Virus record (IMG/VR): IMGVR_UViG_3300017763_000006
Location: 1 to 64,000 of that record
DNA: 64,000 nt
Strand: one strand, 5' to 3'
Source of the DNA: a virus
This document shows, in pieces, positions 1 through 64,000 of this stretch. The first letter of the stretch is position 1. Every line of letters begins with the position of its first letter. The notes under the pieces were generated by a model. The model did no database searches and was not told where the DNA came from. It saw nothing but the letters and a program-made list of their open reading frames with translations. The position numbers and the translations under genes were made by a program.

Positions 1-9056: not shown

Positions 9057-9387
9057 TGGCGATGATAATTCCAAAAAAGAAAAATTAGCAAGTATAGAAT
9101 TTTATATACAAGACCCAGATGACCCTAAGCCTAGAGTTAGTATTAACATTGACGACTACGACGAAGACTCAGTAAACTCACTATGTAAGATTGTGAACGT
9201 CTTAGCTGATGATACTTTAGTCCTAGAAACATATAATATCATACAAACATTTTTATTACAAGAAGAGAGAGAAGACATACTGTTAAAAGTATTAACTAAC
9301 ATTAGCCAACAAAAAACAATAAAGAGTAAATTCAAAAATGCCGATAGAAGTAGTGAACCATACATCAAACCTTCTGAATTAAAATAG
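9022..9387 (+). CDS. Hypothetical protein
   Basis: ORF. Confidence 0.6.
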   Translation: MFNFFKKTDQSDGDDNSKKEKLASIEFYIQDPDDPKPRVSINIDDYDEDSVNSLCKIVNVLADDTLVLETYNIIQTFLLQEEREDILLKVLTNISQQKTIKSKFKNADRSSEPYIKPSELK

Positions 9388-9396
9388 GAGTACAAC

Positions 9397-9510
9397 ATGA
9401 GCAACGGAAAAGGAGATAAGCGAAGACCTAAAAGTGTTTCATATGAAGAATGGTCTAAAAGATACAATGATATATTTAAGAAAAAGAAAGATAAGAAGGA
9501 AGGAAAATGA
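9397..9510 (+). CDS. Small basic protein (37 aa), not in the ORF track
   Basis: AGGAG RBS; MSNGKGDKRRPKSVSYEEWSKRYNDIF...; ATGA overlap with the next gene. Confidence 0.6.
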   Translation: MSNGKGDKRRPKSVSYEEWSKRYNDIFKKKKDKKEGK

Positions 9511-9929
9511 GTAATATTATTGGATGGCAAAAATATGAAAGTTTAATTGAAGAACAATTATCTTCTACATTTCTGACAGAAATCATTAGAACAAGTGCTG
9601 AAAATATTTCAGATGACCTTGAAGAAAATCAAGAAGAAGATACAATATACCAAGAAGAGGAAGAAGAACAGTATGAAGATGCCAAACTGATGATGCCAGT
9701 TACTAGTAAGCTAATTGAAGACGCAGTAATGATTGCTAGCTTTGATTGTTGGATTGGTCATACTAATTTTGATATTACCCAAGAAACAAAAAGAATACTA
9801 GATTCCATTGAAGGGGTAGAAGTACTCAGGATACTGAGTAGATATAGATTCTTCATTGGGGTTGGTAAAATGTTTAAGTTTAGTGACGTAAGAAATTCTA
9901 TTGAAAAAGTACTTTTAAAGGAGGACTAA
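9507..9929 (+). CDS. Hypothetical acidic protein
   Basis: ORF coupled to the sigma gene. Confidence 0.65.
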   Translation: MSNIIGWQKYESLIEEQLSSTFLTEIIRTSAENISDDLEENQEEDTIYQEEEEEQYEDAKLMMPVTSKLIEDAVMIASFDCWIGHTNFDITQETKRILDSIEGVEVLRILSRYRFFIGVGKMFKFSDVRNSIEKVLLKED

Positions 9930-10414
9930 TGATTGATATTCAAGATTGCATAGATACCAATATTGAAAGAGCGATGAAGGACAAGGATATAAAGAACATA
10001 ATGCACAAGGCTTCATCTAGGTTTATGAAGAATTTGGACTGTGATACAATATATACCTGTCAAATAAATGCTTTATGGAAAGCGTTCGTGAACTTTAAGC
10101 CAGAAAAAAATACTAAGTTTACAACGTATTTATATAAGGGTGTCATGATTGAGTGCATAAAGGCTGTCAAGTTTGATAATAAGAATAAATGCATGAATAA
10201 GCTTCATGACAATATCACCTCAAAGCGTGATAATTGCACCCTGCTTTTCGATTTGCTAGACGAACTGGAGACCAAAGAGGATAAGGATTTGCTCATGGAC
10301 AAGTTTAATAACATGACTATTGAGGAAATGGCCCAGAAACGGACGTATAGTAGAGAGACTGTCAGAAAAAAGCTGAAAAAGATCTATTCACACTTACGAA
10401 ACAGGTCTGTTTAG
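9929..10414 (+). CDS. Phage RNA polymerase sigma factor (sigma70 regions 2 and 4)
   Basis: ALWKAFVNFKPEKNTKFTTYLY (region 2) and MTIEEMAQKRTYSRETVRK HTH (region 4). Confidence 0.78.
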   Translation: MIDIQDCIDTNIERAMKDKDIKNIMHKASSRFMKNLDCDTIYTCQINALWKAFVNFKPEKNTKFTTYLYKGVMIECIKAVKFDNKNKCMNKLHDNITSKRDNCTLLFDLLDELETKEDKDLLMDKFNNMTIEEMAQKRTYSRETVRKKLKKIYSHLRNRSV

Positions 10415-10425
10415 TGTATAATTAA
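10414..10425 (+). promoter_or_regulatory. Putative late promoter motif GTGTATAATTAA
   Basis: The same core recurs upstream of probable structural genes at 16490 (+) and 50006-50016 (-). Confidence 0.55.
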
Positions 10426-10490
10426 TCAGGAACAGGACATAAAAGGAAGCGGATATTGTATAAATCTACACTTTATTTTAAGGAGACATT

Positions 10491-11150
10491 ATGTCTACAG
10501 TTCAAGTATCTGATGGAGCTTCCTCCGTCACTGCTACCAGTACCGTAAATGATGGTGGCGTTGTTGTAAATGGTGGTGCTATTGCTTCTAATGGCCCAAT
10601 GACCGTCAACAAGTCTCTTACAGACATGGCTGATGGTGGTACAGATTATGGCTCTAAGGTCGTCGCTCAAGATGGTACATCTGGCGATTACGCTGGAGTC
10701 AGCACGGCGGTTGGTTCTACTGGAGGTTTGGCTTTCTATCCAAACGCTCAGGAAGGCGAACGTAATTTTCTTATTGTTGGAGCAGGCACTGCTGGTGGCA
10801 ATAATGAAATTAACAATCAAGCCAGTGGCATTTTGACAAGTCCAGCTTCTGAAGTTGGTCTGAGAAATGTCAGCCCAATGCATCTGACAGTATCGACTCG
10901 TCAGCATGGTGCGAATTCTGACGCTGAATACAATCTTCTCGCCAGACCAAGTACCGCTATGGTTCCAAACCGTACCAAGGGTACTGGCGCTGGATCAGCA
11001 GCAACTTATGTTAACCCTGTTGATGGCAGTAGCGCTGTTGATAGTGAAATTCGTCCAAGTAGAGCAGTTCCGGGTGAACTCACATACATGGCTGGATCTA
11101 CAACACCTGTTACAGATGAGTATAAGGCAAAAGATAGCCGCGAAAGCTAA
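10491..11150 (+). CDS. Probable virion structural protein (G/S/T/A-rich)
   Basis: Strong AAGGAG RBS, own promoter motif and terminator, structural-type composition. Confidence 0.55.
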   Translation: MSTVQVSDGASSVTATSTVNDGGVVVNGGAIASNGPMTVNKSLTDMADGGTDYGSKVVAQDGTSGDYAGVSTAVGSTGGLAFYPNAQEGERNFLIVGAGTAGGNNEINNQASGILTSPASEVGLRNVSPMHLTVSTRQHGANSDAEYNLLARPSTAMVPNRTKGTGAGSAATYVNPVDGSSAVDSEIRPSRAVPGELTYMAGSTTPVTDEYKAKDSRES

Positions 11151-11170
11151 TCTATATTGTTGTACTAAAT

Positions 11171-11198
11171 TAATTGCCCCCTTAAATGGGGGCAGTTA
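11171..11198 (+). terminator. Hairpin, probable terminator
   Basis: TAATTGCCCCC / GGGGGCAGTTA stem. Confidence 0.6.
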
Positions 11199-11228
11199 TC
11201 TTAAACTTTATATATAGAAAGGCTGTCA

Positions 11229-11822
11229 ATGCTTAATATAAATCCAGAAATTGTAGCAATTATCATAGGGTCATGCAGTGGCATTCTTGGATTTTTTACG
11301 TTTGTTTGGAAAAAGTTTATCAAGCCAATCATGAAGCTGTGTCAAAATCAAGAATTCTTTGTTCAATCAGTAGAAGAGATAAGAAAAGAATTACAAACAA
11401 ATGGTGGAAGTAGCCTTAAAGATGCTATTATAGATATGAAGGATACTGTAAACAGGATAGATAGAAGACAAAAAATAATAGAACAAAGAACCAAAGCAGC
11501 ATTACATTATAGCAACGAAGCATTATTTGAAACAGATATAGCTGGCAGATTAGTTTGGAGTAATGCTCATTTTTGTCGATACGTCAGAGATAATCCAAAT
11601 GATATATCAGGATTTGATTGGTTAGCTACAATCAAAGAAGAGGAAAGAGACGAGCTATTAAAAGAATTTTTATCATGTATAAAAATGAATAGAAAATTTA
11701 GTAAAGTTACCGAAACACAGGACGGCAAAGAGATACGGATGTTAGGTTATCCTTATAAGATAACAGATGTAGAGCATGGTGGCTTTTTAGTTAGTATTAT
11801 ACCTAAAGAAGAAGAGGCTTAA
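11229..11822 (+). CDS. Membrane protein: TM + coiled coil + PAS domain
   Basis: N-terminal TM, NGGSSLKD coiled coil, then ALFETDIAGRLVWSN..F....ISGFDWLATIKEEERD PAS-like pattern. Confidence 0.7.
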   Translation: MLNINPEIVAIIIGSCSGILGFFTFVWKKFIKPIMKLCQNQEFFVQSVEEIRKELQTNGGSSLKDAIIDMKDTVNRIDRRQKIIEQRTKAALHYSNEALFETDIAGRLVWSNAHFCRYVRDNPNDISGFDWLATIKEEERDELLKEFLSCIKMNRKFSKVTETQDGKEIRMLGYPYKITDVEHGGFLVSIIPKEEEA

Positions 11823-11823
11823 A

Positions 11824-12042
11824 ATGGCAGACAAGAATTCAGCAGCATTTACTTTGAATGTAACAGACTTAATAGATATTGCTAAAAACACAGCACTAGT
11901 AGCACTAGCTGCTGGCTTAACGTATTTTGGCGAAAACATGGCAGACTTAGATCTGGGAAATATTGGAGTTATGCTAGTTCCTATTGCAGCAGTTGTTATT
12001 AATACTGTAGTTAAATGGGCTAAAAATAACGTACCGGAGTAA
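11824..12042 (+). CDS. Holin-like two-TM protein
   Basis: 72 aa, two hydrophobic helices, charged C-terminus, directly upstream of a hydrolase. Confidence 0.55.
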   Translation: MADKNSAAFTLNVTDLIDIAKNTALVALAAGLTYFGENMADLDLGNIGVMLVPIAAVVINTVVKWAKNNVPE

Positions 12043-12043
12043 C

Positions 12044-12967
12044 ATGATGTTTAAAACACCAAGAGACATACTAAAAGCTTACAAGGACGGCTTCGTAGGT
12101 TCATGGTGTGATCCAAAAGACACAGACAAACTTCTAGGAGAGTTGCCGCATCCGTTGTTCGGGGCGGCAGCTTCTAATTTATACGGAACTGGAGATCGCA
12201 AATTGGCACTCCTGTATAAATCTGTTCAGAAATTTGATCCTAGTTTTGGACCACACGAAAGGCAGACCACGGGAGACTGTGTGTCACACGCGACCAGAAA
12301 CGCTGTGGATGTGACTAGATGTCACGAAATAGTCGGAGGTGATAAAGAAGACTTTGTTGCCAGAGGTGCTACTGAAGCCATCTATGGATCAAGAGGTCAT
12401 GGAGGTCAGGGTATGTCTTGCTCAAAAGCCGCAAGATTTGTACATCAGAATGGCGGTATTTTAGTAAGAAAAGATTATGGTTTTATTGATTTTAGTAAAT
12501 ATAACAGCTCTGTTGGTTCTAGATGGGGTACAAGAGGCGTTCCTTCCGACGTTGTAAAAGAAGGAAAGAAACACCAAGTAAAAACCATTAGCCTTATTAA
12601 AACCATAGAAGAAGCCAGAGACGCTCTAGCCAATGGGTATGCTTTAAGTGTGTGTAGTAATTATGGATTTTCCTCACGCCGTAGCGAACATGGTATAGCT
12701 CGCAGGAGCGGGTCATGGAATCACGCAATGTGCTGGTGTGCTATGGACGATACTAGAACAGTACATAATGAAACATTATTTTTAATTCAAAACAGCTGGG
12801 GGGCATTTAATAGTGGCCCAAAAGCCCACGACCAACCAGATGGAAGTTTTTGGGTAAGAGAAAAAGATGCAAGAGGAATGTTAGCTCAAAATGGAGCATG
12901 GGTTTTCAGCGACGTAGACGGTTTTCCACCTAGACAAGTCGAATGGACAATTAACGAGGTATTTTAA
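12044..12967 (+). CDS. Papain-like cysteine peptidase (C1 family)
   Basis: QTTGDCVSHA (oxyanion Q and catalytic C), WNHAM (H), IQNSWG (N). Confidence 0.85.
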   Translation: MMFKTPRDILKAYKDGFVGSWCDPKDTDKLLGELPHPLFGAAASNLYGTGDRKLALLYKSVQKFDPSFGPHERQTTGDCVSHATRNAVDVTRCHEIVGGDKEDFVARGATEAIYGSRGHGGQGMSCSKAARFVHQNGGILVRKDYGFIDFSKYNSSVGSRWGTRGVPSDVVKEGKKHQVKTISLIKTIEEARDALANGYALSVCSNYGFSSRRSEHGIARRSGSWNHAMCWCAMDDTRTVHNETLFLIQNSWGAFNSGPKAHDQPDGSFWVREKDARGMLAQNGAWVFSDVDGFPPRQVEWTINEVF

Positions 12968-15900
12968 TGTCAACTCATTCTCAGTATCAAAATATTCAAA
13001 TTAAAAGAGATACAGACTCTAATTTTCAGCTACATAATCCAGTGCTAAAAGCAGGAGAATTTGCAAGGAGTACAGATTCTAAAAAGCTTAAAATTGGAGA
13101 TGGAACAACTGCTTGGAACGATCTTCCAGAGTTTTTAGATAGCGATAGAATAACTTACAAATTATTCCAATCAGTAACTGTGCCAGCAATAAATGCTCAG
13201 GCTGGAAAACAGCTTGCTCTTGATATTTCTGATGTAGGTTTAGATGATAATCATTTTCATTCTCCATTTTTAAATGCTGGTGATCTTCCTGATTATGTAC
13301 TTATTAAAAGTGCATTTATAAGCAATGATAAGACTACGCTATATGTTAATCTACTAAATACTGATTCCTCATTAGATGGTGGAGGTGTCTCAAGTTCTAC
13401 ACCCAACAATCCCTCCTTGTCTAAAATAATCGTCCTTTCTTGCATTTTTGTAAGACTAACTGAAATTTCTATACCATCTGTCACTACAACTCAACCTCCA
13501 GTGATTAGACCTCAACAGCTTTACTCTACTGGTAAAAATGAGTTTGGTCAACTCGCACAGTCAAACAAAATTGATCTTAACGAATTTAAAATCAACCATG
13601 ACGATGCCGACAAGTGGATTGATGCAGACTTAGGATACTATCACAGCTTGGCTGTAAAGAGCGGAGTTAGTAATGTTGGTGAACTTTATGCGGCTGGATA
13701 TAATTATTATGGACAACTAGGCAATGGCGAACACGGTGCTGGTAAAAACAAAACAGATTGGACCAACATAGGATCTTCTAGATATTTTAGAGATGGAACA
13801 GAATGGACAGAAAACACAGAAACATATGATAAAGTTAGTGCTGGATCTCATTTTTCATTTGCTGTAGATTCTAGTGGATATTTGTTTAGCTTTGGAAATG
13901 GCTCATACGGAGCTTTGGGTCAAGGAAACGTAAGTCTTTACGACAAACCTACGTTAGTTGGGAATCAATTATATTACTATCATAAAGCTGATACTAGCGC
14001 TTGGTTTAATAGTACCGCAAGTCAATCTAATTCTCCTTTTCAACACAATGGTTCAGCTGGTTCATTCTTAGATGGTGATCTTAGTAAATACATTTTACCC
14101 ACAGGTACTTTTACTATAAAAGGCGTACAATCTCAGTATGCAATTAAGTTAGAAAATTCTACTGGTAACATCGCTTTATCATCTTCCAGCACGGTAACTC
14201 ATAATAGTGAAACATATTATTATGGAGACGTTACTGTGACTGTTACAGACAAATTTGGCAAGGCTAGCCTATACTCATTGATACATGGCTATGGAGCCAA
14301 CGGTCAGGATATTTTCCTAGATACAAATCCTAACACTGGTTGGTCAGATGTTGACGGTGGAAACTCTCATTCTTTAGGCGTTAAAAATGGACAACTTTAT
14401 ACTTGGGGGCGAAATAACTGTGGTCAACTAGGAAATAACGACCACGCTCACAATGAAGTAAAAATTCCAACTGTTATTATGCCCTCTAAAACTAACTGGA
14501 TTACTGTAGCTGCTGGTAAAGAACATTCGTTGGCATTAGATTCTGACGGAGATGTTTATGCATTTGGCTGCAACGACGATGGGCAATTAGGATTTAATAG
14601 CTCAAGTAATCACGTTCATAATCCAACAAAGATAACTTTTGATTTTGCACTTGAGCAAGATGAAACATTTGAAACTTTAGCATATGAATCTTTTGCTAGC
14701 GTAGTTGATTTCAATGATGAAAAAGTTTTTGTGTTTCACAGTGGAGTAAGCGATCCTTCATACGATCCGGTAAAACGATATATAGTTCCAAGCGGTAATT
14801 ATGTAATCAAAAATGTGCCATCTCAATATCCTATTGCTATATTAAATGCAGGGCAGCAAGATAAGATTTCATATAATGGAGATAACCTTCATGGATGCAT
14901 AGAGCTAACTGATACTAATGCAGATGGAAAATATAATTTTTATTATGGTGACATTTATCTTAGTGTTAGTGGCATTTGGGAATCTGTTAGCACATACAGT
15001 TTTTATGATGGTTACATGGGCGGTCGGGGAGCTTTTCTCTCAGATAAACCACAATATGAGGTTAAAGATGTAGATGCTGGATTGTCTCATTCTGTTCTTC
15101 GTGTTAGCCCAAGCGGTAACGACAAAATAGGAACTATTCTAACATTTGGGGCCAACGGAGAAGGACAACTTGCAACTGGTGATAATCTGTCTAGAAAACA
15201 GCCCTATAGAGTTAATATAGATAATGTAAGGAGTATAGCTGCTGGTGGAAATCAAACATTAGCAATAGACAATCGAAAATACATATGGTCTATGGGTAAT
15301 AATCAATTCGGTCAACTTGGATTAGCAGATAAAGTAAATAGAAATCTACCTTCTAGAATAAATTCAGAGATCAAGTGGGATGAAGTTTACACTAACGGTT
15401 TTCATTCTATGGGTGGAGTATTTTGTTTTCAACCAAGTAGTCCTACTAGTATAGATGTTAAAAATTCTACTCAAGATTCAACAGTTGGCTATGGTCAACT
15501 AGCACTGAGCTGGGAACACTCTAGAGCATTGGAAGAAGTAGTTACTCATTACAAGGTTTCTTACCAAAAAAATGGTAGTACAACGTGGACTACTGTAAAC
15601 AATGTCCTTGCAGAAAAGTTTGAAGACGGCTACGAGGGAGGAGTTCCTCCTAATGTAGATGAGCCATTAACTCTAAAATTAGACAACTTAGTATTAGACC
15701 CACCAGATTATACTGCAAGCTATCTCATTAGAATTTCTGGAGTTAATTCTGCTGGCGATGGAGAATTTATAGAATCTTCTAGTGCAACTGTACCACAAGA
15801 AGCAGATAATGCTATATGGAATGCTGGTAGAGTTCAATTTTATTCACACCTAGATAGTGGAAATCTTTTTGATCTTACTGGAAATACTACTAGGATAGAA

Positions 15901-16485
15901 GAAGACTTTGAGACGAATGCTCCAAGATATCTCACAGGTCAGTTCGCTACGTCTCTAAGGTTATATCATTACGATAGTATATGTTATACAACTAACACTG
16001 ATGACATAGATCATGGCACAGTAGAATTTTTCTTTAGACCTAGAAATAATGCTTCTAATAGTCCTATTGTAACGCTGTCTACAGGAACTCAACAAAAACT
16101 ACAATTAATATACAGTGGTTCTAAAGATAATGGATATTCCATATCAGCTAAAGATGAAAATGACTTAGTAACATTAACGTCTCCAGTAAATACTGGTATT
16201 AGTGAAGATTCTTTTGTCCACGTAGCTTTGGTTAAGACAAGTGGAGATCCAACAGCCGCCAACGCAACTGATCCGTCTAGGATTAATCTCTTTATTGATG
16301 GAAGCGGTGTAGCTTTTGGCAAAGACTCTATAAACTATGGCAACATCACTCACATACTGCTAGGTTCTGGAACTAATTTCTATGACTTCGATGTTGATGA
16401 ATTAAGAATTTCAAACAGTTCAGTATATGATGATTACGATGGAGGCTTCTTGTCTTCAGTCCCGGTCAGGCCGTATGGCACGTAA
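12967..16485 (+). CDS. Tail fibre / receptor-binding protein (Mtd-N-like, RCC1 repeats, FN3, LamG-like)
   Basis: NPVLKAGE..KIGDGTTAWNDL N-terminus; repeated AG.xHSL..G..Y.WG.N..GQLG; FN3-like LSW..Y...IRISGVNSAGDG; LamG-like HVALV..LFIDG..DELRIS. Confidence 0.8.
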   Translation: MSTHSQYQNIQIKRDTDSNFQLHNPVLKAGEFARSTDSKKLKIGDGTTAWNDLPEFLDSDRITYKLFQSVTVPAINAQAGKQLALDISDVGLDDNHFHSPFLNAGDLPDYVLIKSAFISNDKTTLYVNLLNTDSSLDGGGVSSSTPNNPSLSKIIVLSCIFVRLTEISIPSVTTTQPPVIRPQQLYSTGKNEFGQLAQSNKIDLNEFKINHDDADKWIDADLGYYHSLAVKSGVSNVGELYAAGYNYYGQLGNGEHGAGKNKTDWTNIGSSRYFRDGTEWTENTETYDKVSAGSHFSFAVDSSGYLFSFGNGSYGALGQGNVSLYDKPTLVGNQLYYYHKADTSAWFNSTASQSNSPFQHNGSAGSFLDGDLSKYILPTGTFTIKGVQSQYAIKLENSTGNIALSSSSTVTHNSETYYYGDVTVTVTDKFGKASLYSLIHGYGANGQDIFLDTNPNTGWSDVDGGNSHSLGVKNGQLYTWGRNNCGQLGNNDHAHNEVKIPTVIMPSKTNWITVAAGKEHSLALDSDGDVYAFGCNDDGQLGFNSSSNHVHNPTKITFDFALEQDETFETLAYESFASVVDFNDEKVFVFHSGVSDPSYDPVKRYIVPSGNYVIKNVPSQYPIAILNAGQQDKISYNGDNLHGCIELTDTNADGKYNFYYGDIYLSVSGIWESVSTYSFYDGYMGGRGAFLSDKPQYEVKDVDAGLSHSVLRVSPSGNDKIGTILTFGANGEGQLATGDNLSRKQPYRVNIDNVRSIAAGGNQTLAIDNRKYIWSMGNNQFGQLGLADKVNRNLPSRINSEIKWDEVYTNGFHSMGGVFCFQPSSPTSIDVKNSTQDSTVGYGQLALSWEHSRALEEVVTHYKVSYQKNGSTTWTTVNNVLAEKFEDGYEGGVPPNVDEPLTLKLDNLVLDPPDYTASYLIRISGVNSAGDGEFIESSSATVPQEADNAIWNAGRVQFYSHLDSGNLFDLTGNTTRIEEDFETNAPRYLTGQFATSLRLYHYDSICYTTNTDDIDHGTVEFFFRPRNNASNSPIVTLSTGTQQKLQLIYSGSKDNGYSISAKDENDLVTLTSPVNTGISEDSFVHVALVKTSGDPTAANATDPSRINLFIDGSGVAFGKDSINYGNITHILLGSGTNFYDFDVDELRISNSSVYDDYDGGFLSSVPVRPYGT

Positions 16486-16489
16486 AATA

Positions 16490-16500
16490 GTGTATATTAA
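16490..16500 (+). promoter_or_regulatory. Putative late promoter motif GTGTATATTAA
   Basis: Intergenic, upstream of the AAGGAG RBS of the 16534 gene. Confidence 0.55.
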
Positions 16501-16533
16501 AAGGTTAATTAATCGCAAACAAGGAGAAATAAA

Positions 16534-16776
16534 ATGGGCGTAGTTTCAACAACAGATGTAGTGACTAATCCAGATACATCCAGAGAAGTAGCAACAAACG
16601 CTAGCGTTGTTTGTTCTTGCTTTCCAACTGGTGAATCATTTACTATTGATACTAATACAGATACTAATTTCGTAAACTTCGATACGAGCTTGACTTATGC
16701 TGCTTTAGAAACCAAGTATACTGGTCGATTCGATGATATAGCATATTATAATGCTGTTGATGGAGGAAGTCCATGA
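16534..16776 (+). CDS. Small probable virion protein
   Basis: Strong RBS, T/S/D-rich composition. Confidence 0.55.
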   Translation: MGVVSTTDVVTNPDTSREVATNASVVCSCFPTGESFTIDTNTDTNFVNFDTSLTYAALETKYTGRFDDIAYYNAVDGGSP

Positions 16777-17213
16777 AAGCGAAGCATTTGGACTATCTAT
16801 TTATCGCTGTAGCTGTAGCCATATTGTCTGTGTCTACATTTAATAATCTTTTTCCAAACCGCACCTCTTGGGGTAATGGTTTTAATGGAGGATTTGGGTG
16901 TAACACAGAAGATATCACAAACATGTATAGCGATTATGTAGAGACATGGAGGTTAGAAATATCTAAAAGCTTTGACACGGCAGTTAAAGAAGTACTTTCT
17001 GTAGATATACCGGAAGTTAAGAAAATTGATCCAGATCCAAAGAAATGTATCTGTGGAGGAAGCGGCACAATAGTTCACGGAGATGGACACAAAACCAAAT
17101 GCCCCCATCACGGTAAGGGTCAGTTTGGAAAAGACGTTATAATTAAACCATTAAGTAAGATTAAACTGGAGGAAACATGGACACAGAAATCATTCTCAGA
17201 ATTGTCGCAGTAG
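16773..17213 (+). CDS. Signal/TM protein with Cys-His motif
   Basis: N-terminal hydrophobic helix; CICGGSG..HGDGH..CPHH. Confidence 0.6.
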   Translation: MKAKHLDYLFIAVAVAILSVSTFNNLFPNRTSWGNGFNGGFGCNTEDITNMYSDYVETWRLEISKSFDTAVKEVLSVDIPEVKKIDPDPKKCICGGSGTIVHGDGHKTKCPHHGKGQFGKDVIIKPLSKIKLEETWTQKSFSELSQ

Positions 17214-17452
17214 TAGTGGCAGTTTTTATTCTTTGTACTGGAGTAGATTATTCACCAATAAAAAGCTTTATTACAAATCTTTTCAAGAGGAAGCCCAAGG
17301 TAATTGTGCCTGAAAATTCTTCTGTAAAATTTTTAGATATTGTAGAATCTTGGCACGTACTAAGAAATCAATGTGAAGCATACGGATTGCACGAAGCTGT
17401 AGAGAAAATAGACGAAGTATTTCCACTACTAAACGGAGGGGAAGATGTTTAG
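17177..17452 (+). CDS. Membrane protein
   Basis: GGAGG RBS, N-terminal TM. Confidence 0.65.
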   Translation: MDTEIILRIVAVVVAVFILCTGVDYSPIKSFITNLFKRKPKVIVPENSSVKFLDIVESWHVLRNQCEAYGLHEAVEKIDEVFPLLNGGEDV

Positions 17453-17903
17453 GAAAATAGTAATTATTGCTCTTTTGTTTTATTCTGTGTTTGGTAATTC
17501 ATTATTGTCGAATGTGGATGTAACGCCAGTTACGCCACCAACAACTATAATAGACATGGATAAGCCAGACGATAAAACTATTGAATCTGTCTCAGCCTTT
17601 TCCGATGTTATTACTGACCCAACAGATAGAACTAAAATAGCACTTTTTAATTATGAGTTTGCATCTAGAATCAATTCTTGGGAAAACATTAATAACCAAC
17701 AGATGAACGATGTGTATACTAAAGCAGGAAATAACTTTTTTAAGAACACTTTAGTCGATAAATATAATAGTTTAGCAGAGATGATTATCTCCTTAATGCA
17801 AAACTGCGTAGGCGATGATGCTCATATTCTTACTGACAAAGAAAAAGATGATATCCAAAAACATTTTTCAGCACTCGCTTGGGTGTTGGTAAATAAAAAA
17901 TAA
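17445..17903 (+). CDS. Exported or membrane-anchored protein
   Basis: Signal-like N-terminus followed by a Pro/Thr linker. Confidence 0.65.
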   Translation: MFRKIVIIALLFYSVFGNSLLSNVDVTPVTPPTTIIDMDKPDDKTIESVSAFSDVITDPTDRTKIALFNYEFASRINSWENINNQQMNDVYTKAGNNFFKNTLVDKYNSLAEMIISLMQNCVGDDAHILTDKEKDDIQKHFSALAWVLVNKK

Positions 17904-17913
17904 GGAGCTAATA

Positions 17914-18573
17914 ATGGCTGAATCAGCAGATACAAGAATACAGTTTAGAAGAGGCACAGCAAACGATTGGTCTACGTCTAATCCCACTCTTGGAACTGGA
18001 GAACCGGGATATGATACTGATAATGGAACTTTTAAGATAGGAGACGGTACTAACGGTTGGAATGCCCTCGCAGGAGCATCAGATGGATATACAACCAGCT
18101 ATGTAGTTGCAGATATTACTGGAGTTTCTGGAAGTAAAAACGATTGGAATCTAGAAAGCACATCTGCTAACCTTCTTAAAATAACCCCAACAGGCTTACT
18201 AACTATTACTGGCATTACTGCTTCCTACAACTATAAAAAGTTTACTATTCTTAATGATTCTAATTCTGTCAATATTAATTTAGCATCATCAAATTCAAGT
18301 AGCGTTGCTGCCAATAGACTTGTCTTTACAGAGGGCGTTGGTTCTATTATATACCCCGGTGAAAAAGTAGATTTTGTATATGACTCAGTTGATAACAATT
18401 GGCTAGTCCTAAAACATGGAATACCATCTAACACAAGACCAATTATCAATAAATACAATGGAGCTGGCAGTGCCGTGGTTAGTGGAGTATTTAATATTGT
18501 AATACTTAACCAAGACACATACAATAACCAAACAAGCAAAGATCCAAATACTATATATTTTGTACCTGAATAA
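17914..18573 (+). CDS. Short tail-fibre protein (Mtd-N-like)
   Basis: IQFRRGTANDW..NPTLGTGEPGYDTD..FKIGDGTNGWNAL; C-terminal KDPNTIYF. Confidence 0.75.
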   Translation: MAESADTRIQFRRGTANDWSTSNPTLGTGEPGYDTDNGTFKIGDGTNGWNALAGASDGYTTSYVVADITGVSGSKNDWNLESTSANLLKITPTGLLTITGITASYNYKKFTILNDSNSVNINLASSNSSSVAANRLVFTEGVGSIIYPGEKVDFVYDSVDNNWLVLKHGIPSNTRPIINKYNGAGSAVVSGVFNIVILNQDTYNNQTSKDPNTIYFVPE

Positions 18574-18591
18574 GCATAATGAGGTTTCCCA

Positions 18592-18741
18592 ATGAGTCCC
18601 ATTTATTTTGGTGATCAACCAATAGATAAAATGTATATAGGTCAAAATCCAGACCCAGTAACAGAAGTAGAGTTTGGAGGAGTAACAGTAAGCGTTTCTG
18701 GAGAGTTTGGTGAATTCCCACCTCCACCAACACCCGAATAG
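18592..18741 (+). CDS. Small fibre-associated protein (49 aa), not in the ORF track
   Basis: GAGG RBS; MSPIYFGDQPIDKMYIG..., fills the gap after the fibre gene. Confidence 0.5.
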   Translation: MSPIYFGDQPIDKMYIGQNPDPVTEVEFGGVTVSVSGEFGEFPPPPTPE

Positions 18742-18753
18742 AAAGTTTAAGCC

Positions 18754-19383
18754 ATGACCCCAAAAGAAGTTAGCGAAATAGTAAACAGTATTTTTACTGA
18801 CGGCTATGATATCAACGGGGTAACAATTCAGTCTGAAAGTCCAGTTGTTGCCCACATTCTTAATGAAGAAGGATCTACTCGTATTGATTTTGGATCTAAT
18901 AATCCTAAAGCTGTAATTAAAAGATTTATAACTTTTTATGCATACATTGAAGAAATATACTTAGGAAAAGATAAAGGTTCTATAAAACTTCGTAATTTTC
19001 CAGACATCAATTTTACTTATGAAACTGGTGTGTCTATACTTTCATTTTTAGAAGCACAATTCTCTGAAAATAGCGAAATGAAAGATCTGATTGAAGAAAA
19101 GTATTCTTGTTCAAGAGATAAAAAAATTGCAGAATCATGCTTGCAGTATGCAGAGCAATGGGCTACAATAGTTAGTCGCTCTGGCGGTTTTGCTGATACT
19201 AGAGAGTGCGACGAAAAAAGACTTAAATCGGAATGTTATAAATTTGTTATTGATAATGTTAAAAGAGATGCAAAAGAAAAAAGGTTTGGTTTTGGAATAG
19301 GCATGTACTTGCTAATATTCATTCTCATTCCTACAATATGCAAGTTCATTGTTTACAAATTGCTTGAAAAATATTTTGATTAG
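18754..19383 (+). CDS. Hypothetical protein with C-terminal TM
   Basis: ORF with hydrophobic C-terminus. Confidence 0.65.
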   Translation: MTPKEVSEIVNSIFTDGYDINGVTIQSESPVVAHILNEEGSTRIDFGSNNPKAVIKRFITFYAYIEEIYLGKDKGSIKLRNFPDINFTYETGVSILSFLEAQFSENSEMKDLIEEKYSCSRDKKIAESCLQYAEQWATIVSRSGGFADTRECDEKRLKSECYKFVIDNVKRDAKEKRFGFGIGMYLLIFILIPTICKFIVYKLLEKYFD

Positions 19384-19434
19384 TTTTTAAAATATATACA
19401 ATTTAATTTACTTAAAAGAACATGAGGATCGTAC

Positions 19435-21651
19435 ATGTCACTAAAGTCATTGATGAATTATACGTTCGTTTCTAAGTACGCAAGGTGGGATGAAAACAAA
19501 GAAAGAAGAGAGACATGGGGTGAATCAGTTGGTCGTGTAAGAACAATGATGTTTGATAAGTATGTGGGTGGCAGTGTACACAAAGAGACGACTTCTCCTC
19601 CAGTTGCAGAGATTGCAAGGTATATTGATCAAGCATACGACGACATGAAGAAGAAAAAAGTTCTTGGCTCACAAAGAGCGTTGCAGTTTGGTGGCTCTCC
19701 AATATTCAAGCATAATGCTAGAATGTATAATTGTATTTCTTCATATATTGATAGAACAAGATTTTTCCAAGAATGTATGTATCTTCTGCTGTGTGGGTGT
19801 GGAACTGGATTCTCTGTACAGAAACATCACATCGCTAAATTGCCTAACTTAATTAAGGGTAAGAATGGTCAGAAGAAATTTGTTATTGAAGATTCTATTG
19901 AAGGATGGTCAGACGCAGTAGGTGTTCTCGTTTCTAGTTATTTTAAAGGAGATAATCTTTTCCCCGAATACAACGGAAAAACTGTTATTTTTGACTACTC
20001 TAAAATACGTCCAGCAGGCTCATACTTAAAGTCTAGCGGAGGTAAGGCTCCCGGCCCAGATCCTTTGAGAAATGCCCTTACGCAAATCAAGAAGACCCTT
20101 GACGGAGCTATTAAAAACGGACAGAAGAAACTAACGCCTATCCAAGCATATGATATTGTAATGTTTGGTGCTGACGCTGTAATTAGTGGTGGTGTTCGCC
20201 GTAGTGCTACAATTTGCGTGTTCTCAGCCGATGATGAAGAGATGGCGAAAGCTAAAACTGGATCATGGTTTACTGATAACCCACAGCGTGGACGTTCTAA
20301 TAATTCTGCTTTGCTTTTGCGAAACGAAACAACTAAAGAAAAATTTGCTGAACTTATGCAATCTGTAAAAGAGTTTGGCGAACCCGGATTTGTGTGGTCT
20401 GACTCTACAGAATTGATCGTCAACCCCTGTGTTGAGATTGGCATGTGGCCTGTAGACGAACAAACAGGAGAAACTGGGTGGCAGGCGTGTAACTTGTCTA
20501 CAATTAACTGCGCCAAAGTAACTACGAAAAAAGAGTTCTACGAAGCGTGTGCTTCTGCTGCTATTATTGGTACACTGCAAGCTGGATTTGCTAGCTTTCC
20601 ATATCTTGGAGAAGTATCAGAAAGAATTATTAGTCGTGAAGCTTTGCTGGGCGTATCAATGACAGGTATCATGGAACAACATGAAATTTGCCTTGACCCA
20701 GAAGTACAAAAGAAGGGTGCAGAAATAGTTAAAGAAACAAATAAGAAATTAGCTGCATTAATTGGCGTTAATCAAGCTGCACGTACTACGTGTGTTAAGC
20801 CAGAAGGAACATCAAGTTGTATTCTTGGAACATCTTCTGGTATACATCCTCACCATGCAAAAAGATACATTCGTCGCGTTCAAGCAAATAAGATGGAACC
20901 GATATATCAATATTTCAGAACAATTAATCCTAGAGCGTGTGAGGAATCTGTATGGTCTAATAATGATTCTGACGATGTAGTTTCTTTCTGTGTGGAAGTT
21001 CCAGACGGTGCAAAAATTAAAAACCAATTGGGAGCAACTGATCTTCTTGAGTACGTCAAAAGTACACAACGCAGTTGGGTTATGAATGGAAAGAATCCAA
21101 AGCAATGTACGCAACCTTGGCTAACTCATAACGTTTCCAATACAATCAATGTAATGCCTGACGAATGGGATGAGGTTACAGATTTTATTTTCAAGAACCG
21201 TAAATATTTCTGTGGCGTATCTTTGCTTCCAATTGCTGGAGATAAAGATTACGCACAAGCACCTTTCACAACTGTTTATCTTCCCAGCGAACAAATAAAC
21301 ATGTATGGAGATGCTGCCATGTTTGTAAGTGGGCTAATTGAAATTGGGTTGTCACTATACGAAGATAATCTATGGGCAGCTTGTGATAGCTTACTAGGCG
21401 TTGGTCAAAAAATTAAAGGCAATGGCAAGAAAGCCTATCTAGATAAATGTCAAAAATTCGCTGATAGATATATGGAAGGTGATCTAAAAAGGCTTACATA
21501 TTGTATGAAGGATGTATACAATTGGAAAGAATGGCTTGATATTAAACGAGAATACAAGGATGTTGATTATACTCAAGTAATAGAAAAACAGAATAATGTA
21601 AATCCAGTACAGGAAGTAGCTTGCGCTGGTGGAAAGTGTGATATCATTTAG
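19435..21651 (+). CDS. nrdJ: Class II (B12-dependent) ribonucleotide reductase
   Basis: RETW, YNC, GGVRRSA, GEPG, NPCVEI, CNL, VKPEGT, C-terminal CAGGKC; no nrdB adjacent. Confidence 0.85.
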   Translation: MSLKSLMNYTFVSKYARWDENKERRETWGESVGRVRTMMFDKYVGGSVHKETTSPPVAEIARYIDQAYDDMKKKKVLGSQRALQFGGSPIFKHNARMYNCISSYIDRTRFFQECMYLLLCGCGTGFSVQKHHIAKLPNLIKGKNGQKKFVIEDSIEGWSDAVGVLVSSYFKGDNLFPEYNGKTVIFDYSKIRPAGSYLKSSGGKAPGPDPLRNALTQIKKTLDGAIKNGQKKLTPIQAYDIVMFGADAVISGGVRRSATICVFSADDEEMAKAKTGSWFTDNPQRGRSNNSALLLRNETTKEKFAELMQSVKEFGEPGFVWSDSTELIVNPCVEIGMWPVDEQTGETGWQACNLSTINCAKVTTKKEFYEACASAAIIGTLQAGFASFPYLGEVSERIISREALLGVSMTGIMEQHEICLDPEVQKKGAEIVKETNKKLAALIGVNQAARTTCVKPEGTSSCILGTSSGIHPHHAKRYIRRVQANKMEPIYQYFRTINPRACEESVWSNNDSDDVVSFCVEVPDGAKIKNQLGATDLLEYVKSTQRSWVMNGKNPKQCTQPWLTHNVSNTINVMPDEWDEVTDFIFKNRKYFCGVSLLPIAGDKDYAQAPFTTVYLPSEQINMYGDAAMFVSGLIEIGLSLYEDNLWAACDSLLGVGQKIKGNGKKAYLDKCQKFADRYMEGDLKRLTYCMKDVYNWKEWLDIKREYKDVDYTQVIEKQNNVNPVQEVACAGGKCDII

Positions 21652-21660
21652 GAGGTTGAC

Positions 21661-22089
21661 ATGATGGGTTTTGTATCTTATAAATTACTGACTGAAACTG
21701 CACAGATGCCATTTAAAGCGCATAGATCAGATGCTGGATTTGATTTATTTGCTGACGAAGAAGCTTGGGTATTCGCAAGAGAACGACAAACAATTAAAAC
21801 TGGTATATCTTTTGATATGCCTGAGAATATGGCTGGATTAATTTGGCCCAGATCTGGGCTATCAGTTAAGAAGGGCATAGATGTACTAGCTGGAGTTGTA
21901 GACTCTGGCTACCGGGGAGAGATCATGGTTTGTTTATACAATACTTCTGATGAAGATGTAGAAATAAAACATGGGGATAGAATCGCGCAGATTATATTCC
22001 AAGAGGTTCCTAACATCTCTTTACTGTTAAGAGAAGAACTAGAAACCTCCCAACGAGGGAGTAATGGTTTTGGCAGCACAGGCACATAA
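21661..22089 (+). CDS. dut: dUTPase (trimeric)
   Basis: AGFDL, PRSGL, GVVDSGYRGEI, RIAQ, RGSNGFGSTG. Confidence 0.95.
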   Translation: MMGFVSYKLLTETAQMPFKAHRSDAGFDLFADEEAWVFARERQTIKTGISFDMPENMAGLIWPRSGLSVKKGIDVLAGVVDSGYRGEIMVCLYNTSDEDVEIKHGDRIAQIIFQEVPNISLLLREELETSQRGSNGFGSTGT

Positions 22090-22747
22090 CAATCGAAAAA
22101 AGCGTCAACAACAAAAAGCAAGTAAACCTAACGTTCTGGAGGCTAAGACTGAAAACCAAAAAAACTATATTAGATCTATTATAGAAAACGATGTTGTATT
22201 TTGTACAGGTCCATCTGGTAGTGGCAAGTCTTTTATTGCTGCTGGCATTGCGTCACAGAAATTATTAAAAGACGAAATTGATACCATAATTGTCACGCGA
22301 CCTTTAGTATGTACTGGTAGAGATTTAGGATCTTTGCCGGGAGAACTAAATGAAAAGATTAAACCATATCTTCAACCAATGGAAGAAAACTTGCGTTACT
22401 TCTTAGGTAGAGATAGATTTGGAATGTATTTTAATCAACGTAGAATTAGATTTGAACCATTGGAGACGATGAGAGGGTCTACCTTTCACGATTCCTATAT
22501 GATACTTGACGAAGCACAAAACTGTACGTTAGAACAAATTAAAATGTTTGTCACACGTATGGGTAAACATTCTAAAGCATTAATTAATGGTGACAATAAA
22601 CAAACGGATATATCTAGAAATAGTGGGCTAGACTTTTGTATAGAAAGATTATCTGATGTTTCTGGTGTGGGAATTTCAAAATTAGAGTATCATGATATAC
22701 AGAGGAATGGTATTATTGGGGCAGTGCTTTATGCGCTAGAATCATAG
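22064..22747 (+). CDS. phoH: PhoH-like ATPase
   Basis: GPSGSGKS, LGSLPG, MRGSTF, DEAQN, GDNKQTD. Confidence 0.93.
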   Translation: MVLAAQAHNNRKKRQQQKASKPNVLEAKTENQKNYIRSIIENDVVFCTGPSGSGKSFIAAGIASQKLLKDEIDTIIVTRPLVCTGRDLGSLPGELNEKIKPYLQPMEENLRYFLGRDRFGMYFNQRRIRFEPLETMRGSTFHDSYMILDEAQNCTLEQIKMFVTRMGKHSKALINGDNKQTDISRNSGLDFCIERLSDVSGVGISKLEYHDIQRNGIIGAVLYALES

Positions 22748-22785
22748 AATACAAAGTCTCGTTATTAAATATGTCTCATAGCAAA

Positions 22786-22794
22786 TGCTATAAT
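22786..22794 (+). promoter_or_regulatory. Extended -10 element TGCTATAAT
   Basis: Upstream of the GAGGA RBS and ATG at 22831; identical 9-mers at 6347 and 36116. Confidence 0.5.
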
Positions 22795-22830
22795 AAGACC
22801 CACATAACGAGCAAACACAGAGGAATAGTA

Positions 22831-23013
22831 ATGACGATTTCAGAGGAGCAAATCGCTAAAATAGTAAGACTATGTAGCGATAAAATACTTGAGCAAAGAA
22901 ACCACGAAGCTACCGCCGGATATGGCGAAGACTATGCTGACGGTAGAATTGTGGGTCAGGCTGCACTATCTAGAAGAATACTACTAATTATAAGGGGTAA
23001 TGATGTTATATGA
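22831..23013 (+). CDS. Hypothetical protein
   Basis: RBS-supported internal start (MTISEEQ) of ORF 22771..23013. Confidence 0.55.
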   Translation: MTISEEQIAKIVRLCSDKILEQRNHEATAGYGEDYADGRIVGQAALSRRILLIIRGNDVI

Positions 23014-23398
23014 TTATGAATGCGAAGAGTGCGGACATGAGATGAAGGATGTCCAGCAATCTATCAAAGATGATGCTTTTACTAAATGTCCTGAATGCAA
23101 AAAGGACGCTTTGATACGTATAATATATGGGGGAACATACGCATCCATTAAAAAGGAACCCACAACAATTGGTCAATTGGCAGAAAGAAGATTTGAGGAA
23201 GGCGTTCCAACTATGCCAGACGGTAGACCTATACAAAAAATAGAGTGGAAAAAAACCGACATGGTTGAGAGAGCAGAAAAGAGATCGCACGAGAAAAAAG
23301 AAAGAAGAGATAAGAACGAAGCAAAGAGGCAAAAGCTTAATAAGATCAATAAAATGACCCCAGAGCAAAAAAGAAATTATATCAAAAACGGAGATTAA
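23000..23398 (+). CDS. FmdB-type zinc ribbon protein
   Basis: YDYECEECGH...CPECKK. Confidence 0.8.
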   Translation: MMLYDYECEECGHEMKDVQQSIKDDAFTKCPECKKDALIRIIYGGTYASIKKEPTTIGQLAERRFEEGVPTMPDGRPIQKIEWKKTDMVERAEKRSHEKKERRDKNEAKRQKLNKINKMTPEQKRNYIKNGD

Positions 23399-23399
23399 T

Positions 23400-23741
23400 A
23401 TGAAATACATTGACAACGCAGAGGAAGTAAAGAAAACAATTGCAAAAACAGAAGTCAGTATGTATGATACATCTGGCCTACCAACAAAAATTGCTAAAAG
23501 GTCAGTATGCAGAAGTCAAAAAATTACAAGATTAAATGGAGACGAACAGCTTTCTTTCTTTATTAACACTCTGAATGGTACTCTGTACGATCCACATGGC
23601 GTAGATAGCACCAAGAGAATATCTATGATGTTTAAAGAAAAATCAGTTGATACAAAAACGTTTGAGAATTATCTCAAATATTTACGGAGTCGTAACAATT
23701 TATACATGACAAGAGCGCAAAGGAGCTTTATCAATGCCTAA
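23400..23741 (+). CDS. Hypothetical protein
   Basis: ORF in operon. Confidence 0.65.
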   Translation: MKYIDNAEEVKKTIAKTEVSMYDTSGLPTKIAKRSVCRSQKITRLNGDEQLSFFINTLNGTLYDPHGVDSTKRISMMFKEKSVDTKTFENYLKYLRSRNNLYMTRAQRSFINA

Positions 23742-24021
23742 GACAAAAAAAGGACCATTCAGCAAAGCTGAAAATTTTTACATTGAACAAAATTACGATA
23801 AACTTTCTGTAAACGAAATTGCAGAAGATTTGAATAGATCTCAAGCTTTAATAGAAAAGAAAGTACAACAAGTAAAGGATAAGAGTCCAACCACTGTAGA
23901 AAATCAATTTATAAAACAAAGCGGTGCAACTATTATGACTGAGAATGCATCAACTATGGCTGACGCTGTTAGACAAAAAGGACCAACATTGCCTACATCA
24001 TGTGTGACAAAAATCAAATGA
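23734..24021 (+). CDS. HTH-like DNA-binding protein
   Basis: FSKAE.FYIEQNY..LSVNEIAEDLNRS. Confidence 0.6.
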   Translation: MPKTKKGPFSKAENFYIEQNYDKLSVNEIAEDLNRSQALIEKKVQQVKDKSPTTVENQFIKQSGATIMTENASTMADAVRQKGPTLPTSCVTKIK

Positions 24022-24452
24022 GATATTTACATGGAATAGATGAATGGAGAAAGTTCAATAGGGAGTCTGGCGAAGAGGTAGTCAGGGAAACAGTTTTTAT
24101 AGTAGTTCATACTAATAGAGACACAATCTATATACCTGACTACAAAGATTGGCTAACTATTGACACATATCTTAAAAGCATTAATTGTGAGATCCATGCG
24201 GTTGGCTTTCAGTGGAAGACCCACGCTGTTGAGTTTGATATTACTGATGCTGACGGAGTTTATATTGCTCAAACCCTAAGAGGAGAAATGGGTGGTAAAA
24301 CAAAGAGATGTATGAGCGTGGGTATCATTTACGGCGACACTATGCAAAAGCAACTATGGACTGTTCCAGAATTGATTAAAGATATTGAATACGAAGATGT
24401 CCTAGATAATTGTTTAAAAGAAGCGTTGTATTTTCATGAGAAAAAAAGATAA
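24000..24452 (+). CDS. Hypothetical protein
   Basis: ORF in operon. Confidence 0.65.
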   Translation: MCDKNQMRYLHGIDEWRKFNRESGEEVVRETVFIVVHTNRDTIYIPDYKDWLTIDTYLKSINCEIHAVGFQWKTHAVEFDITDADGVYIAQTLRGEMGGKTKRCMSVGIIYGDTMQKQLWTVPELIKDIEYEDVLDNCLKEALYFHEKKR

Positions 24453-24969
24453 GCCAACACTATTTAATAAAGAGTATCAAAAGGAATGGTCTAAAGAGTA
24501 TAGGTATAAACACATCCATACTGGAGAGCATTGTACGTTTGAATCTTATGTTGCAGAGTATTTAGTGTTGAGGTGGACTGATTCCTTTAAGATGGATAAA
24601 CCATCATATAAGTTTTGGACTGTTGGAGATAAATATCATGATGTATTCATGAGAAATATGAAAGCTGCCACACAGTTAAAGAAAAAGTTTGATGAAGCTA
24701 TTATAATAGCAGCAATAAGATCAGATTACTTTGAAAACATATACCACATTGGCATCAAAGGTTATGGTCCCACAGGTTGGAAGTATAATCAAGTTGCAAT
24801 CGAAGCTATAAAGTGCTATGATAAAGTACAAAAGAATTTTTTGAAAAAGCAGAAATTAACAGAAGAAGCAGAAGTTGCTAATCCAAAATCAGAATCAAAG
24901 AAACTACAAAAACGAAACAAACAATATTCAAATAAAAAAAGCTCTTTAAACAGACTGAGGAAACAATGA
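24436..24969 (+). CDS. Hypothetical protein upstream of recA
   Basis: ORF with ATGA coupling to recA. Confidence 0.65.
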   Translation: MRKKDKPTLFNKEYQKEWSKEYRYKHIHTGEHCTFESYVAEYLVLRWTDSFKMDKPSYKFWTVGDKYHDVFMRNMKAATQLKKKFDEAIIIAAIRSDYFENIYHIGIKGYGPTGWKYNQVAIEAIKCYDKVQKNFLKKQKLTEEAEVANPKSESKKLQKRNKQYSNKKSSLNRLRKQ

Positions 24970-26075
24970 GTAAAGTAAAGAAGAAAAAGGTTAACAAATT
25001 TGATACTGATGTAGTAAGCAGCTCTGTTGTAAGTAAATACGGAGATGTCGTAAGAAGTGGAACTGAGGTTTTAGAAAGCATAAATAGTCTAGAAGTTATT
25101 GGCGTTTCGCCAGCTTTAGATATCGCCCTTGGCGGTGGATTGAGGGAGGGAAGTGTCGTAGTAATGACCGGAGATCCAAAATCTGGAAAGACTACAACCG
25201 CCCTTCATTTTGCCTCTAAATGTCAGGCTAAAGGAAAACGTGTCATCTATCTTAATACTGAGGGCAGGTTATCCAAGCAAAACTTTGAAGGGATTAAAGG
25301 TCTTAAGTCAGATGATATATTAATTGTCGAATCTACTGATGACAAAATACTATCGGCAGAAGACTTTTTAAACATTGTAGAATATTATGTTAATAATGAT
25401 CCCGGCGCTCTAATAATTACAGACTCTTTGTCTAATATGGTTCCTCAAGTAGAGTTAGATGGAGAAGTTAGAACTGGTGTTCGTAATGCTTTACCAAGAT
25501 TGTTATCTATGTTCTTTAAAAGAATTAGTGGAACACTGGCTAAAAACAAAACTATCTTAGTTTGTATTACTCATAATATTGCAAACACTGGTGGGTCTCC
25601 ATATTCTCCAAATAAAATGGCAGATTGCGGAAACATGCTACAGTATCAAGCTGGAACAAACATGGTAATTACCCATAGGGGTAAGTGGCAAGTTCCAAAA
25701 GACACTGGGCCTCACATTGGTCAAATTGCAAACTGGTCCATAAAAACTTCTTGTGCTGGAGGTTTTCCTAACAGCACTGCTGAAAGTTGGATTCGTTATG
25801 GTATAGGAATTGACGAAACTCAAGAGGTTGTTCAAATAGCCTGCGAGTTTAGACTTATTAAAACTGCGGGAGCTTGGTATACAATACAATGTGCGATTGA
25901 TGACACAGAAAACCCAGTAATTTCTAAGATCTTAAAAGACAACAATATATCAGACAAGGCAGAAGACATAGAAAGATTTTTTAAATTTCAGGGAGCTAAC
26001 AATACTTTAGAATTTTTACGTGATAATCCAAACATGTCTTCGTTTGTATATGAAAAAATTAAGGAGTTATTTTAA
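24966..26075 (+). CDS. recA: RecA/UvsX-like recombinase
   Basis: SPALDIALGGG, Walker A GDPKSGKTT, TDSL, AGAWY. Confidence 0.88.
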   Translation: MSKVKKKKVNKFDTDVVSSSVVSKYGDVVRSGTEVLESINSLEVIGVSPALDIALGGGLREGSVVVMTGDPKSGKTTTALHFASKCQAKGKRVIYLNTEGRLSKQNFEGIKGLKSDDILIVESTDDKILSAEDFLNIVEYYVNNDPGALIITDSLSNMVPQVELDGEVRTGVRNALPRLLSMFFKRISGTLAKNKTILVCITHNIANTGGSPYSPNKMADCGNMLQYQAGTNMVITHRGKWQVPKDTGPHIGQIANWSIKTSCAGGFPNSTAESWIRYGIGIDETQEVVQIACEFRLIKTAGAWYTIQCAIDDTENPVISKILKDNNISDKAEDIERFFKFQGANNTLEFLRDNPNMSSFVYEKIKELF

Positions 26076-26221
26076 TGGCTCAAGTTGAGTTAAATAAAAC
26101 AGAAGCTTGGAGAATATTAGACTCTTTAAGAGGCTACAAAGAAGATTATGAGCTTACTGAATATGCTTTAAAGACTATTAGAAAGATTGAAATCAAACTA
26201 AAGAAAATAGTAAACTCATGA
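26075..26221 (+). CDS. Small protein (48 aa), not in the ORF track
   Basis: AAGGAG RBS, TAATG coupling, MAQVELNKTEAWRILDSL... Confidence 0.6.
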   Translation: MAQVELNKTEAWRILDSLRGYKEDYELTEYALKTIRKIEIKLKKIVNS

Positions 26222-26287
26222 ATATATATAATATATTAGAAATAGCTTTTGGAGTACTAACTGCAAAGCTAGTTATAGGAGTAATAA

Positions 26288-26713
26288 ATGAAGGTTATAG
26301 GTTTAAATGGCAGAGAGTACACTTGGAATTTAACAGGATATTCCGTAGCGGCAAACGACAAAAGGAAAAGATCAAAATACCACGTAAGAGCAAGGGAAGT
26401 GTTGAAACAAGTGTACCACTCGTACCGGATGTTGGAGGAAGTGAAACTACCGGGAAGTACGCAAAGCCATCGAAAAGGTGTGCTTTTCCTAGATTTTTTT
26501 ATCCCCCAAATTAAATTAGCTGTAGAAGTGCATGGTCAGCAACACTACGAGTATACTCCATTCTTTCATAAAAATAAAGCAGACTTCGCTATTGCAAAAG
26601 CAAAGGATGAAGATAAAATAGAATGGTGCGAATTGAACAAAATTGATATAATAGTATTGAGGTATTCTGACACAGATGAGCAATGGAGAGAACAAATTGA
26701 AAACGGCGAGTGA
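26288..26713 (+). CDS. PD-(D/E)XK-type endonuclease (DUF559/Vsr-like)
   Basis: LFLDFFIP..KLAVEVHGQQH...D..K..WC..N.I. Confidence 0.78.
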   Translation: MKVIGLNGREYTWNLTGYSVAANDKRKRSKYHVRAREVLKQVYHSYRMLEEVKLPGSTQSHRKGVLFLDFFIPQIKLAVEVHGQQHYEYTPFFHKNKADFAIAKAKDEDKIEWCELNKIDIIVLRYSDTDEQWREQIENGE

Positions 26714-27161
26714 GCAGTTGGCTGACTTGAAAGCTATGGTTGACGACTTTTTAAATGCTAGCAATGCTAGGTTCAATAAGAAGTTTAGGGAGGATTGGCA
26801 TAGATGTGCTAATGCTGGCAAAGATACTATAAGCACTCTCACTAAAGACGAGCTATTCACTTGGGCTTATGAATTGTACAGTTTCTCTACACATCTACAA
26901 GATGAATTAAACATGCAGAAGATTGCACTCAACTGGTGCAATGATAAACTAGATAAAATGGTAGCTAAAAATCACGATCAATTCAGCACGTACACTAAGT
27001 TTGAACAGCGTAGGCCATTGATTATTGTAAACGATGAATACGCAGCGACAGTTGATCATTATCGTGAGATTGCAGAATCAAGAGTGCAAGCACTTGATGG
27101 TAAAATATATGAACTAAAACGTAAAGCAGATATTCTAATGGAAAAGGGGAAAAGATCATGA
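26676..27161 (+). CDS. Helical/coiled-coil protein (possible UvsY-like mediator)
   Basis: Coiled-coil composition and position near recA; function is inferred only. Confidence 0.4.
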   Translation: MSNGENKLKTASEQLADLKAMVDDFLNASNARFNKKFREDWHRCANAGKDTISTLTKDELFTWAYELYSFSTHLQDELNMQKIALNWCNDKLDKMVAKNHDQFSTYTKFEQRRPLIIVNDEYAATVDHYREIAESRVQALDGKIYELKRKADILMEKGKRS

Positions 27162-27592
27162 GTATGGACGACTTCGTACAAACACTCACAGAAGAACAAA
27201 AAGCTGCATTGATAAAAGCTTTAGGCGGTAACACAGAAGTTGAGTCAAGATGGCAACATGAAGAGCCAGTGTCAGAAGCTGTAGACGGACCACAAGAAGT
27301 AGAACAAACCCCACCTCCAGATATGAATCAGAGGTACGACGAATTCGTTATGAATAGGCAAAAAGAACTGGAGAAAGCTAGTAAGAGACCAGTTACAGCA
27401 AAAGAAAACGCATGGGTTGATACGGGAGAAGACCGCCATATTGAAACTCCTGAAACAGCCAGAACGCCTAGAAACAGACAGCCTCCTAAAATGAAAAGAG
27501 TTACCTGTAGTAAATGTTCTAGTATGGACATGGTAAATGAATCTATATTGTGTGGAGAGTTTTATAGGTGCAGTAGGTGCGTGGGCAAATAA
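27158..27592 (+). CDS. Hypothetical protein with C-terminal zinc finger
   Basis: CSKC...CSRC. Confidence 0.65.
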   Translation: MSMDDFVQTLTEEQKAALIKALGGNTEVESRWQHEEPVSEAVDGPQEVEQTPPPDMNQRYDEFVMNRQKELEKASKRPVTAKENAWVDTGEDRHIETPETARTPRNRQPPKMKRVTCSKCSSMDMVNESILCGEFYRCSRCVGK

Positions 27593-29070
27593 TGGATAAA
27601 AAACTTTTTGACATTGGAGCAGAAAGAGCAGTGCTTTCTGGCTTAATGCAATACGGTGTGGATGCCTACATCTCTGTTGCAGATTTATTGTGTCATAGTA
27701 GCTTTGGCAGTGAAAATAACCAGATCATTTTTAAATGCCTTGAGTATACTATACAGCAAGATCAAAAGCCAGACATAGCAACTATTATTTCTGCCTCTGA
27801 AAAATTAGGCTTTTCTGAACAAGTCGGCACTAAGCAAGAGCTAAATTATATTAAATCACTACTTGACTTTCCAGTGAGTCAAGAAAATGTTCTTAGTTTT
27901 GCTGTACAAGTTAAGAAGTTTGAGTTTGCTCGTAAAATACAAAAGATAACGAACAAGGTACATCACGATGTTTCTAAAATAAATGGCAATGAAAGCATTG
28001 ACGAAATCGTCAACATACTAGAAGAACCAGTAACTGATTTCTTAAGAGAAGATGATGGCGGCGAAAACCCAGAAAAGATTGGAGAAGGGGCAGAAGATTA
28101 TGTCCGATTCTTATCAGAAAATAAGTGTGATATCCTTGGTATACCGACAGGGTTCTCAAGATACGACGAAGCCATTGGTGGTGGTTTGCGAAGAAAGTGT
28201 GTTGACCTTGTTTCTGCAAGACCCAAAGTTGGTAAGTCAGTATTCGCTGATAATGTGGCCCTTAATGTATCTTCACTAGACATACCAGTTCTAGTCCTAG
28301 ACACGGAAATGTCAAAAGAAGATCACCTACATAGGCTTATAGCCAACATGAGCGGTGTGCCTATCAATGAAATTGCAACAGGAAAATTTGTAGACGATCC
28401 TGTAAAAAATGACAAAATCCAAGAAGCTGTAGCCAAATTAGAATCAATACCTTATAGCTATATCAGTGTCGCTGGGAAACCATTTGAACAAATTATGAAT
28501 CTAATTCGTCGCTGGGTAGTTCAAGAGGTTAAGACAGACGAATCAGGTAAAACTAATGAATGCTTAATTATCTACGACTACTTAAAACTCATGTCTTCTT
28601 CATCTATCACAAACAATATACAAGAATACCAAGCGTTAGGATTCCAGATTACATCATTGCATAATTTATGTGTTAAACTAGACATACCTTGTCTATCCTT
28701 CGTGCAATTAAATCGTGACGGCATCACTAAAGAAAGCACAGATGCTGTTAGTGGATCTGACAGGCTTGTGTGGCTTTGTACTTCTTTTAGCATATTCAAG
28801 TCTAAGTCTCCTGAAGAAATAGCAGAAGATGGACCAAATGCTGGAAATAGAAAATTAGTACCTATTGTTTCTAGACATGGAGCTGGAATTGATGATGGAG
28901 ACTATATTAACATGCAGATGGTTGGATCTCATGCTAAATTATTAGAGCTACAAACAAGAAATGAGTTAAAGAATGCACCCGTAGGAGATACGGGGCTAGT
29001 GAGTACGTCAGCATTAAAAAATATTAAGATAGAAAATGAATCTGAAGAAAATCAAGAAAACACTGAATGA
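27577..29070 (+). CDS. dnaB: Replicative DNA helicase (start probably 27592)
   Basis: AERAVLSGL, GIPTGF, ARPKVGKS, TEMS, IIYDYL, QLNR. Confidence 0.92.
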   Translation: MRGQIMDKKLFDIGAERAVLSGLMQYGVDAYISVADLLCHSSFGSENNQIIFKCLEYTIQQDQKPDIATIISASEKLGFSEQVGTKQELNYIKSLLDFPVSQENVLSFAVQVKKFEFARKIQKITNKVHHDVSKINGNESIDEIVNILEEPVTDFLREDDGGENPEKIGEGAEDYVRFLSENKCDILGIPTGFSRYDEAIGGGLRRKCVDLVSARPKVGKSVFADNVALNVSSLDIPVLVLDTEMSKEDHLHRLIANMSGVPINEIATGKFVDDPVKNDKIQEAVAKLESIPYSYISVAGKPFEQIMNLIRRWVVQEVKTDESGKTNECLIIYDYLKLMSSSSITNNIQEYQALGFQITSLHNLCVKLDIPCLSFVQLNRDGITKESTDAVSGSDRLVWLCTSFSIFKSKSPEEIAEDGPNAGNRKLVPIVSRHGAGIDDGDYINMQMVGSHAKLLELQTRNELKNAPVGDTGLVSTSALKNIKIENESEENQENTE

Positions 29071-30043
29071 CGATATAAAGACAGTTTTTAAAAAGTTAGA
29101 CATTGAATATGAAGTATTCAACGATAACATTTATTCTACCTGTCCAGTACATGAGGGTAGCGATAACCCAAGGGCTTTGTCTTACTCGATGTCTAAGGGT
29201 ATCTGGCGATGCTGGACTAGAAATTGTGAGCAACATCATAACAACGACGTATTTGGATTAATACAAGGAGTTCTGTCTAATAAAGAGGGAAAAGACTTAG
29301 AATTCAAAGATGCTCTAAGATGGGTATACCAAGAGTTTGGATTGGGAACTAGCATACAAGAAATAGAAGAGCAAGTAGATGATTTTTCACAAATGGTTAA
29401 TATGCTATCATGCAAAAAAAAGATTTACCAAGACAAGTCTATAGATATACCATGTAAAATAAGTAAAGCATCTGATTATTTTTATCATAGAGGTTTTAAA
29501 AAAACTACATTAAAACATTTTGATGTAGGAGATTGTCACGAAAAAGGTATAATGAATGAAAGAGCAGTAGTACCCATACATAATGACGATGGAAGTTTAG
29601 TAGTGGGCATGATTGGAAGATCTATTAAAGAATATAGAATTCCAAAGTTCTTAATATATCCAACCGGATTCGATAAAAGATGGTATCTATATAACTATCA
29701 CAGGGCAGCAGAGAAAGCAAAAGAGACTAAATGTTTATTTATATTAGAAGGACAAGGTGACGTTTGGAGAATGAAAGAAGCTGGAGTAGATAATGCAGTT
29801 AGCGTATTTGGAAAAAGTATTACTACTGAGCAAGAACAGAAAATATCTAAACTCTGCGCCACTCATCTAATAATACTTACGGATAATGATCAAGCTGGAA
29901 GAGAAGCTAAACTACAAATACATAGACAGCTAGGCAGGATGTATAGATTAACATTTCCAAAAATAGCCAATAAAGACGTAGGCGATATGAAGGTCACGCA
30001 AATCAAAACAGAAATTTTAAACAGTCTTAAAGGAACATACTGA
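29036..30043 (+). CDS. dnaG: DNA primase
   Basis: Zinc domain CPVH..WRCW..C; TOPRIM LEGQGD and DNDQAG. Confidence 0.9.
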   Translation: MNLKKIKKTLNDDIKTVFKKLDIEYEVFNDNIYSTCPVHEGSDNPRALSYSMSKGIWRCWTRNCEQHHNNDVFGLIQGVLSNKEGKDLEFKDALRWVYQEFGLGTSIQEIEEQVDDFSQMVNMLSCKKKIYQDKSIDIPCKISKASDYFYHRGFKKTTLKHFDVGDCHEKGIMNERAVVPIHNDDGSLVVGMIGRSIKEYRIPKFLIYPTGFDKRWYLYNYHRAAEKAKETKCLFILEGQGDVWRMKEAGVDNAVSVFGKSITTEQEQKISKLCATHLIILTDNDQAGREAKLQIHRQLGRMYRLTFPKIANKDVGDMKVTQIKTEILNSLKGTY

Positions 30044-30753
30044 TGAATACAAAAATAATAGGTATATCAGGAAGAAAGCAATCAGGTAAAAACACTCTTG
30101 CCAATTATATGAATGGAGACATTTTAAAAAGAAGAGAAATGGTGCAAGATTTCGCCATCAACCAAAAGGGAGAGCTTGAAATACTTACCTGCACTGAGGA
30201 CGGAAAGTCTAACTGGGGAATTTTTGATGTTACACGGAAAGACGACAGTTTTGTCTCGTATGCAGAACGAGAACTATGGCCTTTTGTAAAGCTTTACCAC
30301 TTTGCAGATTATCTTAAAAAGATGTCTATAGACTTGTTTGATCTTAGTCCAGAACAGGTATACGGCACTGACGACGATAAGAACACTCCCACTCCTTACG
30401 GAATGACTTCTAGAGAGTTTCTACAACATTTAGGAACAGATGTTATGCGTTCAATTAAAGACACCGTGTGGGTAGACTATACTATCAAGATAATCAAACA
30501 GGAAAAACCTCTTGTGTCTATTATACCAGACGTTAGATTTCCGAACGAAGTAGAAGCCATAAAAAAAGCCGGAGGCATTGTTGTGCGACTAGACAGAAAC
30601 GTCTACGACTCACCACATAAATGTGAGTCATCTCTGGACCAAGAAAATTTTGATTGGAATAACTTTGACGTTATATTGAGAAATAACAATATTAAAATAG
30701 AAGAATTTATTGCAGGGCTAGAAGAAATACAACCTTTATGGAGAAACTTATGA
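30043..30753 (+). CDS. Deoxynucleoside monophosphate kinase
   Basis: GISGRKQSGKNT, FAD.LK, REFLQHLGT, DVRFPNE. Confidence 0.88.
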   Translation: MNTKIIGISGRKQSGKNTLANYMNGDILKRREMVQDFAINQKGELEILTCTEDGKSNWGIFDVTRKDDSFVSYAERELWPFVKLYHFADYLKKMSIDLFDLSPEQVYGTDDDKNTPTPYGMTSREFLQHLGTDVMRSIKDTVWVDYTIKIIKQEKPLVSIIPDVRFPNEVEAIKKAGGIVVRLDRNVYDSPHKCESSLDQENFDWNNFDVILRNNNIKIEEFIAGLEEIQPLWRNL

Positions 30754-31787
30754 TAATAACTTATATTAGATCTTCAAGTTATAATAATTATGGATACTGC
30801 CAGATGCAATATTTCATTACATATGTCCTCGGACATCAATCAGATAGCGGCAAAAAAGCTGATATGGGGACTATGGTTCACAAAGTGATGGAGGTTTTGG
30901 CTGGACTCAAAAAATATGAACAGGATAAGCCTAAAGTCAAATTCCTAAAGGTTGACGACGACGCTATTGGTAAATTTAAGTGCAAGAAAGAAGAACTATA
31001 TACTGACGAGCTAGTCAATAAATTAATTGATCTTAGCATAGATGCTTATGAAAAAAACTCTCCCCATAGCTTTAACAATAAAGACAGAGGCGAAATAGCC
31101 ACAACAGCATGGTGCTTCTTAAAGCATAGCGACAGGCAGTTCGATCCGAGACTAAGAAATATACACTACCCAGAACCACATTTTGATATACCAATTGAAG
31201 AAGATTGGGCTAAGTTTGAATACGAAATAGATGGCAAGATAGTGCAAGGACAGTTAGCAATCAAGGGAACAATTGACCTTGTAACTAAAATAGACGACGA
31301 GACAATAGAGGTAGTAGATTGGAAAACTGGTAGGAGAATGGATTGGACTACTGGAGAAGTTAAGGACTACAAGAAGTTGGAAAACGACCCGCAACTTCTG
31401 CTTTATTATTATGCTATATCCAAACTATACCCAGAGTTTCCTAACAGAATTATGAGTATATTTTTCTATAAAGATAAAGATGGCAATCCTGATCCATCGC
31501 CCTTCAGTTTGTGTTTTTCCCCAGAAGATGAGGATAGGTTTCTTGATATGCTAAAAGACAGATTTCAAGAAATACAGCGAAATGTATCCCCAAAACCCAT
31601 TTCTAAGGACAGAAGCCACTGGAAATGCACTAGATTGTGCCATTTCTGTAAAAACGATTGGCCCGATAGTGGAGAAAATATGTGTATATTTATAGAGAAT
31701 CACTTAAAAGAACACGGAATGAAAAAAACTATTGCAGATTGTAGTAGGGATGGATTTGACATAGGATATTATGAAGCACCGGGATAA
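30738..31787 (+). CDS. PD-(D/E)XK exonuclease, RecB/Cas4-like
   Basis: GTMVHKVME, KGTIDLV, VVDWKTG, QL..Y, C..LC..C. Confidence 0.85.
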   Translation: MEKLMIITYIRSSSYNNYGYCQMQYFITYVLGHQSDSGKKADMGTMVHKVMEVLAGLKKYEQDKPKVKFLKVDDDAIGKFKCKKEELYTDELVNKLIDLSIDAYEKNSPHSFNNKDRGEIATTAWCFLKHSDRQFDPRLRNIHYPEPHFDIPIEEDWAKFEYEIDGKIVQGQLAIKGTIDLVTKIDDETIEVVDWKTGRRMDWTTGEVKDYKKLENDPQLLLYYYAISKLYPEFPNRIMSIFFYKDKDGNPDPSPFSLCFSPEDEDRFLDMLKDRFQEIQRNVSPKPISKDRSHWKCTRLCHFCKNDWPDSGENMCIFIENHLKEHGMKKTIADCSRDGFDIGYYEAPG

Positions 31788-31789
31788 AA

Positions 31790-32644
31790 ATGTCTAAATT
31801 ATTAACCATAGGAATGGCAACTTACGACGATTATAATGGAGTTTATTTCTCCTTACAATCGCTTAGAATGCATCACGATATTTGTAAATCTGAAGATGTG
31901 GAAATTATTTTAATAGATAATAATCCTGATTCTCCACACGGAAGAGCAAACGAAAATCTGATGAAATGGATAAAGAATGGTAAGTATGTACCATATACTT
32001 TAAAGCGTAGTACGTCAGTTAGAAATGAAATCTTTAGAAGAGCAGAAGGAAAATATTGTATATCAATGGACTGTCATGTATTATTCTACAATAATGCTAT
32101 CGATAGATTACTAGATTATTACAAGGCAAATCCAGATTGTAAAAACATAGTACAAGGACCATTAATTTATGATCACTTATTAGAATCCGCTGCGTCAACA
32201 CATTTTAAGCCCGAATGGGGTTCTGGAATGTATGGCAAGTGGGAGACTGATCACCAAGCACTAAAAACTGGAGAACCCTTTGAAATACCAATGCAAGGTC
32301 TAGGGGTTTTTTCCTGCGAGACAAAACACTGGGTAGGATTTAATAAAAAGTTCAGAGGATTTGGAGGAGAAGAAGGATACATACATGAAAAGTTTAGACA
32401 GTTTGGAGGCAAAGCAATATGCCTGCCAGACTTCAAATGGGTTCATAGATTCGATAGACCTGATGGAGTAAAATATCCGCTCGTATTAGAAGATAGAGTT
32501 TGGAATTATTTTGTAGGTTGGCTTGAGCTTACACAAGATCCAGAACATGAAATGATATCTCAAATTTATGAACATTTTAAAACAAGAATACCAGTAAAGA
32601 GTTTAGATACGTTATTACAAAGGGCAATCAAAGAAACTTTATAG
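31790..32644 (+). CDS. Glycosyltransferase, GT-A (GT2-like)
   Basis: LTIGM, IILIDN, RN...A.GKY..SMDCH, FRGFGGEE. Confidence 0.8.
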   Translation: MSKLLTIGMATYDDYNGVYFSLQSLRMHHDICKSEDVEIILIDNNPDSPHGRANENLMKWIKNGKYVPYTLKRSTSVRNEIFRRAEGKYCISMDCHVLFYNNAIDRLLDYYKANPDCKNIVQGPLIYDHLLESAASTHFKPEWGSGMYGKWETDHQALKTGEPFEIPMQGLGVFSCETKHWVGFNKKFRGFGGEEGYIHEKFRQFGGKAICLPDFKWVHRFDRPDGVKYPLVLEDRVWNYFVGWLELTQDPEHEMISQIYEHFKTRIPVKSLDTLLQRAIKETL

Positions 32645-32654
32645 GGAGCATAAA

Positions 32655-33230
32655 ATGCCAACACCATTATCACAAGTAGATGAAGAGTTTATTCGCACTA
32701 TGTACGGATGGGAAGAAGAACTCACAGAAGAAAACTTCTATGTGCCAGCAGAAGCAGAGTACGAAGATTTTGATGAAGAAACAGAAGAACATGACGCTGC
32801 ATCATTGTGGGAAAATATTCGCAAGAAGAAGGAACGAGAAGGTAAAAACTACAAGCCAGCTAAGAAAGGCGACAAGGACAGGCCAGATCCAGAAGCTTGG
32901 AAAAAGGCACAGTCTAAGAAACCGTGCGCTTGTGGTACTGGAAAGGAAGAAAAAGAAGCAGAAGGGTGTGGATGTAAGGGTAAAGCAGCCGAGTATCAGG
33001 GGAAAAAAGTAAAATTGGGCAAGCCCTTTTTGACTCCTGATGGGCCTAAGAAAAGAAGCGTTTATGTTAAGAATGGATCTGGCAATGTAGTCAAAGTTAA
33101 TTTTGGCGACCCCAACATGAAGATTAAGAAGAATGATCCTAATAGACGTAAAAGTTTTAGAGCTAGGCACAATTGCGACAATCCCGGTCCAAGGTGGAAA
33201 GCTAGATACTGGTCTTGCAAGGCTTGGTAA
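32655..33230 (+). CDS. Phage protein with acidic N-terminus and basic C-terminal domain
   Basis: AEYQGKKVKL.KP..KK.SVYV..VNFGDPNM..RKSFRARHNC..ARYWSC.AW, a pattern recalled from large-phage proteins. Confidence 0.65.
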   Translation: MPTPLSQVDEEFIRTMYGWEEELTEENFYVPAEAEYEDFDEETEEHDAASLWENIRKKKEREGKNYKPAKKGDKDRPDPEAWKKAQSKKPCACGTGKEEKEAEGCGCKGKAAEYQGKKVKLGKPFLTPDGPKKRSVYVKNGSGNVVKVNFGDPNMKIKKNDPNRRKSFRARHNCDNPGPRWKARYWSCKAW

Positions 33231-33231
33231 A

Positions 33232-33492
33232 ATGAATTTTCACAAAAGATGGAATGAACACCTAAAAGAAAATAATATGACCTATTGGCAACACCTCAAG
33301 TTTGCCGTAGGTCATGGGTTGTGTTGTGTTAAAGCTGGTATATATTTATGCATACATGGCTTGATGCCTTGTTTTAGGCGTAGAGCCGGAAGTAGGTTGG
33401 TACGACGACTCAACAAAGACTTCACCGATCACAAGTACGATATCATAACAGAAAAAGCCAAGAAGAGGTCAGATAATGAGCCTAATAAATAA
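33232..33492 (+). CDS. DUF6356-like small protein
   Basis: HLKENNMTYWQHLKFA...IHG.MP pattern; internal ATG just after the upstream stop. Confidence 0.55.
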   Translation: MNFHKRWNEHLKENNMTYWQHLKFAVGHGLCCVKAGIYLCIHGLMPCFRRRAGSRLVRRLNKDFTDHKYDIITEKAKKRSDNEPNK

Positions 33493-34174
33493 AGTAGCTT
33501 CTATTATAAGTACGTCAAGCAACATTGATGACGTAGTATATTTAAAAAACAAAATTCAATATGACGATGATCTAAGAACCTTAGACATTGATCTAAAGAG
33601 TATTATACCAGCCCCACCCAAAAACAGTAGCAGCACAACAACTAGAGAATTAGTACAAACCTCAAAAGCAACTTTGTCTCGTACAAATGCTGAACATGAT
33701 CTAGTTTCTATAGTTGACCACGAACCTTTGTTTCTATTTTACGAATTTTGTAAAAAGAAAAATATAGTTTTTCCCACGATGAAATTTTTTGAAGCTTTTA
33801 ATATTATTGAACAATACTCTTTTGCTCTAAAGTATTTATACAACAGACCCAGACCAGAGCAACTAGCCCCTTATCACAATTTAGATATCAACGTAGTGTT
33901 TACAGAGACACACCATACACCCTCGTACCCTAGCGGTCACACTATTTACTCAGAACTTGCTGCACATATAGTTTCTGAAGAGTACCCAGAATACAAAAAA
34001 GATTTTTTTACTATATCAAACTATTGCGGACTAGCTAGAATACTACAGGGCGTACACTATGCTTCAGACAATGAAGCTAGCAAAATTGCACTAAGTAAGT
34101 TGTATCCATTATTAAAGGAGCTTGAAAATGAGAAATCAAAAAGAACCATCACGAATCCCACTGTCGGATCGTGA
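33476..34174 (+). CDS. PAP2-family phosphatase
   Basis: K...NRPRP, PSYPSGH, R...GVHY.SD. Confidence 0.88.
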   Translation: MSLINKVASIISTSSNIDDVVYLKNKIQYDDDLRTLDIDLKSIIPAPPKNSSSTTTRELVQTSKATLSRTNAEHDLVSIVDHEPLFLFYEFCKKKNIVFPTMKFFEAFNIIEQYSFALKYLYNRPRPEQLAPYHNLDINVVFTETHHTPSYPSGHTIYSELAAHIVSEEYPEYKKDFFTISNYCGLARILQGVHYASDNEASKIALSKLYPLLKELENEKSKRTITNPTVGS

Positions 34175-34253
34175 ACCTACTAATGAACCAGTAAGACGGC
34201 CTCTTACACCTTTGACCGGAGACGAAAGGGAACAAGAACAGGATGAAAATTAA
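34128..34253 (+). CDS. Small Pro/Glu-rich protein (41 aa), not in the ORF track
   Basis: AAGGAG RBS; MRNQKEPSRIPLSDREPTNEPVRRPL... Confidence 0.45.
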   Translation: MRNQKEPSRIPLSDREPTNEPVRRPLTPLTGDEREQEQDEN

Positions 34254-35040
34254 AGTATTTGCTTTTCAGAAAGATGAAGACGATATACTTAGGGATTGGA
34301 TAGAATATCATAGCTATCTTTTTGGAAAAGAAAACATATATATAATTGACCATGATTCTAAAGACAGTAAGTCTATAATCACAAACAGTGGAGCTAACCT
34401 ACTTCACTTTTCTGGCCCCTTTGTTCACAATAAAGGTATTCAGTTAACTAAGGTCATGAATGATAATAAAAATTCATGTGACTTTGTAATACCTTTAGAT
34501 GTAGATGAATTTCTTATGACACAAGATGGAGGCGTAGAAAAAGAAGATGTGTTAGAATGTTTTAAAGACCTAAAGGGTTGTGGTGCTTACAAAATAGTTT
34601 CATATTCAATACCGGGGCATGATAAAGATCCACTCACTGAATTTACATCTGTAAGGGACAATCCTGATCATGGAAGACTTCGCAGATGGAAAACATTCTG
34701 GAGATCAAAAAACTTTGTAAGGACAGATCAAGGAAATCATGGCTGGGAAGAAGGCCCATACGAAAAAACAAAATTAGGAATGTTACACTTTCACGACAGA
34801 GGTTTTGAGCATTACAAAAGAAAATTTTTAAGGTGGCCTAAAGCTTATGGAGTAGTGGGCGATCAATTAAAGGGTGGCGCTCATTGGTACGAACAGTGGG
34901 AAGTAATTAAAGATATGAACAACAAAGAAATGTTTGAGCATTGGAAAAAAACTATTATTGCTCCAAAAAACAATGTAAGTAAATATGAATCATTCATGTT
35001 TAAAATAAAAGAATTAAGAAAACTAAGAGGGAAACAATGA
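34243..35040 (+). CDS. Glycosyltransferase family 2-like
   Basis: KDE.DIL.DWIEYH, IIDHDS.D, LDVDEF, QGNH. Confidence 0.8.
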   Translation: MKIKVFAFQKDEDDILRDWIEYHSYLFGKENIYIIDHDSKDSKSIITNSGANLLHFSGPFVHNKGIQLTKVMNDNKNSCDFVIPLDVDEFLMTQDGGVEKEDVLECFKDLKGCGAYKIVSYSIPGHDKDPLTEFTSVRDNPDHGRLRRWKTFWRSKNFVRTDQGNHGWEEGPYEKTKLGMLHFHDRGFEHYKRKFLRWPKAYGVVGDQLKGGAHWYEQWEVIKDMNNKEMFEHWKKTIIAPKNNVSKYESFMFKIKELRKLRGKQ

Positions 35041-35582
35041 AGAATTACAAAGAAATCAGTGGATGGTTTAATTATGTTGATACGTTTGATTATTTAGTAA
35101 GCAACACTCCAGATGGAGGAACTTTTGTTGAATGTGGTGCATGGCTAGGTAAAAGCTCAAGTTATTTATGCAGTATTGCAGAAGCTAAAAACTTGAAAAT
35201 ATACATAGTTGATTCTTGGAAAGGATCTCCAACAAGATTAGCAACTACGCATAAGTTAGCTACAGAAACCGATATATTTGAAATTTTTAAATCAAATTTA
35301 GAAGGCGCAAATTATACAGCGATAAGAGACTTGTCGGTTAATGCATGTAAAAAATTTGAAGACAATTCATGCGACGTTGTATTTATAGACATGGATCACG
35401 AATACGAATCAGTAAATAAAGATATAGATCTTTGGTTTCCGAAGGTAAAAAAGAATGGCATAATTGCTGGTCATGACTATTCAGGTGGGTGGCCCGGAGT
35501 GATTAGAGCTGTTGATGAGCATTTTGGAAAATCTAATATCACTAAAATGGGGCAATGTTGGATATATAAAAAGGAAGCATAA
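35037..35582 (+). CDS. SAM methyltransferase (Methyltransf_24-like)
   Basis: VECGAWLGKSS, VDSW, FIDMDHEYESV, GIIAGHDY. Confidence 0.85.
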   Translation: MKNYKEISGWFNYVDTFDYLVSNTPDGGTFVECGAWLGKSSSYLCSIAEAKNLKIYIVDSWKGSPTRLATTHKLATETDIFEIFKSNLEGANYTAIRDLSVNACKKFEDNSCDVVFIDMDHEYESVNKDIDLWFPKVKKNGIIAGHDYSGGWPGVIRAVDEHFGKSNITKMGQCWIYKKEA

Positions 35583-35585
35583 TAT

Positions 35586-36101
35586 ATGCATAAATCAGCA
35601 TACAAACATGCAGAAAATTTCTACAATAAATACTGCAAAGAAAATATAAAGAATAAAATAGTAATAGATATCGGATCTTTAGATGTGAATGGTACAGTAA
35701 ACCCAATATTTAAAGATGCTAAACAATATGTTGGCATAGATCAGTGCGCTGGTAAGAATGTAGATATAGAAGCTAGTTCTCACAGTATACCATTAGAAGA
35801 TCAACATTGTGATATTACTATGTCTTCATCTTGCTTTGAACATGATGATATGTTTTGGGTCTCTTTCTTGGAGATGTGTAGAATTACTAAACGTGGAGGA
35901 TACATATATGTACAAGCTCCGTCAGATGGAAAATACCACGCGCACCCAGTTGACAACTGGAGGTTCTATAAAGACTCTTGGGACGCGCTAAGAAAATGGG
36001 CAAAGTTAAATGATTATAACCTTGAATTAATTGAAGGATTTGTAGACGAAAAAACAGATGGACATTGGCACGACAGCATTGGAATTTATAGAAGAGTGTA
36101 A
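35586..36101 (+). CDS. SAM methyltransferase
   Basis: DIGSLDVNG, YVGID, SSSCFEHD, HPVDNWRF. Confidence 0.8.
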   Translation: MHKSAYKHAENFYNKYCKENIKNKIVIDIGSLDVNGTVNPIFKDAKQYVGIDQCAGKNVDIEASSHSIPLEDQHCDITMSSSCFEHDDMFWVSFLEMCRITKRGGYIYVQAPSDGKYHAHPVDNWRFYKDSWDALRKWAKLNDYNLELIEGFVDEKTDGHWHDSIGIYRRV

Positions 36102-36115
36102 AAAACTCGTCATCT

Positions 36116-36124
36116 TGCTATAAT
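36116..36124 (+). promoter_or_regulatory. Extended -10 element upstream of dnaE-N
   Basis: Intergenic TGCTATAAT. Confidence 0.5.
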
Positions 36125-36160
36125 TTAATAGGACAGGTTACACGTTGCAAAAGGATAAGT

Positions 36161-37720
36161 ATGAATTGGTTCCCGTTGCATAATTTCACACATTACAGCT
36201 TATTAAAAGGTTTCTCAAAGCCTACAGAGCTTGCCAAGATATGCGCTGATAATGATTACCCAGCCTGTGGTATCGCAGACTATAAGACTATATCTGGATG
36301 CGTTTCGTTTTATCAGGCTTGTAAGAAAGTTGGCATAAAGCCTATACTTGGATGTGCCTTCGACACCAATACTGTATTTGCAAAAAATAAAAAAGGTTGG
36401 TTTGACTTAATAGAACTAGTTTCTTCTATAGATGTATCTGGAGATTTAGACGATAAATTTTATAAAGAAGTTATGTCTAGAGATAATCTTATATCTGTAG
36501 AAAAAAATATATCTGCTAGCTATTATGTAAAATCAGAACAGGCCAGACTGCACAGAGTATTGCTATGTTCTGAACTAAAAACAAATCTACCAAAAATACA
36601 AAAACAAATACGAAAGGGAGAACTAGACAATAAATATTTAGAATATTTTACAAAAGAAGACAAGTTCGTACAGCCCCAACAAGTTACCAAACAGCTAGAA
36701 GAAATATATAACACCTGTGAAGAATATGATATTCTCAGTGGGCCAATGCTTCCTAAGTTTGTATGTCCAAACAATTTATCAGAAGAAGACTATCTAACCA
36801 ACATGGCTCGTGAAGGATATAAAAAGTTAGTAAAAAGCAAGGTGGGTAAAGATAAAGACAAACAGCAAGTCTATGGAGACAGATTTAGAAAAGAGTTAAA
36901 AGTAATTAAAGATGCAGACCTGTTTGGTTACTTTTTGATTGTACAAGATATTATTAGACACATAGAAAAAGATATGAGATGTTTAGCTGGGCCGGGAAGA
37001 GGGTCTGCTGCTGGTTGTTTAATATCATATCTGGTTGGCATTACTAAAATTGACCCTGTAGAACATGATCTATTATTTGAAAGATTCTACAATGCTGGTC
37101 GTAATACTGGAGGTCACGTTTCTCTGCCGGATATTGACATGGACGTTCCGGGCAAGAGAAGAGATGATGTTATAGATTATTTAAAAACTAAATATGGCAA
37201 AGACCATGTAAGCCAGATGATTACGTTTGGTAGATTGCAAGGACGAAGCGCTATTAAAGAAGTGCTTAGGATAAATGATGCTTGTTCTTTTGCAGAAATG
37301 AACGCTATAACAAAAAGCATACCAAACGAAGCTGACATATCAGATCAACTTGCAGAAATGGAAGACGAAGATAGATCAATTATAAGATGGTCCTTGCTAA
37401 ACCGTGCGGATGAGCTGCGAGACTTCTGCCATATTACAGAGGATGGAAAACTTGAGGGTGATTACGCTGAGTATTTTCAACAAGCGATTAATATAGAAGG
37501 AACATTTAAGACACAAGGCAAACACGCCGCTGGAGTAGTGATATCAAAAGATCCTCTCCACACTGTTTGCCCGATGGTTAAACAGAAAGGATCTGACGAA
37601 AAAATAGCGGGATTAGAAATGGCAGACCTAGAAGCTTTAGGTCATGTAAAGTTCGATGTTTTAGGAATTAACCTCTTAGACAAACTCATGAAAATTAAGG
37701 AACTAACTAATGGCAAATAG
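36161..37720 (+). CDS. dnaE: DNA polymerase III alpha, N-terminal part (reduced PHP + palm/thumb)
   Basis: HYSLL, GPGRGSAAG, LLFERF, PDIDMD, HAAGVVI, KFDVLG. Confidence 0.92.
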   Translation: MNWFPLHNFTHYSLLKGFSKPTELAKICADNDYPACGIADYKTISGCVSFYQACKKVGIKPILGCAFDTNTVFAKNKKGWFDLIELVSSIDVSGDLDDKFYKEVMSRDNLISVEKNISASYYVKSEQARLHRVLLCSELKTNLPKIQKQIRKGELDNKYLEYFTKEDKFVQPQQVTKQLEEIYNTCEEYDILSGPMLPKFVCPNNLSEEDYLTNMAREGYKKLVKSKVGKDKDKQQVYGDRFRKELKVIKDADLFGYFLIVQDIIRHIEKDMRCLAGPGRGSAAGCLISYLVGITKIDPVEHDLLFERFYNAGRNTGGHVSLPDIDMDVPGKRRDDVIDYLKTKYGKDHVSQMITFGRLQGRSAIKEVLRINDACSFAEMNAITKSIPNEADISDQLAEMEDEDRSIIRWSLLNRADELRDFCHITEDGKLEGDYAEYFQQAINIEGTFKTQGKHAAGVVISKDPLHTVCPMVKQKGSDEKIAGLEMADLEALGHVKFDVLGINLLDKLMKIKELTNGK

Positions 37721-38390
37721 AGATTACATCGTATTCGACTTTGAAACAGGAAGTCGTAACCCTCATAGAACACAACCAACACAAATAGCCGCAATAGCCC
37801 TAGACGGTCGAAATTTAGCCGTTAAGGGGTCATTTAATAGTGAGATAAAGCCCATACTAGATGACGAAAAAGCTTTAGAAGCTGGACTAGACCCCATAGA
37901 AGACGGAGCATTAAAAGTCACTGGTAAGAATCGTAAAGATCTAGCAAAAGCTCCAGCCTTAAAATCAGTATGGAATAAGTTTACTAAATTTGTAGACCAA
38001 TATAATTGGAAGGGCGAACCATTTTTTGCTCCTATTCCAGTGGGATATAATATCATTGGGTTTGACATGCCGATAATCAATAGACTATGTGAACAATTTG
38101 GTCAGTGGGACAAGAGCAGGAGTCAGCAAAAACTGTTTAGTAAAGTATATAAAGTAGACCTTATGGATAATATTTTCATGTGGACAGAGGGTGATCCAAG
38201 TGTAAGGTCGATTAGTATGGACTCTCTACGAGAAAGAATGGGCCTATCTTCAGAAAATGCACACGATGCCTTGCAAGATGTGAAGGATACGGCTAATATC
38301 TTTATAAAGATGTTGAAGACTCATCGGGCAGTCTACCAAGAAATTGAATTTGAAAAGGCATTTGCAAATGGACGAACATACGTATCATGA
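37710..38390 (+). CDS. DEDDh 3'-5' exonuclease (DnaQ-like)
   Basis: VFDFETG, GYNI.GFD, HDALQD. Confidence 0.88.
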   Translation: MANRDYIVFDFETGSRNPHRTQPTQIAAIALDGRNLAVKGSFNSEIKPILDDEKALEAGLDPIEDGALKVTGKNRKDLAKAPALKSVWNKFTKFVDQYNWKGEPFFAPIPVGYNIIGFDMPIINRLCEQFGQWDKSRSQQKLFSKVYKVDLMDNIFMWTEGDPSVRSISMDSLRERMGLSSENAHDALQDVKDTANIFIKMLKTHRAVYQEIEFEKAFANGRTYVS

Positions 38391-38901
38391 TTTGCCATAC
38401 GGTTTGAAAAAAACATATAAAATTACTCCTAATGCAGAAGCAGCAGAGTTTTTACAAGCAGAAGTTCAAGAATTTTTTGGATATAAATCTAAATCCAAGA
38501 GAGAGAAATATGCTGATATATGGATTAACGAAAACTATGGCATCAATGTTAAAACAGACAATCTAAATTCTCAACAGAACAAAGGTCGTCTTTGTACAGC
38601 AGAAGTTAATCAGTGGCTAAAAAATGAAAATAACAAATTATCATTTATATTCATTGAGTATACTAACGACAATGGTGATCTAGAAATACAAAGCGTACAA
38701 ACAAGAAACATAGAAGAGGTAGAATATGAAATAAGTAACCAAGGCAAAGGTCTACTACAACCAAAAAGGTACAGAAACAAAGTAGTGTTTAGATCAACCA
38801 TATCTAGATCGGAATGGATGGAAGAATTTAAGATTAAGTATGCGGATTTTATTGACAAGCAAATAAAACGATTTGAAGAAAAGAAAAAACATTGGTGTTA
38901 G
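38344..38901 (+). CDS. Putative restriction-endonuclease-fold protein (start probably 38368)
   Basis: YADIW.....GINVKT resembles a D-xn-(N)xK nuclease motif. Confidence 0.45.
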   Translation: MNLKRHLQMDEHTYHDLPYGLKKTYKITPNAEAAEFLQAEVQEFFGYKSKSKREKYADIWINENYGINVKTDNLNSQQNKGRLCTAEVNQWLKNENNKLSFIFIEYTNDNGDLEIQSVQTRNIEEVEYEISNQGKGLLQPKRYRNKVVFRSTISRSEWMEEFKIKYADFIDKQIKRFEEKKKHWC

Positions 38902-40461
38902 ATGGAATATAATGACAAAAAAACTTGGCAGCTTTTTGAAGAAGGTAAAACAAAAGGTGTCTTTCAGCTAGAAAGTAACCTTGGTAAATCTTGGTCGAAG
39001 AAACTTGCTCCAAATAATATTGAAGAGTTATCAGCTTTAATTGCGATTATTCGCCCCGGATGCTTAAAAGCATTTGTTGATGGTAAATCTATGACTCAAC
39101 ATTTTATTGATCGTAAGCATGGTCGTGAAGAGGTAACATATTTGCACGAATCATTGGAAGAGGTATTATTGCCTACGTATGGAGTGCTAGTATACCAAGA
39201 ACAATCCATGCGTATTGCTCAAAAAATAGCTGGCTTCAATCTTGAAGAAGCAGATGAATTACGAAAAGCTATTGGTAAGAAGAAAGCAGACCTTATGGCT
39301 AAAGTTAAAAAGAAATTTATAGCTGGAGCTAAGAGAGTCAAAATTGTGAACAAGGAAGAGGCAGAACAAATATTTGGATGGATTCAAGCTTCAGCTAGAT
39401 ACGCATTCAACAAGTCACATAGTATATCTTATGCTGTCTGTTCATACTGGAGCGCATACGAAAAGGCTCATAACACAGAGGCTTTTTTTCTGTCTTATTT
39501 GTATTACGCCAATGAAAAGCAAGATCCTCACCAAGAAGTATATGAGTTAATATCAGAAGCAAAGCTTTTTGACATACAAGCTAGAACACCAAGCCTAATT
39601 AATTTTGAAAATAAGTTCAATGTTAGGAATCATAAAATTTACTTTGGGATTAAAGACATTAAATCGTTGACAGGTAAAACTGGAGACAAAGCTATGAGTG
39701 CGATAAAAGAAGCTGAAGAAGATATGAATAAAGATATCTCTAAATTTACATGGATTGAGATACTACTATTTTTTGGCTCAAAAGTTAGTTCTACAGCCTT
39801 CAAAGCGTTAGCTTCCATAGGGTTCTTTAGAGACTTTAATGGTAAAGTATCTAGAAATAAAGCTTTGTATGATTACGAGATTTATAGAATTTTGACCAAG
39901 GCAGAACAGAAATGGCTTCAAAATAATTATCAAGATAAAAAGTGGACAAATTTAATTGACGCACTTACCGATTTAGCCCCAACCAAAAAACAGGGAGGTG
40001 GCACTAGCAAGATAGAAAGAAAACAGCTAGTAGAGAATGAAATACAACTGCTCATAGATCCACCATACGACTTGGAAGATGATGCAGCTTGGATTATTGA
40101 TCAAGAGACTAGGCTGTTAGGATGTCCAGTAACAATGACTAGAATAGAACGGTCGGACACATCTGCCGCCAATACCACATGCAAAGAAATTGTCAATGGA
40201 AAGAAAGGCAAAAACTTGTGCGTAGCAGCTAACATACAGAGACTAGCTGAGTATAAAATCAAAAAGGGCGAATCAAAAGGCCAAAACATGGCATTTTTAA
40301 CAATAGAAGATGACACCTGCATACTGGACAGTGTTGTAGTATTCCCCAGAATAAAAGAAAAGTATAAATATATATTATATGAGGGGAACAATTTAATATT
40401 CTGCGGCTATGTTAATAAAAATGATTCCTCGTTGATTGTGGAAAATGTTCACGAAGTTTAG
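38902..40461 (+). CDS. dnaE: DNA polymerase III alpha, C-terminal part (fingers, HhH, OB)
   Basis: GVFQLES, ALIAIIRPG, TYGVLVYQEQ, ADELRKAIGKK, YAFNKSH, MAFLTIED. Confidence 0.92.
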   Translation: MEYNDKKTWQLFEEGKTKGVFQLESNLGKSWSKKLAPNNIEELSALIAIIRPGCLKAFVDGKSMTQHFIDRKHGREEVTYLHESLEEVLLPTYGVLVYQEQSMRIAQKIAGFNLEEADELRKAIGKKKADLMAKVKKKFIAGAKRVKIVNKEEAEQIFGWIQASARYAFNKSHSISYAVCSYWSAYEKAHNTEAFFLSYLYYANEKQDPHQEVYELISEAKLFDIQARTPSLINFENKFNVRNHKIYFGIKDIKSLTGKTGDKAMSAIKEAEEDMNKDISKFTWIEILLFFGSKVSSTAFKALASIGFFRDFNGKVSRNKALYDYEIYRILTKAEQKWLQNNYQDKKWTNLIDALTDLAPTKKQGGGTSKIERKQLVENEIQLLIDPPYDLEDDAAWIIDQETRLLGCPVTMTRIERSDTSAANTTCKEIVNGKKGKNLCVAANIQRLAEYKIKKGESKGQNMAFLTIEDDTCILDSVVVFPRIKEKYKYILYEGNNLIFCGYVNKNDSSLIVENVHEV

Positions 40462-40508
40462 TTGTGTTTTATTGCTGTTTTAGCTAATATACAAAGATAG
40501 GAGAAAAT

Positions 40509-40841
40509 ATGAATAATTGTTGTTTTACGGGTTATCTTGTTGAAAATCCTAGAGCTAGGCATGTAAACAATGTCTTGTTGGTAGAATTTACAATGGTAAT
40601 TTATAACTATAGAAGGACCAAATCTACTGGAGAAAAAAGCAGAATACCTACGTACATTGTGTGTGAAGCTTGGCACACGGGCGCAGAGACAATAGAAAAG
40701 TTTGCAACTAAAGGAACTAAGATGACAGTTCAGGCCACAGCTAAAAATATAGACAAGGACCACGATGATATAATTTTTAGAATTAGCGAATTTGATATTT
40801 GTAAAAACGAAGATTTTGACGATTGGACGGATTTGCAATGA
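40509..40841 (+). CDS. Second SSB-like OB-fold protein
   Basis: MNNC.FTGYL..NP, CEAW..GAE, KGT; acidic tail EDFDDW. Confidence 0.72.
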   Translation: MNNCCFTGYLVENPRARHVNNVLLVEFTMVIYNYRRTKSTGEKSRIPTYIVCEAWHTGAETIEKFATKGTKMTVQATAKNIDKDHDDIIFRISEFDICKNEDFDDWTDLQ

Positions 40842-42493
40842 GAAAGAAAAAGATTCTTTTCTGTAGTGAAGCAACATTCTTAAATACTGGTTACGCAACA
40901 TACACCAGAGAAATCATGAATTATCTTCATAGCACCGGAAAATACGAATTAGCAGAATTAGGATCGTATGGAGAACAGGATGATCCGAGAGCTAGAAATA
41001 TACCGTGGACGTATTTTTCAGCCATGCTTCCTAAAGATCCTAGCCAAAGGGAACAAGAAATATTTAAATCTAAATATACCATGCAGTTTGGAGAGTATGC
41101 ATTTAAAGATGTATGTTTACAATTCCGTCCAGATATAGTGTGCGACATAAGAGACTTCTGGATGTTAGAATTTCAGGAAAGATCTCCATACAGAAAATTT
41201 TATAAGTGGTGCATAATGCCAACGGTTGACGCAGAACCACAAGCCACTCAGTGGATACAAACATATAGTTCTGCTGATGCTTGTTTAACTTACTCTGATT
41301 GGTCTGGAGAGTTATTAAAAAGGCAAAGCGATGGAGCAATAAATTATATAGGATCTGCACCTCCATCTGCACACTCAGCTTACTCAGTAATAAAAGACAA
41401 GAAAGAGTGCAGAAAAGAACTGGGATTACCAGAAAACGCAAAGATTATTGGCACTGTAATGAGAAATCAAAGGAGAAAATTATATCCTGATTTATTTAAA
41501 ACCTTCAAAATGATTTTAGAAACTGTTCCAGATCCAGAAAATTATTTGCTATATTGTCATACTAGTTTTCCAGACATGGGATGGGATTTGCCAGAACTAA
41601 TGATTAAAGAGGGCATAGCTTCAAAAGTAATTTTTACTTATATATGCATAGAAACAAAAAAAACATATTCCACATTCTTTGCTGGTCCTACTTCTATTTC
41701 TCCGTTTACCAATAAAATGTCAGGAGTAATAGCTAGCGTACAACAAGGTGCTTCGTATGATAGCTTATCAACAATCATGTCCTCTTTCGATCTTTATGTC
41801 CAGTATGCTAATTCTGAAGGTTTTGGATTGCCACAAGTTGAAGCTGCTGCGTGTGGTGTTCCAGTAGCTGCCGTAGACTATTCTGCAATGCATAGCGTAA
41901 TAAATCAGCTTGGAGGATTATCTTTAAAAACTAAGGCTCTATACAAAGAAATGGAAACTGGCTGCATGAGGGCTGTTCCAGACAATGAATATGCCGCAGA
42001 AGAAATATGCAAGTTTTTTAAACTAAGCGAAGATATTAGAAAAAACACAGGTAAAGATATTAAGCAAAATTTTCTTAAACATTTTCAATGGGACAAAAGC
42101 GGTCAGGTCTGGGAGAAATACTTCGATTCTGTAGAGATAGAACCAGATGAAAAAACGTGGTTATCTCAGCCAGATATACAAAGACCCGCAGCTAAACCAG
42201 AAGAATCAGAATTTAATAGTGTTACAGAAATGACTAACTTTTTAATAGACGAAGTTTTGCGTCAACCAGAACACAAAAATTCTTTTTTCAGTCTCAGGCT
42301 CAGAAGAGATTTACTTTATAGATTTTCAACTAGTGCTGTCGATGGAATATATATGAACGATAGCTCAATGGTTGGAGACCCTAGCAAAAAAGCAAACTTA
42401 TTTAATTTTGATAAAGCATACGAAATAATGAAGAATAGAAGACTAGAAATTAATATGTATGAAGACATAAGGAAAAGGGCGTTTAATCTATGA
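40823..42493 (+). CDS. Glycosyltransferase GT-B (GT4-like), start probably 40838
   Basis: TGYA.Y, RNQRRK, SEGFGLPQVEAAACGVP. Confidence 0.88.
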   Translation: MDGFAMRKKKILFCSEATFLNTGYATYTREIMNYLHSTGKYELAELGSYGEQDDPRARNIPWTYFSAMLPKDPSQREQEIFKSKYTMQFGEYAFKDVCLQFRPDIVCDIRDFWMLEFQERSPYRKFYKWCIMPTVDAEPQATQWIQTYSSADACLTYSDWSGELLKRQSDGAINYIGSAPPSAHSAYSVIKDKKECRKELGLPENAKIIGTVMRNQRRKLYPDLFKTFKMILETVPDPENYLLYCHTSFPDMGWDLPELMIKEGIASKVIFTYICIETKKTYSTFFAGPTSISPFTNKMSGVIASVQQGASYDSLSTIMSSFDLYVQYANSEGFGLPQVEAAACGVPVAAVDYSAMHSVINQLGGLSLKTKALYKEMETGCMRAVPDNEYAAEEICKFFKLSEDIRKNTGKDIKQNFLKHFQWDKSGQVWEKYFDSVEIEPDEKTWLSQPDIQRPAAKPEESEFNSVTEMTNFLIDEVLRQPEHKNSFFSLRLRRDLLYRFSTSAVDGIYMNDSSMVGDPSKKANLFNFDKAYEIMKNRRLEINMYEDIRKRAFNL

Positions 42494-43599
42494 AAATCTT
42501 ATATATTGCACACTACAAAGAGTCATCTGGATGGTCTAATGCCGCTATACAAAATGTATTAGCACTACGCAGCGCTGGCTTAGACGTTGTATGTAGAGAC
42601 ATAAAGCTAACGAATAAAGAACATACTCCCGATCCAGTAATAGAGGAATTAGAGCGTAAAGACCTGAAGGGCGTTACCGATTGCATACAACACGTATTGC
42701 CTCACCACATATGCGGAACTGAAAAATTTTCAGGTAAAAATATTTCTCATTACGTGGCTGAGTCTATGTTTACTCAAAAAAATACTTGGCACACATTTTT
42801 AGATTTAACAGATGAAGTGTGGGTTCCGAACGATACTCTAAAAGAAAATACCAAACAATTTGTCAATAAACCAGTACATACTATTCCATATGCTTTTGAT
42901 ACATCTGTTTATCAAAAAGAATACCAAAAAATAGATTTAGACCATCATAACAGCTCATTTAAGTTTTATACTATAGCTGATATTAACGAACGAAAAAATA
43001 TTAAATCAATAATAAGGTGCTACTATCATACGTTTAAATTTTATGAAAATACCGTACTAATACTTAAGATATCCAAATACGGAGTTCCAGAAGAAACCTT
43101 GAGGCAATCTATAGGTCAAATGTGCCAAGAGATACAAAATGAAATGAGGATGTATAAAGACGTTGGAAGATATCCACCTATTAGAATTTTTTGTGAACGA
43201 GTACCAACGGACACTATATATTCAATTCACCGAAGCTGTGATTGTTTCGTTGGCGTTTCACATGGGGAAGGTTGGTCTATACCAGCATTTGACGCTATGT
43301 GCTTTGGGAACAAGCCAATATGCAGCGACGAAGGTGGGCCAAAAATGTTTATAGATAAAAATGATAAGACTTCAGGATCATTGATTTCTGGATCTTACAG
43401 TATATGCAATCAATCTGACAGTGCTTTTGCGCATATATTTACTGGATCAGAATTCTGGTTTTCTCCTAGCGAGAAAAAGGTTTGTGAAACAATGAGAGAA
43501 AGATATAATAATCGTGAACGACACAAATCACCTTGGGAATTAGGTAAAAAATATTCTCACAAAGTTGTAGGACAACAAATGGAAGAGCTTTTAAAATGA
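42490..43599 (+). CDS. Glycosyltransferase GT-B (GT4-like)
   Basis: DEVWVP, ERKN, SHGEGWSIPAFDAMCFG. Confidence 0.85.
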   Translation: MKILYIAHYKESSGWSNAAIQNVLALRSAGLDVVCRDIKLTNKEHTPDPVIEELERKDLKGVTDCIQHVLPHHICGTEKFSGKNISHYVAESMFTQKNTWHTFLDLTDEVWVPNDTLKENTKQFVNKPVHTIPYAFDTSVYQKEYQKIDLDHHNSSFKFYTIADINERKNIKSIIRCYYHTFKFYENTVLILKISKYGVPEETLRQSIGQMCQEIQNEMRMYKDVGRYPPIRIFCERVPTDTIYSIHRSCDCFVGVSHGEGWSIPAFDAMCFGNKPICSDEGGPKMFIDKNDKTSGSLISGSYSICNQSDSAFAHIFTGSEFWFSPSEKKVCETMRERYNNRERHKSPWELGKKYSHKVVGQQMEELLK

Positions 43600-44081
43600 A
43601 AACATTACAACTATTTATGTCTGATGTTAACTTGGATAACAATAATATACTCGTAATAGGACAGGGCGTTCTATCTAATGAAATTATGGAGACCAATCAT
43701 AATTTTTACATAATGACAGAAGAAAAAATAGATAACCCGTTTGAAAATTTACATCAAATAACATCTGGGCAAATACCTACTTCTATTGGCTTTGATCTTA
43801 TCATAATGCAAGATTTTAATGAACAATCTTTAAGAATTCAAGAGGGTGTGTCCAAAAGACTTAATGTGCCAACAGTCAGATTATACAGAGATGGACCACC
43901 AGAATCTGTAAATCCTCAAAATAAAGAAATCTTTAAAAGATTCTCTGGTGATATTAATGTATTTTTTGACATTCTTAACTACCAAAGGTGGATAGTAAAT
44001 CCAGAAGCTACAACAGAAATAATGACAGACGAAACGTCCAGCAAATGGAATGAAGTTTTTCAATTAGTACGTAAAGGATAA
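43596..44081 (+). CDS. Hypothetical protein (possible degenerate GT domain)
   Basis: Located in glycan cluster; FDLII motif. Confidence 0.45.
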   Translation: MKTLQLFMSDVNLDNNNILVIGQGVLSNEIMETNHNFYIMTEEKIDNPFENLHQITSGQIPTSIGFDLIIMQDFNEQSLRIQEGVSKRLNVPTVRLYRDGPPESVNPQNKEIFKRFSGDINVFFDILNYQRWIVNPEATTEIMTDETSSKWNEVFQLVRKG

Positions 44082-44084
44082 AAT

Positions 44085-44504
44085 ATGAATTTAAATATAA
44101 CATGGGACGAAAAACACGATATAGACAATTACATCAATATTCATGTCAGTGAAAACGACTATTTAGAAAAAATAAAGAAAATACCAGACGCTGGCTGCAA
44201 AGTAATTCATGTGTCAGAAGGGGCTTATTTACTAGATTATAAGAGTGTTTTTGAATTATTGCAAATGTGCGTAACAAAACTAAGAATGAACGGAAGAATT
44301 TCTATATCTGTATTTAATTTTGATTTAATATGCGCTGATTATATTGGCGGCTCGTTAGAATCGGAAGTTCTTAGTCGATATTTATCAAATATGAATAGCA
44401 ATGTAAGATATGACGAAGTAAGTCGAATTTTTTATCAAAATAATATCAAACTACAAGGCATAGATAGAGCAGAATACTATCAAGTGCTACACGGAAGTAG
44501 ATAA
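44085..44504 (+). CDS. Degenerate methyltransferase-like protein
   Basis: KLRMNGRISISVFNFD resembles a class I MTase C-terminal half. Confidence 0.45.
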   Translation: MNLNITWDEKHDIDNYINIHVSENDYLEKIKKIPDAGCKVIHVSEGAYLLDYKSVFELLQMCVTKLRMNGRISISVFNFDLICADYIGGSLESEVLSRYLSNMNSNVRYDEVSRIFYQNNIKLQGIDRAEYYQVLHGSR

Positions 44505-44505
44505 T

Positions 44506-45258
44506 ATGAGAAGATCTAAGTGTGTTACTACAACAAAAAAAACAAGAAGAAGTAGAAAGTATGATGACTTTATTACTATAGTCTTGTTGCACGATCAAAT
44601 AATTAACAGAATGAGGTGTCACGAACCCATATGTTTTATTGAGCTTAATGATCAACAAAAATTAATAGACAAACAAATACAAGCAATAAACAGCAGATTT
44701 AAAAACTATGAGCTAATTATATCTATAGGTAATTATGCAGATAAAATCTATGATCATATAAAAAAGAAACATAAAAACAAATCCATAAGACTCATAGAAA
44801 ATATGAATTATATGGACACTAATTCCTGCGAAAGTATTAGGCTTTGCATCCACAATACAAATAACGACAAAATACTTGTTATAGACGGAAATTTATGTTT
44901 TAACGACAAAGTGTTTGACAACTTAGATTTTAACAAATCGTTTGCCTTGGTAAATAAAAACAATGAAGAGAGTTTAGAAATTGGAGTAAATGTACACAAC
45001 GAAAAGATACAATTTTTGTGCTATGGAGCTAGTCAAAAGTGGTCTGAAATATTCTTTTTAAAGGGTAGTAAAATAATACTTGATTTAGAAAGCACACTAA
45101 ACAAAAAATCTTTTAAGAAAAAATTCTGGTTTGAGGCTATAAATGAATTAGTAGCCAACCACAACATTGCTGGATTTATAAACAAAAGTGAAATACTTAA
45201 AATAAAAAATATTAAAACATACAATATAGCTAGGAGACAAAATGAAATTCTTGATTGA
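44506..45258 (+). CDS. NTP-transferase-like protein (LicC/sugar nucleotidyltransferase fold, possibly degenerate)
   Basis: RM...P..I..L.KQI, N.NY..TNS..S, L.IDG.L pattern. Confidence 0.6.
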   Translation: MRRSKCVTTTKKTRRSRKYDDFITIVLLHDQIINRMRCHEPICFIELNDQQKLIDKQIQAINSRFKNYELIISIGNYADKIYDHIKKKHKNKSIRLIENMNYMDTNSCESIRLCIHNTNNDKILVIDGNLCFNDKVFDNLDFNKSFALVNKNNEESLEIGVNVHNEKIQFLCYGASQKWSEIFFLKGSKIILDLESTLNKKSFKKKFWFEAINELVANHNIAGFINKSEILKIKNIKTYNIARRQNEILD

Positions 45259-46111
45259 CTCATATAGCAACCCAGTAAATAGTACGCAATCTATGTATTT
45301 TCACCATCATATAAATGCGATGGAAGAACATGAGTCTTACATAACAAGCCCGTCTTTGCCGCTTTTTGACACTCTTGACGCATTTGGCCCTGACGTATAC
45401 ATAACATCTGCTAAGACTTTAAGATGGGACTATGTAGAATATATCAAAGATACCGGGTCAGAAATTAAGACATTTATAAGCCTTGATGATACTAAATTAG
45501 GTAATATACATAGTGTGGTAGAAACTTTAAAAGAAAACAATATTAAAGCAAGGTTTTTCTTAAACGGAAGTACGCAGATTGGATTAAAATCTTTAAAAAT
45601 TTCTACTATTCCAATTCTTCCAGCTATAGATAGCAATTTAAATATTTACTTTAATGAGTCTCAAAGATACCAGTGGAAAAATAAAATAGATTATCTTATA
45701 GTTTCTAGCTCTGTTGAGAATTTGCACATACCATCGTCTATAGGGAATAATAGCACCTTTCATATATATTCTTCAGATGGCAAGGGAGATTTGCTTGAAA
45801 CAATAGTGACTTGCAATAACGAATTATTTCATAATTACCATAATATTATTTTCGACAATTTAGATTTAGGTGTAAGCCAAATGTTTTTACAAGCTATAAT
45901 TAGCGGAACTCCAACGTATTATTTTGATCCCAACGGTAATCATGATGAAATGTTATCTAGGATACTAAAAACTGAGCAAACATTAAATTGGTTAGATAAA
46001 TCTAAAGTTACCGATTTTTCAGACATAAGAAAACACATTCAAGAAAAACACAAATCAGAAAATAGAGTCAAATCACTACTTTCGCAACTACCACAGGTGT
46101 GCCATGCTTAA
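45242..46111 (+). CDS. Hypothetical protein, GT-associated
   Basis: Located in glycan cluster. Confidence 0.5.
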   Translation: MKFLIDSYSNPVNSTQSMYFHHHINAMEEHESYITSPSLPLFDTLDAFGPDVYITSAKTLRWDYVEYIKDTGSEIKTFISLDDTKLGNIHSVVETLKENNIKARFFLNGSTQIGLKSLKISTIPILPAIDSNLNIYFNESQRYQWKNKIDYLIVSSSVENLHIPSSIGNNSTFHIYSSDGKGDLLETIVTCNNELFHNYHNIIFDNLDLGVSQMFLQAIISGTPTYYFDPNGNHDEMLSRILKTEQTLNWLDKSKVTDFSDIRKHIQEKHKSENRVKSLLSQLPQVCHA

Positions 46112-46853
46112 ACAAGATAGAATACAAGTGCATATGCACCTATATTATAAAGATCCATCTATTTATTTGATGGACAAAATAAGACAGAAATGGGATGGAA
46201 GAGTTAATATATCCTTAAACGACGATGGAGAAGCTAATGATACAATTGTAGAATATGCACAAAAAATATTTCCAGAAGTGCGTACCGTTACAACTCCAAA
46301 CTTAGGAAATGATCAAATAGGTTTTAAAAAATCTATCGCCACAAACAAAGAGTCTGGCAAAGATTGGATATTTTATGTTCATGACAAATCTCAAGATAAA
46401 CAGAAATGGGTAGATGACATAGTAGACCCAATAATAAATCAAGAAGAAGTAGTAGATGAATTAATAGAAAAAGACGAATATGGAATTATATCATCTGCTA
46501 AAAGATGTAACAAAATATTTGATGAAGAATATCTTATAGAATTTAGTAAAAAATGCAAGCTTTCAGAAAAGAATTTAGTTGTAGGGTCAAGACATACTCT
46601 TGTGTGGTTAAGAGAATTACAATACATATTGTACGATATTCATGGGTTCATAGATAGAAAAAATATCAATTTTCAGTTTACTGCTGGAACTATGTTTCTA
46701 ATTAACGAAGATATCGTCAAGCTGTCACATGATTGTATACATGAAAATTATTTTGAAAAACAATACAGACCAGATGGAAAAGTCGAACACGCATTAGAGA
46801 GATTTTATTATTATGTTTCAGCGTGTCTTCGTAAAAAAATAATGTTTATATAA
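46104..46853 (+). CDS. Rhamnan synthesis F (RgpF)-like protein
   Basis: VHMHLYY, N.G.D, HDKS, F.AGTMF, DG..EHALER. Confidence 0.72.
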   Translation: MLKQDRIQVHMHLYYKDPSIYLMDKIRQKWDGRVNISLNDDGEANDTIVEYAQKIFPEVRTVTTPNLGNDQIGFKKSIATNKESGKDWIFYVHDKSQDKQKWVDDIVDPIINQEEVVDELIEKDEYGIISSAKRCNKIFDEEYLIEFSKKCKLSEKNLVVGSRHTLVWLRELQYILYDIHGFIDRKNINFQFTAGTMFLINEDIVKLSHDCIHENYFEKQYRPDGKVEHALERFYYYVSACLRKKIMFI

Positions 46854-46863
46854 GGAAACAAAA

Positions 46864-47292
46864 ATGAAAAATTTAGCAATTATTATTGGTGATTCTGGAG
46901 TAGACATAAAAGGCATGAATACTCTTATTAGTATAATTTTAAAACACTGCGATGTTGATAATTTGTCTATTTTTTCTGATCAAATAATAGGTAATTTACC
47001 TTGTTCTAAATTTTGTTTTGCCGAAGTAGTGTCTTTTCAGGGTGAGATAATCGCATTTACTGTAAACGACGTATTAAGTATTTTAAAAATGCATCCTAAT
47101 AAAAAACCATTATTCTTGTTTGACAAGCAGAATAGAGGGAATATGATAGAATTTATGAAGTTGTTAGATAATATTAAATTAACTATAATATCAGAAGAGT
47201 GCCAAGAACTTGCATTAGAGTGTTATCGTATTACATCACAAACGCCAAAAACTCTATTACAAGCTTTAGGTATAAAAAAGGAGATAACTTGA
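46864..47292 (+). CDS. Hypothetical protein
   Basis: ORF with AAGGA RBS. Confidence 0.6.
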   Translation: MKNLAIIIGDSGVDIKGMNTLISIILKHCDVDNLSIFSDQIIGNLPCSKFCFAEVVSFQGEIIAFTVNDVLSILKMHPNKKPLFLFDKQNRGNMIEFMKLLDNIKLTIISEECQELALECYRITSQTPKTLLQALGIKKEIT

Positions 47293-47299
47293 TAATAAT

Positions 47300-48067
47300 A
47301 TGAAAGATCAAGACATAATTAAAATGTACTCTAAACAAAAAATGAGTACCTACGAAATAGCTAAACAGCTTAACACTTATCCCAACAAGATAAGAAGAGT
47401 ATTGCTAAAAAACGGTGTGCATATGAACGACAAAAGCACAGCCCAAAAAAACGCAATTAAAAATGGGACTGCAAAAATACCAACAAAAGGTAGATGCAGG
47501 AGCAAGGAAGAAAAACTCAAAATAAGTTCATCTCTAAAAAAGAGGTGGAGCGAAATATCAGAGGATGATTATAATGAACATGTAAGGAAGGCTAAAGAGC
47601 GTTGGAGTAATTTGTCAGAAGCAACTAAGAGATCCATGAATGAAGCAGCAATCAAGGCGATACAAAAAGCTGGTAAAGAGGGATCTAAGTTAGAGAAATT
47701 TCTAGTTTCAGAATTAAGAAATCATGGGTATGAAGTAAGACCTCATGTTAAAAATCTAATACCAAATGAGAATTTAGAAATTGATATGTATTTTCCAGAT
47801 ATGAAATTAATAGTAGAGATTGATGGACCGTCTCACTTTATGCCAATATGGGGAGAAGACAAGCTTAGAAAGCAGATAAAAGCAGATTCTCACAAAACTG
47901 GGTTGATTTTAAGCAAGGGTTTTGCTATAATAAGAGTAAAGAGTCTAGCTGACTCTATCTCTCTGAGTTCTAGGGAAGAGCTAAAGGATAATCTAATTAA
48001 GCTTCTAGGTGAAATAAAGAAGAAGTTTCCAAAACAGTCTGATAGGTACATTGAAATTGAAATATGA
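47300..48067 (+). CDS. HTH/NUMOD-like DNA-binding region + DUF559/Vsr-like endonuclease
   Basis: MSTYEIAKQLNTY HTH; RSKEEKLKIS; SKLEK, EIDMY, IVEIDGPSH. Confidence 0.75.
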   Translation: MKDQDIIKMYSKQKMSTYEIAKQLNTYPNKIRRVLLKNGVHMNDKSTAQKNAIKNGTAKIPTKGRCRSKEEKLKISSSLKKRWSEISEDDYNEHVRKAKERWSNLSEATKRSMNEAAIKAIQKAGKEGSKLEKFLVSELRNHGYEVRPHVKNLIPNENLEIDMYFPDMKLIVEIDGPSHFMPIWGEDKLRKQIKADSHKTGLILSKGFAIIRVKSLADSISLSSREELKDNLIKLLGEIKKKFPKQSDRYIEIEI

Positions 48068-48840
48068 AAGGACAAGAAATGGAAGTAGCAGAAGATATGT
48101 TTGAAGGAGTAGAAGAATTGAAGACACCATCAAATACTGATACATCAGTAAAAAATGTTGTGTTAGAAGATGCGCCGTCTATGCTTTCTCCAGAGTGGCA
48201 TGACTATGCCATGACACTTTTTCAGGAAGACGAATTAATGAACGGTCATCCGCTAGTAACAGGGCTTAGAAGGGTTTCTGAGTTAGTTCTAGGGCCGATG
48301 TCTTTTAGTGGTCCAACGTGGGTAAAGCCCACAGATCGTGATGATCATCATGGAAGGGCTACTGTTATATTTACCATAGAGTTTGCTAATGGTCTAAGGT
48401 GTGCAGAAGTAGCAGATTCGTGGGAGGGCAACACTGATGACATGTTTTGCGCATTCGCTGTGGCAATTGCTAGCACAAGAGCAGAAGCTAGGGCGCTTCG
48501 TAAGGTTCTAAAGATCAAAGGTGTTGCAGCGGAAGAACTTACCAAAAAAGATACTGCTAAAATTGTAAGAGATCTATCTAAGCAAACAAGCAGTACATCT
48601 GGCGATTACGACGATTCCAGTAGAATGAGCGATGCACAATTCAATTTTATTGACGTTAAATGCAGACAACTAAACGTAAACGGCAAGAAACTATTTAAAG
48701 AAGTGTGCAATGTAGACCAAAATCGTAAAGTTTCTAAGAAAGCTGCTAGTGAAATTATTGACGTACTCAATAACTATCAAAAAGACAAAAGTTCAGTACC
48801 CGATGGTATTGTTGGTTATAACGAAGAATGGAGAAACTAA
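48064..48840 (+). CDS. Putative single-strand annealing protein
   Basis: GLRRV, A.V, IASTRAEARALRKVL...AAEEL, resembling Rad52/Sak-type SSAP cores. Confidence 0.55.
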   Translation: MKGQEMEVAEDMFEGVEELKTPSNTDTSVKNVVLEDAPSMLSPEWHDYAMTLFQEDELMNGHPLVTGLRRVSELVLGPMSFSGPTWVKPTDRDDHHGRATVIFTIEFANGLRCAEVADSWEGNTDDMFCAFAVAIASTRAEARALRKVLKIKGVAAEELTKKDTAKIVRDLSKQTSSTSGDYDDSSRMSDAQFNFIDVKCRQLNVNGKKLFKEVCNVDQNRKVSKKAASEIIDVLNNYQKDKSSVPDGIVGYNEEWRN

Positions 48841-49172
48841 TGAAGTTAACTTATACAACAGCGAATAATAGAATTAGAGCAGAATTTGATGCAGACACGC
48901 ATCGGGAACTGTTTACTCAAATTTCCAAATTCCAAGAAGTATTTGAGGAAACTAAGTGTGGAAAGTGTGGTTCTGAGAATCTTAGATTCGTAGTAAGAAC
49001 AGTAGACGAAAATGAATATTTTGAACTACGCTGCGCAGACTGTGGGGCAAAGCTAGCCTTTGGATCAATGAAGAAGGGTGGAGGGCTATTTCCCAAGCGT
49101 AAGGACGGGGATAATTGGCTACCAGATGGCGGCTGGCTAAAGTGGAATCCAAAGACAAAGGCTATGGAATAA
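48828..49172 (+). CDS. Zinc-finger protein
   Basis: CGKC...CADC. Confidence 0.7.
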   Translation: MEKLMKLTYTTANNRIRAEFDADTHRELFTQISKFQEVFEETKCGKCGSENLRFVVRTVDENEYFELRCADCGAKLAFGSMKKGGGLFPKRKDGDNWLPDGGWLKWNPKTKAME

Positions 49173-49203
49173 AACCATTCCAGTGAGGGGAAAGTGAATG
49201 GTG

Positions 49204-49233
49204 GGAGGGGCTTAATCGCCCCTCCTTTTTTTT
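49204..49233 (+). terminator. Intrinsic terminator at the convergence of the two operons
   Basis: GGAGGGGC / GCCCCTCC stem + T8; a second hairpin ACCATTC / GAATGGT lies at 49174-49202. Confidence 0.85.
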
Positions 49234-49975
49234 ACAAAAAGTCTACTGTAAAATACAGAGCATATTGTTTCTTTTGACCAATCTGAGTTGGAGAGCAAGA
49301 CAAAGCTACATACCAATCGTGTTGAGTAAATCTACCACTGTCTCCCTTTCCGTAGTCGTCAGCGTTAAGAGCGAGGTCTCCAGTGATATATGTAAGGTAT
49401 GATCCTGTCATATCTGCTGCTTCTCCAGCTAAACCGCTTGGTCCGGGCGAGTTAGTCAATGAAATAGCTTGAGGTTGTGAAGAATATGTTTCTCCGACTA
49501 CTTGCCAAACATTGCTAGTGGGGAAAGCTCTGTGTTGTAACTGTGATGTTGTGTGGGGCTTACGAACTTCGTATAAATATGTAGTAACATCTACAGCATG
49601 ACTAGTAGTAGTTTGTCTATCATATATAATTACTTTTGGTTGTGATGATCTAACGGCAGTTTCATTTGTAAACCTAATATTTAGTGTAGCGTTAGCATTA
49701 CTAAGAGTACTTAAATTTACTGGAGATGAACCATTAATCTCTACAGTCCCCTGAATGCCATCTCCACCAGTGGTGGCATATGCATTATTGTGAAGCTGAA
49801 GGGTTCCATCAGCGCCGTTTTCGTCAACAATCCAAGTTGTTTCTTGGACACTATTAATAGCTATAGGGAAGCCAAAATCGCTCCCAAAAAACCCAATTCC
49901 GCTGCCGTTTTGGTAGTCAATTACCTGTTGGGCATCGCTAGTATTCAAATTTCCTCTAAATGTGATTTCTGGCAT
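49232..49975 (-). CDS. Probable virion structural protein
   Basis: GGAG RBS, beta-rich composition, preceded by the late-type motif. Confidence 0.6.
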   Translation of the reverse strand: MPEITFRGNLNTSDAQQVIDYQNGSGIGFFGSDFGFPIAINSVQETTWIVDENGADGTLQLHNNAYATTGGDGIQGTVEINGSSPVNLSTLSNANATLNIRFTNETAVRSSQPKVIIYDRQTTTSHAVDVTTYLYEVRKPHTTSQLQHRAFPTSNVWQVVGETYSSQPQAISLTNSPGPSGLAGEAADMTGSYLTYITGDLALNADDYGKGDSGRFTQHDWYVALSCSPTQIGQKKQYALYFTVDFL

Positions 49976-50005
49976 GTTTTTTTCTCCGATAGTGAGGGAA
50001 CTATG

Positions 50006-50016
50006 TTATTATACAC
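50006..50016 (-). promoter_or_regulatory. Putative late promoter motif GTGTATAATAA
   Basis: Intergenic; reverse complement of TTATTATACAC. Confidence 0.55.
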
Positions 50017-50022
50017 GAAAAA

Positions 50023-53000
50023 TTAGCTAAATGTAACCGTTATATAGTTGTGCATTTGATACCCCGTTGTTGAGTCTGGATCTTCATGTAGGGCTATTCC
50101 TATGTCATTATGGCAGTAGGAAAATACTTCATAATATCCGGGGTGCTTATAAGTATAAGATTCTGTGACCTCGTTTTGAAGGTTGTCTTGTCCATTATCT
50201 TCCACAGAAATGCTCACACTTCTGGTCCCATATACCCTTCTCTGACCACTAGTGCTGGGTAAAGACACTCTAGTCATAGAACTCCTACGTTGTGGGGGAT
50301 GGTCACACATCGGCCTGCTTTGTACCAAGCCGTTTAAAAATGATATTACAGCTCCATCTCCTTCGGAATCCAAGGTCATTACTACTGGGAAGTTATTAGG
50401 CTCAAAGCCTTCACCAATTTCATCCCAATCGCTGTCTCCATCTACTGGGTGTGTTAATGTTCGTTTCTTAGAAAATGTAGTAGTATTAGTGTCTTTACTT
50501 TTTGCGATGTCAAAACTTACAATACCCCCATCATCATCAACTTCCGTGACTTTTATAAGCACCCCCCTGTCTCCTGCCAATATGTCGTCTACTGTATAGT
50601 CTGTTCCAGCGGTAACAACAATTTTACTTGCTTTATCTACACCGATAACTAGTTTATCCCAAAAATAACCATATCCAGTTAATAACTTACCTCTTCTGTG
50701 AAAACTTGCATTCCAGTAAGCTTCAGGTCTCAACACTGTACTTGAGTATATTTTATCATTTTCTGCTACGCTGTTTCCGTCATTGCCTGAATTATATTTC
50801 CACTTTTTTAATACTGAATCACTATTATCTGGAGTATAATCTACTTTATTTCCATATGTAGGAACTCTGTAATCTATATCTAGTTCGATGGGATGAACAT
50901 TAATTGTGGTGTCTACATATTCTGTACCGTTCCATGTAGGCACTGTTTTTTCTTCTGTAGTAGGATCAGTTGCGTCTGCATTAAAATGTAATGGAGTTGC
51001 GTACTGCGGTAGCCAAGCGGTATCTTCTCTAGGCCAACCATCCCAAACATCTATATGTACAGCTCCAGTTCCAAAAGAATATATACTGTCACTAGCACTG
51101 CCCCAAACCACCGTAGTCCCACTAATCACTCTGCCTCCGGGGTCTGAACTCCAAGCAAACATGGCTCCAAGAATAGTTACTTGTGGGCCTTGTAACCCTC
51201 CACCTCCGTAAAATACTCCTTGAGTACCAAACGTCTGACTCGTATCAACATTGAGGTCAAAGCCTCCTTTTTTGTATAATTTTCTTCTAGCCGCAGTAAG
51301 GCCAACTGCTCCCGCTCCCAAAAAAGGACCATCATCACCAAAAAATACGTATGACCCATTGGGTTTATAAAATGGTGCTTCTTTGGTAACATACGCATCA
51401 TATTTTGGACCGGCATAGCCTGCTGGAGCATCATTGTAAAGATGCCCATATGCCTCCTCTACTGTTCCGGCAATAGTGCTAAAGGAATGTCCACCAAACA
51501 AATCTGTACCCTTGGGGTATCCTGTGTGATTGGCTATATTTGCATAAAAATTTCTTCCTCTTTTCTGAGAATTATTGGTTATAGCGTCAATGATCTCAGT
51601 ATTTTGATCTTTATGTCCGTACAGCTCTCCGGTTAAAAAAGAAAATTGAATTTGATTTTCATTTGAAGGAGTGAGACTTAATCCCGCCGTCTGAGGTGTA
51701 GAGTTGGGAAGTGTTAATAGAGAAAATCGTGCAGTTTGTAAATCTGAAAGACTTCCAATATTAATGGCTTTTAGTACTTTGTCATAGTCATATATTGGCG
51801 ATCCGTCATCTGCTCTTGTTCCTAGTGTAGCAATTTCTGCTGGCAATTGTTCTGTAGGATACGATTTGCCGTCTATTGTGACTTTAGATTTTTTATAACC
51901 TAAAGGAAAAACTGGCCCCCAGAATACAGGTATATCTCTATATTCTATACTATCTAAAGCGACATTTGTTGAGTCGCCTATACCAATAGCCGTGTTAACT
52001 CGACCAACATGAGTTTTCTGAGCATCAGGAGTTCCACCCCAAGCGTGTTCGTGACCATTTAAGTTGCCTCCGGGTATTCCATTTCCCGTTTGATTAAATA
52101 TTGTATCTTGAAAATAACCATTAGCTAAACTTCTAGTCTCCGTCGTCGCTGAATAAATTTTTCTCCATATGAACTCTGGCAATTCAGTTTCTTTTATAAT
52201 GTCTCCATTAAAAGTTCTAAACCAATCGTCCGAGCTTGCTAAAAACTTACCAAACTCCCAGTGGCCCTCCCAAGCTGGAGGTCTTTCTTGAACGACAGAC
52301 TCCCCTAATTTTACTAGAATATTTTCTCCATCTATAGAATGAGCAATAGCAACTTCACCTCTAGTAAAAAGATTAGCAGATCTATTGACAACCCTAATCT
52401 TTTCTACTCTATATTCATTACTCCAAGAGCCATCTTCTTCGTTTGTTGAATGTCCAGTTCTTATAAAGTTGGGACCAAAAGCGTGGGGATTTTTATTTTG
52501 GACTTGAACTGGAGCGGCTAATCCAGTAGTAAAATTAGACATATCATTCTCTCTTTGAGAACCATAAAACTCATCAGGATTTCTATTTTCTAGATTTCCA
52601 GTATCTAAATCGCTAGCAACAATTTCTGCTCCATCTATATCTTCTAATATAGTTACCAAAAACGCTCCACCAGTTTCCCAAACTCCTAAATTATGATTGT
52701 ATATTAACTTTAAAGGAGCGGCAACCATTGAAGAATAATCTTCCTCAGTTATGTTTACATAACCAACATCTGCTGCGTGTTCGTTTGGTGTCTTTGCATT
52801 TTTTTTACTCTGTTTGTGTGCATACCTTGCTCCACTATGTCTGCGTGGGTGAGAGGCAAACAGGGTCGAAGACTTAAAGGCGGGAACTCTATCTTTACGT
52901 TCGTTGTGTCTCTTGTGAAAATATATACGAACTGATTTCTCAGTTCCAAGTTTACTTTCACCACCAATATTAGCATAGATACAACCATACGTACTATTCT

Positions 53001-53382
53001 GTATTTTTCTAATAAGCTTTTCATCTCCTGTTACATCGTCTCTTCTCTCTTGATAAGTGCTTTCATTTGTATATTCAATTAGATTCTTTATATCTTGTTC
53101 TGAGATTGTTATAGCAGTAAATGATCCATCTGTTTGTGCTAAGTCGTATTTCCATGTGGGAGTTGTTCCTATGAGGTCAGTTATCATGCCCCATATATTA
53201 CTATATAGAGTAAAGTCAATAGCGTATTGTCCTTCCTCATTTTTCGCACCCAACTTGATCGGTGCGTTTTTGAATACTTTAAAGTCTTTTTCTGACATAA
53301 CAGCTAGACCATATTTTTGCAACGGGGCTATATAAAAATAATGACCGCTATCTATAGTTGATACTGCATTTCCTTCAAACAT
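50023..53382 (-). CDS. Large probable virion (tail/baseplate) protein
   Basis: 1119 aa, G/T/S/D-rich, in the structural operon. Confidence 0.6.
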   Translation of the reverse strand: MFEGNAVSTIDSGHYFYIAPLQKYGLAVMSEKDFKVFKNAPIKLGAKNEEGQYAIDFTLYSNIWGMITDLIGTTPTWKYDLAQTDGSFTAITISEQDIKNLIEYTNESTYQERRDDVTGDEKLIRKIQNSTYGCIYANIGGESKLGTEKSVRIYFHKRHNERKDRVPAFKSSTLFASHPRRHSGARYAHKQSKKNAKTPNEHAADVGYVNITEEDYSSMVAAPLKLIYNHNLGVWETGGAFLVTILEDIDGAEIVASDLDTGNLENRNPDEFYGSQRENDMSNFTTGLAAPVQVQNKNPHAFGPNFIRTGHSTNEEDGSWSNEYRVEKIRVVNRSANLFTRGEVAIAHSIDGENILVKLGESVVQERPPAWEGHWEFGKFLASSDDWFRTFNGDIIKETELPEFIWRKIYSATTETRSLANGYFQDTIFNQTGNGIPGGNLNGHEHAWGGTPDAQKTHVGRVNTAIGIGDSTNVALDSIEYRDIPVFWGPVFPLGYKKSKVTIDGKSYPTEQLPAEIATLGTRADDGSPIYDYDKVLKAINIGSLSDLQTARFSLLTLPNSTPQTAGLSLTPSNENQIQFSFLTGELYGHKDQNTEIIDAITNNSQKRGRNFYANIANHTGYPKGTDLFGGHSFSTIAGTVEEAYGHLYNDAPAGYAGPKYDAYVTKEAPFYKPNGSYVFFGDDGPFLGAGAVGLTAARRKLYKKGGFDLNVDTSQTFGTQGVFYGGGGLQGPQVTILGAMFAWSSDPGGRVISGTTVVWGSASDSIYSFGTGAVHIDVWDGWPREDTAWLPQYATPLHFNADATDPTTEEKTVPTWNGTEYVDTTINVHPIELDIDYRVPTYGNKVDYTPDNSDSVLKKWKYNSGNDGNSVAENDKIYSSTVLRPEAYWNASFHRRGKLLTGYGYFWDKLVIGVDKASKIVVTAGTDYTVDDILAGDRGVLIKVTEVDDDGGIVSFDIAKSKDTNTTTFSKKRTLTHPVDGDSDWDEIGEGFEPNNFPVVMTLDSEGDGAVISFLNGLVQSRPMCDHPPQRRSSMTRVSLPSTSGQRRVYGTRSVSISVEDNGQDNLQNEVTESYTYKHPGYYEVFSYCHNDIGIALHEDPDSTTGYQMHNYITVTFS

Positions 53383-53391
53383 ATCAATCTC

Positions 53392-56300
53392 CTAATCGTA
53401 ATATGATATTTCGTTGTCGTCGTCAATAGAATCTTTATACAACAAAAGATCTATGGGTTGATCCATACAGGGGAAAATATTGTGCCAAGTAGAAGAAGCT
53501 GGATGAAATACTTCGTCAATGCTAGAAGATATAGAAAGCCAATACTGTTTATAATACTGAAAAGCATTTTCTGATAATACCTTACCAGCATCGCCTGTAG
53601 CCTTAGCGCTCTGAACTGCACCAGTAACGTTCGTCATAGCCTTAGACGCAAAATCTCCATTGTCTGGCTTTTCATTTGCATCTGCTACACTACCTACACT
53701 AGAAGTGGCGTTTCCTTCTTCGTCTACGCTCGTAGTATCTATACTTCCCTTTTGGACATTGACTGTCATGGCAAACTGATTTGGTGGTTGAGCTTCACCT
53801 CTATCTTCTGCTGTCAGTTTACTCCCGTAATCTTTATCTTTTTCTGCTTGAGCTTTTCTTCTAAAGATAGCCTCTTCTTTTTTCATAGTAGTATTATTAC
53901 GTGGGTTAATAATTTGATCTTTAATTAACCTATTTGTTTGATCTTTAATTTTTTGCTTATCCCTACTCATTTTTGTCATTAGGGCTTGTTTTTGTTTTTG
54001 CATTTTCCCAAAAGAAGGAGTGTAGCTATCCATAGTAACAGTCGTTCTGATACCAGTAGTTGAAAAAGAAACATTAATATTTGTTATAGCTGGACCGCCA
54101 GTTGATAAAAACCCTCCAATGCTCATGCCTCGGGGCCAACCAACCATAGTAAAAGAAGCTCTTTCTTGTTCCATGTCAGCTTCCGCAGTCTGCTCAACAG
54201 CCATGAAGCCAGCTTTATTCATATCTGCATATGATCCACCATAGTTCCAAGGGGCTAAACTTTCGTCATGACTATATTCAATTTTACCATCGCCTCCAGT
54301 TTCGTTAAACCAAGGACCATAAGATCTTTCAGTAGACCTTAAAGGAATAGCTGCCATTTCTGGAAACAAAGGTCCGGGCGAGAACATCTTAATTCTTCTA
54401 TCAAGACAAAAACTTAATCCTTCTACAGCCTTCATTAGATTGTTTCTTATCTCTGTAGAAGTAGAATCATCACCGCCCTCTAACTTTATTGCTGATGGGA
54501 TTGTTACTGTGGTGAATCCGGGCATACCCTTAACAACATCTTCTCTAAAAAAGTGTCCAACATTAGAAGCGTTAACCTTCATAGACTCTCCGTTAGTTTC
54601 CGTTCCCTCTTCTGTTAAAACAGCTCTTGGAATAGTTATTAAAGCATAAACATGATAGTAGTTTTGTGGGCCTTGTTGAAGAAGAGCTTTATCTAAATCT
54701 ATATATTTCACGATAACACCCGGAGAGCCTTCATCTTCGCCATCAATTGCGGCTTGAAAACCTCCCTGAAGCACCAGATCTGGTGTTTTTCTTGGGCCAT
54801 AAATTTTAGGCACAATTGGATTTATTACTTGCTCCTCGCCTTCTTCGTCATATATTTTTTTCTTCTCAACTTTTCCCTCAAGGTCTGCTCTACGATAGGC
54901 AGTGCAGCCATATACATTAACCGTTCCTCTTTTAAAAACAGGAGCAACAAACAATCTTTGGTCTAAATCTGCTTTTACGAAAACTGTATGTTTTGTACCA
55001 GCAGGCCAAGCTCCATTGCCTTGTTTAACCGCCTGTTTTCCAGTAATTGGATTATATGAATATTTAAAAGTAGTATCCTTGTCAAAGGAGTCCATACTTA
55101 TAGCGTCCTCATATGGAAGCCTAACATAAGGAGGTACTCTACCATTTTCTTCAAAGAAAGAACGTATGATAGGTGGAGCGTAAGTGCCATATGGAGGATC
55201 ATTACCACCAGCTGGTTCAGGATAATAATTAAACACATATTCACCCACGGCTGCATTGTATCCTATGGTTAAAGCCCCTCTTTGCCTCGCGTCGGAAAAA
55301 CTTACAGTCTTCAAGTGTTCCGTATGCTTTATGTAGTCGTATGTTCCGTCTACGCCAAGATTTAAGGCGGGTATGCTATGATCATTGTTTCTGGGAGGAA
55401 AGCCGTAAAAATATTTTTTAGACCCATAATTAAGATTTGGTTTTTGAGGTATTTTAATTAAGAATTTTTTCCCTAAACATTCATCTGCTACAGCTTTTAC
55501 AAAAGCGAAAACTTTTTTTGCATTATCTAAACCCTTTTTTGTCATATATGCTGAAACTGCATCTTCAAAGTTTTTATTTGCATCATTACTTGCTCCTCCC
55601 TTTGGAGAATTAGCTTTAGGTTTTGCTTGTCTTAATTGTTCATTAGCTGCAACACCCTTTGCATCTACAACTTTAGGGTTTTTATTACTACCGCCAGTGT
55701 TAGAACCAGTGAATAGACCAATAGCCCCAGCCCTACCCCAATATAGAGGATATCCATAAGGAGGAGAACACCACTGCTCCGTATCCTGTCCATTCTGCCA
55801 ATGAAGATGATCTATCTTACATGGTGGATGGGTACATCGAGGGACGGTACATTCTCTATTACCGATGATCGTTCCGTCTAAGCCAAGAAAATTTAGAATC
55901 GATCCAGTAACACCTTGATTAAAAAAATCTAAATTATCGATGGCTTCACCATCAAAGATAACTTCATGGAAAACCATATTATAGGATTGTAAAAATTCTA
56001 CCCATTTGTCAAAAGATATATCAGCAGCTCTTAGTTCCATTTCTGTAGTAACATAAAATTCACCAACCCCCATAGCGTTACACGAAGTAGCATCTAAAAT
56101 AATTTGAGTCCACGGGCCACGACCTCTTGGAAAAGTCACGACGTTGCTGTGCAAAAGTCCATAATATGGAATAATTTGTTTTTTTAAATTTCTGTCTATT
56201 TCATGTAGACCATGAGAACCGCCCTTGCGATCTTGTTTACCGTCAAAATAATAATGAGCTACTTCATTTGCTCCAGTTACAAATCTGTCGGTTACTTCAT

Positions 56301-59268
56301 TAGCTAACTCAACTCCAATGTCTTTGCTAGTTACATCAAATGGTAAGTCTGCAATATATGAAGCAGAAACCTTTCCAGATGGATTATTCCTATTAATGGT
56401 AGTAACCTTTATTATGCCATCGATGTCATTGTTGTTGAATATTGAATTCGCATTCGCGCCCCAAGGAGGATATGTCATTGTATTAGAAAAAGGAAGCAAG
56501 TGTACCATAATTTCGTGATTACAAGCATCTGCTAATTCCATACAAAGGTCTAATATACTCATTGTATCATAATTAATCTGATACATAGGATCTGGAATAG
56601 GTATTGCTTGTATGTCTATAGCATATTTTTTATTTCTGAACTTACAAAATCCTCCATATTGTAAGTATTGACTGCTCGGGAAGGCTGAGGTCGGAGTCCA
56701 TTTATGAAATCCGGTTAACATATTTAAGGCTTGAAGAACTCTAAAACAAGGTATTCCTAGTTCTGATCTAAGAGAGTATCCTATTCCTGTAAGTGGTCGA
56801 TCTAAATTAAAAGGACTTGTTTCAAATGTTCCGTCAGCCTTTACAATTTCTTTCGCATCTCCACCATCATCCGGTATGCTCCAGCTATTTTTCGTATAGC
56901 TTGCATTATAGAAATCTGCCAACCGTGCGCCACTAGTTTCATCTGTCAAGTAAATATGTTCTAAAAAACCATATATATTTATAAGATTATCATTACCAAA
57001 TGTAGTTCCAGTATGATTGTTTAATATCAATTGGAAGTTTTGTAGTATTTCTCTAGGATCAACAACAGTAACATTATGCATAGTTCCACCAGTAGCATCT
57101 TGATTAGTATTCCAAGACTGAAGTAGGCCACCAAAGGCAAAATGCGGAGATTGCCCAGTGCTTGTCCAACCGTACAAATCATATATTAATTTATGAAATC
57201 CGTTAACCCCATCATCAGGATAAGTAATGTTGTTGCTGTCTGGACCCCCAATGTGACTCGTATTATGCCCCGTCATAGGTTTTTGCAAGCTTTCGCCAAA
57301 ACAAAAGAATACTGGATCACCAACTTCAATATCTTGGTATTCGCTTGTATCGGTATATCCCGGTACGGAAGTCGAATTTCCTTCCTCATCAAGAGTTGTG
57401 GTGGCGTATTGCTCTTGGCCTATATAACTTGTTCCTGTAACTGTTTGTCTCCGTCCAAATTTATCTACTTTCTTATGAACAGTATTGACTACTGAGTCTT
57501 CTACAAGTGTTACGTTCATGGTCGTAACGCTATCACCGAACCCGCCGTTTAAAGAAAAATCAGCGACAGAAGCGCCTAAAAATACATGTTGCGGTAAGCT
57601 AGGATTAGAAGCGCTGCCATATGAGCCAAACTCTCTTTTTAACTGGGGGGGAAGAGTGGTAGTTGTGGTAGTTGTTATTATCCCGCTAGGTGGCTCACGA
57701 AACAAAGTCGTCTTTTGTTTTTCACCTTGAAATATTTTGTTTTCTTCATGACTATCAAGAAAAGCAGATTTAGCTTCGTTGAATTTTATTTTTTCATCAA
57801 GATAGTAATAGTCGCCATTCTGAAGTTTTACTTCTACATCTTGTTTTCCCTCCTTGGGCATTTCTTCTTCTGGTATCTCGATTGGTAAATAAATTTCTTC
57901 AAATATACCAGACACACCAGAAGGAAAAGATATCGGACTTTCATATCCTTCTTTAACTTTAATACCACGAGAAGTCGGAAGAACAGTATCATAGTTTATG
58001 CTAAGGTCTTGAACAGTTCTTCCTTCTCTTCTAAGCTTAAACCAAATAAGATTTGGTGTTCCAGAGGGATAGGAGGTTGCTGGATCTCCTGTAATAGTTC
58101 CATCTCCATATGAATTGTGTTGACTACCGCCTACTACGGATTTTGCCTCATTATAATGCAGTGGTTGAGGGTCTTGATCTTCTTCTGATTTTTTATAAAA
58201 GTAATCATTAGATACATTAAAGACTTTGACTTTTGGCTGTATGTCATAGTCACCGATTTCAATTTCTTGTGTTACTATCCCACTGTTGGTGTTCCAGCCA
58301 CCAGATGCCTGAATAATCCAATATGTTGAACCATGAAATATATGACTTTTTGGAATATCAATATAAAATTCTTTTTTATTTTCACCGGGACAAAAAACAA
58401 AATCGGATTTATATATAGTTGGTGTTTTTTGATGGAGAGGTTTATCGTTCAGTACACCTACGCCATCCTCTATTAAATTTTTATTGTATATTGTAACATT
58501 TGCTTTAACTATACCCGTTGGTCCAATGTCTACGCCTTCAAGCATAAACGTTGGATTGCTATCTAGAGTAAGTTGAATTTTATAGTCTTCTTTTACCCGC
58601 TCTCCATCGGCTATTCTTTTTGCTGAGTCATGTTTAAAGTATGAGCCACACGAAATATTGACATCTGGTTTATCTATTCCAGAAGCCTGCCTAACATCCA
58701 AATGGCGGCATAAATCTTCATCAGACATCCCCTCCAAATAACCGAACCAAGGAGGCAGGTGAGCTGGTTGTATATCATAATCATAAACAGAGAACGATTG
58801 TAAGAATTGCCCTTGGCAATTATAAGAGCCTATTACCGCGATTTTCCACTTTGTTGTCCCATGAAATTTTATACTTTTTGGAATCTCTAAATTCAATTCT
58901 ACTTTGTTTTCACCGGGACAAAAAACAACTTGACTTACTTGGTATCCACCATTAGATATAAGCCTTGGAGATTCTTGAGTTAAGAGATCTTCTGGTGGAT
59001 CTTCAGCACCAAACCTAGCGCCCTCCACGTTGTCTTCATATATATAAACTTTTGCTAAACATATTCCCTCAGAAGTTGGAATATCATTAAAAAGAAATGA
59101 AGGAGTACTTTGCAACACAATGTTAATTTTGTATTCTTCAGGGGCTTCCGGTGAATTGTGATTATAAGTCGGTTCTAGACCTTCAACGGAGACGTATGGC
59201 AAAGGTTCTATTCCACTTGCTTCTCTAGTGTCTGAATGCCAACATTCGTTGTAATCATCTATATTCAT
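53392..59268 (-). CDS. Very large probable tail/baseplate hub protein
   Basis: 1958 aa; N-terminal tandem beta domains, Thr linker, hub-like patterns (V.LVED; ITNINVSFSTTGIRTT). Confidence 0.6.
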   Translation of the reverse strand: MNIDDYNECWHSDTREASGIEPLPYVSVEGLEPTYNHNSPEAPEEYKINIVLQSTPSFLFNDIPTSEGICLAKVYIYEDNVEGARFGAEDPPEDLLTQESPRLISNGGYQVSQVVFCPGENKVELNLEIPKSIKFHGTTKWKIAVIGSYNCQGQFLQSFSVYDYDIQPAHLPPWFGYLEGMSDEDLCRHLDVRQASGIDKPDVNISCGSYFKHDSAKRIADGERVKEDYKIQLTLDSNPTFMLEGVDIGPTGIVKANVTIYNKNLIEDGVGVLNDKPLHQKTPTIYKSDFVFCPGENKKEFYIDIPKSHIFHGSTYWIIQASGGWNTNSGIVTQEIEIGDYDIQPKVKVFNVSNDYFYKKSEEDQDPQPLHYNEAKSVVGGSQHNSYGDGTITGDPATSYPSGTPNLIWFKLRREGRTVQDLSINYDTVLPTSRGIKVKEGYESPISFPSGVSGIFEEIYLPIEIPEEEMPKEGKQDVEVKLQNGDYYYLDEKIKFNEAKSAFLDSHEENKIFQGEKQKTTLFREPPSGIITTTTTTTLPPQLKREFGSYGSASNPSLPQHVFLGASVADFSLNGGFGDSVTTMNVTLVEDSVVNTVHKKVDKFGRRQTVTGTSYIGQEQYATTTLDEEGNSTSVPGYTDTSEYQDIEVGDPVFFCFGESLQKPMTGHNTSHIGGPDSNNITYPDDGVNGFHKLIYDLYGWTSTGQSPHFAFGGLLQSWNTNQDATGGTMHNVTVVDPREILQNFQLILNNHTGTTFGNDNLINIYGFLEHIYLTDETSGARLADFYNASYTKNSWSIPDDGGDAKEIVKADGTFETSPFNLDRPLTGIGYSLRSELGIPCFRVLQALNMLTGFHKWTPTSAFPSSQYLQYGGFCKFRNKKYAIDIQAIPIPDPMYQINYDTMSILDLCMELADACNHEIMVHLLPFSNTMTYPPWGANANSIFNNNDIDGIIKVTTINRNNPSGKVSASYIADLPFDVTSKDIGVELANEVTDRFVTGANEVAHYYFDGKQDRKGGSHGLHEIDRNLKKQIIPYYGLLHSNVVTFPRGRGPWTQIILDATSCNAMGVGEFYVTTEMELRAADISFDKWVEFLQSYNMVFHEVIFDGEAIDNLDFFNQGVTGSILNFLGLDGTIIGNRECTVPRCTHPPCKIDHLHWQNGQDTEQWCSPPYGYPLYWGRAGAIGLFTGSNTGGSNKNPKVVDAKGVAANEQLRQAKPKANSPKGGASNDANKNFEDAVSAYMTKKGLDNAKKVFAFVKAVADECLGKKFLIKIPQKPNLNYGSKKYFYGFPPRNNDHSIPALNLGVDGTYDYIKHTEHLKTVSFSDARQRGALTIGYNAAVGEYVFNYYPEPAGGNDPPYGTYAPPIIRSFFEENGRVPPYVRLPYEDAISMDSFDKDTTFKYSYNPITGKQAVKQGNGAWPAGTKHTVFVKADLDQRLFVAPVFKRGTVNVYGCTAYRRADLEGKVEKKKIYDEEGEEQVINPIVPKIYGPRKTPDLVLQGGFQAAIDGEDEGSPGVIVKYIDLDKALLQQGPQNYYHVYALITIPRAVLTEEGTETNGESMKVNASNVGHFFREDVVKGMPGFTTVTIPSAIKLEGGDDSTSTEIRNNLMKAVEGLSFCLDRRIKMFSPGPLFPEMAAIPLRSTERSYGPWFNETGGDGKIEYSHDESLAPWNYGGSYADMNKAGFMAVEQTAEADMEQERASFTMVGWPRGMSIGGFLSTGGPAITNINVSFSTTGIRTTVTMDSYTPSFGKMQKQKQALMTKMSRDKQKIKDQTNRLIKDQIINPRNNTTMKKEEAIFRRKAQAEKDKDYGSKLTAEDRGEAQPPNQFAMTVNVQKGSIDTTSVDEEGNATSSVGSVADANEKPDNGDFASKAMTNVTGAVQSAKATGDAGKVLSENAFQYYKQYWLSISSSIDEVFHPASSTWHNIFPCMDQPIDLLLYKDSIDDDNEISYYD

Positions 59269-59278
59269 AATAATTTAC

Positions 59279-64000: not shown

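Follow-up and report, generated by a model that had tools for sequence, protein, structure and literature searches.

The DNA of this computational analysis, called the window throughout, is the 64,000-nucleotide stretch at positions 1 to 64,000 of the 94.5-kb viral record IMGVR_UViG_3300017763_000006. An initial annotation, made from the letters alone, had read three of its genes as a sensor-controlled lysis cassette, and the layout on which that reading was built is correct: three open reading frames (ORFs) of 197, 72 and 307 amino acids follow each other on the + strand, a single base pair apart (TAA-a-ATG and TAA-c-ATG). The stop codon of the third, which encodes a peptidase, shares the letters TAATG with the start of a gene for a 1172-aa fibre protein. 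The features of the region are as follows.

10414..10422, + strand: GTGTATAAT motif upstream of the 219-aa gene, a candidate phage-specific (late) promoter heading the block
10491..11150, + strand: Gly/Ser/Thr-rich 219-aa protein, directly 5' of the TM-PAS gene in relatives (tblastn/blastp synteny)
11178..11192, + strand: GC-rich hairpin CCCCT-TAAAT-GGGGG, from a consensus scan (pattern match only)
11229-11822, + strand: TM-PAS protein, 197 aa (ORF, hydrophobicity, AlphaFold2, Foldseek)
11824-12042, + strand: 72-aa holin candidate (hydrophobicity, ESM Atlas lead, swap pattern)
12044-12967, + strand: xylellain-type C1A cysteine peptidase, 307 aa, with catalytic Q74, C79, H227 and N250
12967..16485, + strand: tail-fibre-like protein with Mtd_N and RCC1 repeats, 1172 aa (Pfam, PHROG)
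16534..16776, + strand: 80-aa protein that accompanies fibre-type insertions in some relatives
16773..17213, + strand: 146-aa Cys-rich protein, exported or anchored (N-terminal hydrophobic segment 3-27)
17177..17452, + strand: 91-aa N-terminally anchored small membrane protein, a constant module member
17445..17903, + strand: 152-aa helical protein, N-in/C-out anchored (or secreted), with a Pro-rich linker, a constant module member

The GTGTATAAT motif occurs nine times in the window where 3.5 copies are expected, and another copy, at 16490, precedes the genes of the second half of the module. A scan of the window for sigma-70 promoters returned 40 against 35 expected, which is chance level. 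The 219-aa protein had no match in Pfam, PHROG or NCBIfam. The hairpin lies inside the 78-bp gap 5' of the TM-PAS gene and could, going by the pattern match only, be terminator-like or attenuating.

We surveyed synteny in 76 related viral loci and counted gene swaps in the 52 non-identical loci with full flanks. The arrangement recurs, and since it is kept in dozens of related viral contigs, it is not a random ORF pattern. Small membrane or exported proteins flank the peptidase in 76/76 loci, with three or four small exported or membrane-anchored proteins downstream; in the window, the genes for these lie at 16773-17903, beyond the inserted tail-fibre gene. The conserved unit is thus wider than the three genes to which it had initially been confined and extends to these proteins. 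Its best-conserved gene is that of the peptidase, with a mean identity of 69% versus 32-50% for the neighbours. In most relatives, the 1172-aa fibre gene is missing, has been replaced or differs, and the Cys-rich gene comes directly after the peptidase; in this phage, the fibre gene is a variable insertion dividing the module, not a constant member. The 80-aa protein had no family match. A search for the host gave only two short contigs of metagenome-assembled genomes from different phyla (Dehalococcoidia and Flavobacteriales), both probably mis-binned phage DNA.

A Cys-rich partner gene lies 3' of the peptidase in 64 of the 76 loci, and the motif of the 146-aa protein, CxC-G-x-G...GDGH...C, is present in 30/47 non-redundant members. 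We considered and rejected a two-component spanin reading of the downstream genes: a lipobox-like signal is rare among the Cys-rich proteins (9/47) and absent from the window copy. Two of the three protein types encoded at 16773-17903 occur fused to the peptidase in other lineages, and spanin topology therefore does not fit these families. The fusions were counted among the 150 best-scoring representative peptidase homologues. In 14 of them, a membrane anchor, a Pro-rich linker and a domain of the 152-aa type (E to 3.5e-15) stand N-terminal to the peptidase, five of these 14 have, in addition, the 146-aa protein's Cys-rich motif C-terminal to it (E 3e-11 to 7e-7), and some fusions end in a CPPC thioredoxin-like tail. 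These natural membrane-anchored forms indicate that the peptidase acts at the envelope. Soluble and membrane-anchored forms coexist within endolysin families as well, as in soluble versus SAR endolysins. About 45 of the same 150 homologues contain an intein, located exactly before the catalytic cysteine. In mycobacteriophage Lysin A, 0 of 224 genes have one (PMC3314691). The conservation and intein load of the peptidase are unusual for a lysis enzyme and count against a role in lysis.

The assignment of the third gene to the C1 peptidases, with the Q/C/H/N residues intact, held up on closer analysis. The AlphaFold2 model has the two-lobe papain fold (pLDDT 95.1), and its top 50 Foldseek matches are C1A enzymes throughout (xylellain E 7e-11). 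Structural alignment with VIA-align gave Z scores of 17-21.7 against xylellain, cathepsins and papain (xylellain 3OIS: Z 21.7, rmsd 3.0 A over 233 residues, 18% identity), and Cwp84 is also a structural neighbour (Z 17.7). In 55 sequences, down to 31% identity, no variation is seen at Q74, C79, H227 or W252, and N250 and S251 are conserved at 90% or above. The family profile reaches caricain at E 1e-4 and C1A structures at 1e-4 to 1e-3, and HMMER pairs H227 and the NSWG of the peptidase with H159 and the NSWG of caricain. The single sequence had no Pfam match at E up to 1, below the PF00112 threshold, and PF00112 is precomputed on one homologue (P0120). Since only the family profile, and not the protein's own sequence, reaches C1A, the peptidase is by sequence a remote member of that family. 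The model and the conserved residues together identify it as a true papain-family (MEROPS C1A) enzyme, for which hydrolysis of peptide bonds is predicted. Residues ~5-49 sit in the position of a propeptide. The protein has no hydrophobic segment and hence no signal peptide, as had been noted, and it is under strong purifying selection. The family is very common in ocean metagenomes, where one search gave 1,555 clusters at 90% identity and another gave 1,557 representative clusters at 50%, and it is absent from 50,697 deposited phage genomes searched with tblastn.

Tailed phages have been reported to have acquired "short bacterial" xylellain-type C1A peptidases (PMC10380794), and we found no published phage role for them in the literature searched. 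The window peptidase resembles xylellain of Xylella fastidiosa in fold, in the Q/C/H/N set, in the NSWG motif and in the short N-terminal segment at the propeptide position, and both are of the intracellular type without a signal peptide. Unlike xylellain, it sits in a phage membrane-protein module and has relatives with inteins and anchor fusions.

The 72-aa protein directly upstream had been described as a two-TM, holin-like protein. One strong hydrophobic segment is evident at residues 42-66 (TM about 45-64), while the second is a weaker Ala/Gly-rich helix at ~22-37 followed by an acidic loop, and two TM segments are for this reason plausible but not certain. The C-terminus is short and only mildly basic (KWAKNNVPE). 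The naming of this protein as a holin found no backing in family models: it matched nothing in Pfam, PHROG or NCBIfam and so belongs to no described holin family, and a search of its family profile against a 5.8-billion protein set recovered only unnamed family members. In the ESM Atlas, its nearest clusters bear the automatic name 'Holin family protein' (0.95 and 0.94), which is a language-model lead only. The r1t-holin identity suggested by ESM Atlas (PF16945) was dropped, as the Pfam model had no match in five genomes even at E 10. The JGI label 'ABC-type uncharacterized transport system permease subunit' on a few family members is regarded as a mis-annotation.

Among the 52 loci, 31 have only the 72-aa gene, 19 have only a gene for a 60-aa protein, one has both and one has neither, so that the two genes replace each other almost perfectly. 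The proteins that they encode are not homologous (hhalign probability <1%), and on the peptidase tree each label (72-aa with TM-PAS, 72-aa alone, 60-aa) needs at least two changes. The 60-aa gene lies two or three genes 3' of the peptidase in its loci, and all four of the 60-aa proteins tested matched phrog_297 'holin', weakly (E 6.6e-4, 1.5e-3, 0.023 and 0.33). A suspected likeness of the 60-aa protein to Phage_holin_1 was dropped, as the protein had no Pfam match. Searched with tblastn against the 50,697 phage records, the 72-aa and 60-aa proteins gave no matches or chance-level ones only (E >=0.5). Holin activity is what we infer for the 72-aa protein.

The first protein of the three has the anchor and the PAS-like domain that the initial annotation gave it, and no kinase or other output domain was found in it. 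A single strong hydrophobic segment at residues 6-27 is followed by a K-rich stretch, and the predicted topology is a single-pass N-out/C-in anchor with a cytoplasmic PAS domain; the order along the chain is anchor, long helix, break, second helix and PAS domain (~95-192). The AlphaFold2 model (pLDDT 80.6) shows a PAS fold over that last part, with the element order beta2-alpha3-beta3 in the modelled region 98-192. Its best Foldseek matches in the PDB are all PAS/LOV domains at E about 1e-5, and the PAS matches (LOV, ARNT, FixL and similar) span ~103-107 columns at rmsd ~3 A and E 1e-5 to 1e-4. The sequence scores slightly below the model cut-offs (21.3 bits vs 22.6 for Pfam PAS, 19.8 vs 22.9 for TIGR00229), and for PAS_9 it scores 18.4 vs 27. 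Residues W110, W131, R140, E146, S149, C150, R155, G173, P175 and Y176 are invariant in the PAS part, and S149-C150, R140, R155, W110, W131 and Y176 suggest a conserved pocket; the sequence of this part carries no LOV or heme signature. NGGSSLKD, residues 58-65, falls at the break between the two long predicted helices, and the pattern E..NGG.S.KD (54-65) is invariant among TM-PAS proteins. The initial annotation had linked NGGSSLKD to small membrane proteins near phage lysis genes, a link for which the searches gave no support: the region has only weak matches to two PHROGs, both of unknown function, and the N-terminal 95 residues gave nothing significant with tblastn against the 50,697 phage records.

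The TM-PAS gene is confined to loci with the 72-aa gene (26/31 of such loci among those that are non-identical and have full flanks) and, where present, always lies directly 5' of it. In loci without it, the slot can hold a 110-116-aa single-pass coiled-coil protein lacking a PAS domain. From co-occurrence and gene position, it is plausible that the TM-PAS protein regulates the 72-aa protein.

No muramidase or amidase family was detected by Pfam among the ORFs of the window, as previously noted, or elsewhere in the 94.5-kb record. The screen for a canonical endolysin elsewhere was extended to seven relatives, five of them >=94% complete and two, of 161 kb and 131 kb, with terminal repeats, and eight families for which positive controls worked (PF00959, PF01510, PF01464, PF08291, PF01520, PF13539, PF00877 and PF01551) were absent from all seven. 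PF00182 and PF05838 were screened across the relatives as well and likewise not found, for ten absent families in all; the GH19 and GH108 genome searches lacked a positive control and are uninformative. Pfam misses almost all structural genes of these divergent phages, the prohead protease included, so that not finding lysin families counts for less than it might seem. Five complete relatives yielded no S78 prohead protease; for S77, the search was run without a control. Finding no canonical prohead protease weakens the refutation that the initial annotation had named for its own reading, that of a maturation protease.

We favor the interpretation that the block is a lysis cassette in which a papain-type enzyme plays the part of the endolysin, to which we give a probability of roughly 50%. 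Of the proposal that the protease substitutes for an endolysin, the parts that stand are the lack of a canonical lysin family, the lysis-like context of membrane proteins and the close coupling between the genes of the peptidase and the 72-aa protein, whereas the 72-aa neighbor brings no holin family match. The three genes would form the first part of a conserved lysis module, expressed late, that belongs to a large uncultured clade of aquatic phages whose genomes measure about 130-175 kb. The peptidase would be made without an export signal and accumulate in the cytoplasm, possibly in a latent state, since its first ~50 residues lie where the propeptide of a zymogen lies. Triggering of the 72-aa membrane protein as the holin would let it reach the envelope, where it would work with the exported proteins encoded at 16773-17903 and cut the peptide bonds that hold the envelope together, either in stem or cross-link peptides of peptidoglycan or in structural envelope proteins. 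The TM-PAS protein may be an optional accessory of the 72-aa type of holin, most likely an antiholin-like modulator that links triggering to a cytoplasmic signal. The substrate, the latency and the PAS regulation are what we infer from these data, and PAS-controlled timing of lysis, plausible as it is, is a tentative suggestion that we would not expect to hold. A fuller version is less likely again: the PAS domain, with its invariant Cys and pocket, would read a redox, energy or metabolite signal and set the firing of the holin; the released C1A protease, whose latency would be owed to its propeptide-like N-terminus and to thiol chemistry with Cys-rich and thioredoxin-like partners, would open the envelope through cleavage of proteins or of wall peptides, and the whole of this abundant clade would lyse its hosts without a glycosidase or amidase.

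It is rather unlikely, though worth weighing, that the module acts on the envelope for a purpose other than lysis, the peptidase and its exported partners processing or destroying membrane or periplasmic proteins of the host or the phage, as in receptor destruction, superinfection exclusion or the remodelling of a protein-rich wall, with the small membrane proteins as partners or anchors and not as holins. The fusions, in which an N-terminal anchor ties the peptidase and the partner domains to the membrane, suit such a role, as do the purifying selection on the enzyme, the lack of a holin-family match for the 72-aa protein and the proteinase nature of C1A enzymes, of which the structural neighbor Cwp84 processes an S-layer protein. 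However, the window peptidase has no export signal and hence can get to the envelope only through a lesion in the membrane, the 60-aa alternative repeatedly, if weakly, matches a PHROG holin, and complete relatives show no other lysis enzyme and so no visible means of release.

A role in virion maturation, in which the peptidase would process proheads, giant structural proteins or tail fibres and its membrane neighbors would be incidental, appears improbable. The core-gene-like conservation and the active-site inteins, which are typical of essential phage genes, would agree with it, and so would the missing S78 protease and the translational coupling of the peptidase gene to the tail-fibre gene in the window. 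That fibre gene is, however, a variable insertion missing from most relatives, and the peptidase gene lies ~37 kb from the structural block on the opposite strand. Fusions to an N-in/C-out anchor, a Pro-rich linker and exported domains misfit a capsid-internal enzyme, and the linkage with four or five membrane proteins is constant. We likewise think it quite unlikely that a divergent conventional endolysin is encoded elsewhere and that the peptidase is an accessory that, for example, cuts the tethers between outer membrane and wall in place of spanins. No recognizable spanins are present in the module, and a remote lysin could have been missed by a screen that used profile HMMs only, to which structural genes are mostly invisible and which was run without CHAP (PF05257) and GH25 (PF01183). 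The eight controlled families nevertheless gave no candidate in seven relatives, and the catalytic domains of lysins are usually among the easiest phage proteins to recognize.

Compared with known systems, the favored lysis cassette shares with holin-endolysin(-spanin) cassettes such as lambda S-R-Rz/Rz1 the small membrane protein directly 5' of a signal-less hydrolase, the exported or anchored small proteins after the enzyme and the modular swapping of non-homologous small membrane proteins. With the pinholin and SAR-endolysin systems of phages 21 and P1, it shares an enzyme family that has soluble and membrane-anchored forms. Unlike in any of these, a C1A proteinase takes the place of the muramidase, transglycosylase, amidase or CHAP/M15 peptidase, the holin candidate is outside the described families, the downstream genes are no spanins and a PAS protein comes first. 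To our knowledge, C1A peptidases are no established endolysin class. A papain-family domain in an endolysin does have a precedent in the N5 domain of mycobacteriophage Lysin A (PMC3314691), and the known wall-cutting enzymes of papain fold are CHAP, NlpC/P60 and their relatives (PMC10318531). N5, CHAP and NlpC/P60 lysins are, like the window peptidase, papain-superfamily Cys-His domains and are used by phages against wall peptides, but they come from other branches (C39-like, CHAP and NlpC/P60) and usually share their polypeptide with wall-binding and second catalytic domains, whereas the window peptidase is a stand-alone enzyme of the C1A branch. BFVD also contains phage proteins of C1-like fold that are described with peptidoglycan-binding or muramidase modules among their parts. 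LysBT1 was set aside as a comparator, being an amidase-SLH endolysin and irrelevant to this peptidase (PMC12285257).

As an accessory membrane protein encoded beside a holin candidate, the TM-PAS protein is similar to antiholins and regulators such as T4 RI, lambda S107 and P1 LydB, and it is antiholin-like also in being dispensable in some relatives and tied to one holin type. T4 RI senses in the periplasm, and we know of no antiholin or lysis regulator that has a PAS or other sensor-type cytoplasmic domain. If the proposed role is correct, the TM-PAS protein, as a holin partner that bears a PAS domain, would be the first regulator of lysis in which a cytoplasmic sensor domain can be recognized, and control of lysis timing by the environment could then be tested directly. 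If the module does serve lysis, uncultured marine phages of a major group depend for the release of their progeny on a papain-type protease and not on a classical endolysin. This would add a new enzyme class to phage lysis and a new type of lytic enzyme to test, and lysis by such a protease would be informative on the envelope of the hosts. The inteins at the catalytic cysteine and the three-part fusions offer handles for experiments and for tracing the family.

The gene block at 11229-12967 belongs to a marine viral record of 94.5 kb, estimated to be 60% complete, of which the window covers positions 1 to 64,000; Tara and other ocean metagenomes supply many homologues. As noticed in the initial annotation, the three genes are separated by single bases; the third shares its final base with the start of a fibre-like gene, and the gap upstream of the first holds a small hairpin. 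The features are as follows.

9929-10414, sigma-factor-like gene, upstream of the three-gene block
10414, GTGTATAAT motif, before the 219-aa gene
upstream of the TM-PAS gene, 219-aa gene with no function assigned by family matches
11229-11822, + strand, TM-PAS gene (ORF, 197 aa)
11824-12042, + strand, 72-aa gene (ORF)
12044-12967, + strand, peptidase gene (ORF, 307 aa)
12967-16485, 1172-aa Mtd_N/RCC1 fibre-like gene, directly after the peptidase gene
16490, motif similar to GTGTATAAT, before the next gene group

Among 75 related viral loci, whose ORFs were classified with HMMs built for this analysis, a constant core recurs. It consists of the peptidase, an exported Cys-rich protein (16773-17213 in the window), sometimes a membrane protein of 110-125 aa, a membrane protein of 91-100 aa (17177-17452) and an anchored protein of about 150 aa (17445-17903). 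One variant carries the 219-aa, TM-PAS and 72-aa genes upstream of the peptidase; the other has a glycosyltransferase-like gene there and an unrelated 60-aa two-helix protein within the downstream group. Most relatives lack the fibre gene and the 80-aa gene that, in the window, separate the peptidase from the rest of the core. An Mtd_N-type fibre N-terminus is common to the genes at 12967-16485 and 17914-18573 (Pfam E values of 4.5e-11 and 5.4e-15), and such fibre genes, together with the 80-aa gene (16534-16776), are variable insertions within an otherwise constant membrane-protein module. Two peptidase-bearing contigs, L079 (15.5 kb) and L080 (5 kb), had been binned into a Dehalococcoidia and a Flavobacteriales MAG, respectively; both are probably mis-binned phage contigs, and we therefore make no host call from either.

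As a single sequence, the peptidase had no match in Pfam, PHROGs, NCBIfam or PDB sequences. The 90% cluster set contains 1,555 of its relatives (E <= 1e-3); at 50% identity the count is 1,557 representative clusters. In an alignment of 55 sequences reaching down to 31% identity, Q74, C79, H227 and W252 are invariant and N250 and S251 nearly so, and the profile built from it matches caricain, cathepsins and xylellain, with the His and NSWG blocks in register. The AlphaFold2 model (pLDDT 95.1) has exclusively C1A structural matches, with xylellain at a Foldseek E value of 7e-11 and a Z score of 21.7 over 233 residues. The earlier call of a C1 peptidase with intact catalytic residues is thus borne out, and modelled fold and catalytic residues place the protein in the papain family, as a remote member by sequence. 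The alignment to mature papain-type enzymes begins at about residue 50. Because the ends of zymogen propeptides align with residues 5-49, the N-terminus is in a propeptide-like position, which suggests that the enzyme may be made in a latent form. It contains no hydrophobic segment and hence no export signal, as first noted. Xylellain-type C1A peptidases have been acquired by tailed phages, and the published survey assigned them no role (PMC10380794).

The homologues connect the peptidase to the envelope. Fourteen of the 150 best representative homologues (P0162, P0164-P0167, P0172, P0173, P0175, P0177, P0181, P0183-P0185 and P0217) consist of a membrane anchor, a Pro-rich linker, a full-length domain of the 152-aa protein (E down to 3.5e-15) and then the peptidase. 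Five of these fusions also end in the Cys-rich motif of the 146-aa protein, CxxC...GDGH...C (E 3e-11 to 7e-7), and in some a CPPC thioredoxin-like tail follows. Three genes that the window carries singly (12044-12967, 16773-17213 and 17445-17903) are united in this way, which ties the peptidase functionally to both downstream proteins. The fusions would also put the joined peptidases outside the cytoplasmic membrane. Insertions of 130-400 residues occur in about 45 of the 150 representatives (in the range P0121-P0265), at one or both of two sites: the first directly precedes the catalytic Cys79, and the second lies close to residues 224-230, adjoining the catalytic His227. The two that were checked contain Intein_splicing, Hint and LAGLIDADG domains, and the IMG/VR relative L016 (4846-6801) has a 337-residue class-1 intein (Cys1...His-Asn) in which the catalytic Cys serves as +1 residue. 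This gene is an intein hot spot.

The 72-aa protein, initially described as having two TM helices, has one strong TM segment; the other is a weak Ala/Gly-rich helix, followed by an acidic loop, the strong segment and a short basic tail. It matched no curated family in Pfam, PHROGs or NCBIfam, nor did a search with the r1t holin model match it. In a protein-language-model atlas it adjoins clusters automatically named 'Holin family protein', with r1t-type holins as more distant neighbours. In the set of 52 non-identical loci whose flanks were long enough to judge, 31 carried the 72-aa gene without the 60-aa gene, the reverse held in 19, one locus had both genes and one neither. The two families are not homologous, and all four 60-aa proteins tested matched phrog_297 'holin' (E 6.6e-4, 1.5e-3, 0.023 and 0.33). 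Three labels were mapped onto the peptidase tree (72-aa gene with TM-PAS, 72-aa gene alone and 60-aa gene), and each requires at least two well-supported changes. Such exchange, within a cassette, of small membrane proteins that share no homology is typical of holins.

The TM-PAS gene occurs in 26 of the 31 loci having the 72-aa gene and in no locus without it. In the model of its product, a long helix (6-57) ends in a break at the invariant E..NGG.S.KD motif, after which come another helix (63-93) and a canonical PAS domain. The best structural matches are PAS/LOV domains throughout, in agreement with the original proposal, and scores against PAS sequence models fall just under the thresholds. 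By the positive-inside rule, an N-out/C-in topology is predicted from hydropathy and from a K-rich stretch that follows the only hydrophobic segment. The PAS part has ten invariant positions, S149-C150 among them, and no cofactor signature was found in its sequence. Among the papers listed by a literature search on holins and lysis timing, none mentions a PAS domain. Regulation of the candidate holin by this protein is plausible but less likely than not. Several loci with the 72-aa gene but lacking TM-PAS have in its slot a single-pass coiled-coil membrane protein of 109-116 aa (L055:3273-3620, L057:3270-3620 and L010:3014-3343) with no PAS domain and no detectable homology to the TM-PAS N-terminus.

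The most economical explanation, to which we give a probability of about 0.5, is a lysis cassette whose C1A peptidase does the work of an endolysin. As holin it would use the 72-aa protein, replaced by the 60-aa protein in other lineages; the exported proteins (16773-17903) would be partners of the peptidase at the envelope; and the TM-PAS protein would serve as an optional modulator linked to the holin. Such a cassette would resemble holin-endolysin systems in its proposed mode of working and differs from them in that its candidate holin matches no described holin family and it has no recognisable spanins. An envelope protease with a non-lytic role is unlikely. That the peptidase is a virion maturation protease would fit its conservation and the inteins in its homologues, but the fusions to membrane anchors, the membrane proteins encoded nearby and the gene's distance from the structural genes all speak against this, and we regard it as improbable.

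Nearly as improbable is that the peptidase is an accessory factor alongside an undetected classical lysin. Pfam found no lysin family in 62 ORFs and the three giant proteins of the record, which upholds the absence of a muramidase or amidase from the window. Beyond it, six-frame searches with PF00959, PF01510, PF01464, PF00182 and PF13539 covered the record and four relatives, and seven larger relatives, among them five that are at least 94% complete and two bounded by terminal repeats, were negative for ten lysin families, so that no canonical endolysin matched in the record or these relatives among the families searched. Positive controls worked for eight of the ten families. The weight of these negatives is limited because the phages are so divergent: Pfam finds almost nothing in the structural block and no prohead protease (no S78 protease turned up in five near-complete relatives, where the search for S77 lacked a positive control).

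To our knowledge, the C1A branch is not among known papain-superfamily endolysins as a stand-alone lysis enzyme. If the lysis reading is true, it would be an addition to the papain-superfamily domains in endolysins, which include CHAP and NlpC/P60 (PMC10318531) and Lysin A N5 (PMC3314691).

The structural block lies on the - strand (window 49232-64000 and record 64001-94543) and includes proteins of 1119, 1958, 4075 and 3187 aa; its single Pfam match is an FG-GAP repeat. The DNA polymerase III alpha-type gene (36161-40461) is split into two 519-aa ORFs matching consecutive parts of phrog_405, and between them lie two small ORFs, one with an RNase_T exonuclease domain.
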